Assembly (NCBI GenBank): GCA_030390025.1
Contig: JASTWF010000329.1
Coordinates: 310,001-374,000, forward strand
Source of the DNA: Squalus acanthias
Taxonomy: Eukaryota
Reading direction: 5' to 3'
DNA: 64,000 nt
This document shows, in pieces, positions 1 to 64,000 of this stretch. Position numbers and translations under genes: made by a program. How positions within the stretch are numbered: position 1 is the first letter of the stretch; each line of letters opens with the position of its first letter. Below the pieces are notes generated by a model that ran no database searches, was not told the DNA's origin, and worked only from the letters and a program-made list of their open reading frames with translations.

Positions 1-344
1 TAAACAAGCAAGTCAAATGGATCATCAAAAATAGTGAGACTTTTTAGAAAGGCTCAAGTCACTGAAACAGACAGGTTTACAATCACTGCACAGTACAGAA
101 GGGAGCGACTGTTCATGGGAGCTCTGTTAGTGAAGTCCGCCGACACTCCAAGATAAACGGGTCTGTCCCTTTAACTATAAATATGCAGAGAAAGGGGAGT
201 CCCTGTCCCTTTTAATATCTGGCCCATTCTCCCAGGCAGTGGGAGGAGGAACAGCTCGCGGTCTCTTTATAACCGAGCCCAGTTGGCCACGCGCAGGGAC
301 CCGCTCTGTGTGGAGGCGGGGCCTCGGGAAACTGCTCTACGTGC

Positions 345-1145
345 GGACAACTTACACTGAGACACCAAATCCAGGGACCATTTACACTGTGACACCAAAT
401 CAAGGGACCACTTACACTGTGACACCAAATGAAAAAGGATGTGCTCAGTTACACTGGTGTTGTCAACAGTTGTTTCTATCCCTAACCCGAACCCGTTAAT
501 AGGAGATCTGTTAACTGAGACCTCCGACACTCCAAGACAAAGAAGACTGTCCCTTTAAATATAAATATGCAGAGAAATGTGAGTCACTGTCCCTTTAAAT
601 ATCTGCCCCATTCCTCCAGGCAGTGGGAGGAGGAACAGGGCGCGGTCCCTTTATATCCTGAACCAGCGGGCCCCGCCAGATGGGCTGCCACATGTAGGAA
701 CCCCCTCTGTGTGGGGATCACTTACATTGAGACACCAAATCCAGGGATCACTTACACTGTGGCTCCAAATCCAAGCACCACTTACAATCAGACACGAAAT
801 CCAGGGACCACTAACACTGAGACACCAAATCCAGGGACCACTTACACTGTGACACCAAATCCAGGGATCACTTACACTGTGGCTCCAAATCCAGGGAGCA
901 CTTACAGTGTGACACGAAATCCAGGGACCACTTACACCCAGACACCAAATCCAAGGTAAACTTACACTGAGACACCAAATCCAGGGACCACTTACACTGA
1001 GACACCAAATCCAGGGACCACTTACACCCAGACACCAAATCCAAGGACCATTTACAGTGTTACACCAATTCCAGGGAGCACTTACACTATGACACTAGAT
1101 CCAGGGACCACTTACTGTGTGACACCAAATCTAAAGACCACTTAC
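345..1145 (+). repeat. 30-bp minisatellite (cttacactgagacaccaaatccagggacca), two blocks at ~345-432 and ~715-1145
   Basis: Direct tandem repetition. The same unit recurs at ~35690-35857 and, inverted, at ~10922-10980. Confidence 0.9.
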
Positions 1146-3683
1146 ATAGAAACATAGAAGATAGGAGCAGGAGTAGGCCAGTCGGCCCCTCGAGCCTGTT
1201 CCGCCATTTAATGAGATCATGGCTGATCATCCAAATTCAGTACCCTGTCCCTGCTTTCTCCCCATATCCCTTGATCCCTTTAGCCTTAAGAAATATATCT
1301 AACACCTTCTTGAATATATTTAATGAATTGGCCTCAACTGCCTTGTGTGGTAGAGAATTCCACAGGTTCACCACTCTCTGGGTGAAGAAATTCCTCCTCA
1401 TCTCTGTCCTAAATGGCTTACCCCTTATCCTTAGACTGTGACCCCCTGGTTCTGGACTCCCCCGCCATCGGGAACATCCTTCCTGCATCTAGTCTGTCTA
1501 GTCCTGTTAGAATTTTATAAGTTTCAATGAGATCCCCTCTCATTCTTCTAAACTCCAGCGACTAAAAGCCGAATCGACCCAATCTCTCCTCATACGTCAT
1601 TCCTGCCATCCCAGGTATCAGTCTGGTGAATCTTCGCTGCACTCCCTCCATGGCAAGAACATCCTTCCTCAGATAAGGTGACCAAAACTGCACACAATAC
1701 TTAAGGTGTGGTCTCACCAAGGCCCTGTACAACTGCAGCAAGACATCCTTGCTCCTGTACTCGAATCCTCTCGCTATGAAGGCCAACATACCATTTGCCT
1801 TCTTAACCGCCTGCTGCACTTGCATGCTTACCTTCAGCGACTGGTGCACAAGGACACCCAGGTCTCGTTGCACTTTCCCTTTTCCCAATCTATTGCCGTT
1901 CAAATAATAATCTGTCTTCCTGTTTTTGCCACCGAAGTGGATAACCTCGCATTTATCCACATTATACTGCATTTGCCATGCATCTGCCCAATCACCCAAC
2001 CTGTCCAAATCATACTGGAGTTTCTCTGCATCCTCCTCACAACACACACGCCCACCCAGCTTTGTGTCGTCTGCAAACTTGGAGATATTACATCTAGTTC
2101 CCTCATCTAGATCATTTATATATATTGTGAATAGCTGGGGTCCTACCACTGATCCCTGAGGTACCCCACTAGTCACTGCCTGCCACTCGGAAAAAGACCC
2201 ATTTATTCCAACTCTTTTCTTCCTGTCTGCCAACCAGTTCTCTATCCAAGACAGTACCTTACCCCTAATCACGTGTGCTTTAACTTTGCACGCTAATCTC
2301 TTATGCGGCACCTTATCGAAAACCTTCTGAAAGTCCAAAGACACCACATCCATTGGTTCTCCCTTATCTATTCTACCAGTTACATCCTCAAAAAATTCCA
2401 GTAGATTAGTCAAGCATGATTTACCTTTTGTAAATCCATCTTGACTTTGTCCGATCCTGTCACTGTTTTCCAAGTGCTCTGCTATTACATCTTTTATAAT
2501 GGACTCTAGCATTTTCCCCACTACCGATGTCAGACTTACCGGTCTATAATTCCCGTTTTCTCTCTACCCCCTTTTTTAAATAGTGGGGTTACATTAGCTA
2601 CCCTCCAATCCATGGGAACTGTTCCAGAGTCTATAGAATTTTGGAAGATGACCAGCAATGCATCTACTATTTGTAGGGCCACTCCCTTAAGTACCCTAGG
2701 ATGTAGATTATCAGGCCCTGGGGATATATCGGCCTTCAATCCCGTCAATTTCCCTAACACCATTTCCCTACAAATACTGATTTCATTCAGTTCCTCCCTC
2801 TCATTAGATCCTATGTTCCCTGACATCTCTGGGAGGTTATTTGTGTCCTCCTTTGTGAAGATAGAACCAAAGTATGTATTTAATTGGACTGCCATTTCTT
2901 TGTTCCCCATTATAAATTCCCCTGATTCTGACTGCAAGAGACCTACGCTTGACTTCGCCAATCTTTTTCTCTTCACATATCTATAGAAGCTTTTACAGTC
3001 AGTTTTTATGTTCCCTGAAAGCTTACTCTCATACTCTATTTTACCCCTCTTAATTAATCCCTTTGTCCTCCTTTGCTGAATCCTAAACTGCTCTCAATCC
3101 TCAGGTTTGCTGCTTTTTCTGGCCAATTTATATGTCCTCTCCTTGGATCTTAAGCTATCCCTAATTTCCCTTGTTAGCCACGGTTGAGTCATCTTTTTTG
3201 TTTTATTTTTATGCCAAACAGGGATGAACAAATTCTGTAGTTCATCCATGCGATCTTTAAATGTTTGCCATTGCCTATCCACCGTCAACCCTTTAAGTAA
3301 CGCTCCCCAATCCATCCTAGCCAACTTGCGCCTCATACCATCGTAGTTTCCTTTATTTAAATTCAGGACCCTAGTCTCTGAGTCAACTACTTCACTCTCC
3401 ATCTTAATGAAGAATTCTATCATATTATGATCGCTCTGACCCAAGGGCCCTCGCACAACAAGATTGCTAATTAATCCTTTCTCATTACATAATACCCAGT
3501 CTAAGATGGCCTGATCTCTAGTTGGTTCCTCGACATATTGGTCCAGGAAACCATCCCATATACACTCTAGGAATTCCTCCTCCACAGTATTGTTACTAAT
3601 TTGGTTAGCCCAATCTATATGTAGATTAAAGTCACCCATGATAACTGCTGTGCCCTTATTGCATGCGTCTCTAATTTCCCGTT
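1146..3683 (-). mobile_element. CR1-clade LINE, 5'-truncated, degenerate ORF2 (APE-RT)
   Basis: Minus-strand ORF pieces include GDFN (endonuclease), GVPQGS and KFADD (RT) and RNFFTQRVVNLWNSLP. A CR1 3' tail with short tandem repeats is at ~1146. Confidence 0.92.
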
Positions 3684-4770
3684 TAGAACGAGGGGGCATA
3701 GTCTCAGGATAAGGGGTCGGCCATTTAAGACTGAGATGAGGAGGAATTTCTTCACTCAGAGGGCTGTGAATCTTTGGAATTCTCTGCCCCAGAGGGCTGT
3801 GAAGGTTCAGTCTTTGAGTATATTCAAGGCTGAGATAGATTGATTTTTGGACTCTAGGGGAATCAAGGGATATGGAGATCGGACGGGAAAGTGGAGTTGA
3901 GGTGGATGATCAGCCATGATCTTATTGGGCCAAAAATTCGGCCCTTCCCGGGTGAGTACGCACTGTGTACTCACCCGTAAGGCGTCCTGAAGTGCCGGAT
4001 TCCTGCATGCACTGCGCATGCGCGGGAAACCGGAACTTCCGGTCTGGTGAAGGGGGGGGTTCAGAGGTGAACCGCGTGCACGGCAGAGGCTGCACACACG
4101 CAGCAAACTTAGGTTTTTTTTCAGGTTTCTACGGGAGGGTAAGTATTGAAGAACCTGCGCTTTTAAAAAGGAGGCGCAGGACCCGTTTTCAACAAGGTAA
4201 GTGGTTAATTAATTATAATTTAAAAAAAATTTCAACAGGTTTCTTTTTTAGATACTTTAAAGAAAGGTAAGTTTATTTTTAGCACTCTTAAAAAGTATTT
4301 TAATTTTTTCAAAAATTAAAATTTTTGTTTAAAGTAGTTAATTTATTTAACTTATAGTTATTTTATAAATGTGATGGTTTTTTTTAAATTTATTTGAAGT
4401 TTAGCTGTTCTTTTGGGGCCGATTTCAATTCATAGATTTGACAGGTCTTCCTGTCAAGTCTATGAATGAAAGATGGTCTGCTGCCATTGGCTCTCCATGG
4501 CCCACGTGATCCCAGGGGTCGCATCGCACTAACTACGCCCCTGGGACACGCAAGCACTGCGCGCCGGCACTTGGAGCAGGCCCAGGAGCTGAAGTTCCCG
4601 TGGGCCCAGAGGTCAACGGCAGGCGCGGTAGGTAAGTGCGCGCGTGATCCTTACCCCCGCGGCAAGCCGGAGAGGCGAATTTCAGGGCCATTGAATGGCG
4701 GAGCTGGCTCGAGGGGCCGTGTGACCTACTCCTGCTCCTAATTCTTATGATCTTTTCTTATGTTCTTAAT
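3684..4770 (+). mobile_element. CR1 3' fragment interrupted by a MITE
   Basis: CR1 3' sequence runs to gatcttatt (3926) and resumes at attgaatggcgg (4690). An uninterrupted inverted paralog is at ~42985-43290. Confidence 0.8.
3927..4689. mobile_element. Non-autonomous DNA transposon (MITE, possibly PIF/Harbinger-like)
   Basis: Imperfect TIRs (gggccaaaaattcg / cgaatttcagggcc) and a 3-bp ATT duplication at 3924-3926 and 4690-4692. The paralog at ~43045 shows the empty site. No ORF. The superfamily is an inference. Confidence 0.7.
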
Positions 4771-5135
4771 CTTAAACTTTCCTTTCAGTGAAGAGAGACG
4801 AGAAAGACCAAAGTGCCGTTTGCCCCTCTCAGTGTGGCCCTGAAGGACTGTGTCCAGGCTGTAGTTCTGTTCCCGCTGTACGATCCTCCCCCCAGATTGT
4901 CCTTTCTGAGCTCCAGCCAGGTGATGCTAAACACTCAGGTGGGAACGACAAAAATCCACAACAATGTGTTTAAAGCAAAGCTGATTTATTTGACATATAT
5001 CCAGAATATTAAACTCCAGCCCAGTTACAGGGGTTATTAACATCAGCAGAAACAAACCCCAGCTGTCAGTGTGAACACGATTCAGTTCAGGATGTAATTA
5101 ACAGCAGCAACAACAGCAGAATCCAACCCCTGCAA

Positions 5136-6509
5136 TCACTTGTGAACTCGCTGGTGTCTCAGCAGGTGGGATGACTGAGTGAATCCCTTCCCACACTCGG
5201 AGCAGGTGAACGACCTCTCCCCAGTATGAACTCGCTGGTGTTTCAGCAGGTTGGATGACTGAGCGAATCCCTGCCCACATTCAGAGCAGGTGAACGGCCT
5301 CTCCCCAGTGTGAACTCGCTGGTGTCTCAGCAGGTGGGATGACCGAGTGAATCTCTTCCCACACTCAGAGCAGGTGAACGGTCTCTCCCCAGTGTGAACT
5401 CGCTGGTGTGTCAGCAGGTCGGATGACCGAGTGAAACTCTTCCCACACTCAGAGCAGGTGAACGGCCTCTCCCCGGTGTGAGTGCGCTGGTGTACAGTGA
5501 GGTCAGATGATTTCCTGAAACCAGTCCCGCAGTGAGAGCATCTGAACGGTCTCTCGTCAGTGTGAAAACGCTGATGACACGTCAGTTCCCCGGAACTTTT
5601 ATAGCACTTCCCGCAGTCCTGGCAATTAAAAGGCCTCTCCCCAGTGTGAACTCGCTGGTGTGCCGTGAGGCTGGATGACTGAGTGAATCCCTTCCCACAC
5701 TCAGAGCAGGTGAACGGCCTCTCCCCAGTGTGAACTCGCTGGTGTGCTGTGAGGCCGGATGACTGAGTGAATCCCTTCCCACACTCGGAGCAGGTGAACA
5801 GTCTCTCCCCAGTGTGAACTCGCTGGTGTGACAGCAGGTCGGATGACTGAGTGAATCCTTTCCCACACTCAGAGCAGGTGAACGGCCTCTCCCCAGTGTG
5901 AATTCGCTGGTGTGTCAGCAGGTCGGATGACCGAGTGAAACCCTTCCCACATTCAGAGCAGGTGAACGGCCTCTCCCCGGTGTGAAATCGCTGGTGTGTC
6001 AGCAGGCTGGATGACCGAGTGAATCCCTTCCCACACTCAGAGCAGGTGAACGGCCTCTCCCCGGTGTGAGTGCGCTGGTGTACAGTGAGGTGAGATGATT
6101 GCCTGAACCCAGTCCCGCAGTGAGAGCACCTGAACGGTTTCTCGTGAGTGTGAACACGTTGATGGTACGTCAGTTCCCCGGAACTTTTATAGCATTTCCC
6201 GCAGTCCGGGCATTTAAAAGGTCTCTCCCCAGTGTGAACTCGCTGGTGTAACAGCAGGTCGGATGACCGAGTGAATCCCTTCCCACACTCAGAGCAGGTG
6301 AACGGCCTCTCCCTAGTGTGAAGTCGCTGGTGTGTCAGCAGGTCGTATGATCGAGTGTATCGATTCCCACACTCAAAGCAGGTGAACGGCCTCTCCCCGG
6401 TGTGACTGTGCTTGTGTCTCGATAGGTCAGAGGATCGGCTGAAGCCTCGTCCACACACAGAACACGTGTACGGTTTCGCCCCGCTCTGAACGGTGCTTTC
6501 TGCTTCCAT
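5136..6509 (-). CDS. Tandem C2H2 zinc-finger protein, 16 fingers, intact (ZNF-A)
   Basis: Open frame from the ATG at 6509 (MEAESTVQ...) with 16 CxxC-x12-HxxxH units and TGERPF linkers. A splice acceptor (ttttacag) precedes an exon starting at 6603. No KRAB domain is seen. Confidence 0.9.
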
Positions 6510-6889
6510 GTTCAAAGGTCCTGATGAATTGAGTGAATCTGTCGGATCTTGAAGTGATGTTTTGTTTGAGTTTCCCGTCTGCAAATCCTCCCCGTCTAAC
6601 ACCCTGTAAAATAAATTTGAAACAGGAAAAAGGGAGGGTGAGAGAGAACCCACAAAAACACAAAGGCAGGTTGTGAAATTGAGCTGAATGAATCTGGGAA
6701 TTTGTGGGGCCGGCACGAGAAAAAAGTGACCATGAAAGCTGCCGGATTGTCGTAAAAACCCAACTGGTTCACTAATGTCCTTCAGGGAAGGGAACCCGCC
6801 ACCCGGTCTGGGCCGACACAAGACTCTGGCCTCTATGGGAGGAGAGAGAACGAGGTGGGAGGGGGAGGGGTGAAGGAGTGACTTTATAC

Positions 6890-7224
6890 ACCTGCAACTC
6901 GACTAGAACTTTGACAGAACCTCCCAAACACGCGACCTCCACCACCTAGAAGGACAAGGGCAGCAGGTGCATGGGAACACCATCACCTCCCAGTTCCCCT
7001 CCAAGTCACACACTATCCTGACTTGGGCATATATCGCCGTTCCTACATCGTCGCTGGGTGAAAATCCTGGAACTCCTCACCTAACAGCATTCTGAGTGTA
7101 CCTTCACCACACGGACGTCAGAGGTTCAAGAAGAAGGCCCAGCATCACCTTCTCAACGGAAGCTGGGGACTGGCAATATATGCTGGCCTTGCTAGTGACA
7201 CCCACATCGAATGAATTTAAAAAA
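6890..7224 (+). mobile_element. 3' end of a LINE/SINE-type retroposon
   Basis: LINE-like C-terminal remnant (aaatcctggaactcc...ggttcaagaagaaggc) ending in gaatgaatttaaaaaa. Partly present, inverted, at ~41030-41180. Family not resolved. Confidence 0.5.
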
Positions 7225-7671
7225 TCTGTATATATAAAATGGATTGAAAGCCTCTACAGAAATACTTGTTCCTAAAACGATAATCTTTTACACTGTACGG
7301 ACAGGGTCTGTTTAGCAACTTAATCTCCCCTGGAATCCACCTCCCTTCACAGTCTCACATTGGAAATTGTTGGGTCCCACTGGGCTCAGAAGTACTGGGG
7401 GTTAAACCCAGCAGCTTCTCCCCCCTCTCCACTCCAGCTCAAACTGATGCAACAAGAAAGACCAACACAGGAGGCCAGGGACCGAGTTCCACATCCACCG
7501 CCCACCCTGATGCTAACCGGCTCTGAATTGCTCCCTCTGCTGTATAAATGCAAGTTGTTGTGTTTCTTGTCTGGGGGAGGTGCTGCACCCTGGGGTTAAT
7601 GGTGCCGGGGCCCTGGCCGCACGTCCGCCGGCTCTGACTCGGGGCCTGAGACCCGCACTCGGTGTTGCTGA

Positions 7672-8533
7672 GGGATTCCAACCCTGGGACTGTACATGGG
7701 GATTCCAACCCTGGGACTGTACATGGGGTTTCTAACCCTGGGACTGTACATGGGGATTCCAACCCTGGGACTGTACATGGGGATTCTAACCCTGGGACTG
7801 TACATGGGGATTCTAACCCTGGGACTGTACATGAGGATTCTAACCCTGGGACTGTACATGGGGATTCTAACCCTGGGACTGTACATGGGGATTCCAACCC
7901 TGGGACTGTACATGGGGATTCTAACCCTGGGACTGTACATGGGGATTCTAACCCTGGGACTGTACATGGGGATTCTAACCCTGGGACAGTACATGGGGAT
8001 TCTAACCCTGGGACTGTACATGGGGATTCTAACCCTGGGACAGTACATGGGGATTCTAACCCTGGGACTGTACATGGGGATTCTAACCCTGGGACTGTAC
8101 ACGGGGATTCTAACCCTGGGACTGTCCATGGGGATTCCAACCCTGGGACTGTACATGGGGATTCTAACCCTGGGACTGTCCATGGGGATTCCAACCCTGG
8201 GACTGTACATGGGAATTCTAACCCTGGGACTGTCCATGGGGATTCCAACCCAGAGACTGTACATGAGGATTCCAACCCTGGGACTGTACATGGGGATTCC
8301 AACCCTGGGACTGTACATGGGGATTCTAACCCTAGGACTGTCCATCGGGATTCTAACCCTGGGACTGTACATGGGGATTCCAACCCTGGGACTGTACATG
8401 GGGATTCCAACCCTGGGACTGTACATGGGGATTCCAACCCTGGGACTGTACATGGGGATTCTAACCCTGGGACTGTACATGGGGATTCTAACCCTGGGAC
8501 TGTACATGGGGATTCCTATCCTGGGACTGTACA
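7672..8533. repeat. 27-bp minisatellite (~32 units) between ZNF-A promoter and coding exon
   Basis: Unit ctaaccctgggactgtacatggggatt. Confidence 0.95.
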
Positions 8534-8689
8534 AGGGGGGCCAAGCTCTGGGGCTCTTCTGTTACAACTGTGTGGGATGTTAACCGTATGCTCTGCTTTT
8601 ACCAGCGCCTTCAGGAGAGATGGTGAGAAATCCGAAGTGTGGAGAGTCTGAATCAAATAACTGAGTCAATGATTTACTCTCCCGGCACT

Positions 8690-9100
8690 AGGACCCGGTT
8701 GGGCACAGACACTGAAGCCCCGCCCACTCCTTGTTCCTGGCCAAGATGGTCGCGCATGCGCTTTGCTACTCACTGAATCAAGATGGCGGCCGTTATCCTG
8801 GGCCTCTGAGCGGGAGAAGCCCCGAAGCTGCAAACGCGGGACCTTCAGGTTATTATTCGGGGCCTACGGGCTACAGTAGTTGTTTATGAAGCCTGCCCGC
8901 CCACCTGCCGGACCATTATTCCGCTCCGTCGGGCCGCATCTCTTCGATTTACCAGCGCTGGTGTGTCGTGTCCATCTGACCAATTACACGCACCGCGCAT
9001 GCTCCAAACCCAGGCGGTCCCGCGCATGCGTGATGGGCTCCTGTAGTCTGGGTGCGGCACATTCTCCCCGCGGGGAATGCTGGGTATAACTCCCGCCATT
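8690..9100 (-). promoter_or_regulatory. CpG-rich promoter of ZNF-A
   Basis: NRF1-like gcgcatgcgc (~8752), YY1-like caagatggcggc (~8779) and a GC box. Homologous to the four other ZNF upstream modules. Confidence 0.7.
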
Positions 9101-9475
9101 GAAAGGCCGCATTAGTGATTGGAATTTAATTTACAAGGAATGCATTGAGCACTGAACCTTGTTCATTCTAGCAGTTAGAGTGTGTTTCTGCTGAACTTAA
9201 TAACCCCTATACCTGGGCTGGAGATTAATATTCTGTACAAATATTGAATACATCAGCTATGTTTCAAACTGACAGTCTGTCGAATAGTTGATCAGAGGAG
9301 ACGAATTGATGTTGTTAAAGACTGTTCTATTTGTGGGCCCTTTCCAACTCTAACTTATATCACTTCTCACCTCGTTCATCCTCTACCACATCAAATCCCA
9401 AGCTTGTTCTATTTGAGTACATGGCTTGTGGTTGTCAGAGACTGAACTGCAGTGTCTCACTGTACACTGATCTGA

Positions 9476-10134
9476 CTCACGCGGTGCGGAGAGGAGCGGG
9501 CAGATCGGAGGACCTCTCCGTAGGACTGCTCCTGGGCCTGGCCAAAAAAGGCCATCAACTGGTCCAGGCAGCAGGTAGTCGAGGGGGTCGTTCGGCCCAA
9601 TTGCCTGCCACTCTTCCGCGGCCATGTTCGCGCCCGGGTGGCCCTGGAGATGGAGCACGCGGTGTGGGCCGGCACCCTTGAGGCCTTCCGCGACCGGTGG
9701 GCGCCGCGGGGACTGGAGTGCATCATCACCCCGGCCAACCAAATTTTAATTTAATTTCTTAAGGTTCCTTTAAAGTTTTATTAATTTACAGTCAATTTTG
9801 TTTAATCACCCCAATAAAAGAGTACATTCATCTGACTCACTCGGTGCGGAGGGGAGCAGGCAGATCGGAGGACCTCCTCATAGGACTGCTCCTGGGCCTG
9901 GCCAAAAGGCCATTAACTCGTCCAGGCAGCGGGCGGTCGAGGGGGTTGTTCAGCCACGTTTGCGCCCGGGTGGCCCTGGAGATGGAGCACGCGGTGTCCG
10001 CGACCGGTGGGCACCACAGGGACTAAAGTGCATCATCACCCCCGGCAACCAATTTTTAATTTAATTTATTAAGTTTAATTTAATGTATTTTTGTTAAGTT
10101 ACAGTTTATTTGTTTATGGGTTGCTTAAAAAGAG
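9476..10134 (+). mobile_element. Two tandem 5'-truncated Tx1 3' fragments (9476-9822, 9836-10134)
   Basis: Both match the ORF2 C-terminus of the full-length Tx1 (VRRGAGRSEDLLVGLLLGLAKK) and end in aaaagag. A 13-bp repeat, tacactcatctga, occurs at 9463, 9823 and 10135. Confidence 0.88.
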
Positions 10135-10980
10135 TACACTCATCTGAAATTCCTTTGAACCACCCTTTATAGAACTATCTTGTATAAGATTTGCAATCCG
10201 TTATTTTCTGTATCATTTAACCGTTTTTGGATCCGATTTCGTAAAAACTCCTTCACACATACTGCATGTGATCGCCTTTGAAATGTTCTGATCTTTGTCA
10301 TTGTCATTGCTGATTTTGATGGTCGCTTTGATTCAATCTCTTGTTATTAACATACCTTGCACTATTTCTTTAATTGAGATCATTTTTTCTGATACTTCCT
10401 TTATCAGGTCTTTAGCGCCTCCATTGATCCCTTTTAATAATCCTTCATTTGGGTTTAGGGGCTGGGGTTCAGGTTAGGATGTTAGGCTTATGAGACAGTG
10501 ATTAGGGATAGAAACCACTATTGACAACGTCAGTGTCACTAGACATGTTCTCTTTCATTTCATGGTGTTTTAACATCACGCAGATGAGTCAGAAAACAGC
10601 CTCATGAATTGTTCATTCAAAGAACCTTCTTTCTGGCCCGAGCCTGATTTCCTCTCTTCTTTCACATCTCTACATTTGACACAGAAAAAGACATCAGGGT
10701 CATTAGATTTTGGGACAAGAACAGGCGGATCCAGGTGTTGTTCTGGTTACATCCAATCTTCGGCCTGCCTGAAAAGGGCTTCTGACAATAACCTGTCACC
10801 AGGCCCCACCAGTAACCATCTGATTCCAACGTCATATCTTCATCCATTACCTGCCCTCACTGGAGCTGGTTTCACCACCATGACCATTCCCCATACAGAG
10901 GCTCTCTGATTCCCATTTATAGACTCAGTGTAAATGATCCCTGGATTCGGTATCGCAGTGTAAGTCGTCCCTGGATTTGG

Positions 10981-13900
10981 GAGTAAATTAAGGGTAGGAC
11001 ATGGCAGGGCAGCTCGACAGCGTGGAGTGCTCCTCCTGTGCTATGCTGGAAGTCAGGGACACTTTAGGTGTCCGGGGCGAACACATGTGCAGGAAGTGTC
11101 TCCAGCTGTAGCTACTCGAAATCCGCATTTCGGAGCTGGAGCTGGAGCTGGAGCTGCGACTGGAGTTAATGTGGAGCATCAGCGAAGCTGAGATCTTCGT
11201 GGATAGCACGTTTAACAAGGTGGTCACACCGCAGGTAAAGAGTGCACAGGCAGACAGGGAATGGGTGACCACCAGACAGAGTAAAAGAACTAGGAAGGTA
11301 GTGCCAAAGTCCCCTGGGTCAATCTCCCTCTCCGACAGATTTTCCGTTTTGGATACTGATGGGGGAGATGGTTTCTCAGGGGAATGCAGCAAGAGCCAAG
11401 TCCATGGCACTACGAGTGGCTCAGCTGCACAGGAGGGGAGGAAAAAGAGTGGGAGAGCAATAGTGATAGGTGATTCTATCGTAAGGGGAACAGATAGACG
11501 TTTCTGTGGCCGCAGACGTGACTCCAGGATGGTATGTTGCCTCCCTGGTGCCAGGGTCAAGGATGTCACTGAACGGCTGCAGGGTATTCTGAAGGGGGAG
11601 GGCGAACAGTCAGAGGTCGTGGTTCACATTGGTACCAACGACATGGGTAGAAAGAGGGATGAGGTCCTGCAACAAGAATTTAGGGAGCTTGGTAGCAGAT
11701 TAAAAAGCAGGACCTCAAAGGTTGTAATCTCTGGATTACTCCCGGTGCCACGTGCTAGTGAGTATCGGAATAGGAGGATAGAGCAGATGAATGCGTGGCT
11801 AAAGAGTTGGTGCAGGAGGGAGGGCTTTAGTTTCCTGGATCACTGGGTCTGCTTCTGGGGAAGGAGGGACCTGTACAAGTCAGACAGGTTGCACCTGAAC
11901 CGGAACGGGACCAACATCCTTGCGGGGAGGTTTGCTAGTACTGTTGGGGGGGGGGGGGTTTAAACTAACTTGGCAGGGGGATGGGATACGGAGTGGAGCT
12001 ATAGTAGGGGGTGATGCACAGCCAAATATAGAGGAAAAAACAAGTCAGCCTGGAAGGCAGTGCAAATATATAACGGCACAAGGGAGTATGGCAAGGCTGG
12101 ATGGCATTTATTTTAATGCAAGGAGTCTTGCGAGTAAGGCAGATGAATTGAAGGTATTGATGAACACATGGGAGTATGATATTGTTGCTATCACAGAGAC
12201 ATGGTTGTAGGAGGGGCAGGACTGGCAGCTCAATATTCCGGGGTATAGAATCTTCAGGCGAGACAGAAGTGGGTGTAAAAGAGGAGGGGGTGTCGCAATA
12301 TTAATCAAGGAGTCAATTACTGCTGTAAGGAGTGATGATATCTTAGCAGGTTCCTCTAATGAGGCCATATGGGTAGAACTTAAAAACAAAAAAGGGGCAA
12401 GCACTTTGCTGGGAGTGTACTATAGGCCCCCAAACAGTCAGGGGGAGATAGAGGGACAGATATGTAGGCAAATCTCAGAGAAGTGTAGAAATAATAGGGT
12501 AATAATAGTAGGGGATTTCAACTTCCCCAATATTAACTGGGATAGTCAGAGTGTGAAAGGCTTAGAGGGTGCGGAATTCTTAAAGTGCATCCAGGAGAGC
12601 TTTTTGAGCCAGCATGTGGAAAGTCCTACAAGAGAGGGGGCGGTACTGGACCTAATTCTAGGGAATGTAGCCGGGCAAGTGGTAGAAGTGTTAGTAGGAG
12701 AGCATTTTGGTGACAGTGACCATAATTCGGTGAGATTTAAGGTAGTCATGGAAAAGGACAAAGATGGACCGGAAATAAAGGTTCTAAATTGGGGGAAGGC
12801 CGATTTTAATATGATAAGGCAGGATCTGGCCAAAGTGGACTGGGATCAGCTACTTGTAGGAAAATCCACATCAGAGCAATGGGAGTCTTCCAGAAAGGAA
12901 ATAGAGAGAGTACAACGGCAACATGTTCCCGTAAAGGTCAAGGGTGGGACCAACAAGTCCAGGGAACCCTTGATGTCAAGGGATATACAAGAGTGGATTA
13001 GGAAAAAAAGGGAGGCTTTTGGCAGATACAAAGGACTAAAAACAGTGGAAGCCCTAGAGGAGTATAGAAAGTGCAGGATGGTACTTAAAAATGAAATTAG
13101 GAGAGCGAAGAGGGGGCATGAAATAACACTGGCGGGCAAAATAAAGGAAAATCCCAAGGTGTTTTATAAGTATATTAAGGGCAAGAGGATAACCAGGGAA
13201 AGAGTAGGGCCCATTAGGGACCAAAGTGGCAATCTGTGTGTAGAGCCGGAAGATGTGGGTGAGGTTTTAAATGAATATTTTGCATCTGTGTTCACTATGG
13301 AGAAGGACGATGTAGGCATAGAAATCAGGCAGGGGATTGTGATATACTTGAACAAATTAACATTGCGAGGGAGGAGGTACTAGCGGTTTTAGCGGGTTTA
13401 AAAGTGGATAAATCCGCAGGCCCAGACGAGATGTATCCCAGGCTGCTGTGTGAGGCAAGGGAGGAGATTGCAGGGGCTCTGACACAAATTTTCAGAACCT
13501 CTCTGGCCACAGGGGAGGTGCCAAAGAACTGGAGGACAGATAACGTAGTACCATTATTCAAGAAGGGTAATAGGGATAAACCAGGGAATTACAGGCCAGT
13601 GAGCCTAACATCAGCGGTAGGGAAATTATTGGAAAAAATTCAGAGGGACAGAATTAGTCTCCACTTGGAGAGGCAAGGATTAATCAAGGATAGTCAGCAT
13701 GGTTTTGTTAGGGGGAGATCATGTCTAACCAATTTGATTAATTTTTTTGAGGGGGTGACTAGGTGTGTGGATGAGGGTAGTGCAGTTGATATAGTCTACA
13801 TGGACTTCAGTAAGGCTTTTGACAAAGTCCCGCATGGGAGACTGATCAAGAAGGTAAGAGCCCATGGGATCCAGGGCAATTTGGCACATTGGATCCAAAA

Positions 13901-14980
13901 TTGGCTTCGTGGCAGGAGGCAGAGGGTGATGGTCGAAGGTTGTTTTTGTGACTGGAAGCCTGTGTCCAGTGGTTACCACAGAGATCAATGCTGGGTCCCT
14001 TGCTGTTTGTAGTGTACATTAATGATTTAGATATGAATGTAGGAGCTATGATCAGTCAGTGCGCAGATGACACGAAAATTGGTGGAGTGGTAAATAGCGA
14101 GGAGGGAAGCCTCAGGCTACAGGACGATATAGACGGGTTGGTCAGATGGGCAGAAGAGTGGCAAATGGAATTTAACCCTGAAAAGTGTGAGGTGATGCAT
14201 TTTGGGAGAACTAATAAGGCAAGGGAATACACAATGAATGGTAGGACCCTAGGAAGGACAGAGGATCAGAGGGACCTTGGTGTGCATGTACATAGATCCC
14301 TGAAGACAACAGGACAGGTAGATAAGGTGGTTAAGAAGGCATATGGGATACTTGCCTTCATTAGCCGAGGCATAGAATATAAGAGCAGGGAGGTTATGAT
14401 GGAGCTGTACAAAACGCTAGTTAGGCCACAGCTGGAATACTGTGTGCAGTTCTGGTCGCCACACTATAGGAGTGATGTGATTGTATTGGAGAGGGTGCAG
14501 AGGAGATTCACCAGGATGTTACCTGGACTGGAGCGCTTCAGCTATGAAGAGAGACTGGACAGGCTGGGGTTGTTTTCCTCAGAGCAGAGAAGGCTGAGGG
14601 GGGAACCTGATTGAGGTGTACAAAATTATGAGGGGCATGGATAGGATAGATAGAAAGGAACTTTTCCCCTTAGTAGAGGGGTCAATAACCAGGGGGCATA
14701 GTTTCAAAGTAAGGGGCAGGAGGTTTAGAGGGGATTTGAGGAAAAACTTTTTCACCCAGAGGGTGGTTGGAATCTGGAACTCACTGCCTGAAAGGGTGGT
14801 AGAGGCAGGAACCCTCAACATTCAAGAAGCATTTAGATGAGCACTTGAAACGCCATAGCATACAAGGCTATGGACCAAGTGCTGGAAACTGGGATTAGAA
14901 TAGACAGGGCTTGATGGGCGGCGCGGACACGATGGGCCGAAGGGCCTCTTTCTGTGCTGTCTAACTCTGTGACTCTGTGA
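10981..14980 (+). mobile_element. Near full-length CR1 LINE with SGNH-esterase ORF1 and disrupted APE-RT ORF2
   Basis: ORF1 (11169-11963) has GDS, GTND and DRLH motifs. ORF2 pieces span ~12088-14900 with ITETW, GDFN and an ADD motif. 3' tail at ~14980. Confidence 0.93.
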
Positions 14981-15019
14981 CGTGTCCCGCGGGGACAATG
15001 TGACCTGTTCACACTGGAG

Positions 15020-15375
15020 AACCCAGCGCGCAGGCGCAGTGCCCGCCCGTATCTGGAGCATGCGCAGTGTCACTGTGACCGGGCCTCTCCGAGTGCGACC
15101 AGCAGAATTAGGCGGGAGAAGCTGTTTTTGCGCCGATTACGAATCAGGGGGCGCAGGGAGGTAATGCACCCGGCGGGTGAGCTTCATAATCACCTGGTGC
15201 AGGCCGCAAGCCCCGAATGAGAACCTACGGGTTCCGCGTTTGCAGCTCCGAGGCTTTTTCCCCCAGGCTAAGGGCGGCCATCTTTGTAAAGGAAAGCAGC
15301 GTCTTTGTTCGTCGCCATCTTGATTCGTGCGGCCATCTTTGTAAAGGAACCAATAGTGGGCGGGGCTTCAGGGTC
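15020..15375 (+). promoter_or_regulatory. CpG-rich promoter of ZNF-B
   Basis: gcgcaggcgc, gcatgcgc, three gccatctt (YY1-like) motifs and a gggcgggg GC box. Confidence 0.7.
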
Positions 15376-15380
15376 CCAGG

Positions 15381-15708
15381 AGAACTGAACCCAGCCAGAG
15401 TCAGCACCTTCAGGGGAGGAGAACCAGTGAGTGTGGAACTGCACCCAGCCAGAGTCAGCACCTTCAGGGGAGGAGAGGGAGGGGAACCAGTGAGTGTAGA
15501 ACTGAACTCAGCCAGAGTCAGCACCTTCAGGGGAGGAGAGGGAGGGGAACCAGTGAGTGTAGAACGGAACCCAGCCAGAGTCAGCACCTTCAGGGGAGGA
15601 GAGGGAGGGGAACCAGTGAGTGTAGAACTGAATCCAGCCAGAGTCAGCACCTTCAGGGGAGGAGAGGGAGGGGAACCAGTGAGTATAGAACTGAACCCAA
15701 CCAGAGTT
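15381..15708 (+). repeat. ~63-bp minisatellite (~5 units)
   Basis: Unit gaactgaacccagccagagtcagcaccttcaggggaggagagggaggggaaccagtgagtgta. Confidence 0.93.
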
Positions 15709-15896
15709 GGTGGAGAAACTATCTTGAGACGTGCGGTGTGTTTGTCACTCCTCCCTGTGCTAAAATCCAATGTGTGGGACGGGGAATTACAGCTTTGGAG
15801 GTACAAGAGAGGAAATAATGTTCAGAAACTGGAATTGTCTGTTCTGAATTGGTGTCCTGTACTTACAGTGATGAGTTTTGTAAACTCCTTTTACAG

Positions 15897-17267
15897 GGTA
15901 TTGGAAGAGGAGGATTTGCAGACGGGAAACTGAAACCAAACATCACGTCAAGATCTGACAGAGTCCCTCGATTCCTCAGGACCTGAAATATCATCGGCCT
16001 TTGAATGTGGAAGGAGAAATGTTTGTCTGTTCTGTCTGTGGGAAAAGATTTCCGACATCAGTGTGACTGGAAAAGTACCGAGACACACACCCGACTGAGA
16101 GTGTTCCAGTGCACTGCCTGTCGAAAGAGCTTTAACCAGTTACACAGCCTGAAAAAACACACCATTCACAGCGGGGAGAAACCGTACACGTGTTCTGTGT
16201 GTGGACGAGGCTTCAACTGATCATCCAACCTGGAGAGACACAAGGACACCCACACCACGGAGAAACCGGGGAAATGTGGGGACTGTGGGAAGAGATTCAG
16301 TTCCCCGTCTGAGCTGGAAATTCATTGGCGCAGTCACACTGGGAAGAGACCGTTCACCTGTCCAGTGTGTGGGAAGGGATTCACTCGGTCATCCAACCTG
16401 CTGACACACCAGAGAGGTCACACTGGGGAGAGACCGTTCACCTGCTCTGAGTGTGGGAAGGGATTCACTCGGTCATCCGACCTGCTGAGACACCAGCGAG
16501 TTCACACTGGGGAGAAGCTGTTCACCTGCTCTGTGTGTGGGAAGGGATTCACTTTGTCATCCGACATTCTGAGACAGCAGCGAGTTCACACTAGGGAGAG
16601 GCCATTCACCTGCTCCGAGTGTGGGAAGGGATTCACTCAGTCATTCAGCCTGCTGACACACCAGCGAGTTCACACTGGGGAGAGGCTGTTCACTTGCTCC
16701 ATGTGTGGGAAGGGATTCACTTTGTCATCCGACCTTCTGGCTCACCAGAGAGGTCACACTGGGGAGAGACCATTCACCTGCTCCGTGTGTGGGAAGGGAT
16801 TCACTCAGTCATCCCACCTGCTGATACACCAGCGAGTTCGCACCGGGGAGAGACCGTTCACCTGCTCCGTGTGTGGGAAAGGATTCACTCAGTCATCCCA
16901 CCTTGTAACTCACCAGCGAGTTCACACTGGGGAGAGACCGTTCACCTGCTCTGTGTGTGGGAAGGGATTCAGTCAGTCATTCAACCTGCTGACACACCAG
17001 CGAGTTCACACTGGAGAGAGGTCGTTCACCTGCTCTGTGTGTGGGAAGGGATTCACTTGTTCATCCCACCTTCTAACTCACGAGCGAGTTCACACTGGGG
17101 AGAGACCGTTCACCTGCTCTGAGTGTGGGAAGGGATTCATTCAGTCATCCAGGCTGTTGAGACACCAGCGAGTTCACACTGGGGAGAGACCGTTCACCTG
17201 CTCTGAGTGTGGGAAGGGATTCACTCAGTCATCCACCCTGCTGAGACACCAGCGAGTTCACAAGTGA
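15897..17267 (+). pseudogene. C2H2 zinc-finger gene ZNF-B, probably disrupted
   Basis: Acceptor ttttacag at 15896. An in-frame TGA at 16218-16220 falls inside a finger. About 12 open fingers follow with no ATG directly ahead of them. Confidence 0.75.
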
Positions 17268-18574
17268 CTGCAGGGGTTGGATTCTGATGTTATTGCTGCT
17301 GTTAATCACATCCCAGACTGAATCGTGTCCATTCTGACAGTTGGTGTTTGTTTCTGATGATGTTAATAACCCCTATAACTGGACTGGAGTTTAATATTTT
17401 CATATTTCAAATGACACAGTTTGTCGATATTTGATGTCTCCGAGATAAGAGGAGACTAATTGATGTCCTGTTACCGACTGCTTTATTTTTGGGCCTTTTC
17501 TCCTTTCTAACTCGAGATTATTTCAGTTCTCGTACCTTCGGTTACTCTCAGGGACAAGTCCCAGCTCCCCATCCCTTCCAGAGTGCCTCTCCTAGCCTTG
17601 GTATCCAGGGAAGGTCTCGGTAACACGCCCGGGATCACTAAACACTAAACCCAGTCTGTTAATCACTTTCAGCTGCTGGACTTAGCGTGTGTCCCACAGC
17701 ATCTCTCTCAACTTCGATGTGTGAATAGAGCATCACGCCTGCAAACCTGCTTTCAATTTAAATTTGAATCCACTCAGCAAGTGTATTTGAAAATACGTAC
17801 AAGTAAACAGATCACATTCAAATAATTGGCAAAGGTTTAGAGTCAACAAGATGAACAAGTGAACACATCACGGCCCAATACCCCAGCTCTATATTCACAG
17901 GAGAAAGTCTGTTATCTGACTCCTCGAGTGGACAGAATAGAGAAAGATCCCAACTCTAAGAACATCTAGAATCTGTTGTAAATATCTTTCAAATCCTGAC
18001 TGGTCCAATCTGTCGGTTTCCTTTCAATTGAAGTGAATGGAAGATGAGAGGGGTGTTGGCATATGGACCTCGGTTAATTCAGCTTCTGAAAGGTGTTCAT
18101 GTTTAGTTCATTCGATATCGGGGGAAATGTGGTCGATATCATTAGAGAGAGAGAGAGATTTCACTGAGCAACAGCTGGTGTTTGCAACCAACTGGCCTTG
18201 GATATTTTCATCATAGAATGTTTCGATCAGAAATATGATGTTGGGATAAGAAAAGTCTGGAGACTAGTGGTTTGTGCTGCCCCAGGAAGGCCACAGTGTT
18301 TTTACCTGCTTCTAACGTTGTTGATGTGTGTTGAAGAAAATGCAGACTTGTGTCTCTGGACTGTGCAGTAGCCAGAGATGACCATATTAGGCAATGCCAG
18401 CTCCAGTTTGATAAGAGGTTGATGGCAGAGCAAGAGATCCAGCAGTTTTAAGAATTTATCTCCCGTTATCTGCAGACATCGAATGTCGAAGCGTGCTGAC
18501 AAAATTGGACCTAAGACTTTAACCTATTGGGTTCAATTATTGGGATCGATTGTTACAGAATTGAATTGTTATAG

Positions 18575-19186
18575 AATGGAAAAGTAGTGAAGTTATGCTA
18601 AACTTGTATCGAACCTTGGTTAGACCACACTTGGAGCACTGCGTACAATTCTGGTCACCATATTATAAAAAGGATATAGAGGCACTGGAGAGGGTGCAGA
18701 GAAGATTTACAAGGATGATACCAGAAATGAGAGGGTATACCTGTCAGGAAAGGATGGACAGGCTGGGTCTCTTTTCTCTTGAAAAAAGGCTGAGGGGTGA
18801 CCTAATAGAGGTCTTTAAAATTATGAAAGGTTTTGATAGAGTAGATACAGAGAGAGTGTTTCCACTTGTGGGGAAGAGCATAACTAGAGGCCATCAATAT
18901 AAGATAGTCACCAAGAAATCCAATAGGGAATTCAGGAGAAACTTCTTTACCCAGAGAGTGGTGAGAATGTGGAACTCGCTCCCACAGGGAGTGGTTGATG
19001 CGAATAGTATAGATACATTTAAGGGGAGGCTAGACAAGCATATGAGGGAGAAGGGAATAGAGGGTTATGCTGATAGAGTTAGATGGGGAAAGACGGGAGG
19101 AGGCTCGAGTGGAGCATAAACGCCGGCATGGACTGGTTGGGCCGAATGGCCTGTTTCTGTGCCGTATATCCTGTGTAATCCTGTGT
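18575..19186 (+). mobile_element. CR1 3' fragment
   Basis: ORF 18595-19119 (LVRPHLEHCVQFWSP, RNFFTQRVVRMWNSLP) plus a 3' tail. Confidence 0.88.
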
Positions 19187-19494
19187 ACTTACAGCAAACA
19201 GACAGTTTAACAGACTGCCCATGGTCCACTCTAACCCCCACCTTCTCTCTCTCTCACTATTCATGGACACTGCTGCAGTAATTGCTCCTCTGACCTTTCC
19301 TCTCTTGTCCCTCCTACACGGCCCGACACAATCTCCCTCCCCCTACATCCTCACTGTGCTGGAATCCACACCAGTCTCCCCATCTGCTCCTTGTTCTCTC
19401 CCTGGATCCGAAAACTACTGAACTCAGTCTTCCCTCCAGAAGTCTACAGGCTCTAAAACTGAAGCTTGGTGTCCCTCAGTCCCTACTCCTCCCC

Positions 19495-20360
19495 TTCTCT
19501 CCTCCTCTTTTCCCCCGGGGTGTGTCCACACTCTGGGCCTTGGGCCTTGCCCAGGGATTCTCAGTATGAACAGGTGGGTTGTGTTTTGAGACAGGGTGTC
19601 CCCGCTCTCCTCCTCTTTTCCCCGGGGTGTTTGTCCACACTCTGGGCCTTGGGCCTTGCCCGGGGATTCTCAGTATGAACAGGTGGGGTGTGTTTTGAGA
19701 CAGGGTGTCCCTGCTCTCCTCCTCTTTTCCCCCGGGGTGTGACCACACTCTGGGACTTGGGCCTTGCCCGGGGATTCTCAGTATGAACAGGTGGGGTGTG
19801 TTTTGAGACAGGGTGTCCCTGCTCTCCTCCTCTTTTCCCCGGGGTGTGTTCCACACTCTGGGGCTTGGGCCTTGCCTGGGGTTTCTCAGTATGAACAGGT
19901 GGGGTGTGTTTTGAGACAGGGTGTCCCCGCTCTCGTCCTCTTTTCCCCCGGGGTGTGTCCACACTCTGGGCCTTGGGCCTTGCCTGGGTATTCTCAGTAT
20001 GAACAGGTGGGGTGTGTTTTGAGACAGGGTGTCCCCGCTCTCCTCCTCTTTTCCCCCGGGGTGTGTCCACACTCTGGGCCTTGGGCCTTGCCCGGGGATT
20101 CTCAGTATGAACAGGTGGGGTGTGTTTTGAGACAGGGTGTCCCCGCTCGCCTCCTCTTTTCCCCGGGGTGTGTCCACACTCTGGGCCTTGGGCCTTGCCC
20201 AGGGATTCTCAGTGTGAACAGGTGGGGTGTGTTTTGAGACAGGGTGTCCCCGCTCTCCTCTTTTCCCCGGGGTGTGTCCACACTCTGGGCCTTGGGCCTT
20301 GCCCGGGGATTCTCAGTATGAACAGGTGGGGTGTGTTTTGAGACAGGGTGTCTCCGCTCT
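19495..20360. repeat. ~108-bp tandem repeat (~8 units)
   Basis: cagtatgaacaggtggg recurs at 19562, 19671, 19779, 19887, 19996 and onward. Confidence 0.93.
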
Positions 20361-20469
20361 CCACCTTTAAAGGGACAAGGAGACGACCAGCTGGGGTGAA
20401 TGGCCCTGCTTTATGACATCACTGCAGTGCCTAGCAACCAACCTCCCTGAGCCCTGCTCATTATGGGCT

Positions 20470-21117
20470 GGGAGTGTTTGATGGGACAGTGTAGAGGGAG
20501 CTTTACTCTGTATCTAACCCGTGCTATACCTGCCCCAGGATTGTTTGATGGGACACTGTAGAGGGAGCTTTACTCTGTATCTAACCCGTTCTGTACCTGC
20601 CCTGGGAGTGTTTGATGCGACAGTGTAGAGGGAGTTTTGCTCTGTATCTAACCCGCGCTGTACCTGCCCTGGGAGTGTTTGATGGGACAGTGCAGAGCGA
20701 GCTTTACTCTGTATCTAACCCGTGCTGTACCTGCCCTGGGAGTGTTTGATGGGACAATGTAGAGGGAGCTTTACTCTGTATCTTACCCGTGCTGTACCTG
20801 CCCTGGGAGTGTTTGATGGGACAATGTAGAGGGAGCTTTACTCTGTATCTATCCCGTGCTGTACCTGCCCTGGGAGTGGTTGATGGGACAGTGTAGAGGG
20901 AGCTTTACTCTGTATCTAACCCGTGCTGTACCTGCCCTGGGAGTGTTTGATGGGACAGTGTAGAGGGAGCTTTACTCTGTATCTAACCCGTGCTGTACCT
21001 GCCCTGGGAGTGTTTGATGGGACAATGTAGAGGGAGCTTTACTCTGTATCTAACCCTTGCTGTACCTGCCCTGGGAGTGATTCATGGGACAGTGTAGAGC
21101 GAGCTTTACTCTGTATC
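20470..21117. repeat. 67-bp satellite (~10 units); resumes at 23787-23962
   Basis: Unit gggagtgtttgatgggacagtgtagagggagctttactctgtatctaacccgtgctgtacctgccct. Confidence 0.95.
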
Positions 21118-21120
21118 GAG

Positions 21121-23783
21121 AAACATAGAAACATAGAAGATAGGAGCAGGAGTAGGCCATTCAGCCCATCGAGCCTGCTCCGCCATTCAATGAGATCATG
21201 GCTGATCATCCAAACTCAGTACCCTGTCCCTGCCTTCTCCCCATATCCCTTGATCCCTTTAGGTTTAAGAAATATATCTAACTCCTTCTTGAATATATTT
21301 AATGAATTGGCTTCTACTGCCTTCTGTCGTAGAGAATTCCACAGGTTCACCACTCTCTGGGTGAAGAAATTCCTCCTCATCTCAGTCCTAAATGGCTTAC
21401 CCCTTTTCCTTAGACTGTGACCCCTGGTTCTAAGAACATAAGAACATAAGAAATAGGAGCAGGAGTAGGCCAATCGGCCCCTCGAGCCTGCTCCGCCATT
21501 CAATAAGATCATGGCTGATCTGATCCTAACCGCCAATCTACTATCTATCACAGAACCATCTCCTGCATCTAACAGAATTGCACACACGAAATAGGAGCAG
21601 AATCAGGCTACACAGTCCCTGGGCCCGCTCCACTACCCACAGGGCCATGACCGATCCGAACCTAGACTCATGTCCAAATTCCTGCCCGCTCCCCGTAACC
21701 CTTAATGCCCTTTACTTCTAGGAAACTGTCTATTTCTGTTTTAAATTTAATTAATGTTGTAGCTTCTACAGCTTTTTGTGGCAGCATATTCCATGGACCT
21801 ACCACCCTCTGAGTGAAGTAGTTCCTCCTCATCTCAGTTTTGAAAGAGCAGCCCCTTATTCTAAGACTATGTCCCCTAGTTCTCGTCTCACCCGTCATCG
21901 GGAACATCCTCCCCGCATCCACCCGATCCAACCCCTTCACAATCTTATATGTTTCAATAAGATCGCCTCTCATTCTTCTGAACTCCAATGAGTAGAGTCC
22001 CAATCTACCCAACCTCTCCTCATATGACCACCCCCTCATCCCCGGGATTAACCGAGTGAACCTTTTTTGCACTGCCTCGAGAGCAAGGATGTCTTTCCTT
22101 AAGTAAGGACACCAAAACTGTATGCAGTATTCCAGGTGCGGTCTCACCAATACCTTGTACAACTGAAGCAATACCTCCCTATTTTTATATTCTATCCCCC
22201 TAGCAATGAAAGCCAACATTCCATTTGCCTTCTTAATCACTTGCTGCACCTGCATACTAACCTTTTGAGTTTCGTGCACCAGGACCCCCAGATCCCTTTG
22301 CACTTCAGTACTCTCCAGTTTCTTGCCATTAAGATAATAAATTGCTCTAGGATTTTTCCTGCCAAAGTGCATCACCTCACACTTTCCAGTGTTGTATTCC
22401 ATCTGCCAAATCTCTGCCCACTTACTTAGCCTGTCTATGTCCCCTTGCAGGTTTTTTATGTCCTCCTCACTCACTACTTTCCCTCCCATCTTTGTATCAT
22501 CTGCAAATTTTGATATGTTACACTTGGTCCCTTCCTCCAAATCGTTAATATAGATTGTGAAGAGTTGGGGACCCAGCACTGACCCCTGTGGAACACCACT
22601 AGTTACTGATTGCCAGTCTGAGAATGAACCATTTATCCCAACTCTTTGCTTTCTGTTAGATAGCCAATCCTCTATCCATGCCAGAATATTACCCCCAATC
22701 CCGTGATTCTGGACTCCCCCGCCATCGGGAACATCCTTCCTGCATCTCGTCTGTCTAGTCCTGTTAGAATTTTATAAGTTTCAATGAGATCCCCTCTCAT
22801 CTTCTAAACTCCAGCGAGTATAAGCCCAATCGACCCAATCTCTCCTCATACATCATTCCTGCCATCCCAGGTATTAGCCTGGTGAATCTTCGCTGCACTC
22901 CCTCCATGGCAAGAACATCCTTCCTCAGATAAGGCGACCAAAACTGCACACAAAACTCAAGGTGTGGTCTCACCAAGGCCCTGTACAACTGCAGCAAGAC
23001 ATCCTTGCTCCTGTACTCGAACCCTTTCGCTACGAAGGCCAACAAACCATTTGCCTTCTCAACCGCCTGCTGCACCTGCATGCTTACCTTCAGCGACTGG
23101 TGCACAAGGACACCCAGGTCTCGTTGCACTTCCCCTTCTCCCAATCTATTGCCATTCAGATAATAATCTGCCTTCCTGTTTTTGACACCAAAGTGGATAA
23201 CCTCGCATTTATCCACATTATATTGCATCTGCCATGCTTCTGCCCAATCATCCAACCTGTCCAAATCATACTGGAGTTTCTCGGCATCCTCCTCATGGCA
23301 CACACTCCCACCCAGCTTTGTGTCGTCTGCAAACTTGGAGATATTACATCCAATTCCCTCGTCTAGATCATTAATATATATTGTGAATAGCTGGGGTCCT
23401 AGGACCAATTCCTGCGGTACCCCACTAGTCACTGCCTGCCACTCGGAAAAAGACCCATTTATTCCAACTCATTGCTTTCTGTCCGCCAACCAGTTCTCTA
23501 TCCAAGACAGTACCTTACCCCCAATCCCGTGTACTTTAACTTTACACGCTAATCTCTTATGCGGGACCTTATCGAAAGCCTTCTGAAAGTCCAAATACAC
23601 CACATCCACTGGTTCTCCCTTATCTATTTTACCAGTTACATCCTCAAAAAATTCCAGTAGATTAGTCAAGCACGATTTACCTTTTGTAAATCCATGTTGA
23701 CTGTTTTCCAAGTGATCTGCTATTACATCTTTTATAATGAACTCTAGCATTTTCCCCACTACCGATGTCAGGCTTACCGGTCC
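21121..23783 (-). mobile_element. CR1 (21121-21432 plus ~22705-23783) with a second CR1 (~21433-22705) nested inside
   Basis: The host breaks at cccctggttct and resumes at ttctggactcccc, which are contiguous in the 1.4-kb copy. RT ORFs at 21668-22579 and 22797-23759. Confidence 0.88.
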
Positions 23784-23962
23784 TGTAACCCGTGCTGTAC
23801 CTGCCCTGGGAGTGTTTGATGGGACAGTGTAGAGGGAGCTTTACTCTGTATTTAACCGGTGTTGTACATGTCCTGGGAGTGTTTGATGGGACAGTGTAGA
23901 GGGAGCTTTACTCTGTATCTAACCCGTGCTGTACCTGCCCTGGGAGTGCTTGATGGGACAGT

Positions 23963-26900
23963 TTACATATGAAATAGGAGCAGGAGTAGGGCAATCGGCC
24001 CCTCGAGCCTACTCCGCCATTCAATAAGATCATGGCTGATCTGATCCTAACCTCAAATCTAAAGAAAACAAGAAGTAGGAGCAGGATCCGGCCACTCAGC
24101 CCCTGGGCCCGCTCTGCCACCCACAGGGCCTTGACCGATCCGAACTCAGCCTCATGTCCAATTTCCTGCCCGCTCCCCGTAACCCCTAATTCCCTTTACT
24201 TCTAGGAAACTATCTATTTCTGTTTTAAATTTATTTAATGATGTACCTTCACAGCTTCCAGGGTCAGCAAATTCCACAGACCTACTACCCTCTGAGTGAA
24301 GAAGTTTCTCCTCATCTCAGTTTTGAAAGAGCAGCCCCTTATTCTAAGATTATGCCCCCTAGTTCTAGTTTCACCCATCCTTGGGAACATCCTTACCGCA
24401 TCCACCCGATCAAGCCCCTTCACAATCTTATATGTTTCAATAAGATCGCCTCTCATTCTTCTGAACTCCAATGAGTAGAGTCCTAATCTACCCAACCTCT
24501 CCTCATATGCCCACCCCCTCATCCCCGGGATTAACCGAGTGAACCTTCTTTGTACTGCCTCGAGAGCAAGTATGTCTTTTCTTAAGTATGGACACCAAAA
24601 CTGTACGCAGTATTCTAGGTGCGGTCTCACCAATACCTTATATAACTGCAGCAATACCTCCCTGTTTTTATAATCTATCCCCCTAGCAATAAAAGCCAAC
24701 ATTCCGTTGGCCTTCTTGATCACCTGCTGCACCTGCATACTAACTTTTTGATTTTCTTGCACTAGGACCCCCAGATCCCTTTGTACTGCAGTACTTTCCA
24801 GTTTCTCGCCATTAAGATAATAACTTGCTCTCTGATTTTTCCTGCCAAAGTGCATAACCTCACATTTTCCAATATTCTATTGCATCTGCCAAATCTCCGC
24901 CCACTCACCCAGCCTGTCTATATCCCCTTGTAGGATTTTTATGTCCTCCTCACTTTCTACTTTCCCTCCCATCCTTGTATCATCTGCAAACTTTGATATG
25001 TTACACTCGGTCCCCTCCTCCAAATCGTTAATATAGATTGTAAAGAGTTGGGGACCCAGCACCAACCCTGCGGAACACCACTGGCTACTGGTTGCCAGTC
25101 CGAGAATGAACCATTTATCCCAACTCTCTGCTTCCTGTTAGATAACCAATCCTCCACCCATGCCAGAATATTACCCCCAATCCAGTGATTTTTTATCTTG
25201 AGCAATAATCTTTTCTGTGGCACCTTGTCGAATGTCTTCTGGAAGTCTAAATACACTACGTCCACTGGTTCCCCTTTATCCACCCTGTACGTTATGTCCT
25301 CAAAGAACTCAAGCAAATTTGTCAGACATGACTTCCCCTTCATAAAGCCATGCTGACTTTGTCCTATTAAATTATGTTTATCTAAATGTTCCGTTACTGT
25401 CTCCTTAATAATAGACTCCAAAATTTTACCCACCACATATGTTAGGCTAACTGGTCTATAATTTCCAGCCTTCTGCCTACTTTCCTTTTTAAATAAGGGT
25501 GTTACATTAGCAGTTTTCCAATCTGCCGGGACCTTTGCTGAGTCCAGGGAATTTTGGAAAATTATTACCAAAGCATCCACAATCCCTACTGCCACTTCCC
25601 TCAAGACCCGAGGATGTAAGCCATCAGGTCCAGGGGATTTATCCGCCTTGAGTCCCATTATTTTACTGAGTACCAATTCCTTAGTGATTTTAATCGTATT
25701 TAGCTCCTCCCCCCCCCCCCCTAGAGCCCCCTGTTTGTCCAGTGTTGGGATATTCTTAGTGTCCTCTACCGTAAAGACTGAAACAAAATATTTGTTCAGC
25801 ATTTTTGCCATCTCCATGTTTCCCACCATTAATTTCCCGGTCTCATTCTCTAAGGGACCTACGTTTGCCTTAACCACCCTTTTTCTTTTTATATAACTAT
25901 AGAAACTCTTGCTATCTGTTTTTATATTTTTTGCTAATTTATTTTCATAATCTATCTTCCCTTTCTTAATCAATCCTTTAGTTACTTTTTGCTGTCTTTT
26001 GAAGACTTCCCAATCTTCTATCCTCCCACTAAGTTTGGCTACCTTATATGTCCTTGTTTTTAGTTGGATACTATCCTTAATTTCTTTACTTAGCCACGGA
26101 TGGCTGTCATTTCTTTTACACCCTTTTTTCCTCATTGGAATATATTTCTTTTGAAAGTTGTAAAATAACTCCTTAAATGAACACCACTGCTCATGTACCG
26201 TCTTACCCTTTAATCTATTTTCCCAGTCCACTTTAATCAATTCCGCTCTCATACCATCATAGTCTCCTTTATTCAAGCTCAGTACGCTTGTTTGAGAACC
26301 AACCTTCTCACCCTCTAATTGGATATGGAATTCAACCATGTTATGGTCACTCATTCCGAGGGGATTCTTAACTAGGACATTATTAATTAATCCTGACTCT
26401 ACACAGGACCAGGTCCAAGGTTGCTTGCCCCCTTGTAGGATCAGTTACATACTGCTCAAGAAATCCATCCCTAATACGCTCAATAAACTCTTCCTCAAGG
26501 CTGCCCTGCCCAATTTGATTTGTCCAGTTAATATGATAGTTAAAATCCCCCATAATTATAGCTGTTCCATTATTACATGCCCCAACTATTTCCTGATTAA
26601 TACATCTTCCAGCAGAGTTGCAACTATTAGGAGGCCTATATACTACTCCCACTAGTGTTTTTTTCCCCTTATTATTCCTTATCTCCACCCAAACTGTTTC
26701 ATTATCCTGATCCTTTGACCCAATATCATTTCTCTGTAATACAGTGATTCCTTCCTTTATTAACATAGCCACCCCACCTCCTCTTCCTTCCTGCCTGTCC
26801 TTCCTGATTGTTAAATACCCTGGCATATTTAATTCCCAGTCGTTGTCACCCTGCAGCCATGTTTCTGTAATGGCCACAAGATCATACCCATACGTAGTTA

Positions 26901-28110
26901 TTTGTACCGTTAACTCGTCTATTTTGTTACGAATGCAGCGTGCATTCAGATAAAGAACTTTTAAATATGTTTTGTGACAATTTATTCCTGCTTTTACCCC
27001 CTTTACTACTTTACCTTTATCTTTATATATTCTGTCCCTTCCTGACACGCTCTGGTTTTTAATTACCCCACTGCTACTTTGCTCTATTGCCTTCGCCGCT
27101 GACATTTTTATTATTTGCTCTCTAGGAACCTCCCCCCCACTAGTTAGTTTAAAGCCCTCTCTACAGCCCTAGTTATATGATCCGCCAGGACTCTAGTCCC
27201 AGCACTGGCCAAGTGAAGTCCATCCCAACGGAACAGCTCTCTCCTGTCCCAGTACTGGTGCCAGTGTCCCAGGAAGCAAAACCCATTTCTCCCACACCAG
27301 TCTTTGAGCCACGCATTTAACTCTCTAATTTTATTTGTCCTAGCCAAATTTGCTCGTGGCTCAGGTAGTAATCCAGAGATTACTACCCTCGAGGTTCTGT
27401 TTTTTAATTTGGCCCCGAGCTGCTCATACTCCCTCAGCAGAACCTATTTCCTTGTCCTATCTATGTCATTGGTACCAACATGGACCACGACAACTGGATC
27501 TTCCCCCTCCCACTCCAAGTTTCTCTCCAGCCCAGAGGAGATGTCCTTAACCCTGGCACCGGGCAGGCAACATAGCCTTCGGGACTCTCGCTCTCGGCTG
27601 CAAAGAACCCTATCTATCCCTTTAATGATACTATCCCCTACCACTACAACATTTCTTTTTACTCCCCCCACTTGAATGGCTCCCCGTACCACGGTGCTGT
27701 GGCCAGGTTGCTCATCCTCCCTGCAGTCCCTGCTCCCGTCCTCACAGGGAGTAAGAGCCTCGAAGCTGTTGGACAAGAGCAAGGGCTGCGGCTCCTCCAA
27801 CACTACCTCCTAGATCCCCGTACCTGCCTCATTCGTAGTCACACCCTCCTGTCCCTGACCACGGGCTACTTCTGAATTAGTTAATCTAATTGGTGTGACT
27901 ACTTCCTGGAACACAGAGTCCAGGTAACTCTACCCCTCCCTGATGTGTCGCAGTGTTTGAAGCTCGGACTCCAGCTCATCAACACGGAGCCGGAGTTCCT
28001 CGAGCAGCCAACACTTACTGCAAATGTGATCACCGTGAACATCAATGGTGTCCACCAGCTCCCACATATTGCAGCAGTAACACATCACCTGCTCTCCAAT
28101 TCTATGTAAT
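23963..28110 (-). mobile_element. Near full-length CR1 LINE with esterase ORF1
   Basis: Split ORF1 (GDS, GTND, DGLH) at 27144-27803. APE at 26383-27105 and RT pieces at 24235-26354, with frameshifts. Confidence 0.92.
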
Positions 28111-28169
28111 TAATTAAATTTATTAATATTATTTACCCTTTAATTAATTTAAATTAAAACAATACACGT

Positions 28170-28560
28170 CTGTGACAGTTTGATCTGAGTCTCCTCACTC
28201 CGTCCTGTGACAGTTTGATCTGAGTCTCTTCACTCCGTCCTGTGACAGTTTGATCTGAGTCTCTTCACTCTCTTCACTTCTCAAAAATCAATATCTCTTC
28301 TCAAAAATCAATATCACTTCTCAAAAATCGATATCACTTCTCAAAAATCAATCTGTTCTCAAAAATCTATATAATTTCTCAAAAATCAATCTCTTCTCAA
28401 AAATCAAGACCTCTTTGCAAAAATCGATATTGATTCCCAATAATCAATATTTGTTCCCAAAAACCGATATCACTTCTCAAAAATCAATATCTCTTCTGAA
28501 AAATTGATATCTGTTCTCAAAAATCGATATTTCTCAAAAAATTGTTATCTGTTGTCAAAA
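28170..28560. repeat. 35-bp repeat x3 followed by degenerate ~20-bp repeat (ttctcaaaaatcaatatc)
   Basis: Direct tandem repetition. Confidence 0.85.
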
Positions 28561-28759
28561 ACAGCACAACCTTTCAGATCGAGAGACACTGAAAGGATCT
28601 ATCGACACACTGTTATTTGAAATATCAAAATATTAAACTCCAGCCCAGTTATAGGGGTTATTAACATCATCAGAAACAAACCCCAACTGTCAGTGTGAAC
28701 ACGATTCAGTCTGGGATGTGATTAACAGCAGCAATAACAGCAGAATCCAACCACTGCGG

Positions 28760-29457
28760 TTACTTGTGAACTCTCTGGTGTTTCAGCAGGTCAGATGACT
28801 CAGTGAATCCCTTCCCACACACAGAGCAGGTGAACGGCCTCTCCCCAGTGTGAACTCGCTGGTGTGCCAACAGGATGGCTGACCGAGTGAATCCCTTCCC
28901 ACACTCAGAGCAGGTGAACGGTCTCTCCCCGGTGTGAACTCGCTGATGTGTCAGTCGGTCGGATGCCCGAGTGAATCCATTCCCACACTCAGAGCAGGTG
29001 AATTGTCTCACCCCAGTGTGACAGCGCCGATGAATTTCCAGCTCAGATGGGTAACTGAATCCCTTCCCACAGTCCCCACATTTCCCCGGTTTCTCCGTGG
29101 TGCGGGTGTCCTTGTGTCTCTCCAGGTTGGACGATCGGTTGAAGCCTCGTCCACACACAGAACACGTGTACGGTTTCTCCCCGCTGTGAATGGTGCAATG
29201 TTTTTTCAGGCTGTGTAACTGGTTAAAGCTCTTTCCACAGTCAGTGCACTGGAACACTCTCACTCGGGTGTGTGTGTCTCAGTGCTTTTCCAGTCACACT
29301 GATGTTTGAAATCTTTTCCCACAGACAGAACAGACAAACATTTCTCCTTCCACATTCAAAGGCCGATGATATTCAGGTCCTGAGGAATGCAGTGACTCTG
29401 TCAGATCTTCATGTTTCGTTTGAGTTTCCCGTCTGCAAATCCTCCCCTTCTAATATC
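28760..29457 (-). pseudogene. C2H2 zinc-finger gene ZNF-B' (6 open fingers, no in-frame ATG for them)
   Basis: Inverted paralog of ZNF-B. ORF 28760-29263. The upstream degenerate finger has in-frame TGAs. Confidence 0.7.
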
Positions 29458-29673
29458 CTGTAAAAGAAGTTTACAAAACTTATCACTGTAAGTACAGGAC
29501 AGAAATTCAGAACAGACAATTCCAGTTTCTAAAGAACATTCTTTCCTCTCTTGTTCCTCCAAAGCTGTAAATCCCCGTCCCACACATTGTTGCTCCTCCC
29601 TGTGTTAAAATCCAAACACATCGCACGTCTCAAGACAGTTTTTCCTCCGCTCCCAGTTTTCTCCACCAACTCT

Positions 29674-30530
29674 CGCTGGGTTCAGTTCTACACTCACTGG
29701 TTCCTCCCTCTCCTCCCCTGAAGGCGCTGACTCTGGCTGGGTTCAGTTCTACACTCACTGGTTCCCCTCCCTCTCCTCCTCTGAAGGTGCTGAATCTGGC
29801 TGGGTTCAGTTCACTCACTGGTTCCCCTCTCTCTCCTCCACTGAAGGTGCTGACTCTGGCTGGGTTCAGTTCACTCACTGGTTCCTTTCTCTCTCCTCCC
29901 CTGAAGGTGCTGACTCTGGCTGGGTTCAGTTCACTTACTGGTTCCCCTCCCTCTCCTCCCCTGAAGGTGCTGAATCTGGCTGGGTTCAGTTCACTCACTG
30001 GTTCCCCTCTCTCTCCTCCAGTGAAGGTGCTGACTCTGGCTGGGTTCAGTTCACTCACTGGTTCCCCTCTCTCTCCTCCCCTGAAGGTGCTGACTCTGGC
30101 TGGGTTCAGTTCACTTACTGGTTCCCCTCCCTCTCCTCCCCTGAAGGTGCTGACTCTGGCTGGGTTCAGTTCACTCACTGGTTCCCCTCTCTCTCCTCCC
30201 CTGAAGGTGCTGACTCTGGCTGGGTTCAGTTCACTCACTGGTTCCCCTCTCTCTCCTCCCCTGAAGGTGCTGAATCTGGCTGGGTTCAGTTCTACACTCA
30301 CTGGTTCCTCTCCCTCTCCTCCCCTGAAGGTGCTGACTCTGGCTGGGTTCAGTTCTACACTCATTGGTTCTCCTCCCCTGAAGGTGCTGACTCTGGCTGG
30401 GTTCAGTTCTACACTCACTAGTTCCTCTCTCTCCTCCACTGAAGGTGCTGACTCTGGCTGGGTTCAGTTCTACACTCACTGGTTCCTCCTCTCCTCCTCT
30501 GAAGGTGCTGACTCTGGCTGGCTTCAGTTC
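29674..30530 (-). repeat. 60/63-bp minisatellite (~14 units)
   Basis: Reverse complement of the unit at 15381. Confidence 0.93.
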
Positions 30531-30534
30531 TCCT

Positions 30535-30900
30535 GGGACCCTGAAGCCCCGCCCACGTTTGGTTCCTTTACAAAGATGGCCGGACGAATCAAGATGGCGA
30601 CGAACAAAGACGCTGCTTTACTTTACAAAGATGGCCGCCCTTAGCCTGGGCCTGCTGCCGGGAAAAAGCCCCGGCGCTGCAAACGCGGAACCCGTCGGTT
30701 CTGATTCGGGGTTTGCGGCCTACACCAGGTGTTTAGAAAGCTCACCCGCCGGATGCGTTACCTCCCTGTTTCGTAATCGGCGCAAAAACAGCTTCTCCCG
30801 CCTAATTCCGCTGGTCGCACTCGGAGGGTCCGGTCACAGTGACACTGCGCATGCTCCAGATACGGGCGGGCACTGCGCCTGCGCGCTGGGCTCCTCCAGT
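30535..30900 (-). promoter_or_regulatory. CpG-rich promoter of ZNF-B'
   Basis: Inverted near-copy of 15020-15375, with aagatggc x3 and gcgcatgc. Confidence 0.7.
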
Positions 30901-30934
30901 GTGAACAGGTCACATTGTCCCCGCGGGACACGTC

Positions 30935-33468
30935 ATAGAGTCACAGAGTTAGACAGCACAGAAAGAGGCCCTTCGGCCCATCGTGTCCGCGCCGCCCATC
31001 AAACCCTGTCTATTCTAATCCCAGTTTCCAGCACTTGGTCCGTAGCCTTGTATGTTATGGCGTTTCAAGTGCTCATCTAAATGCTTCTTGAATGTTGTGA
31101 GGGTTCCTGCCTCTACCACCCTTTCAGGCAGTGAGTTCCAAATTCCAACCACCCTCTGGGTGAAAAAGTTTTTCCTCAAATCCCCTCTAAACCTCCTGCC
31201 CCTTACTTTGAAACTATGCCCCCTGGTTATTGACACCTCTGCTAAGGGGAAAAGTTCCTTTCTATCTATCCTATCTATGCCCCTCATAATTTTGTACACC
31301 TCAATCAGGTCCTCCCTCAGCCTTCTCTGCTCTAAGGAAAACAACCCCAGCCTGTCCAGTCTCTCTTCATAGCTGAAGTGCTCCAGCCCTGATAACATCC
31401 TGGTGAATCTCCTCTGCATCCTCTCCAATACAATCACATCACTCCTAAAGTGTGGCGACCAGAACTGCACACTGTATTCCAGCTGTGGCCTAACTAGCGT
31501 TTTGTACAGCTCCATCATAACCTCCCTGCTCTTATATTCTATGCCTCGGCTAATGAAGGCAGGTATCTCATATGCCTTCTTAACCACCTTATCTACCTGT
31601 CCTGCTGCCTTCAGGGATCTAAGTACATGCAATCCAAGGTCCCTCTGATCCTCTGTCCTTCCTAGGGTTCTATCATTCATTGTGTATTCCCTTGCCTTGT
31701 TAGTCCTCCCAAAATGCATCAGCTCACAGTTTTCAGGGTTAAATTCCATTTGCCACTCTTCTGCCCATCTGACCAACCCGTCTATATCGTCCTGTAGCCT
31801 GAGGCTTCCCTCCTCGCTATTTACCACTCCACCAATTTTCGTGTCATCTGCGAACTTACTGATCATAGCTCCTACATTCATATCTAAATCATTAATGTAC
31901 ACTACAAACAGCAAGGGACCCAGCACCGATACACCACTGGACACAGGCTTCCAGTCATAAAAACAACCTTTGACCATCACCCTCTGCCTCCTGCCACTCA
32001 GCCAATGTTGGATCCAATGTGCCAAATTGCCCTGGATCCCATGGACTCTCACCTTCTTGACCAGTCTCCCAATCGGGACTTTGTCAAAAGCCTTACTGAA
32101 GTCGATGTAGACGACATCAACTGCACTACCCTCGTCCACACACCTAGTCAGCCCCTCAAAAAATTCAATCAAATTGGTTCGACATGATCTCCCCCTGACA
32201 AAGCCATGCTGCCTATCCTTGATTAATCCTTGCCTCTCCAAGTGGAGACTAATTCTGTCCCTCAGAATATTTTCCAATAATTTCCTGATGTTAGGCTCAC
32301 TGGCCTGTAATTCCCTGGTTTATCCCTACTACCCTTCTTGAATAATGGTACTACGTTAGCTGTCCTACAGTCCTCTGGCACCTCCCCTGTGGCCAGAGAG
32401 GTTCTGAAAATTTGTGTCAGAGCCCCTGCAATCTCCTCCCTTGCCTCACACAGCAGCCTGGGATACATCTCGTCTGGGCCTGGGGATTTATCCACTTTTA
32501 AGCCCGCTAAAACTGCCAGTACCTCCTCCCTCGCAATACTAATTTGTTCAAGTATATCACAATACCACTGCCTGATTTCTATGCCTACATCGTCCTTCTC
32601 CATAGTGAACACAGATGCAAAATATTCATTTAAAACCTCACCCACATCTTCCGGCTCTGAACACAGATCGCCACTTTGGTCCCAAATGGGCCCTACTCTT
32701 TCCCTGGTTATCCTCTTGTCCTTAATATACTTATAAAATACCTTGGGATTTTCCTTTATTTTGCCCACCAGTGTTTTTTCATGCCCCCTCTTCGCTCTCC
32801 TAATTTCTTTTTTAAGTACCCCCTGCACTTTCTATACTCCTCTAGGGCTTCCACTGTTTTTAGTCCTTTGTATCTGCCAAAAGCCTCCCTTTTTTTCCTA
32901 GTCCACTCTTGTATATCCCTTGTCATCCAGGGTTCCCTGGACTTGTTGGTCCCACCCTTGACCTTTATGGAAACATGTTGGTGCTGTACTCTTTCTATTT
33001 CTTTTCTGAATGACTCCCACTGCTCTGATGTGGATTTTCCTACAAGTAGCTGATCCCAGTCCACTTTGGCCAGATCCTGCCTTATCATATTAAAATCGGC
33101 CTTCCCCCAATTTAGAACCTTTATTTCCGGTCCATCTTTGTCCTTTTCCATGACTACCTTAAATCTCACCGAATTATGGTCACTGTCACCAAAATGCTCC
33201 CCTACTGAAACTTCTACCACTTGCCCGGCTACAATCCCTAGAATTAGGTCCAGTACCGCCCCCTCTCTTGTTGGACTTTCTACATGCTGGCTCAAAAAGC
33301 TCTCCTGGATGCACTTTAAGAATTCCACACCCTCTAAGCCTTTCACACTCTGACTATCCCAGTATAGATTGGGGAAGTTGAAATCCCCTACTATTATTAC
33401 CCTATTATTTCTACACTTCTCTGAGATTTGCCGACATATCTTTTCCTCTATCTCCCCCTGACTGTTTG
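30935..33468 (-). mobile_element. CR1 LINE, inverted duplicate of ~12430-14980
   Basis: Near-identical ORF2 peptides and the same junction with the ZNF promoter. Confidence 0.92.
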
Positions 33469-33494
33469 TAACTAGCAGGATAGATAAGGGGAAA

Positions 33495-33597
33495 GGGTTC
33501 TGATGAAAGGTCTTCGACCTGAAACGTTAACTCTGTTTCTCTCTCCACGGATGCTGCCTGACCTGCTGAGTTTTTCCAGCGTTTTCTGTTGTTATTT
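33495..33597 (+). mobile_element. 103-bp Penelope-type terminal-repeat fragment with minimal hammerhead motif
   Basis: gtt-CTGATGA-aaggtc-ttc-gacct-GAAA-cgtt-aac at 33497-33531. Flanked by a 14-bp TSD, tagataaggggaaa (33481, 33598), inside a CR1 fragment. Confidence 0.8.
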
Positions 33598-33759
33598 TAG
33601 ATAAGGGGAAACCAGTGGATGTGGTATTTGGATTTTCAGAAACAATCGATAAGATGCCACACAAGAGGTTATTAAACAACATTAGGGCTCATGGGATTGG
33701 CGGTAATATACCAGCATGGTCCCTGGAGTTTGAGAGAAATCAAGTTTGAAAATGATGCA

Positions 33760-33980
33760 GAGTTTCAGCCAATGAGGGAGCTCCGGGCTCAACTCCGCCC
33801 ATTGGGTGCTGTAAGCCCCGCCCCTCACACACTCCGATTGGTTGGAAGACCAACCGCCCGCTCGGTCCTCCAGTCCTGCCCCGCTCTTCCTATTGGTCCG
33901 GAGCTCCCGTCAATCACCTGGGCAGTGTGAGCTGAGCATGCGCGGACCTTGGCAGCAACCGCTGACACATCAGGTGAGAG
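33760..33980 (+). promoter_or_regulatory. Possible CCAAT/GC-box promoter with first-exon splice donor
   Basis: Several CCAAT/ATTGG boxes, ccccgcccc, gcatgcgc and cag|gtgaga near 33972. No downstream coding exon identified. Confidence 0.45.
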
Positions 33981-34157
33981 AGCTCAGGGAGTGGGTTAAT
34001 AAACCCCGGGGGTACGCGGGCTGCTCACACACCCCGAGTGCGGCCCCAGGCCCGGCCCGGAGAAAACACTCAACATTATCCGCCTTCCCACAACTACCCG
34101 CCAGTTTAAGACCCAAACTCCGGGACAACCAGGAAGTGCTGGGAAATCCCCAGCGAG

Positions 34158-35207
34158 TCAGGGAGCATCTGTAAATGGAGGAGAAATGGAGACTGGTCAG
34201 GGAGCGTCTGTAAATAACGAGAAATGGAGAGTGGTCAGGGAGCGTTTGTAAATGGAGGAGAAATAGTGACTGGTCAGGGAGCGTCTGTAAATGGAGGAGA
34301 AATGGAGACTAATCAAGGAGCATCTGTAAATGGAGGAGAACTGGAGAGTGGTCAGGGTGCGTCTGTAAATGGAGGAGAAATGGAGACTGGTCAGGGAGCA
34401 TCTGTAAATGGAGGAGAAATGGAGACTGGTCAGGGAGCATCTCTGAATGGAGGAGAAATGGGGACTGGTCAGGGAGCGTCTGCAAAGGGAGGAGGAATGG
34501 AGACTGGTCAGGGAGCGTCTGTAAATGGAGAAGTGGGGACTGGTCAGGGAGCGTCTGTAAATGGAGAAGTGGGGACTAGTCAGGGAGCATCTGTAAATGG
34601 AGGAGAACTGGGGACTGGTCAGGGAGCGTCTGTAAATGGAGAAGGAATGGTGACAGGTCAGGGAGCATCTGTAAATGGAGGAGAAATGGTGACTGGTCAG
34701 GGAGCGTCTGGAAATGGAGGAGAAATGGTGACTGGTCAGGGAGCGTCTGTAAATGGAGGAGGAAAGGAGTCTGGTCAGGGAGCGTCTGTAAATAGAGGAG
34801 AAATGGGGACTGGTCATGAAGCGTCTGTAAATGGAGGAGAAATGGAGACTGGTCAGGGAACGTCTGTAAATGGAAGAGAAATGGTGAGTGGTCAGGGAGC
34901 GTCTGTAAATGGAGGAGAAATGGAGACTAGTCAGGGAGTGTCTGTAAATGAAGGAGAAATGGGGACTAGTCAGGGAGTGTCAATAAATGGAGGAGAAATG
35001 GAGACTAGTCAGGGAGTGTCTGTAAATGAAGGAGAAATGGGGACTAGTCAGGGAGTGTCTATAAATGGAGGAGAAATGGTGACAGATCAGGGAGCGTCTG
35101 TAAATGAAGGAGAAATGGTGACTGTTCAGGGAGTGTCTGTAAATGGAGGAGAAATGGTGACAGGTCAGGGAGCGTCTGTAAATGGAGCAGAAGTGGTGAG
35201 TGGTCAG
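34158..35207. repeat. 39-bp minisatellite (~27 units)
   Basis: Unit gtcagggagcgtctgtaaatggaggagaaatggagactg. Confidence 0.93.
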
Positions 35208-35359
35208 ATCAAGGATTGAACGTGGGACCTTCCTAGTCAGTGGTGCAGTGTGTTCTAAAGCGGGGTTGGGGGGGGGGGGGGAGGGGGCGGAGGGTTAGAA
35301 CAGGATATTTTGAAAGAAATGTCACTCCAACATTGCAAAATTCTGAAGACTTTCAATAT

Positions 35360-35857
35360 TAACCAAGCAAGTCAAATGGATCGTCAAAAACAGTGAGACA
35401 TTTTAGAAAGGCTCAAGTCACTGAAACAGACATGTTTACAATCACTGCACAGTACAGAAGGGAGCGACTGTTAATGGGAGCTCTGTTAGTGAAGTCCGCC
35501 GACACTCCAAGATAAACAGGTCTGTCCCTTTAACTATAAATAGACAGAGAAAGGGGAGTCCCTGTCCCTTTAAATATCTGGCCCATTCCCCCAGGCAGTG
35601 GGAGGAGGAACAGTGCGTGGTCTCTCTATATCCTGACCAAGCGGGCCCCGCCGGATGGGCTGCAACATGTAGAAACCTGCTCTGTGTCGGGATCACTTAC
35701 ATTGAGACACCAAATCCAGGGACCACTTACATTAAGGCACCAAATCCAGGGAACACTTACACTGATACACCAAATCCAGGGACCACTTACACTGAGGCAC
35801 CAAATCCAGGGACCACTTACACTGAGACACCAGATCCAGGGACCACTTACACTGAGT
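35360..35857 (+). repeat. Direct duplicate of the window start (1-~1140) including the 30-bp minisatellite
   Basis: caagcaagtcaaatggatc...ggctcaagtcactgaaacagac is shared with positions 1-250. Confidence 0.85.
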
Positions 35858-36913
35858 CTATAAATGGGAATCAGAGAGCCTCTGTATGGGGACTGGTCAT
35901 GGTGGTGAAACCAGCTCCAGTGAGGGCGGGTAATGGATGAAGATATGACGTTGGAATCAGATGGTTACTGCTGGGGCCTGGTGACAGGTTATTGTCAGAA
36001 GACCTTTACAGGCAGGCCGATGATTGGATGTAACCAGCACAACACCTGGATCTTCCTTTTCCTGTCCAAAGTCTAATGACCCTGATGTCTTTTTCTGTGG
36101 CAAATGTAGAGATGTGAAAGAAGAGAGGAAATCAGGCTCGGGCCAGAAAGAAGGTTCCTTGAATGAACAATTCATGAGGCTGTTTTCTGACTCATCTGCG
36201 TGAGGTTAAAACACCATGAAATGAAAGAGAACATGTCCAGTGACACTGGCGTTGTCAATAATGGTTTCTATCCCTAACCACTGTCTCATAAGCCGAACAT
36301 CCTAACCCGAAGCCCAGCCCCTAAACCCTAACCAAGGATTACTGACAGGGTTCAATGGAGGAGCAAAAGACCTGATAAAGGAAGTATCAGAAAAAATTAT
36401 CTCGATTAAAGAAATAGTGCAAGGTATGTTGATAACAAGAGATTAAATCAAACAGAGCATCAAAATCAGCAATGACAATTACAAAGATCAGAACATTTCA
36501 AAGGCGATCACATGTGGAGGAGTTTCTACCAAATCGGATCCAAAAAGGGTTGAATGATACAGAAAATAACAGATTTCAAATCTTATGCAAGATAGTTCTA
36601 TAAAAGGGTGGTTCAAAGGAACTTCAGATGAGTGTAAAGTGAGACACTCCAGTTCAGACTATGACACCCACAAGCCATGGACTCAAACAGAACCAGCCTG
36701 GGGTTTGTGCGGCAGAAGGAAAACTAGGTGAGAAGTGATATAAGTTAGAGTAAGAAAAGGGCCCACAAAATGGAACATTCGGTAACAGAACATCAATTAG
36801 TCTCCTCTTATCATGGAGAAATCAAATATTCGACCCACTGTGTTTATACAAAGCTGATTTATTCAATATTTGGACAGAATATTAATCTCCAGCCCAGGTA
36901 AAGGGGTTATTAA

Positions 36914-37486
36914 TACAGTAGCAAAATACAGCGGATGCTGGAAATCTGAAATAACAACAGAAAATTGGGGAGACCAAACGCAGATTGGGGGACCGCTTTG
37001 CGGAACACCTCTGTTCAGTCCGTAAGGGTGACCCTGAGCTTCCGGTCGCCTGTCACTTTAATTCTCCGCTTCACTCCCACTCTGACCTCTCCGTCCTCGG
37101 CCTCTTACATTGTTCCAATGAAGCTCAACGTAAGCTCGAGGAACAGCACCTCATCTTTCGATTAGGCACTTTAAAGCCTTGGGAATCAACATTGAGTTCA
37201 ACAATTTCAGACTATAACCCCTGCTCCCATTTTTCATGCTGAATAATTTTGCCATCCCCATTTGCAACATTTTATCTTTCCTGCCTCTTACCTTAGCACA
37301 GAATGTTATTCAATTCCTTCCTCCCCTCCTCACCCCTCTCCCTGTCGCTGCACCTGCTTAAAATCTGTTACATCTCCAGCTTTTTTCCAGTTCTGATGAA
37401 GGGTCCCAGACCTGAAACGTTAACTCTGTTTCTCTCTCCACGGATACGGCCTGGCCTGCTGAGTGTTACCATAGGGGTTGTTATTA
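36914..37486 (+). mobile_element. Penelope-like element fragment: inverted terminal piece, GIY-YIG C-terminal part, 3' repeat with hammerhead
   Basis: Peptide GETKRRLGDRFAEHL...PVACHFN...RKLEEQHLIFRLGTL. Hammerhead agtt-CTGATGA-agggtc-cca-gacct-GAAA-cgtt-aact at 37389-37425. Flanked by aggggttattaa repeats and absent from the paralog near 9200. Confidence 0.85.
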
Positions 37487-37543
37487 TAGGGGTTATTAAG
37501 ATCAGCAGAAACACACTCGAACTGCTAGAATGAATATGGTTCA

Positions 37544-39563
37544 AATATTTTTATTCAAAAACAATAATACCTGTACAACTCATCAATTACATAGTAAATC
37601 CATTACATAGTAAATCCATTACATTCATCCATCACAGTAAAAAATAAAGCCTTAAAAACAGCCTTATAGTTAATATAAATGCAATGATTAATTTTACAAA
37701 TAATCAATAATCTTTACAGTACAAATACCCTTAAACAATACCACACAACTTTTTAGATTTAAAATAATAAATCTCAAAGTTAACTCCACATAAAACAAAA
37801 ACCATTTCAACACCAGTGTACAAACACATAGCATCATCATAATCCAATTAAATGCTACAGATAACATTTATTCCAATAAACCAAGAAAAAACCCGTTTTA
37901 CGCCAGTCCTACTGGCATTGTTCGTTCGACCATTCAATCATTCATTCAATTATTCGTTCATTCATTCAAGCGTTCGTTCATTCGTTCGATCGAGCGTAAG
38001 TTCCAATATGTATGTATGAGTGCGTGCATGCGTATCATTTGTCTAAGTGCGCGCCTGCGTGCGTTCGCTCGAATCGTTCGTTTGATCATTCACCACGCGA
38101 TCATTTGTTCGCTCGAGTGTAAGTTCCAATGTGCACGCTTGCGTTCGCTCGAATCGTTCGTTCGACCACTACCCCATGAGGTCGTTCGTTTGATCGAGTG
38201 TAAGTTCCATTATGTATGTCTGAATGCGTGCGTGCATCGCATTTGTCTAAGTGCGCGCCTGCGTGCGTTCGCTCGAATCGTTCGTTCTATCACTGCACAA
38301 GTGATTATTCGTTCGATCGAGTGTAAGTTCCAATATGCATGAATGCGTTCGTTCGAATCGTTCGTCCGTTCGTTCACTCGAGCGTCCGTTCGTTCAATAA
38401 ATTACCAATATTAATTTACTTTATCTTTTCAAACACACCAACACTAGACAATAACCTCAAAGTAAATTCCTACATAACCACCAATACATCATCATGTGCA
38501 AATTCCCACAATCCTTATCAGAAAATCAATTAAGCTTCAAGTAAACTGCTTTCAAACAGAAAACCTGAAACCTTCCCAACAAAACAATTAAATACCAGTT
38601 CTATGCCAGTCCTATTGGCAATCCATTAACGAATATCATTTGATGTTGTCGAACCATGTAAAGTCATAGTCCTTGTCCACAGTCTTCAGCCCTTCCACGG
38701 AAAAAGCCATCCATCCACTTCCTGAAATCCCGTAAAAAGACCGAACACTCAAATCTTCTTCTGCTTGCTGTTATCGCTCACAGGACCCAACCATCAAAGA
38801 ATACTCATCATTCCTTACTGATATTACTTTGCTCTGTCTTTTAATTTCCTTTTATTTTCCGTCTTTTAACCATTCACATTTTCCATCTTGTAACCGCTCA
38901 CGCGCCCCATTACAGATGGAAACAATTTGTCTTTCCTTCACCAATATGGCGACGCATAAACCGGTCCCATGACCAAGAAAAAGCGTCACAGCTGCCGCCA
39001 GGCAGAGCAGATGCTGGGCCGCTGGAACTCATTCAGGCCCGAAACCATTCTGCAACTTTCAGAACCAGTGCAGCAATGCTCACCAACCGCATCTCCCGAC
39101 TCCACCTCTGCCGACCAGCCGCCCCGCCCTGGGCCCCCCGCCTGGGGTTCTCCGTGCTGGGCCTCCCGCCTGGGGTTCTCCGTGCTGGGTCTCCCGCCTG
39201 GGGTTCTCCGTGCTGGGCCACCCGCCTGGGGTTCTCCGTGCTGGGCCCCCTGCCTGGGGTTCTCCGTGCTGGGCCTCCCGCCTTGGCCACTCTCCTCCGG
39301 GTCTTCCACCTTGGGCCTTCTGCACCGGGCCCTCCGCACTGGCATTCCCCGCGAGCAGCCGGGGTGTGGAGAAGCCCGTTCACACAGCACCGAGTTATGC
39401 CGAGTTGAAAATCTCACAGCTTTTCCTCCCCGGGCCTTCTGCACTGGGCCCTCCACACTAGCATTCCCCGCAAGCATGTGGAGCTCACCCGTTCACACAG
39501 CACCAAACTGAGCCGAGAATTTTGCAGCCTGGGCTTCGATTTTGTCATTGGGGCGGGCTGGGC
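37544..39563 (-). mobile_element. ~2-kb composite, apparently non-coding insertion (putative non-autonomous retroposon)
   Basis: Absent from the paralogous site near 9155. Degenerate 14-bp flanking repeats (atgaatatggttca / atgaaaatagttca). Minus-strand AATAAA at its end. Contains TTCG-rich repeats and a 28-bp VNTR. Confidence 0.55.
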
Positions 39564-39599
39564 ATGAAAATAGTTCAGTGCTCCATGCAAACTCAGTAA

Positions 39600-40030
39600 A
39601 TTCAATGGCGGGGCTTTTACCCCGTGAGGGAGAATGTGCCGCACCTCGTCTACAGGATCCTAGTGCGCAGGCGCAGGCCCGACTGGGTTTGGAGCATGCG
39701 CGGTGCATGTCATCCCGGAAGACGGTGGGTGCGGGACAGGTCCGGATAAATTAGTGAGAAGCCGACGGAGGGAGCGGAGTATTGGACGGCAAGTGGGCGG
39801 GGAGGCTTCATAAACAACTAGTGTAGGCCGCAAGCCCCGAATAATAACCTGAAGGTCCCGGGTTTGCAGCTTCGGGGCTTTTCCCGGTCACAGGCCGAGG
39901 ATAACGGCCGCCATCTTGATTCAGTGAGTAACAAAGCGCATGCGCGGTCATCTTGATCAGAATCAAAGAGTGGGCGGGGTTTCCGTAGCTGTTCCCCACC
40001 GGGTCCTATTGCCCGGCGAATGTATTTCAT
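39600..40030 (+). promoter_or_regulatory. CpG-rich promoter of ZNF-A'
   Basis: Inverted paralog of 8690-9100, with gcgcatgcgc and ccgccatcttg. Confidence 0.7.
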
Positions 40031-40046
40031 TGACTCAGTTATTTGA

Positions 40047-40186
40047 GGTATTTTTTCACTTCACCTGACGAAGGAGCAGGGCTCCGAAAGCTTTTGATTT
40101 CAAATAAAACTGTTGGACAAAAGACCTGGTGTTGTGCGACTTCTCATTTTTGTCCACCCCAGTCCAACACCGGCATCTCAGCATCA
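40047..40186 (+). mobile_element. 140-bp hammerhead-bearing mini-element (Penelope-type terminal repeat); unoccupied Tx1 target
   Basis: tcac-CTGACGA-aggagc-agg-gctcc-GAAA-gctt at 40061-40093, followed by AATAAA. 11-bp TSD cagttatttga (40036, 40187). Empty site in the paralog near 8655. Confidence 0.82.
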
Positions 40187-40289
40187 CAGTTATTTGATTC
40201 AGACTCTCCACACTCAGATTTCTCACCATCTCTCCTGAAGGCGCTGGTAAAACATCCTACACATTGTAACAGAAGAATTCCAGAGCTGG

Positions 40290-40967
40290 GCCCCCCATTT
40301 ACAGTCCCAGGGTTAGAATCCCCATGTACAGTCCCAGGGTTAGAATCCCCATGTGCAGTCCCAGGATTAGAATCCCCATGTACAGTCCCAGGGTTAGAAT
40401 CCCCATTTACAGTCCCAGGGCTGAAATTCCCATGTACAGTCCCAGGGTTAGAATCCCCATGTACAGTTCCAGGGTTAGAATCCCCAAGTACAGTCCCAGG
40501 GTTAGAATCCCCATGTACAGTCCCAGGGTTAGAATCCCCATGTACAGTCCCAGGGCTGGAATCCCCATGTACAGTCCCAGGGTTGGAATCCCCATGTACA
40601 GTCCCAGGGTTAGAATCCCCATTTACAGTCCCAGGGCTGAAATTCCCATGTACAGTCCCAGGGTTAGAATCTCCATGTACAGTCCCAGGGTTAGAATCCC
40701 CAGGTACAGTCTCGGTTAGAATCTCCATGTACAGTCCCAGGGTTGGAATCCCCATGTACAGTCCCAGGGTTGGAATCCCCATGTACAGTCCCAGGGTTAG
40801 AATCCCCATGTACAGTCCCAGGGTTGGAATCCCCATGTACAGTCCCAGGGTTAGAATCCCCATGTACCGTCCCAGGGTTGGAATCCCCATGTACAGTCCC
40901 AGCATTGGAATCCCCATGTACAGTCCCAGGGTTGGAATCCCCATGTACAGTCCCAGGGCTGGAACCC
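40290..40967. repeat. 27-bp minisatellite (~25 units)
   Basis: Reverse complement of the 7672-8533 array. Confidence 0.95.
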
Positions 40968-41560
40968 TCAGCAACACCGAATGCGGTTCTCAGGCTCCGA
41001 GTCAGAGCCGGTGGGCCCGGGGCAACACCGAGTAGGAACGGCGATACATGCCCAAGTCAGGATAGTGTGTGACTTGGAGGGGAATTGGGAGGTGATGGTG
41101 TTCCCATGCACCTGCTGCCCTTCGAGGTGGTGGAGGTTGCGTGTTTGGGAGGTGCTGTCAAAGTTCTAGTCGAGTTGAAGATATATAAAGTCACTCTTTC
41201 CCTCCTCCCCCTCCCACCTCGCTCTCTCTCCTCCCATAGAGGCCAGAGTCTTGTGTAGGCCCAGACCGGGTGGCGGGTTCCCTTCCCTGAAGGATATTAG
41301 TGAACCAGTTGGGTTTTTACGACATTCCGGCAGCTTTCATGGTCACTTTTTTCTAGTGCCGGCCCCACAAATTCCCAGATTCATTCAACTCAATTTCACA
41401 ACCTGTCTTTGTGTTTTTGTGGGTTCTCTCTCACCCTCCCTTTTTCCTGTTTCAAATTCATTTTACAGGGTGTTAGAAGGGGAGGATTTGCAGACGGGAA
41501 ACTCAAACCAAACCTCACTTCAAGATCTGACAGTCACTCGATTCATCAGGACCTTTGAGC

Positions 41561-42598
41561 ATGGAAGCAGAAAGCACCGTTCAGAGTGGGGAGAAACCGT
41601 ACACATGTTCTGTGTGTGCACAAGGCTTCAGCCGATCCTCTTGCCTGTCGAGACACAAGCGCAGTCACACCGGGGAGAGGCCATTCACCTGCACTGAGTG
41701 TGGGAAGGGATTCACTCAGTCATGCAATCTGCTGCCGCACCGGCGAGTTCACACTGACGAGAGACCTTTTAAATGTCAGGACTGCGGGAAGTGATTTAAA
41801 AGTTCCAGGGAACTGACACTCCATCAACGTGTTCACACTGACGAGAGACCGTTCAGGTGCTCTCATTGCGGGACTGGGTTCAGGCGATCATCTGACCTCA
41901 CTGTACACCAGCGCACTCACACCGGGGAGAGGCCGATCACTTGCTCTTAGTGTGGGAAGGGATTCACTCGGTCATCCCACCTGCTGAGACACCAGCGAGT
42001 TCACACCGGGGAGAGGCCTTTTAAAACACCGGTCTGCGGGAAGTGCTATAAAAGTTCCAGCGAACTGATGTCCCATCAATGTGTCCACAGTGACGAGAGA
42101 CCATTCAGGTGCTCTCACTGCAGGACTGGGTTCAGGCAATCATCTCAACTCACTTTACACCAGCGCACTCACACCGGGGAGAGGCCGTTCACCTGCTCCG
42201 AGTGTGGGAAGGGATTCACTCGGTCATCCGACCTGCTGACACACCAGCGAGTTCACACTGGGGAGAGGCCGTTCACCTGCTCTGAGTGTGGGAAGAGATT
42301 CACTCAGTCATCCCATCTGCTGAAACACCAGCGAGTTCACACTGGGGAGAGACCGTTCACCTGCTCGGAGTGTGGGAAGTGATTCACTCGGTCATCCCAT
42401 CTGCTGAAACACCAGCGAGTTCACACTAGGGAGAGACCGTTCACCTGCTCCGAGTGTGGGAAGGAATTCACTCGGTCATCCGACCTGCTGACACACCAGC
42501 GAGTTCACACTGGGGAGAGGCCGTTCACCTGCTCCAAGTGTGGGAAGGAATTCACTTATTCATCCACCCTGCTGACACACCAGCGAGTTCACAAGTGA
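41561..42598 (+). pseudogene. C2H2 zinc-finger pseudogene ZNF-A' (12 finger units)
   Basis: ATG at 41561 (MEAESTVQ). In-frame stops at 41792, 41948 and 42380. Confidence 0.85.
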
Positions 42599-42984
42599 CT
42601 GCAGGTGTTGGATTCTGATGTTATTGCTGCTGTTAATTACATCCCGGACTGAATCGTTTTCACACTGACAGCTGGGGTTTGTTTCTGCTGATGTTAATAA
42701 CCCCTGTAACTGGGCTGGAGTTTAAATTTCTGGATATCTGTCTAATAAATCAGCTTTGCTTTAATCACATTGTTGTGGATTTTTGTCGTTCCCACCTGAG
42801 TGTTTAGCATCACCTGGCTGGAGCTCAGAAAGGACAATCTGGGGGGAGGATCGTACGGCGGGAACAGAACTTCAGCCTGGACACAGTCCTTCAGGGCCAC
42901 ACTGAGAGGGGCAAACGGCACTTTGGTCTTTCTCGTCTCTCTTCACTGACAGCAAAGTTTTCGGGCAGATTAAGACCATCAGAA

Positions 42985-43855
42985 AAGATCATAAGAATTA
43001 GGAACAGGAGTAGGTCACACGGCCCCTCGAGCCTGCTCTGCCATTCAATAAGATCATGGCTGATCATCGACCTCAACTCCACTTTCCCACCCGATCTCCA
43101 TATCCCTTGATTCCCCTAGAGTTCAAAAATCTATCTATCTCAGTCTTGAATATACTCAAAAGCTGAACATTCACAGCCCTCTGGGGCAGAGAATTCCAAA
43201 GATTCACAACCCTCTGAGTGAAAAAATTCCTCCTCCTCTCGGTCTTAAATGCCGACCCCTTATCCTGAGACTATGCCCCCCAGTTCTAGACACTCCAGCC
43301 AGGGGAAACAACCTCTCAGCATCTACCCTGTCAATCCCCTTCAGAATCTTGTATGATTCCATGAGATCACCTCTCATTCTTCTAAACTCCAGAGTGTATC
43401 GGCCCATTCTACACAATCTCCCATCATAGGACAGCCCTCTCATCCCAGGAATCAATCTCGTCAACCTTCGTAGCTCCGCCTCCAAGGCATGTATATCTTT
43501 CCTTAGATAAAGAGACCAAAACTGTGCACAGTACTCCAGGTGTGGTCTCACCAAGGCCCTGTATAATTGTAGCAAGACTTCCTTACTCTTATAATCCAAC
43601 CCCTTGCAATAAAGGCCAACATCCCATTTGCCTTCCTTATTGCTTGCTGTACATGCATGCTCGCTTTCTGTGTTTCTTGCACGAGGACACCCAAATCTCT
43701 CTGAACACCAACACTTGAAAGTTTCTCACCATTTAAAAAATATTCTGTTTTTCTATTCTTCCTACCAAAGTGAATAACCTCACATTTCCCAACATTATAC
43801 TCCATCTGCCACCTTACTGCCCACTCACTTAGTCTATCTATATCCCTTTGGAGAC
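42985..43855 (-). mobile_element. CR1 3' fragment
   Basis: ORFs 43204-43599 and 43548-43805 resemble the CR1 ORF2 C-terminus. Confidence 0.88.
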
Positions 43856-44655
43856 TTATACACCTTTAATCTTGAGCCCTGTAAGGAATGTATCCCAGCT
43901 GCTCTCTTCCATGGGTCACAGCTCCTGGGCATGGAACAGAAGGCTCCTTTACAACTGTGTTTAGAGTCAGGAAGAACAACGGTGAATGCTGGAAACGTGC
44001 TGTCAAATCAGAGATTGGTGTCAAACTGCGATCTGTTCCTGACTGAAAGTGAAACGGCAGGGTTAAGTTTCCAGTCTAAAAATGACTGGTAATTATTCCA
44101 CGAAGATTTAATATGTGTGTGTGAGACAGTCCTGAGTCTACCATTTTAAGGCAGGTGTTAGCTCATTTAAAATAAACCCGTTTAAAATAAATTGGTTAAA
44201 GTCTGCATTAAAATAGCAGAGGGAGGAGTTCACAGGAGCCTGTTAACTGCTGGTACAATTATACAACAGACATTTGATCTCCAGATAAAGAAGGACCTGC
44301 AGCGTGTTTCCAGGAATTCCCTGTTTTATTGATATGTGCGTGTTAGACACCAGGATAACTCAAAATACACGACCCGGAACATCTATGGGGTGCGATCACG
44401 ACAGTTACTCTGGGATCACTCCTGCTGCGGAACTCCAGCACTGACCCTGCTGAAGGTTGTAGGCTCAGGGAGTGGGGCCTCCAGGAGTGGACTGTGAGAA
44501 AGCTGGGTTTCAGTATCCTGACAAATATATGGTGAGGAACCAGAGGAATCCTTACTAAGGAGCTGTCTGGGGTTTAACCTGTCAGTGTAGGTCTAGGGGT
44601 GAATGATGCCTGACTCCCCGAACTGTCTCACATTGAACCCAGTTCAGATCAAGAT

Positions 44656-45090
44656 GGGCAACACGGTGGCATAGTGGTTAGCACTGGTGCCTCACAGCGC
44701 CAGGGACCCGGGTTCGAATCTGGCCTCGGGTGACTGTCTGTGTGGAGTTTGCACATTCTCCCCGTGTCTGCGTGGGTTTCCTCCGGGTGCTCCGGTTTCC
44801 TCCCACAGTCCAAAAATGTGCGGGTTAGGTTGATTTGGCTATGATAAATTGACCCTTAGTGTTAGGGGGGGATTAAATATGTGGGGTTACAGGGATAGGA
44901 TGGGATATGTTAGGGGGAATTAAATACGTGGGGTTACGGGGATAGGGTGGGATATGTGTCGGTGCAGGCTCGATGGGGATTCAGGGACAGGGTACTGGAT
45001 TTGGATGATCAGCCATGATCGTATTGAATGGTGGAGCAGGCTCGACGGGCCGAATGGCCTACTCCTGCTCCTAGTTTCTATGTTTCTATG
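44656..45090 (+). mobile_element. tRNA-derived V-SINE (HE1-like) with CR1-derived tail
   Basis: A box (tggcatagtgg), B box (ggttcgaatc), V-domain-like gtgtggagtttgcacattctccccgtgtctgcgtgggtttcctccgggtgctccggtttcctcccac, and a CR1 tail ending tttctatgtttctatg. Confidence 0.85.
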
Positions 45091-45354
45091 ATTCAGTTTA
45101 CAGGAGAATAGGGAGAAATATCACCCACAATGGAGGGAGAGGAAAGCAGCCATTAGAGAAGCTCAGAGATCTTTGGAAAAGCTGATGGTGCCCAATTGTG
45201 GTAATAATAGCAAAAGCTTTTCCAGCTACGTCAGGAGTCAGTAGACCGTTAAAGATGGTTTCACATCAGTCTACACTCCTGTGGGTGATGCTCAGATTCC
45301 AGCTGTGGGATGTGCTGTCGACAATAACATCATAAATATTAAAATAGAAAGAGA

Positions 45355-45625
45355 TTGTCATACAATCATCGAATAGTACCGCACAGAAGGAGGCTATTCT
45401 GCCCATCGAGTCTGTGCCGGCTCTTTCGAAGAGCAATCCAGTTAGTCCCACTCCCCTGCTCATTCCCCAAACCCCTGCAATGTTTTCTCCTTCAAGTATT
45501 TCTCCAATTCCCTTTTGAAGGCTACTATTGAATCTGTATCCACCAGCCTATCAGGCAGCGCATTCCAGATCCTAACCACTCGTTGTGTAAAAAGGTTTTT
45601 CCTCGTGTCACCTCTGGTTCTTTTG
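45355..45625 (-). mobile_element. CR1 3' fragment
   Basis: RKNLFTQRVVRIWNALP plus a tail. Confidence 0.75.
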
Positions 45626-45999
45626 CAAAGGGGCAGAGAAAGTGGGGAGGGGAGGAAAGAACAAAAGAGAAGGTCTGGGAGAGGATGAAAAGCTTTCAAA
45701 GTTCAAAGCAGCTGATGCACGATCTGCGCATTGATACTGGAGAGAGGCTGATTCAATATCCTGTGTGTGGGAAGAAATTCACCCCACCTGCTGAGACTCC
45801 AGTGAGATCACATGTGACTGCAGTGGTTTGGATTCTGTTATTAATCATATCCAGGACTGAACCATGGCAGAGTGCCCGTGCACTGGGGTTTCTGTGTGAA
45901 TTATTGATGAATTTTCTCTCAATGGGGTCACAGAAACTCATTCTCCATTCACTAGTTGGGGCTTTCAATGTTCCCCAGCATGCCCCGCGGGGGAGAATG

Positions 46000-46405
46000 T
46001 GCCCCATTCACACTGGAGGAGCCCAGTGCGCAGGCGCGGTTCCCGCCTGTATTTGGAGCATGCGCAGTGTCACTGTGATCGGAGCCGGGCGAGTGCGGAA
46101 AAGCTGAAAGGTCGGGGTCGCGATTTTGGCGCCGATTACGAATCAGCGGGGCGCAGGGAGGTAACGAACCCGGCGGATGAGCTTCATAAACACCTGGCGT
46201 AGGCCGCAAGCCCCGAATGAGAACCTACAGGTTCCGCGTTTGCAGCTCCGAGGCTTTTTCCCGGGAAAAGGCCCAGGTTAACGGCGGCCATCTTTGTAAA
46301 GAAAAGCTGCGGTTTTGTTCGTTTCCCTCTTGTTTCACCGAGCAGTACCGCGCATGCGCCGCCATCTTTCTAAAGGGACCAGTACTGAGCGGGGCTTCAG
46401 GGTCC
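46000..46405 (+). promoter_or_regulatory. CpG-rich promoter of ZNF-B''
   Basis: Same module as 15020-15375, with gcgcatgcgc adjacent to cgccatctt. Confidence 0.7.
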
Positions 46406-46864
46406 CAGTGAGTGAACTGAACCCAGCCAGAGTCAGCACCTTCAGGGGAGGAGAGGGAGGGCCAGTGAGTGTAGAACTGAACCCAGCCAGAGTCAGCACC
46501 TTCAGGGGAGGAGAGGGAGGGGAACCAGTGAGTGTAGAACTGAACCCAGCCAGAGTCAGCACCTTCAGGGGAGGAGAGGGAGGGGAACCAGTGAGTGTAG
46601 AACTGAACCCAGCCAGAGTCAGCACCTTCAGGGGAGGAGAGGGAGGGGAACCAGTGAGTGAACTGAACCCAGCCAGAGTCAGCACCTTCAGGGGAGGAGA
46701 GGGAGGGGAACCAGTGAGTGAACTGAACCCAGCCAGAGTCAGCACCTTCAGGGGAGGAGAGGGAGGGGAACCAGTGAGTGAACTGAACCCAGCCAGAGTC
46801 AGCACCTTCAGGGGAGGAGAGGGAGAGGGAACCAGTGAGTGTCGAACTGAACCCAGCCAGAGTT
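46406..46864 (+). repeat. 60/63-bp minisatellite (~7-8 units)
   Basis: Same unit as 15381. Confidence 0.93.
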
Positions 46865-47066
46865 GGTGGTGAAAACTGGGAGCGGAGAGCAAACTGTCTT
46901 GAGACGTGCGATGTGTTTGGATTTTAGCACAGGGAGGAGGGACAATGTGTGGGATGGGGATTTGGAGGAACAAGAGAGGAAAGAATATTCCATAGAAACT
47001 AGAATTGTCTGTTCTGAATTTCTGTCCTGTACTTACAGTGATGAGTTTTGTAAACTTATTTTGCAG

Positions 47067-48098
47067 GGTATTGGAAAGGGAGGATTTGAAGAAGGGAAAC
47101 TCAAACCAAATATCAAGTCAAGATCTGACAGCGTCACTCGATTCATTAGGAACTGAATATCATCGGCCTTTGAATGTGGAAGGAGAAATGTTTGTTCTGT
47201 CTGTGGGAAAAGATTTCAAACATCAGTGTGACTGGAAAAGCACCGAGACACACACACCCGAGTGAGAGTGTTCCAGTGCACTGGCTGTGGAAAGTGCTTT
47301 AACCAGTTACACAGCCTGAAAAAACATCGCACCGTTCACAGCGGGGAGAAACCGGACACGTGTTCTGTGTGACGAGGCTTCAACAGATCATCCAACCTGG
47401 AGAGACAAGAGGACACCCGCACCACAGAGAAACCGTGGAAATGTGGGGACTGCGGGAAGGGATTCAGTTACCCGTCCCAGCTGGAAATTCATCAGCGCAG
47501 TCACACCAGGGAGAGGCCGTTCACCTGCTCTGAGTGTGGGAAGGGATTCACTCAGTCATCCGACCTGCTGGCACACCAGCGAGTTCACACCGGGGAGAGG
47601 CCGTTCACTTGCTCAGAGTGTGGGAAGGGATTCACCTGTTCATCCCACCTCCTGAAACACCAGCGAGTTCACACCGGGGAGAGGCCGTTCACCTGCTCCG
47701 AGTGTGGGAAGGGATACACCCGTTCATCCGACCTGCTGATTCACCAGCGAGTTCACACTGGGGAGAGGCCGTTCACCTGCTCCGAGTGTGGGATGGGATT
47801 CACCCGTTCATCACACCTCCTGAAACACTATCGAGTTCACACCGGGGAGAGGCCATTCACCTGCTCCGAGTGTGGGAAGGGATTCACCCGTTCAACCGAC
47901 CTGCTGATTCACCAGCGAGTTCACACTGGGGAGAGGCCGTTCACCTGCTCCGAGTGTGGGAAGGGATTCACTACTTCATCCAGCCTGCTGACACACCAGC
48001 GCGTTCACACTGGGGAGAGGCCATTCCTCTGCTCCGTGTGTGGGAAGGGATTCACTCAGTCATCCAACCTGCTGACACACCATCGAGTTCACAAGTGA
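47067..48098 (+). pseudogene. C2H2 zinc-finger gene ZNF-B'' (8 open 3' fingers, disrupted 5' part)
   Basis: Acceptor tttgcag at 47066. A stop near 47370 arises from a 3-nt deletion. The first in-frame ATG after it is at 47793. Confidence 0.7.
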
Positions 48099-48194
48099 CT
48101 GCAGGGGTTGGATTTTGATATTGCTGCTGTTAATCACTTCCAGGACTGAACCATGATCATTCTGACATTTGAGGTTTGTTTCTGCTGATGTTAT

Positions 48195-49033
48195 TTACCC
48201 CTGTTACTGGGCTGGAGTTCAATATTCTGGATATATGTCGAATAAATCAGCTTTGCATTAAACACATTGTTGTGGATTTTGTCGTTCCCACCTGAGTGTT
48301 TAGCATCACCTGGCTGGAGCTCAGAAAGGACAATCTGGGGGGAGGATCGTACGGCAGGAACAGAACTACAGCCGAGACACAGTCCTTCAGGGCCACACTG
48401 AGAGGGGCAAACAGCACTTTGGTCTTTCTCGTCTCTCTTCACTGACAGTTATGTCCCCGTGCAGGTTAATCTTGAGGCCTGTAAGGAATGTGTCCCAGCC
48501 GCTCTCTCCCATGGGTCAGAGCTCCTAGGCACTGAACAGAAGGCTCCTTTACAACTGAGTTTAGAGTCAGGAAGAACAACGGTGAATGCTGGAAACGTGC
48601 TGTCAAATCAGAGATTGGTGTCAAACTGCGATCTGTTCCTGACTGAAAGTGAAACGGCAAGGTTAAGTTTCCAGTCTCAAATTGACTGGTAATTATTCCA
48701 CGAAGATTTAATATGTGTGTGTGACAGTCCTGAGTCTACCATTTTAAGGCAGGTGTTAGCTCATTTAAAATAAACCCGTTTAAAATAAATTGATTAAAGT
48801 CTGCATTAAAATAACAGAGGGAGGAGTTCACAGGAGCCTGTTAACTGCTGGTACAATTATACAACAGACATATGATTACCAGATAAAGAAGGACCTGCAG
48901 CGTGTTTCCAGGAATTCCCTGTTTTATTGATGTGTGCGTGTTAGACACCAGGATAACTAAAGATACACGACCCTGAACATCCACGGGGTTACTCCAGGAT
49001 CACTCCCGCTGCGGAACTCCACCACTGACCCTG
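48195..49033 (+). repeat. Direct duplicate of ZNF downstream region 42700-42950 plus 43865-44450
   Basis: Long near-identical runs. The CR1 at 42985-43855 is missing from this copy. Confidence 0.85.
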
Positions 49034-49528
49034 CACCAATCATCACCCACTGGAGGTTTATATCAGGAGCTTCTGTGTGATGGTGAGGTGATCACTGGAC
49101 AATAAAGTGCAGAGACTGGTGGGTGGCTGCTCATTATCCTCGGTGTGATTTAATCCCCTTTCCCACTGAATACTGCGGACAGACAGGATCACCTTGGGAA
49201 CTGAATGGTCAGTGTGACATCACTTTCTAAACAAGAGCCCACAAGACAATGGGTTCTCAATAAATGTTAAAGGGATTCAACGCTCTGAAGTTACACTGTG
49301 AATAAAGGAAATAAAATGCTGATCAGTAATTGGTGAAGATAATTTATCTCTGTGGAACGCACTCACAAACATTAAGAATGATGAGTTTTGTTTACACACT
49401 CACACATATAACAAACACTTTGTGTGAGCTCTTTTCAGTTGTTCTGTTTAACCCGATGAAGTACTTGATGTGGCCTTTAGGACCCTGCGGCAGCCCATCC
49501 GGCGGGGCCCGCTGGGTCAGGATATAAA

Positions 49529-49632
49529 GATGTGGAGATGCCGGCGTTGGACTGGGGTGGACAAAAATGAGAAGTCGCACAACACCAGGTTATAGTCCAA
49601 CAGTTTTATTTGAAATCACAAGCTTTCGGAGC
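49529..49632 (-). mobile_element. Left part of the hammerhead mini-element interrupted by Tx1 (remainder at 63931-63998)
   Basis: Reverse complement of 40081-40185. Confidence 0.85.
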
Positions 49633-50602
49633 TGCTGACGAAGGAGCAGAAGCAGCAGAGTGGTGGTCTCTGTGAGCAGGAAGAGGAGAAGGAGAAGGAG
49701 ACCAGACAGCAGACCACCACCAACACAACCAACAACCACAACAACTGAGGTGCCTGGAGAGAGAGGACAGGAGAGGAGAGGAGAAAGAAAAAAAGGCCAA
49801 GGCCATCAACAACAGAGGAGAGGCCTTTCCACACTGCCTCCTCAATTGGCCTCCATTTTAGGAGAGGGAGAGAGGGGAGAAAACAACACAACATCATCTG
49901 TTTGGAAGGAGGGAGGAAGGAAAGAACAGCTACAGGTGGGTGTGATTCTGGGGCACTCTCCCAGAGACTTTGTTTTGTAGGTGGGGGGAGGAAAGAAGAA
50001 AAAGAAGAAGGCCGGAACATCCAAGGGGTGTGTGTGTGTGTGGCTTTTGTAAAAGCTAGGCCGCACACACCATATTAAACACCCCTTTCCCATTGCCTGA
50101 CCTGGGACAGCTGGAGCTGCCTAGGTGAAGTCCCCAATTAATTTAATATTATTGGGCATCGTTAAGACCTGGTGCAGGACTGAGCCTGGGCATCTCCAGC
50201 TATCCCAGGTGAAGACATCTTCTCCCCCCACCAGAAGACCACCACCAAAGACTTTTTACATCGGAGAGTGCACCCCCCTGCCAACACCCACCCACCCACC
50301 ATCCTGAGTGGCGACCCTGCCCTTGCGGCTTCCCTCCTTCCCACCCCCCTCTCTCTCTCTCTTTGTCTCTTGTCTCTCTCTGCCTCTCTCTCTAAGAGGC
50401 ACCTCAATTAACTTTTTATTAAGTACCCATTGAGCAGAGGGGAGAAGGCCCCTCTCCTAATTAATTCATAAAAAGGGAGAGGTGTGCCTTCAATTTAAGA
50501 GCTCCCTCTGCTCAGGGGAAAACTAAAACAAAAAAACCGAGGCCATTAACACCTTCAGGCCTGTGACTTGGGGTGAGTGTAGCCCTTAAAGAACCCTCCA
50601 TT

Positions 50603-52756
50603 ATGGCGACCACATCTTCGCCGGTGGCGGGGGCAGCGAGGACATACGCAAGCGTGGCAGCCGCGGCCACGGCCGCAGCCACGAGTCCTCCTGTTACCCC
50701 GTCACCTTTTACCCTCCTTACGAGGAAGAATGGGGTCAAGAGCTACACTCACCCCAACATGACTATAGAGGCGTGTGTAAAAGCCATGGCTGGGGTTGTC
50801 GGCCCTTCAGCCATCGTCGCCGCCTCTAAAATGTACGGCAAGGCTGTGTTCTTCCTGGGGTCGGAGCGGGCGGTGTCCCTGGCCATCGAGAAGGGGCTCA
50901 CCGTGGGCGGGACCTTCCTGCCGGTGGACCCCCTTGAGGCCACCGCGCAAAGGATTGTGGTTTCCAACGTCCCGCCCTTTGTTCCGGGTGAGCTCCTCCT
51001 CCCCCACCTACGTCAACTGGGGGAGGTGAGGTCGGGGATCACACCCATCCCGCTCGGCTTCCGGGAAGCCAGCCTTCGGCACGTCTTCTCCTTCCGGCGC
51101 CAGCTTTTCGTCCGGCTGGCGCGGGAGGAGGACGCGGATGGCGCGTTCACGGTGCTCCACGGGGGGACCGCCCACCGCGTCTTCTGGACCTCGGACGGCG
51201 TGCGGTGCTACGCCTGTAAGGAGGTGGGGCACGTCCGCAAAAACTGCCCCGCCTCCAAGGCCGCCACGACACCTGGCGCGGCCAGGGTTGGCGCCGCCGC
51301 CCCCCCTCCCCCTGATGCTGTCCGCGCGTCGACGGCGACGGATGCGCGGTCGGAATCGGAGGCCAACACCACCACGGCCTCCGGCGGGGAGGAGGGAGAG
51401 CGTCCGGGGGGAAGGAAGGCGCGTAGGAAAAATAAACATCTAAGGGCGGATCCCCTCGTGGAGGAAACATCGGAGTTGACCGAACTCACGCCTGAGTATA
51501 TCGCGGAGTTGGTCGGGACGCATGAGACTGGGGGGGTCCTCGTGCCCGGGCCCGTGACCGTGACCGCAACTGCTGAGGCAGCTAAATCAAGACCTGCGGC
51601 CGGGCTCGGGCCCGAGGGGCCCAAGAAACCCAGTCGTCGGAAGGGGGCAGAGAGGGAGGCCCCAGCAGACATGGAGGCCTCCCCCTCTCCGGGCCCCAAC
51701 TTGTTAAAAAGAAAGCTCCGCCCCCAGCAGGAGGACTGCGAGGAGGAAGGTCCCTCCGCAAAAGGGGGGCAGTCGCCCGCCGCGGGTGCTGCGCCCCACC
51801 CCACCACCGTCATCGTCGCGCGCGATCGGCAGGGGTCGTCTGTCCCTCGGGAGGGTGAGACAGCCGAGTCTGTCCGACCTGTGCCTCCCGGGGATGGGGA
51901 AGAGACCCTGCCCGTGGGGGGGGGGCGCGGAACAACCCGCGGAGGGAAATGTAGTTACGGAACCGTTGCTCCTCGCCGGGTCGGGCGTCCTGGGGACTGG
52001 GGCGGGCGAGGCCAAAGAGGCTGAAGCCGAGCCCGCCTTTTATAACCCAGACATCTCCCAGGGACTGCTCGACCTGGTGGAGGAGTGTAGCAATCCCCAG
52101 CCCGCTGGGTCGGAGGTTGGTGGCGGGGAGACGGAAAGCCCCCTGACTCCGTCTCTGTTGTTGGCGCCGGACGTGCTGGAGGAATTTGGGATTATTTTCT
52201 CCCCGGTTTCTCCGGTCGCCCCGGCGCCTGAGGCGGGGGGGGGCCCCGAACCGCCGCCGCCTCCCGGCCCGGCGCCCCTGAAGGAGCCCAGGGTGGACTC
52301 CTCTGCCACCGATCCTGGGGGTGGGATCGTGACGGAGGCGGGGCCGGCCGGTGCGGCCGAGCCGTTCGCTGCACCCGTGTGACGGACGGGTTGGCCGCCG
52401 GTGACGACCTCCCGGAGGAGGACGGGGACTCGGTGTTGGGCATCGAGGACGATTTGGAGTCCATCGGCAGCGAGGCGATGGACGCCCTCGTGCCCTTCAC
52501 CGACTCTCCCCTCATCCCCGTAGGGGAACTCCGGGATTTTATGGCCATGAGCCAGGGTCGTCACAAGAAGATCCGGCTGGCCCTCGACAAGTGGTCGGAG
52601 CTGGCGCTGCTCGTCGTGTCCGTCCGCGCCGCCGTTAAAATCATGGGCGCGGACAAGGACGTTGGCCGGCTCGAGCTGCGTCGGCTCAAGACGTTCCACA
52701 CTGGGCTGCTGAGGGAGTGGCGGTCGTCAGTGACCGCGCTCCCTCCCCTCCGTTAG
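50603..52756 (+). CDS. Tx1 ORF1 (CCHC zinc knuckle), two frameshifts (~51920 G-run, ~52375)
   Basis: CYACKEVGHVRKNC, with N-terminal ASKMYGKAVFFL and VSNVPPF motifs. Confidence 0.8.
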
Positions 52757-52781
52757 GTAGAGGTTGCACTATGCTTCTGAG

Positions 52782-55700
52782 ATGAAGATAACCATAGCCA
52801 GCCTCAACATCAACGGCAGCAGGGAGGCGCGCCGTAGATTCAATAACTTCTCGGTCCTTCGGGACGGGAAATATGCGGTGTGCTTCCTGCAAGAAACCCA
52901 CACCGTTCCGGGAGACGAGGCCACGTGGCTCCTGGAGTGGCAAGGAGGGGTCAGCATGAGTCACCTCTCAACAATTCCTGCGGGGTGGCTGTCTTGCTGG
53001 CCCCGCATTTTCAGCCGGAGATCTTGAGGGTCAAGGAGCACGTGCCGGGCCGCTTGCTCCAGGTCACTGTTCGCCTGGGAGGCGTGCCGCTCCATTTAGT
53101 GAACGTGTACGCCCCCCGGACCGGTGCGCAGCAAGTGCGCTTCTTCGGAGAAGTGTCCGCTCTTCTGGGCTCCATCGACGTGGGCGAGTGCGTCATCCTC
53201 GGGGGGGATTTCAATTGTACCCTCGAGGCGCGGGACCGGTCGGGTCCCCCGCGAAGCCCGGCGGCGATGGAGAAGTTGCGGGACCTGGTCGGGTCCTTCG
53301 ACTTGGTGGACGTCTGGCGAAATCTCCATCCCGACTCCAGCGCCTTCACGAGCGTGAGGTCTGGAGGAGGAAGGTCCAGAATCGACCGCCTTTACATTTC
53401 CCGGGCGTACGTCTCCTGCGTTCCGGCGGCTTCCATGCGGCCGGTGCCGTGCACGGACCACCACCTGGTGTGGGCGGAGCTCGCTCCGCTGCGCGCGCGG
53501 GGGGGGTCCGCGTACTGGCATTTTAACAACCTGCTGCTGGAGGACGCGCGGTTCCGGGATTCGTTTCGCCGGTTCTGGGCCGACTGGAGAAGGAAGCGGG
53601 GAGGCTTCCCCTCCTTGAGGCTATGGTGGGACGTGGGCAAGGCTCACGTCCGCGTCTTCTGTCAGGAGTACGCGAAGGGGTCGACCAAGAGGCGGGAGGC
53701 CCGGGTCGGGCGATTGGAGAAAGAAGTGCTCGACCTGGAGTCCCGTCTCGGTCAAGTCGTCGAGGACCCGGCCCTGCGGAAGGTGTACGAAGAGAAGAAG
53801 GGCGCGCTGAAGGACCTGCAGCTGGTCGGGTCCCGAGGCGCGTACGTGAGGTCGCGGATCCAGTTCCTGCGGGACCTGGACCGCGGCTCCCCCTTCTTCT
53901 ACTCGCTGGAAAAAAGACGGGGGGTCCGTAAGCAGCTCTTGGGGCTGCTGGCCGACGACGGATCTCTGGTCTCGGATCCGGAGGGCATCAGCGCGGAGGC
54001 CCGGGCCTATTACGGGGCTCTGTTCTCTTCGGATCCGTCCAGCGAGGATGCGCGCAGAGTTTTGTGGGAGGACCTGCCGAAGGTCGGCCCGGAGGGCGCC
54101 GAGAATTTAGAAGCTCCGCTAAGCCTGGCGGAGCTGACCGGCGCCCTGCGCCAGCTCTCGAGGGGCAAGTCCCCGGGGCTGGACGGGCTGACCGTGGAGT
54201 TCCACAGGGCGTTCTGGGACGTCTTGGGGGACGACTACGCGCGGGTCCTGGGGGAAAGTCTGGCGACCGGGGAGATGCCCCTCTCTTGGCGCAGGGCGGT
54301 CATCGTCCTGCTGCCCAAGAAGGGCGATCTCCGCCTACTTAAGAACTGGCGCCCGGTCTCCCTCCTCAGCACGGACTACAAAATTTTCGCCAGGGCTATG
54401 TCTGCTCGCCTTGGCACCGTGCTGGCCCGCATGATCCACCCCGACCAGTCCTACACGGTCCCGGGCCGGAGTATCCACGATAACATCCATCTGGTCCGGG
54501 ACCTGGTCCACCATTCCCAGAGGGCTGGTCTGTCGGTCGCCTTCCTTTCCCTGGATCAGGAGAAGGCGTTCGACAGGGTGGATCACGAGTATCTTTTCGG
54601 GACTCTGCGCGCATTCGGGTTCGGGACGCATTTCGTCGCCCGGATCCGACTTCTGTACGCCGCCGCGGAGTGTCTCATTAAAGTTAACGGGTCTTTGACG
54701 GCGCCCCTTCGCTTCGGGAGGGGGGTGCGTCAGGGATGCCCCATGTCCGGTCAGTTATACGCCGTTTGCGTGGAGCCTTTCCTGCGCCTCTTGCGGAAGA
54801 GGTTGACGGGACTGGCTCTGCAAGGGCCGGGCGTGGAGGTGGTCCTCTCGGCTTACGCCGATGACGTGCTCCTCGCGGTCACGGATCCCGTCGACTTGCG
54901 GAGGATGCGAGAATGCCAGCAGATTTACTCAGACGCATCCTCCGCCAAGATCAACTGGGAGAAATGTTCTGGACTCCTGGTGGGCCCATGGCGGGTGGAC
55001 TCCCTGCCGGAGGAGTTCGGGCCTTTCGCCTGGAGCACCACGCACCTCCTCTACCTGGGAGTCTACCTCAGCCCGGCCGAGGACGCCTGGCCGGCGAACT
55101 GGCAAGAGCTGGAGGCCAAAGTCACCGCTCGCCTAGGGCGCTGGACAGGACTGCTCCGAGTGTTGTCCTACAGGGGTCGAGCGCTGGTCATAAACCAGCT
55201 GGTGGCCGCCATGTTGTGGTACCGGTTGGTCACTTTGATCCCTCCCCCTGCGTTTGTCGCCAAGATGCAGAAGAAGCTCGTCGACTTCTTCTGGGACAAA
55301 AGGAAGCACTGGGTCTCTGCCGCGGTTTTGAGTCTCCCGCTTAGGGAGGGCGGTCAGGCGCTGGTGTGCCTTCGCACCCAGGCGGCGACTTTCCGTCTTC
55401 AGACGCTGCAGAGATACCTGTACGTGGAGAATCCTCCTAGGTGGCGTGCGCTGGCGACGTATTTCTTCCGCCAGCTGCACGGCCTCAATTACGACACGCA
55501 GCTCCTGTTTGTGAGAGTGGGTGGCACGCGTGCCAGCCTGCGGGAGCTGCCTGTCTTCTACCAGGAACTGCTATGGGTTTGGAACAGCGTCGCCTCCGAG
55601 CGCAGTTCTCCCCCGTCAGGAGCGGCGGCCGTCCTTCGGGAGCCGCTGTTCAGGAATCCGCACCTCCACGACCGCGGGTTCGGCTGGCTGGCGGAGGGCA

Positions 55701-56680
55701 GGGCTGTGCCCGGTAAGGTGACCAGAGTCGGGGACCTGCTCGATGGCGGAGGAGCGGGCTGGATGGCGCCGGAGGAGTTGGCGAGGCGCATGTCCTGGGT
55801 CAACGTCCGGCTCGCGGTCAAAGCCATCGAGTCGCTAAAAGTGGCACTGGGCCCCGTCTCCACTAGGTGTGTCGAGGAGGCTCAAGCACGTGGGGCGATC
55901 CCGTCCGAACTGACCCCCGTTCGGACGGAATTCCTTATCGGCGCCCGGCCCCGAATCCTCCCTCGGGAGCCGCCGCCTCACCACTTGAGCCTTCTCGGAG
56001 AAATGCCCTCCGTGCCCTTTCAATCCGCACGGAGGCGTTTCCTGTACGGGCTGCTCCTGCACACTCTCCACTTTGCCATCTTCGTCTGCCGTCCGGACAC
56101 GCCTTGGCGTACCATCCTGCCGTCCGGCGGAGGCGAAGGTCCCCATTGGAAGGCTCTCTACGCGGGAGTCTTCCCTTGTTCTATTGGGGACTTGGCCTGG
56201 AGGGTGTTGCACGGAGCAGTCCCGTGCAATAGGATTTTAAGTAGGTTTACGGACTCCCAGGCTGCTTGCCATTTCTGCGGCCTGGAGGAGTCCGTCTATC
56301 ACATTTATGTTGAGTGTGAGAGGTTGCAGCCCCTCTTTCATTATTTGAAGGGGCTGCTCCTCAATTTCTGGTTGCACTTCAGCCCCACGCTCCTGATCTA
56401 CGGTCACCCGGTGCGGAGGGGAGCGGGTAGGTCGGAGGACCTCCTCGTAGGACTGCTCCTGGGCCTGGCCAAGAAAGCCATTAATTGGTCCAGGCAGCGG
56501 GCGGTCGAGGGGGTCGTTCGGCCCGATTGCCTGCCTCTCTTCCGCGGCCATGTTCGCGCCCGGGTGGCCCTGGAGATGGAGCACGCGGTGTCCGCCGGCA
56601 CGCTTGAGTTTTTCCGCGACCGGTGGGCGCCGCGGGGGCTGGAGTGCATCGTCACCCCGGACTTCCAAATTTTGATTTGA
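52782..56680 (+). CDS. Tx1 ORF2 (APE endonuclease, RT, C-terminal zinc finger), one frameshift at ~52970
   Basis: SLNING, FLQETH, GGDFN, DH; GVRQGCPMS, YADD; CHFC-x8-H-x4-C. Confidence 0.9.
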
Positions 56681-57766
56681 TTTATTAAGTTTCATTTAAA
56701 GTTTTAATTGATTTACAGTAAATTTGTGTTGTCCAACCAAAAAGAGGAACACCAGGTTATAGTCCAACAGTTTTATTTGAAATCACAAGCTTTCAGAGCT
56801 GCTGACGGAGGAGCAGCAGCAGCAGAGTGGTGGTCTCTGTGACCAGGAAGAGGAGAAGGAGACCAGACAGCAGACCACCACCAACAACCAACAACCACTA
56901 CTGAGGTGCCTGGAGAGAGAGGACAGGAGAGGAGAGGGAAAAGAAAGGAAGGCCAAGGCCATTAACAACAGAGGAGAGGCCTTTCCATCACTGCCTCCTC
57001 AATTGGCCTCCATTTTAGGAGAGGGAGAGAGGGGAGAAAACACCAACAAACATCATCTGTTTGGAAGGAGGGAGGAAGGAAAGAAAGAACAGCTACAGGT
57101 GGGTGTGATTTCTGGGGCACTCTCCCAGAGACTTTGTTTTGTAGGTGGGGGGAGGAAAGAAGAAAAGAAGAGGGCCGGAACATCCAAGGGGTGTGTGTGT
57201 GTGTGTGTGGCTTTTGTAAAAGCTAGGCCGCACACACCATATTAAACACCCCTTCCCATTGCCTGACCTGGGACAGCTGGAGCTGCCTAGGTGAAGTCCC
57301 CAATTAATTTAATCTAATTGGGCATCGTTAAGACCTGGTGCAGGACTGAGCCTGGGCATCTCCAGCTATCCCAGGTGAAGACATCTTCTCCCCCCACCAG
57401 AAGACCACCACCAAAGACTTTTATTACATCGGAGAGTGCACTCCCTGCCAACACCCACCCACCCACCATCTTGAGTGGCGACCCTGCCCTTGCGGCTTCC
57501 CTCCTTCCCACCCCCCTCTCTCTCTCTCTTTGTCTCTTGTCTCTCTCTGCCTCTCTCTCTAAGAGGCACCTCAATTACTTTTAATTAAGTACCCATTGAG
57601 CAGAGGGGAGAAGGCCCCTCTCCTAATTAATTCATATAAAGGGAGAGGTGTGCCTTCAATTTAAGAGCTCCCTCTGCTCAGGGGAAAACAAAAACAAAAA
57701 ACCGAGGCCATTAACACCTTCAGGCCTGTGACTTGGGGTGAGTGTAGCCCTTAAAGACCCTCCATT

Positions 57767-59931
57767 ATGGCGAGCACATCTTCGTCGGTGGCGGGGGCAG
57801 CGAGGACGTATGCGAGCGTGGCAGCCGCGGCCACGGCCGCAGCCACGAGTCCTCCTGTTACCCCGTCACCTTTTACCCTCCTTACGAGGAAGAATGGGGT
57901 CAAGAGCTACACTCACCCCAACATGACTATAGAGGCGTGCGTAAAAGCCATGGCTGGGGTTGTCGGCCCTTCAGCCATCGTCGCCGCCTCTAAAATGTAC
58001 GGCAAGGCTGTGTTCTTCCTGGGGTCGGAGCGGGCGGTGTCCCTGGCCATCGAGAAGGGGCTCACCGTGGGCGGGACCTTCCTGCCGGTGGACCCCCTTG
58101 AGGCCACCGCGCAAAGGATTGTGGTTTCCAACGTCCCGCCCTTTGTTCCGGGTGAGCTCCTCCTCCCCCACCTACGTCAACTGGGGGAGGTGAGGTCGGG
58201 GATCACACCCATCCCGCTCGGCTTCCAGGAAGCCAGCCTTCGGCACGTCTTCTCCTTCCGGCGCCAGCTTTTCGTCCGGCTGGCGCGGGAGGAGGACGCG
58301 GACGGCGCGTTCACGGTGCTCCACGGGGGGACCGCCCACCGCGTCTTCTGGACCTCGGACGGCGTGCGGTGCTACGCCTGTAAGGAGGTGGGGCACGTCC
58401 GCAAAAACTGCCCCGCCTCCAAGGCCGCCACGACACCTAGCGCGGCCAGGGCTGGCGCCGCCGCCCCCCCTCCCCCTGATACTGTCCGCGCGTCGAAGGC
58501 GACGGATGCGCGGTCGAAATCGGAGGCCAACACCATCACGGCCTCCAGCGGGGAGGAGGGAGAGCGTCCGGGGGGAAGGAAGGCGCTTAGAAAGAATAAA
58601 CACCTAAGGGCGGATCCCCTCGCGGAGGAAACATCCGATTTGACAGAACTCACGCCCGAGTACATCGCGGAGTTGATCGGGACGCGGGAGACGGGGGGGG
58701 TCCTCGTGCCCGGGCCCGTGACTGTGACCGCAACTGCCAAGGCAGCTAAATCAAGACCTGCGGCCGGGCTCGGGCCCGAGGGGCCCAAGAAACCCAGTCA
58801 TCGGAAGGGGGCAGAGGGGGAGGCCCCAGCAGACATGGAGGCCTCCCCCTCTCCGGGCCCCAATATGTTAAAAAGGAAGCTCGACCCCCAGGAGGAGGAC
58901 TGCGAGGAGGAAGGTCCCTCCGCAGAAGGGGAGTCGTCGCCCGCCGCGGGTACTGCGCCCCACCCCACCACCGTCATCGTCGCGCGCGAGCGGCAGGGGT
59001 CGCCTGTCCCTCGGGAGGGTGAGACAGCCGAGTCTGTCCGACCTGTGCCTCCCGGGGATGGGGAAGAGACCCTGCCCGTGGGGGGGGGGCGCGGAACAAC
59101 CCGCGGATATTAATATTAATAATAAAAATCCAGAACCGTTGCTCCTCGCCGGGTCGGGCGTCCTGGGGACTGGGGCGGGCGAGGCCAAAGAGGCTGAAGC
59201 CGAGCCCGCCTTTTACAACCCAGATATCTCCCAGGGACTGCTCGACCTGGTGGAGGAGTATAACAATCCCCAGCCCGCTGGGTCGGAGGTTGGTGGCGGG
59301 GAGACAGAAAGCCCCCTGACTCCGTCTCTGATGTTGGCGCCGGACGTACTGGAGGACTTTGAGATTATTTTCTCCCCGGTTTCTCCGGTCGCTCCGGCGC
59401 CTGAGGCGGGGGGGGGGCCCCGAACCGCCGCCGCCTCCCGGCCCGGCGCCCCTGAAGGAGCCCAGGGTGGACTCCTCTGCCACCGATCCTGGGGGTGGGA
59501 TCGTGACGGAGGCGGGGCCGGCCGGTGCGGCCGAGCCGTTCGCTGCACTCCGTGCGACGGACGGGTTGACCGCCGGTGACGACCTCCCGGAGGAGGACGG
59601 GGACTCGGTGTTGGGCACCGAGGACGATTTGGAGTCCATCGGCGGCGAGGTGATGGACGCCCTCGTGCCCTTCACCGACTCTCCCCTCATCCCCGTAGGG
59701 GAACTCCGGGATTTTATGGCCACGAGCCAGGGTCGTCACAAGAAGATCCGGCTGGCCCTCGACAAGTGGTCGGAGCTGGCGCTGCTCGTCGTGTCCGTCC
59801 GCGCCGCCGTTAAAATCATGGGCGCGGACAAGGACGTTGGCCGGCTCGAGCTGCGTCGGCTCAAGAGTTTCCACACTGGGCTGCTGAGGGAGTGGCGGTC
59901 GTCAGTGACCGCGCTCCCTCCCCTCCGTTAG
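57767..59931 (+). CDS. Tx1 ORF1, copy 2, frameshifts in two G-runs (~59085, ~59412)
   Basis: Same motifs as copy 1. Confidence 0.8.
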
Positions 59932-59956
59932 GTAGAGGTTGCACTATGCTTCTGAG

Positions 59957-62900
59957 ATGAAGATAACCATAGCCAGCCTCAACATCAACGGCAGCAGGGA
60001 GGCGCGCCGTAGATTCAATAACTTCTCGGTCCTTCGGGACGGGAAATATGCGGTGTGCTTCCTGCAAGAAACCCACACCGTTCCGGGAGACGAGGCCACG
60101 TGGCTCCTGGAGTGGCAAGGAGGGGTCAGCATGAGTCACCTCTCAACAATTCCTGCGGGGTGGCTGTCTTGCTGGCCCCGCATTTTCAGCCGGAGATCTT
60201 GAGGGTCAAGGAGCACGTGCCGGGCCGCTTGCTCCAGGTCACTGTTCGCCTGGGAGGCGTGCCGCTCCATTTAGTGAACGTGTACGCCCCCCGGACCGGT
60301 GCGCAGCAAGTGCGCTTCTTCGGAGAAGTGTCCGCTCTTCTGGGCTCCATCGACGTGGGCGAGTGCGTCATCCTCGGGGGGGATTTCAATTGTACCCTCG
60401 AGGCGCGGGACCGGTCGGGTCCCCCGCGAAGCCCGGCGGCGATGGAGAAGTTGCGGGACCTGGTCGGGTCCTTCGACTTGGTGGACGTCTGGCGAAATCT
60501 CCATCCCGACTCCAGCGCCTTCACGAGCGTGAGGTCTGGAGGAGGAAGGTCCAGAATCGACCGCCTTTACATTTCCCGGGCGTACGTCTCCTGCGTTCCG
60601 GCGGCTTCCATGCGGCCGGTGCCGTGCACGGACCACCACCTGGTGTGGGCAGAGCTCGCTCCGCTGCGCGCGCGGGGGGGGTCCGCGTACTGGCATTTTA
60701 ACAACCTGCTGCTGGAGGACGCGCGGTTCCGGGATTCGTTTCGCCGGTTCTGGGCCGACTGGAGAAGGAAGCGGGGAGGCTTCCCCTCCTTGAGGCTATG
60801 GTGGGACGTGGGCAAGGCTCACGTCCGCGTCTTCTGTCAGGAGTACGCGAAGGGGTCGACCAAGAGGCGGGAGGCCCGGGTCGGGCGATTGGAGAAAGAA
60901 GTGCTCGACCTGGAGTCCCGTCTCGGTCAAGTCGTCGAGGACCCGGCCCTGCGGAAGGTGTACGAAGAGAAGAAGGGCGCGCTGAAGGACCTGCAGCTGG
61001 TCGGGTCCCGAGGCGCGTACGTGAGGTCGCGGATCCAGTTCCTGCGGGACCTGGACCGCGGCTCCCCCTTCTTCTACTCGCTGGAAAAAAGACGGGGGGT
61101 CCGTAAGCAGCTCTTGGGGCTGCTGGCCGACGACGGATCTCTGGTCTCGGATCCGGAGGGCATCAGCGCGGAGGCCCGGGCCTATTACGGGGCTCTGTTC
61201 TCTTCGGATCCGTCCAGCGAGGATGCGCGCAGAGTTTTGTGGGAGGACCTGCCGAAGGTCGGCCCGGAGGGCGCCGAGAATTTAGAAGCTCCGCTAAGCC
61301 TGGCGGAGCTGACCGGCGCCCTGCGCCAGCTCTCGAGGGGCAAGTCCCCGGGGCTGGACGGGCTGACCGTGGAGTTCCACAGGGCGTTCTGGGACGTCTT
61401 GGGGGACGACTACGTGCGGGTCCTGGGGGAAAGTCTGGCGACCGGGGAGATGCCCCTCTCTTGGCGCAGGGCGGTCATCGTCCTGCTGCCCAAGAAGGGC
61501 GATCTCCGCCTACTTAAGAACTGGCGCCCGGTCTCCCTCCTCAGCACGGACTACAAAATTTTCGCCAGGGCTATGTCTGCTCGCCTTGGCACCGTGCTGG
61601 CCCGCATGATCCACCCCGACCAGTCCTACACGGTCCCGGGCCGGACAATCCACGACAACATCCATCTGGTCCGGGACCTGGTCCACCATTCCCAGAGGGC
61701 TGGTCTGTCGGTCGCCTTCCTTTCCCTGGATCAGGAGAAGGCGTTCGACAGGGTGGATCACGAGTATCTTTTCGGGACTCTGCGCGCATTCGGGTTCGGG
61801 ACGCATTTCGTCGCCCGGATCCGACTTCTGTACGCCGCCGCGGAGTGTCTGATTAAAGTTAACGGGTCTTTGACGGCGCCCCTTCGCTTCGGGAGGGGGG
61901 TGCGTCAGGGATGCCCCATGTCCGGTCAGTTATACGCCGTTTGCGTGGAGCCTTTCCTGCGCCTCTTGCGGAAGAGGTTGACGGGACTGGCTCTGCAAGG
62001 GCCGGGCGTGGAGGTGGTCCTCTCGGCTTACGCCGATGACGTGCTCCTCGCGGTCACGGATCCCGTCGACTTGCGGAGGATGCGAGAATGCCAGCAGATT
62101 TACTCGGACGCATCCTCCGCCAAGATCAACTGGGAGAAATGTTCTGGACTCCTGGTGGGCCCATGGCAGGTGGACTCCCTGCCGGAGGAGTTCGGGCCTT
62201 TCGCCTGGAGCACCACGCACCTCCTCTACCTGGGAGTCTACCTCAGCCCGGCCGAGGACGCCTGGCCGGCGAACTGGCAAGAGCTGGAGGCCAAAGTCAC
62301 CGCTCGCCTAGGGCGCTGGACAGGACTGCTCCGAGTGCTGTCCTACAGGGGTCGAGCGCTGGTCATAAACCAGCTGGTGGCCGCCATGTTGTGGTACCGG
62401 TTGGTCACTTTGATCCCTCCCCCTGCGTTTGTCGCCAAGATGCAGAAGAAGCTCGTCGACTTCTTCTGGGACAAAAGGAAGCACTGGGTCTCTGCCGCGG
62501 TTTTGAGTCTCCCGCTTAGGGAGGGCGGTCAGGCGCTGGTGTGCCTTCGCACCCAGGCGGCGACTTTCCGTCTTCAGACGCTGCAGAGATACCTGTACGT
62601 GGAGAATCCTCCTAGGTGGCGTGCGCTGGCGACGTATTTCTTCCGCCAGCTGCACGGCCTCAATTACGACACGCAGCTCCTGTTTGTGAGAGTGGGTGGC
62701 ACGCGTGCCAGCCTGCGGGAGCTGCCTGTCTTCTACCAGGAACTGCTATGGGTTTGGAACAGCGTCGCCTCCGAGCGCAGTTCTCCCCCGTCAGGAGCGG
62801 CGGCCGTCCTTCGGGAGCCGCTGTTCAGGAATCCGCACCTCCACGACCGCGGGTTCGGCTGGCTGGCGGAGGGCAGGGCTGTGCCCGGTAAGGTGACCAG

Positions 62901-63855
62901 AGTCGGGGACCTGCTCGATGGCGGAGGAGCGGGCTGGATGGCGCCGGAGGAGTTGGCGAGGCGCATGTCCTGGGTCAACGTCCGGCTCGCGGTCAAAGCC
63001 ATCGAGTCGCTAAAAGTGGCACTGGGCCCCGTCTCCACTAGGTGTGTCGAGGAGGCTCAAGCACGTGGGGCGATCCCGTCCGAACTGACCCCCGTTCGGA
63101 CGGAATTCCTTATCGGCGCCCGGCCCCGAATCCTCCCTCGGGAGCCGCCGCCTCACCACTTGAGCCTTCTCGGAGAAATGCCCTCCGTGCCCTTTCAATC
63201 CGCACGGAGGCGTTTCCTGTACGGGCTGCTCCTGCACACTCTCCACTTTGCCATCTTCGTCTGCCGTCCGGACACGCCTTGGCGTACCATCCTGCCGTCC
63301 GGCGGAGGCGAAGGTCCCCATTGGAAGGCTCTCTACGCGGGAGTCTTCCCTTGTTCTATTGGGGACTTGGCCTGGAGGGTGTTGCACGGAGCAGTCCCGT
63401 GCAATAGGATTTTAAGTAGGTTTACGGACTCCCAGGCTGCTTGCCATTTCTGCGGCCTGGAGGAGTCCGTCTATCACATTTATATTGAGTGTGAGAGGTT
63501 GCAGCCCCTCTTTCATTATTTGAAGGGGCTGCTCCTCAATTTCTGGTTGCACTTCAGCCCCACGCTCCTGATCTACGGTCACCCGGTGCGGAGGGGAGCG
63601 GGTAGGTCGGAGGACCTCCTCGTAGGACTGCTCCTGGGCCTGGCCAAGAAAGCCATTAATTGGTCCAGGCAGCGGGCGGTCGAGGGGGTCGTTCGGCCCG
63701 ATTGCCTGCCTCTCTTCCGCGGCCATGTTCGCGCCCGGGTGGCCCTGGAGATGGAGCACGCGGTGTCCGCCGGCACGCTTGAGTTTTTCCGCGACCGGTG
63801 GGCGCCGCGGGGGCTGGAGTGCATCGTCACCCCGGACTTCCAAATTTTGATTTGA
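59957..63855 (+). CDS. Tx1 ORF2, copy 2, same frameshift at ~60145
   Basis: Only four amino-acid differences from copy 1 spotted by eye in the 1266-aa frame. Confidence 0.9.
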
Positions 63856-64000
63856 TTTATTAAGTTTCATTTCAAGTTTTAATTGATTTACAGTAAATTT
63901 GGTTTTTTTTTTTGTCCAACCAAAAAGAGGAACACCAGGTTATAGTCCAACAGTTTTCTTTGAAATCACAAGCTTTCGGAGCGCTGTTCCTTCGTCAGAC

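What the first reader, a model, noticed from the sequence alone, without database searches (positions are those of the whole stretch)
49529..64000. Tandem Tx1 retrotransposons inserted into a hammerhead-ribozyme mini-element: candidate new target-specific Tx1 family
Seen: the 52-mer aacaccaggttatagtccaacagttttatttgaaatcacaagctttcggagc occurs at 49581, 56748 and 63931 (the latter two each differ from the first by one base), bracketing two 7.1-kb Tx1 copies. Removing the elements rebuilds the reverse complement of the 140-bp element at 40047-40186, which has a hammerhead core (CTGACGA-stem-GAAA). Known: Tx1-clade elements often specialise on multicopy targets (Tx1L in a DNA transposon, Keno in U2 snRNA, Dewa in tRNA spacers), and Penelope-like elements carry minimal hammerheads in their terminal repeats. 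Inference: this family may use an abundant ribozyme-bearing repeat as a safe-haven target. I do not recall this pairing being described. Caveat: this is one locus, and related Tx1 fragments at 9.5-10.1 kb sit in a different sequence.
Basis: partly seen in the sequence, partly recalled or inferred. Interest (0 to 1): 0.88.

Follow-up and report, generated by a model that had tools for sequence, protein, structure and literature searches.

The report
Tx1 LINEs targeting Penelope hammerhead tails
Two head-to-tail copies of a Tx1-type jumping gene sit at one fixed nucleotide inside the ribozyme-bearing end of another retroelement (a Penelope-like element), and the same junction recurs across this genome, so this is a target-specific LINE family with a target not found in the literature searched.

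Summary
The 52-mer ("B") occurs three times and brackets two Tx1 units of 7,167 and 7,183 bp. The layout is A-B-Tx1-B-Tx1-B-C, and A-B-C is the reverse complement of the 140-bp element at 40047-40186.

The core interpretation holds. In 30 genomic Tx1 3' ends sampled without regard to flank, 26 are followed by the same repeat at the same nucleotide. ORF2 is 50% identical over 96% of its length to Xenopus Tx1.

Three refinements:
- **The target is a Penelope-like element (PLE) tail.** The "mini-element" is the 3'-terminal ~140 nt of a PLE. It carries a published-type minimal hammerhead that Rfam does not detect. Tx1 lies antisense to it, 39 nt past the predicted ribozyme cut.
- **The upstream A-B travels with the Tx1.** It is not a plain target-site duplication. 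Each insertion therefore rebuilds its own target, which can explain the frequent tandem arrays.
- **Both window copies share a private frameshift** in the endonuclease start. They are nearly identical in ORF2 but diverged in the 5' part, so they are not two clean independent insertions.

Tx1 families that target other transposons are already known. This is a new member of that kind with a new target. Interest is moderate.

The parts
49529..49580 (+). A: antisense copy of the last 52 nt of the Penelope-like element (PLE) tail. It forms the 5' terminus of Tx1 copy 1, carried by the element or merged with the target's own A.
   Evidence: Homology among copies starts within 2 nt of 49529 in 24 of 29 loci. 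The A haplotype TCA is seen in 16 of 36 Tx1-linked heads against 1 of 35 uninterrupted tails.
49581..49632 (+). B copy 1: the 52-mer, antisense to the PLE tail from the helix II 3' strand to the insertion point.
   Evidence: The upstream B is always of the Tx1-linked type, whatever the downstream B type.
49633..49649 (+). 17 nt (tgCTGACGAAGGAGCAG): the 5' half of the hammerhead in inverted orientation, at the start of the Tx1 5' UTR.
   Evidence: present at this junction in the listed copies.
49633..56753 (+). Tx1 copy 1 body. 5' UTR to about 50602. ORF1 from ATG 50603, split over three frames (50567-52024, 51708-52382, 52232-52756). ORF2 start (MKITIASLNINGS) at 52782 in a different frame from the main ORF2 frame 52847-56680. 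3' UTR ends ...aaaaagagg aacacc.
56748..56799 (+). B copy 2, between the two Tx1 units. Its first 6 nt (aacacc) are shared with the Tx1 3' end.
56800..63936 (+). Tx1 copy 2 body (main ORF2 frame 60022-63855), with the same frameshift in the endonuclease start as copy 1.
63931..63982 (+). B copy 3, belonging to the interrupted PLE tail.
63983..64000 (+). C: continuation of the PLE tail (antisense of the hammerhead core and helix II 5' strand), cut by the window end.
40047..40186 (-). Uninterrupted 140-nt, 5'-truncated PLE tail copy with minimal hammerhead (core 40065-40093). It is flanked by the 11-bp duplication cagttatttga (40036-40046 and 40187-40197).
9467..10135 (+). Two 5'-truncated 3' fragments of a different Tx1 subfamily (89% and 74% identical to the 3' end here), in tandem. 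Not part of the PLE-targeting family.

Best explanation
The region is a head-to-tail pair of ~7.2-kb Tx1-clade LINEs. They sit antisense in the 3'-terminal tail of a Penelope-like element (PLE), at one fixed nucleotide between ...GTCGCAC and AACACC... That point is 39 nt downstream of the predicted cut site of the PLE's minimal hammerhead and about 52 nt from the end of the PLE copy. Because 5'-truncated PLE copies keep this tail, nearly every PLE copy offers the site.

Proposed mechanism (inferred): the Tx1 endonuclease nicks the PLE-sense strand at GGTGTT^GTGCGAC. The RNA's 3' end (...AAAAAGAGN-AACACC, no poly(A)) pairs with the nicked end and primes reverse transcription. The RNA's own 5' end is a 104-nt copy (A+B) of the target's antisense strand, running from the PLE terminus to 52 nt beyond the nick. 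The cDNA end can therefore anneal to the target's A and give a seamless 5' junction, while B ends up on both sides.

Each insertion thus rebuilds an intact A|B site at its own 5' end. That site can be hit again, or the flanking B repeats can recombine, giving tandem arrays.

Shown: the anatomy, the constancy of the site, and that A-B travels with the element. Inferred: the nick position, the annealing step, and the order in which arrays grow.
For: Tx1 identity:
- ORF2 has Exo_endo_phos, RVT_1 and zf-RVT.
- It is 50% identical over 96% of its length (1,319 bits) to Xenopus 'Transposon TX1 149 kDa protein', against 259 bits for human L1 ORF2p.

Target specificity:
- The query 56560-56747 contains no flank. 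I classified its 30 loci by eye.
- 19 continue into B and then PLE sequence; 5 into full B and the next Tx1; 1 into 15 nt of B and a subfamily-2 Tx1; 1 into 10 nt of B and a truncated Tx1 array that itself ends in B-C.
- 1 abuts a truncated Tx1 and 3 are non-PLE (L035, L042, L052).
- That gives 26 of 30, or 25 of 29 if the duplicate pair L050/L051 counts once. One of the 30 is the window itself.
- The downstream PLE parts differ in subfamily and length. Four of them (L039, L044, L056, L058) reach the GIY-YIG coding region, so they are target, not cargo.

The target is a PLE:
- It is a 587-nt unit with one fixed end and variable truncation at the other (lengths 141-587).
- A GIY-YIG-like ORF end lies next to it in 11 loci (its direction relative to the hammerhead strand was traced by hand in L095 and L096 only).
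- Longer homologues carry RVT_1, and one carries RVT_1 plus GIY-YIG.
- The motif has the traits published for PLE minimal hammerheads (PMC4209133, passages).
- 54 of 66 sites are intact. 98.8% of cells are paired, with one compensatory pair.

A-B is carried by the element:
- The upstream B differs from the downstream B in 6 of 6 single elements, by 1-7 nt and by at least 3 nt in 4 of them.
- L098 and L099 have only 24 and 18 nt of A, then unrelated flank.
- Haplotype TCA occurs in 4 of 8 flank-blind elements against 1 of 35 uninterrupted tails.
- Subfamily 2 joins after 15 nt of B (L063, L103, L037).

Arrays:
- 8 of 30 3' ends abut another Tx1.
- 14 of 40 hits to the endonuclease region form 7 same-strand pairs 7.13-7.21 kb apart.
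- No tandem junction seen has A between two bodies.
Against: - Only 30 3' ends and 13 matched 5' ends were examined, out of at least 1,200 candidates. The 5'-junction set (L002-L030) was chosen by likeness to the window.
- 5'-truncated copies carry true-looking duplications of 10-18 nt (L036, L040, L048), so staggered cleavage also occurs. A long staggered cut plus heteroduplex repair could mimic part of the pattern.
- Haplotype TCA is not exclusive to Tx1: 1 uninterrupted tail has it, as does the A upstream of the truncated copy in L040.
- No full-length copy at a clean non-PLE site was recovered. The 5' ends predicted for L042 and L052 showed no Tx1.
- No RNA data show where transcripts start.
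- Rfam does not call the hammerhead. The fold energy is not unusual (z = -1.04). Self-cleavage is untested.
- The two window copies share a private 1-nt deletion, so this particular pair is not evidence for two independent insertions.
Confidence: 0.8

Rival explanations
1. B is an ordinary but unusually long (52-bp) target-site duplication. It would arise from staggered cuts at A|B on one strand and B|C on the other, and the Tx1 RNA would start only at tgctgacgaagg.
For: 5'-truncated copies are flanked by 10-18-nt duplications of the start of B (L036, L040, L048). The three B copies in the window differ by only 1 nt each. Kojima 2015 (PMC4494074, passages) describes tandem Tx1-mobilised insertions 'sandwiching a TSD'.
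Against: The upstream B is the Tx1-linked type while the downstream B is the target's subfamily type, with 3-7 differences in 4 of 6 single elements, although the bodies are 94-99% alike. Partial A (18 or 24 nt) plus B is followed upstream by unrelated flank in L098 and L099. The junction position is specific to each subfamily, at 15 versus 52 nt.
Confidence: 0.15
2. The pair in this window arose, wholly or partly, at the DNA level and not by a second retrotransposition. The route would be unequal crossing-over between the B repeats flanking a single copy, or gene conversion between neighbours.
For: Both copies share a 1-nt deletion that 38 of 40 scored hits lack (401 versus 402 nt). Contigs of all 4 runs laid carry an extra C at 52968. 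ORF2 differs at 10 of 3,905 positions (0.26%).
Against: The 5' UTR and ORF1 differ by 1.4-5.6%. In the first 1.5 kb, copy 1 is closest to L021 (97.7%), not to copy 2, and the two copies share only 2 private variants against 78 differences (that alignment was loose, 2,993 columns). A mosaic therefore fits better than a simple duplication.
Confidence: 0.5
3. One chance insertion into this repeat, later duplicated.
For: None beyond the fact that the window shows a single locus.
Against: The same junctions occur on many contigs with unrelated outer flanks.
Confidence: 0.01
4. Reverse causality: the PLE inserts next to Tx1 ends, or B-C is part of the Tx1 3' end or is 3'-transduced.
For: B follows the Tx1 3' end in most copies.
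Against: The Tx1 is contiguous while the PLE tail is the interrupted partner. The downstream PLE parts belong to several subfamilies and have different lengths, some reaching the GIY-YIG region. Copies at non-PLE sites end at aacac(c) (L035, L042, L052).
Confidence: 0.03
5. The 140-bp element is the head of a tRNA-derived SINE, read in the same sense as the Tx1. I considered this from box-A/box-B-like strings, recalled from memory.
For: It has a sharp boundary at the A end. GGTTATAGTCC resembles a B box (recalled motif, not from any call).
Against: ARAGORN finds no tRNA in 39900-50000. The fixed end behaves as a 3' end: the other end is variably truncated. The unit continues into a GIY-YIG-like ORF on the hammerhead strand.
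Confidence: 0.02

Closest known systems
Tx1L of Xenopus laevis, which inserts into the piggyBac-type element Tx1D (as described in PMC4494074, passages; Christensen et al. 2000 is cited there but I did not read it)
   Same: Same clade: ORF2 is 50% identical over 96% of its length. It is a LINE that inserts at a specific site inside another, abundant transposable element.
   Different: The target here is a Penelope-like retroelement tail, not a DNA transposon. The element carries a 104-nt copy of the target's upstream half, and B (52 nt) is duplicated.
Tx1-Mar families and SINEU of crocodilians (Kojima 2015, PMC4494074, passages)
   Same: Tx1 families that prefer one transposon family (Mariner-N4_AMi; two families prefer LTR retrotransposons). 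Tandem insertions 'sandwiching a TSD' are reported. One SINEU-2B subfamily carries a 5' extension derived from the target transposon, read as transcription from the flanking target. By that paper's criterion (more than 20% of flanks of one kind) the family here qualifies (26 of 30).
   Different: The target class differs (PLE). Here the target-derived 5' part sits on the autonomous LINE itself, is present in essentially all full-length copies examined, and overlaps the insertion point.
Keno, Kibi, Koshi and other target-specific Tx1 lineages (listed in PMC4494074 passages; Dewa and Mutsu appear only as term counts in the listing; Kojima & Fujiwara 2004 not read)
   Same: A safe-haven strategy on multicopy sequences.
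   Different: Those targets are snRNA or rRNA genes and microsatellites.
R2 in 28S rDNA, co-transcribed with its target (as summarised in PMC4494074, passage; the details of 5'-junction annealing are my recollection)
   Same: Upstream target sequence on the element's RNA is thought to help form the 5' junction.
   Different: R2 belongs to a different clade with a restriction-like endonuclease. In R2 the target part does not extend past the insertion point, so no long duplication arises.
PLE minimal hammerheads (Cervera & de la Pena 2014, PMC4209133, passages) and Poseidon of Anolis (Frangieh et al. 2024, PMC11167929, abstract and passages)
   Same: [quoted passage not shown] Copies end 92 nt after the predicted cut. 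In Poseidon, from the reported positions, reverse transcription starts about 85-92 nt after the cut.
   Different: Self-cleavage was not tested here, and Rfam models do not detect the motif.

Membership tests
Tx1 clade of non-LTR retrotransposons | ORF2 with an AP-type endonuclease, a reverse transcriptase and a C-terminal zinc-binding domain | tested here: met
   Exo_endo_phos (E 2.2e-5; only profile positions 68-225, because the N-terminus is in another frame), RVT_1 (E 8.3e-38) and zf-RVT (24.5 bits, below the 27.5-bit cut-off).
Tx1 clade of non-LTR retrotransposons | Closer to the type element Tx1L than to L1 proper | tested here: met
   50% identity, 96% coverage and 1,319 bits to YTX2_XENLA; 259 bits to human L1 ORF2p.
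Tx1 clade of non-LTR retrotransposons | Placement inside the clade in an RT phylogeny with reference families (the RTclass1 approach named in PMC4494074) | not tested
Target-specific Tx1 family (criterion of Kojima 2015: more than 20% of flanks of one kind) | One kind of sequence at the flanks of independent copies | tested here: met
   26 of 30 3' ends abut the same PLE-tail position. 24 of 29 5' junctions begin within 2 nt of the same point, with unrelated outer flanks.
Target-specific Tx1 family | Endonuclease cleaves the target sequence specifically | not testable with these tools
   Needs a nicking assay.
Penelope-like element (the target) | [quoted passage not shown] | tested here: inconclusive
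   Only the C-terminal part lies in the fetched loci. GIY-YIG scores E 4e-4 and 21.1 bits, below the 22.6-bit cut-off, in 1 of 3 ORFs. Homologues of 52-89% identity carry RVT_1, and one of 32% identity carries RVT_1 plus GIY-YIG above the cut-off.
Penelope-like element (the target) | Minimal hammerhead in the terminal repeat, on the element's sense strand | tested here: met
   The motif and its traits match PMC4209133. The motif is on the same strand as the GIY-YIG-like ORF. 54 of 66 sites are intact.
Penelope-like element (the target) | 5'-truncated copies, often with inverted partial copies | tested here: met
   copies of 141-587 nt all keep the same end. Symmetric inverted pairs occur in L080, L081, L084, L087 and L092.
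Hammerhead ribozyme (Rfam models) | Match to an Rfam hammerhead covariance model | tested here: not met
   No hit at gathering score or at E up to 10. Passages of PMC4209133 say such motifs lack helix III/loop 3 and needed a dedicated descriptor, which may be why generic models miss them.
Hammerhead ribozyme (structure) | Helices I and II kept by base pairing across copies | tested here: met
   98.8% of 171 cells are paired (0 of 500 shuffles as high; slid controls 22-48%). One pair changes C-G to U-A in 4 sequences, and several changes are to G-U. The sequences are related, so this is modest support. The MFE fold shows both helices.
Hammerhead ribozyme (activity) | Self-cleavage | not testable with these tools
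   PLE minimal hammerheads are reported to cleave poorly and as dimers (PMC4209133 passages).
tRNA-derived SINE (considered for the 140-bp element) | tRNA-like head at the 5' end of the transcribed strand | tested here: not met
   ARAGORN found none. The conserved end is the 3' end of a PLE.

The most novel reading that the evidence does not exclude
A LINE whose own 5' terminus is a 104-nt mimic of its target, extending 52 nt past the nick. Every insertion then regenerates an intact target site at its head and seeds head-to-tail arrays. The family lives specifically on the hammerhead-bearing tail that every truncated copy of another retroelement class (PLE) retains. If the antisense PLE tail also supplies the Tx1 promoter or start site, the Tx1 would depend on PLE sequence for both landing and expression.
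Probability: 0.45. Interest if true: 0.55.

Novelty: new member of a known kind. Interest (0 to 1): 0.4.

Why it matters
It adds a Penelope-like element tail to the known targets of site-specific Tx1 LINEs, and is a clear case of one retroelement class nesting in another at single-nucleotide precision. The family looks young: 38 of the 40 best hits to the endonuclease region are about 100% identical and lack the frameshift. There are at least ~1,200 candidate copies.

The element could serve for studying how AP-type endonucleases acquire long-sequence specificity. It could also show how target sequence carried on the RNA shapes 5' junctions and array formation. For genome annotation, A-B-Tx1-B arrays and PLE tails should be masked as separate families, not merged into one composite repeat.

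Tried and rejected
- **Rfam.** Scans of the window and of four loci gave no hammerhead. The low-scoring hits (freshwater-1, snoRNAs, lncRNA fragments) are chance.
- **Large fetches.** No usable 5' junction came from 9 of the 20 pieces. L065, L066, L097, L105, L106 and L109 showed no Tx1 5' end. L101, L102 and L104 showed only weak matches (71-75%) to the low-complexity 5' UTR. Those copies are probably truncated or of another length.
- **Expression.** No RNA holder was listed. The four runs laid are only guessed to be RNA and are contigs, so nothing is concluded about transcription or start sites. From I used only DNA-type facts: the extra C at 52968 in contigs of all 4 runs, a subfamily-2 tandem joint, and much higher word depth over the PLE-tail bins than over the Tx1 body. 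The tool warns that word depth is not a copy number.
- **tRNA-SINE reading.** Rejected.
- **Earlier findings of this scan.** None.
- **Literature.** Searches for Tx1 with Penelope, hammerhead or shark found no report of a Tx1 family targeting PLEs. Repbase Reports, Dfam and subscription journals are not in that library, and the supplementary target figures of PMC4494074 were not read, so a prior description cannot be excluded.
- **Pfam.** The local copy lacks PF28514 and PF26215, which are listed for the PLE homologues, so their meaning is unknown to me.
Full report
**Observation.** The 52-mer (called B here) lies at 49581, 56748 and 63931, with 0, 1 and 1 mismatches. None of 100 shuffles gave a match. 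A self-comparison shows 49581-56804 repeated at 56748-63986 with 97.8% identity. The units are 7,167 and 7,183 bp long. Upstream of the first B lie 52 nt (A, 49529-49580). After the third B comes gctgttccttcgtcag (C), up to the window end. A-B-C is the reverse complement of 40047-40186 (93% over the 105 nt aligned).

**The inserted element.** Each unit has a 1,277-codon open frame with Exo_endo_phos, RVT_1 and zf-RVT, and an upstream ORF1 with a CCHC knuckle. The ORF2 product is 50% identical over 96% of its length (1,319 bits) to the Xenopus laevis 'Transposon TX1 149 kDa protein'. Human L1 ORF2p scores 259 bits. I did not run an RT phylogeny with reference families.

**State of the two window copies.** Neither looks autonomous.
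- ORF1 is spread over three frames.
- The ORF2 start (MKITIASLNINGS..., ATG at 52782) is out of frame with the rest of ORF2.
- In the 401-nt stretch 52650-53050, both window copies are 401 nt long, while the other 38 of 40 scored genomic hits are 402 nt.
- Contigs of all four runs laid carry an extra C at 52968.
- The family majority therefore lacks this frameshift.

**What the 140-bp element is.** Uninterrupted copies are common: 40 were scored out of 1,020 candidates, which is a lower bound.
- In 19 dispersed copies, one end is fixed, at TGATGCGGAG in the A-B-C reading. Similarity runs for 141 to 587 nt and then stops, often turning into a mirror-image copy.
- A fixed end with variable truncation at the other end is what target-primed reverse transcription leaves at a 3' end. 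The element's sense strand is therefore the one that carries CTGACGA...GAAA.
- On that strand, just upstream of the 587-nt unit, 11 loci encode the end of an ORF with a ...YIGET...L..R...H motif.
- Pfam GIY-YIG reaches only E 4e-4, below its cut-off, in 1 of 3 ORFs.
- Longer homologues (52-89% identical, mostly from sharks) carry RVT_1, and a 32%-identical one carries RVT_1 plus GIY-YIG.
- RT plus a C-terminal GIY-YIG endonuclease is the canonical Penelope-like element (PLE) architecture, according to the abstract start of PMC8557442 in the listing.
- The copy at 40047-40186 is a 140-nt, 5'-truncated PLE insertion flanked by an 11-bp duplication (cagttatttga). It sits inside another repeat, whose flanks recur in the ten other top-scoring copies (L068-L077; 95-99% over the 144-nt query).

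**The hammerhead.** Rfam finds nothing. The motif nevertheless shows every trait that Cervera & de la Pena list for PLE 'min-HHRs' (PMC4209133, passages):
- the core CUGANGA;
- a G10.1-C11.1 pair and a 5-bp helix II;
- a 4-bp helix I;
- GAAA followed by a palindromic AGCU with no loop 3, which that paper reads as dimeric action.

Of 66 sites in the sequence I held, 54 keep the full pattern, with the variation in the helix II loop. On 19 distinct sequences, 98.8% of pair cells are paired; 0 of 500 shuffles were as high, and slid controls gave 22-48%. One helix I pair changes C-G to U-A in 4 sequences. The sequences are related, so this is modest support. The single-sequence fold shows both helices, but its energy is ordinary (z = -1.04).

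PLE copies here end 92 nt after the predicted cut. In Poseidon of Anolis, the reported positions put the start of reverse transcription about 85-92 nt after the cut (PMC11167929, passages).

**Target specificity.** A query made only of the last 188 nt of the Tx1 body found 45 matches (40 of 1,430 candidates scored). Thirty of them were cut out with their flanks. Reading what follows ...aaaaagagN-aacacc gives:

| What follows the Tx1 3' end | Loci |
|---|---|
| B (19-52 nt), then PLE sequence of several subfamilies and lengths | 19 |
| Full B, then the next Tx1 | 5 |
| 15 nt of B, then a Tx1 of a second subfamily | 1 |
| 10 nt of B, then a truncated Tx1, in an array that ends in B-C | 1 |
| A truncated Tx1 directly | 1 |
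| Unrelated sequence, ending at aacac(c) (L035, L042, L052) | 3 |

- So 26 of 30 use the same nucleotide of the same repeat, always antisense to the PLE.
- The count is 25 of 29 if the duplicate pair L050/L051 counts once. One of the 30 is the window itself.
- On the 5' side, the 172-nt A-B-5'UTR junction recurs in at least 40 scored places of 1,214 candidates.
- Similarity to the window starts within 2 nt of 49529 in 24 of 29 loci and within 11 nt in 28 of 29. The remaining locus, L019, is a duplicate of the whole locus.

**A-B belongs to the Tx1.**
- For six single elements I had both ends. The upstream B is always the Tx1-linked type, while the downstream B follows the target's subfamily. 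There are 7, 4, 3 and at least 5 differences in L061/L041, L064/L044, L098/L059 and L099/L047, and 2 and 1 in L108/L038 and L110/L055.
- In L098 and L099, only the last 24 and 18 nt of A precede B, and unrelated sequence lies upstream. This looks like slight 5' truncation of an element that begins with A.
- Three variable sites in A read T-C-A in 16 of 36 Tx1-linked heads and in 4 of 8 elements sampled blind to the 5' side. They read T-C-A in only 1 of 35 uninterrupted tails.
- A second subfamily joins its own 5' UTR after 15 nt of B (L063, L103, L037).
- No copy shows two A's in a row, and no tandem junction seen has A between bodies.
- I infer that the cDNA end anneals to the target's A and merges with it.
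- Against a purely RNA-borne picture, truncated copies carry 10-18-nt duplications of the start of B (L036, L040, L048). Some stagger between the two strand cuts therefore exists.

**Arrays.** Eight of 30 3' ends abut another Tx1. Fourteen of 40 hits to the endonuclease region form seven same-strand pairs 7.13-7.21 kb apart. Each insertion recreates A|B at its head, and each is flanked by 52-nt direct repeats, so both re-insertion and unequal crossing-over can build arrays.

The window pair is a mosaic.
- ORF2 differs at 0.26% of positions and shares the private frameshift, while the 5' UTR and ORF1 differ by 1.4-5.6%.
- In the first 1.5 kb, copy 1 is closest to another locus, L021 (that alignment was loose).
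- This pair therefore involved DNA-level exchange. It is not clean evidence for two independent hits.

**Comparison with what is known.** Passages of Kojima 2015 (PMC4494074) report the following:
- many Tx1-clade families are target-specific: Tx1L in a piggyBac-type element, Keno in U2, Kibi and Koshi in microsatellites, Tx1-Mar in a Mariner family, and two families in LTR retrotransposons;
- tandem insertions sandwich a duplication;
- one SINEU-2B subfamily carries a 5' extension copied from its target transposon.

The kind of system, and even the array and 5'-extension features, have precedents. The target differs here, and the target-derived 5' part is a fixed component of the autonomous LINE that overlaps the insertion point. 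Five literature searches found no description of a Tx1 family in PLE tails. Repbase Reports, Dfam and that paper's supplementary figures were not seen.

**Verdict.** This is a new member of a known kind, of moderate interest. The mechanism steps (nick site, annealing, array growth) are inferred and can be tested as listed under next steps.

Noticed in passing
window 40036-40197: The 140-nt PLE tail copy has an 11-bp target duplication (cagttatttga). It lies inside a larger repeat whose flanks recur in the ten other top-scoring copies (L068-L077), mostly on small contigs.
   Followed up: partly
window 9400-10230: Two 5'-truncated 3' fragments of another Tx1 subfamily lie in tandem, each preceded by a tacaytsatctga-like string. 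Fragment plus flank recur at 98-100% in all 40 scored hits of 2,488 candidates, so they are fossils inside an amplified larger unit.
   Followed up: partly
window 1-49000: The region is dense with minisatellite arrays (periods 27, 30, 39, 60, 63, 67, 84, 108 nt). Arrays recur in direct and inverted orientation, for example 84-nt arrays at 16.1-17.4, 41.5-42.7 and 47.3-48.2 kb, inverted relative to 5.0-6.5 kb. There are also long inverted repeats of 600-800 nt at 87-96%.
   Followed up: no
L081, L084, L087, L092 (also L040, L046, L054, L055): PLE tail copies often occur as near-symmetric palindromes: a truncated copy joined to its own mirror image at the truncation point.
   Followed up: no
L036 (G000:C17, about 51.121 Mb): An array of at least 6 severely 5'-truncated (~250 bp) Tx1 3' fragments. 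Each ends in aacaccaggt, and the last runs into the PLE tail.
   Followed up: partly
L063, L103, L037; joint in run X1: A second Tx1 subfamily has A plus only 15 nt of B, followed by a different 5' UTR start (cctcagcagcc...). It also occurs in tandem.
   Followed up: partly
window 49633-49649 and 56800-56816: The Tx1 5' UTR begins with the 5' half of the PLE hammerhead in inverted orientation relative to B. This resembles the junctions of inverted PLE pairs and may record how the family acquired its A-B head.
   Followed up: no
L096 2-688 (minus strand): A fragment of an unrelated reverse-transcriptase ORF lies next to the PLE copy.
   Followed up: no

Follow-up and report, generated by a model that had tools for sequence, protein, structure and literature searches.

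The two Tx1-type LINE copies found in the window (the whole 64,000-nucleotide stretch of Squalus acanthias DNA that was analysed) begin with a short inverted piece of the target repeat into which they are inserted. This 15-mer is interpreted, with moderate confidence, as the terminal part of a 69-nt leader that has been inherited, the fossil 5' junction of one founder insertion formed by snap-back synthesis or template switching. The earlier note on this DNA had suggested that the 15-mer was either a template-jump scar or a built-in target-complementary sequence that could aid recognition or 5' joining, and part of each suggestion stood. The scar-like origin is supported by a target piece from the opposite strand and by microhomology at both switches, but the scar does not appear to be remade at each insertion from the local target. 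The sequence does appear to be built in, being present in both copies and probably in most of the family, but nothing positive was found for a role in recognition or joining.

Anatomy of the 5' junction

The anatomy of the leader and the pattern of its mismatches can be read directly from the alignments (Table 1). The leader consists of target +1 to +52 in forward orientation, a 2-nt link and inverted target +68 to +54, fused to the CAG tract. Both copies open with TG before the 15-mer (at 49633 and in copy 2), as had been observed earlier, and comparison within the window bore out that the sequence at 40065-40079 is the same as the 15-mer at 49635-49649, which also agrees with the minus strand of 63984-63998 at 14 of 15 positions. 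The idea that it matches the element's own target needs correcting, however: the one disagreement with 63984-63998 comes from a change private to the local target, so that it is the target consensus which the 15-mer matches. The 15-mer of copy 2 has one mismatch, an A to G change with which a wobble pair is still possible.

Table 1 Features of the LINE copies, their leaders and the target repeat. Positions are those of the window; target numbering (+) starts at the 3' joint
Feature	Position	Strand	Remarks
Uninterrupted target repeat	40060..40185	+	CUGAnGA at 40065, stem II, GAAA, AATAAA further down
Native upstream target half, presumed Penelope-type tail, antisense to LINE	49529..49580	-	49529-49632 is 93% identical over 105 nt to 40081-40185
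Target +1..+52 in front of copy 1	49581..49632	+	Recurs at 56748-56799 and 63931-63982
TG link	49633..49634	+	Makes CTGCTG (49632-49637), proposed left switch point
Inverted target +68..+54	49635..49649	+	Predicted hammerhead CUGAnGA core plus stem II 5' strand, in sense
CAG tract, LINE UTR start	49645..49658	+	AGCAG 49645-49649 common with inverted target, proposed right switch point
Tx1-type LINE copy 1	49633..56747	+	ORF1 from 50603 (zinc knuckle); ORF2 ATG 52782 to 56680 (APE, RT, zf-RVT); frameshifted
Copy 2 leader	56748..56816	+	Target copy, TG, inverted 15-mer 56802-56816; 2 changes vs copy 1
Tx1-type LINE copy 2	56800..63930	+	97.8% identical to copy 1, patchy divergence
Native downstream target +1..+70	63931..64000	-	Predicted hammerhead motif (minus strand); +28 and +57 carry private changes

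The 15-mer has the layout CTG + 9 nt + CAG and the forward likeness to the target extends to 49637 if one extra T is allowed, so that only about 7-10 nt are unambiguously inverted. The element is preceded by target +1 to +52, a T and GCTG (corresponding to +53 to +56), the CTG of which doubles as the start of the inverted piece; at this left switch the target has GCTG at +53 to +56 where the element has TGCTG. The last five letters of the inverted piece, AGCAG, double as the start of the UTR CAG tract. With CTG/CAG microhomology at both switch points, the inverted 15-mer can be described as a spacer of 9 nt that has been turned around where it lies between CTG and CAG.

When the first 30 nt of the element were compared with the other strand of the target, the longest match was 15 nt, whereas it did not exceed 11 nt in 880 other windows of the same UTR or in 20,000 random 30-mers drawn with the composition of the UTR. 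A chance origin of the match was therefore ruled out.

The target repeat and its hammerhead motif

The target repeat occurs in the window only as tails of about 110-150 nt. Its hammerhead cores at 40065-40089 are separated by a spacer of about 14 nt with a 5-bp stem, and an extra A follows the first core. The Penelope-type hammerhead descriptor, in the portion of the source used here, places the CUGAnGA and GAAA cores at a distance of 7-17 nt and includes stem II (PMC8557442), and the target repeat shows this core spacing and stem II layout. The 15-mer contains the CUGAnGA core and the 5' strand of stem II of this predicted motif, in agreement with its earlier description as the 5' half of a hammerhead. 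No Rfam hammerhead matched in the window at the gathering score, and none matched at E up to 10 on 40030-40140. On the motif layout, we take the target tails to be putatively of Penelope type.

Two further CUGAnGA...GAAA motifs, at 33500 and 37393, are alike and differ in sequence type from the target repeat; they possibly represent a second hammerhead-bearing repeat. On both strands of the window there are also arrays that repeat every 84 bp (about 5000-6500, 16100-17400, 28600-29200, 41500-42900 and 47300-48200), which would fit C2H2 zinc-finger repeats, whose period this is.

The LINE copies

Judged from their predicted proteins, the elements are Tx1-type LINEs, with APE, RT and a C-terminal zinc region in ORF2 and a CCHC motif in ORF1. 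The Pfam domains Exo_endo_phos and RVT_1 were above the cut-off in ORF2 and zf-RVT below it, and zf-CCHC was above the cut-off in the ORF1 of both copies. The best near-full-length named match of ORF2 was X. laevis TX1 (149 kDa protein, 50% identity over 96%), and the most identical partial named matches were from a shark (74%) and a ray (69%), which points to a cartilaginous fish as host. The copies are arranged head-to-tail and their 3' ends lie at the same base. A 7-nt likeness between the 3' tail of the element and the target was not significant (p 0.06).

ORF1 is frameshifted in both copies. A frameshift in the endonuclease region of ORF2, at about 52960-52980 and 60135-60155, is also common to both, with no homopolymer of 5 or more nearby; the lineage may have been defective and mobilised in trans, one copy may have been converted by the other, or the error may be one that both share. 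The copies differ at 47 of 750 positions in mid-ORF1 and at 10 of 3834 in ORF2 (Fisher p 3e-28). Within conserved coding parts, a region picked afterwards, 10 of the 18 differences were synonymous (p 0.009), and tests of dN/dS over whole ORFs were not significant (ORF1 p 0.15, ORF2 p 0.10). The patchy divergence together with the synonymous excess makes the copies look like separate source lineages, whereas, given the shared frameshift, the few ORF2 differences may be due to conversion or to a single defective source and may understate their age. The leaders of the two copies differ at 2 positions, compared with 1.3 expected at the UTR rate.

A very stable three-way-junction hairpin is kept in the 5' UTR of both copies (50099-50215 and 57265-57381), with minimum free energies of -67.7 and -70.2 kcal/mol and z scores of -8.6 and -7.5, respectively. 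It matched no Rfam family at the gathering score, and is a better candidate for a functional RNA than the 15-mer.

Probable inheritance of the leader

The private changes at +28 and +57 in the native right-hand target are carried by neither leader, and the letter of the leader at +57 agrees with the target loose ends in all four public runs. Since the leaders lack the private changes of the local target, the 15-mer probably arose elsewhere. The chance that both target changes arose late was estimated as 0.014, 0.07 and 0.39 at 0.26%, 0.64% and 2% decay, respectively, and the conclusion that the scar was not made at the insertion where it is found is probable, at moderate strength.

Contigs from four runs (of 20 listed), designated organisms A to D, were compared with 49530-49930. 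If contigs started at 49645, the depth of 49642-49655 relative to the next bin would be expected to be 0.79. The ratio was 0.97 in organism B, which is above this value and suggests that the UTR runs on into the 15-mer there. It was 0.71 in organism A, where it is uninformative, and 0.79 in organism C, which is represented by one contig with no bridging; 49642-49795 was not covered in organism D. Among the listed variants none reached 4% at 49633-49675, among the listed loose ends of organisms A and B there was no alternative 5' end, and among the 32 pieces listed, of a set with 15,701 further ones, none bridged the junction. Depth continuity and the listed loose ends make it likely that the 15-mer is present family-wide. 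Target +57 to +68 was unchanged in all four runs, so that there was nothing with which the 15-mer could covary.

In at least three contigs (two from organism A and one from organism C) the match begins at 49645, so that the 15-mer is without its first 10 nt. In one organism A contig 15 other letters stand between target +12 and the match from 49645, the second has 8 unmatched letters before 49645, and the organism C contig has a longer CAG-type run there. All three alternative 5' ends break at the CAG microhomology at 49645. Absence of the 15-mer from full-length copies elsewhere had been named in the earlier note as evidence against its proposal; these three contigs, with other letters in place of its first 10 nt (one of them joined to target +12), count in part against that proposal, and both copies in the window have the 15-mer. 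The other listed joint connects target +11 to 49865.

At least eight organism A contigs match as far as 49649 and then enter the rest of the sense hammerhead, not the LINE UTR. They may be either real fold-back loci or library chimeras.

Pattern scans of metagenome contigs and prokaryote genomes gave no matches, a scan of viral contigs gave one unrelated chance match, and ORF2 scans of prokaryote and viral contigs gave no confirmed relative.

Length of the target-site duplication

A sister Tx1 family is represented at 9467-10150 by two 3' fragments in tandem, which are 89% and 74% identical to the present family. They start near the same internal point, and a repeat of about 14 nt of a different target lies between them. 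From this repeat and the two listed joints at target +11 and +12, the true stagger of the cuts, and hence the target-site duplication, would probably be about 11-15 nt. The 52-bp repeat that had been described as a duplication is real, but with a stagger near 11-15 nt it is probably not a true target-site duplication and would be mostly element-borne leader. Long target-site duplications can, in other words, be carried by the element.

Proposed origin of the leader and alternatives

In the founder insertion, the cDNA end would have stopped in the CAG tract, annealed through AGCAG with the bottom strand in the downstream target and copied about 10 nt, after which a switch via CTG/CAG to the top strand would have allowed the target to be copied back towards the nick (snap-back). 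The founder copy may then have been transcribed with its flank, by 5' transduction or by read-through in tandem arrays, and the flank-bearing transcript would have founded the present lineage, fixing the junction as the 5' end of the family. In its descendants the forward part of the leader could anneal the cDNA to an overhang of about 11-15 nt, by which the joints would become seamless and look like a 52-bp duplication, and, to judge from the R1A and R2 precedents, could rebuild the target for a tandem insertion. The inverted part would be carried along with no function needed. We infer the strand switches, the founder event and the RNA's 5' end, the founder from one junction, and the organism A contigs that enter the whole sense hammerhead (at least eight) are not predicted by a founder snap-back.

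These contigs would be expected if the inversion was made not by the LINE but by a Penelope-like element, with inverted and direct truncated copies, into whose antisense arm the founder Tx1 was inserted with the AGCAG joint 15 nt into the sense arm, the structure then being inherited as neutral sequence. They continue past 49649 into the sense hammerhead as an empty site would, and inverted 5'-truncated partners are described as usual for Penelope in the available text of PMC8557442. However, the agreement of the contigs was only 0.78, and library chimeras or fold-backs at the 15-nt shared stretch would look alike. Such a capture also requires that the top strand end some 69 nt away from the nick, and does not account for the CTG/CAG switch points being exactly symmetrical, and it is considered unlikely. 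An inversion in place, by which a founder carrying forward +1 to +68 had 9 nt flipped between CTG and CAG through a template switch during DNA replication, fits the position of the inverted spacer, which is still at its original place between CTG and CAG, and short template switches commonly belong to the class in which the spacer only is inverted, according to the part of 10.1101/038380 that was available. As it needs a separate 68-nt capture beforehand and does not account for the coincidence of the right breakpoint with the joint between target and element, it is thought very unlikely. The lowest probability is given to a scar copied from the local target beside a true 52-bp duplication, either at each insertion or once here with subsequent tandem duplication. 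Extra 5' nucleotides copied from the flank are reported to be common for LINEs (PMC4245944, as far as available), and the shared ORF2 frameshift would allow a common recent origin of both copies, but both leaders lack the two private local-target changes, the junctions are base-identical in the two copies, the divergence between the copies is patchy and not uniform, and the joints at +11 and +12 point to a short stagger.

The inverted part showed no sign of function and is most likely a neutral fossil junction. No stem II/GAAA partner for a cis hammerhead was found within 400 nt, no Rfam ribozyme family matched the leader at E up to 10, and a home-made descriptor of an HDV-like fold, used with no positive control, gave no matches in the element RNA. 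A split hammerhead acting in trans was rejected, as no stem I can be formed by the bases that precede the core.

A bridge-RNA-like two-strand guide would be expected to pair with both of its segments at once in a structured loop, and to covary with its target. Simultaneous pairing of both segments is not indicated here: if the forward part of the leader paired with the bottom (primer) strand and the 15-mer with top strand +54 to +68, a stretch of 16 bp would need to be bridged by the 2-nt link (about 54 Å against about 20 Å by a rough estimate), and folding of the leader was no better than that of shuffled sequences (z +1.0). A functional guide or clamp of this kind, or a variant in which the cDNA end invades at +54 to +68 and so aids target choice or 5' joining, is regarded as distinctly unlikely, even though both copies, and apparently organism B, have retained the 15-mer, it agrees with the target where the target varies least, and wobble pairing is still allowed after the A to G change in copy 2. 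The 5' RNA end of R1A has been suggested to direct top-strand cleavage (PMC2718515, available part), but target choice in the Tx1 clade is attributed to the endonuclease in the part of PMC4494074 at hand. In addition, one contig contains a near-full-length copy with neither leader nor 15-mer in the same target at +12, some 40 bp separate the pairing site from the place where the top strand is inferred to be cut, and neither a cis hammerhead nor an HDV-like fold was found in the searches above. Slightly less probable again is the fuller version, a two-part RNA guide in an APE-type retrotransposon, acquired by a junction accident and kept by selection, with 52 nt on the primer strand and 15 nt on the top-strand hammerhead core, helped by extrusion of the target hairpin, or else a cDNA clamp. 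If true, a guide would bear on programmable RNA-based gene insertion; the present evidence points elsewhere.

Comparison with known systems

In the literature searched, which included few subscription papers and no supplements, no description was found of an inherited inverted piece of downstream target at a LINE 5' end. Nor was there one of Tx1 with a hammerhead or of target-complementary 5' ends, and none of the papers listed on Tx1 with sharks or Penelope dealt with such a piece to judge by title or the opening of the abstract, in a search that Repbase reports lay largely outside. Tx1 is not mentioned in the available part of a retrozyme preprint (10.64898/2026.07.22.740005).

If the preferred reading of the leader as an inherited founder junction is correct, the frozen junction preserves, in nature, the trace of snap-back synthesis on target DNA, a LINE integration step otherwise seen mainly in engineered R2 insertions. 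Avian R2 insertions have snap-back 5' junctions with opposite-strand sequence that sometimes comes from nearby target DNA (PMC11204384, as far as available), and here, too, an opposite-strand piece of nearby target lies between the upstream target and the 5' end of the insert. Unlike the R2 snap-backs, which are one-off, engineered and associated with a restriction-like endonuclease, the present junction is apparently fixed in an APE-type family and inherited, and the R2-type feature of having been made at the insertion where it is found was, at moderate strength, not recovered. Short-range template-switch inversions likewise have a short spacer inverted between small inverted repeats (10.1101/038380, available part); they are known from genomic DNA replication, whereas here one breakpoint is the joint of a retroelement.

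Inherited target sequence at the 5' end has been described for melanogaster-type R1A, which carries 28S target sequence, with 'insertion site rearrangements' (PMC2718515), and R2 RNAs are cleaved upstream in 28S (PMC3774820), both according to the parts of these sources available. The R1A and R2 tag is upstream target in forward orientation, whereas the present leader is derived from downstream of the nick, with 52 nt ending in an inverted piece, and unlike in R2 the searches gave no ribozyme by which the RNA end would be defined. The presence of members with and without a leader at one target offers a ready comparison for the effect of 5' target sequence on joining.

Within the Tx1 clade, the accessible text of PMC4494074 describes Tx1L of Xenopus laevis in Tx1D, and the crocodilian Tx1-Mar and SINEU. 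As in these systems, another transposon serves as the target and insertions are in tandem, and as in SINEU-2B a target-derived 5' extension appears to have been inherited from a master copy. Unlike Tx1L and SINEU as described in that text, the present family has a presumed Penelope-type tail with a hammerhead motif as its target, and no inverted piece of target is described in that text.
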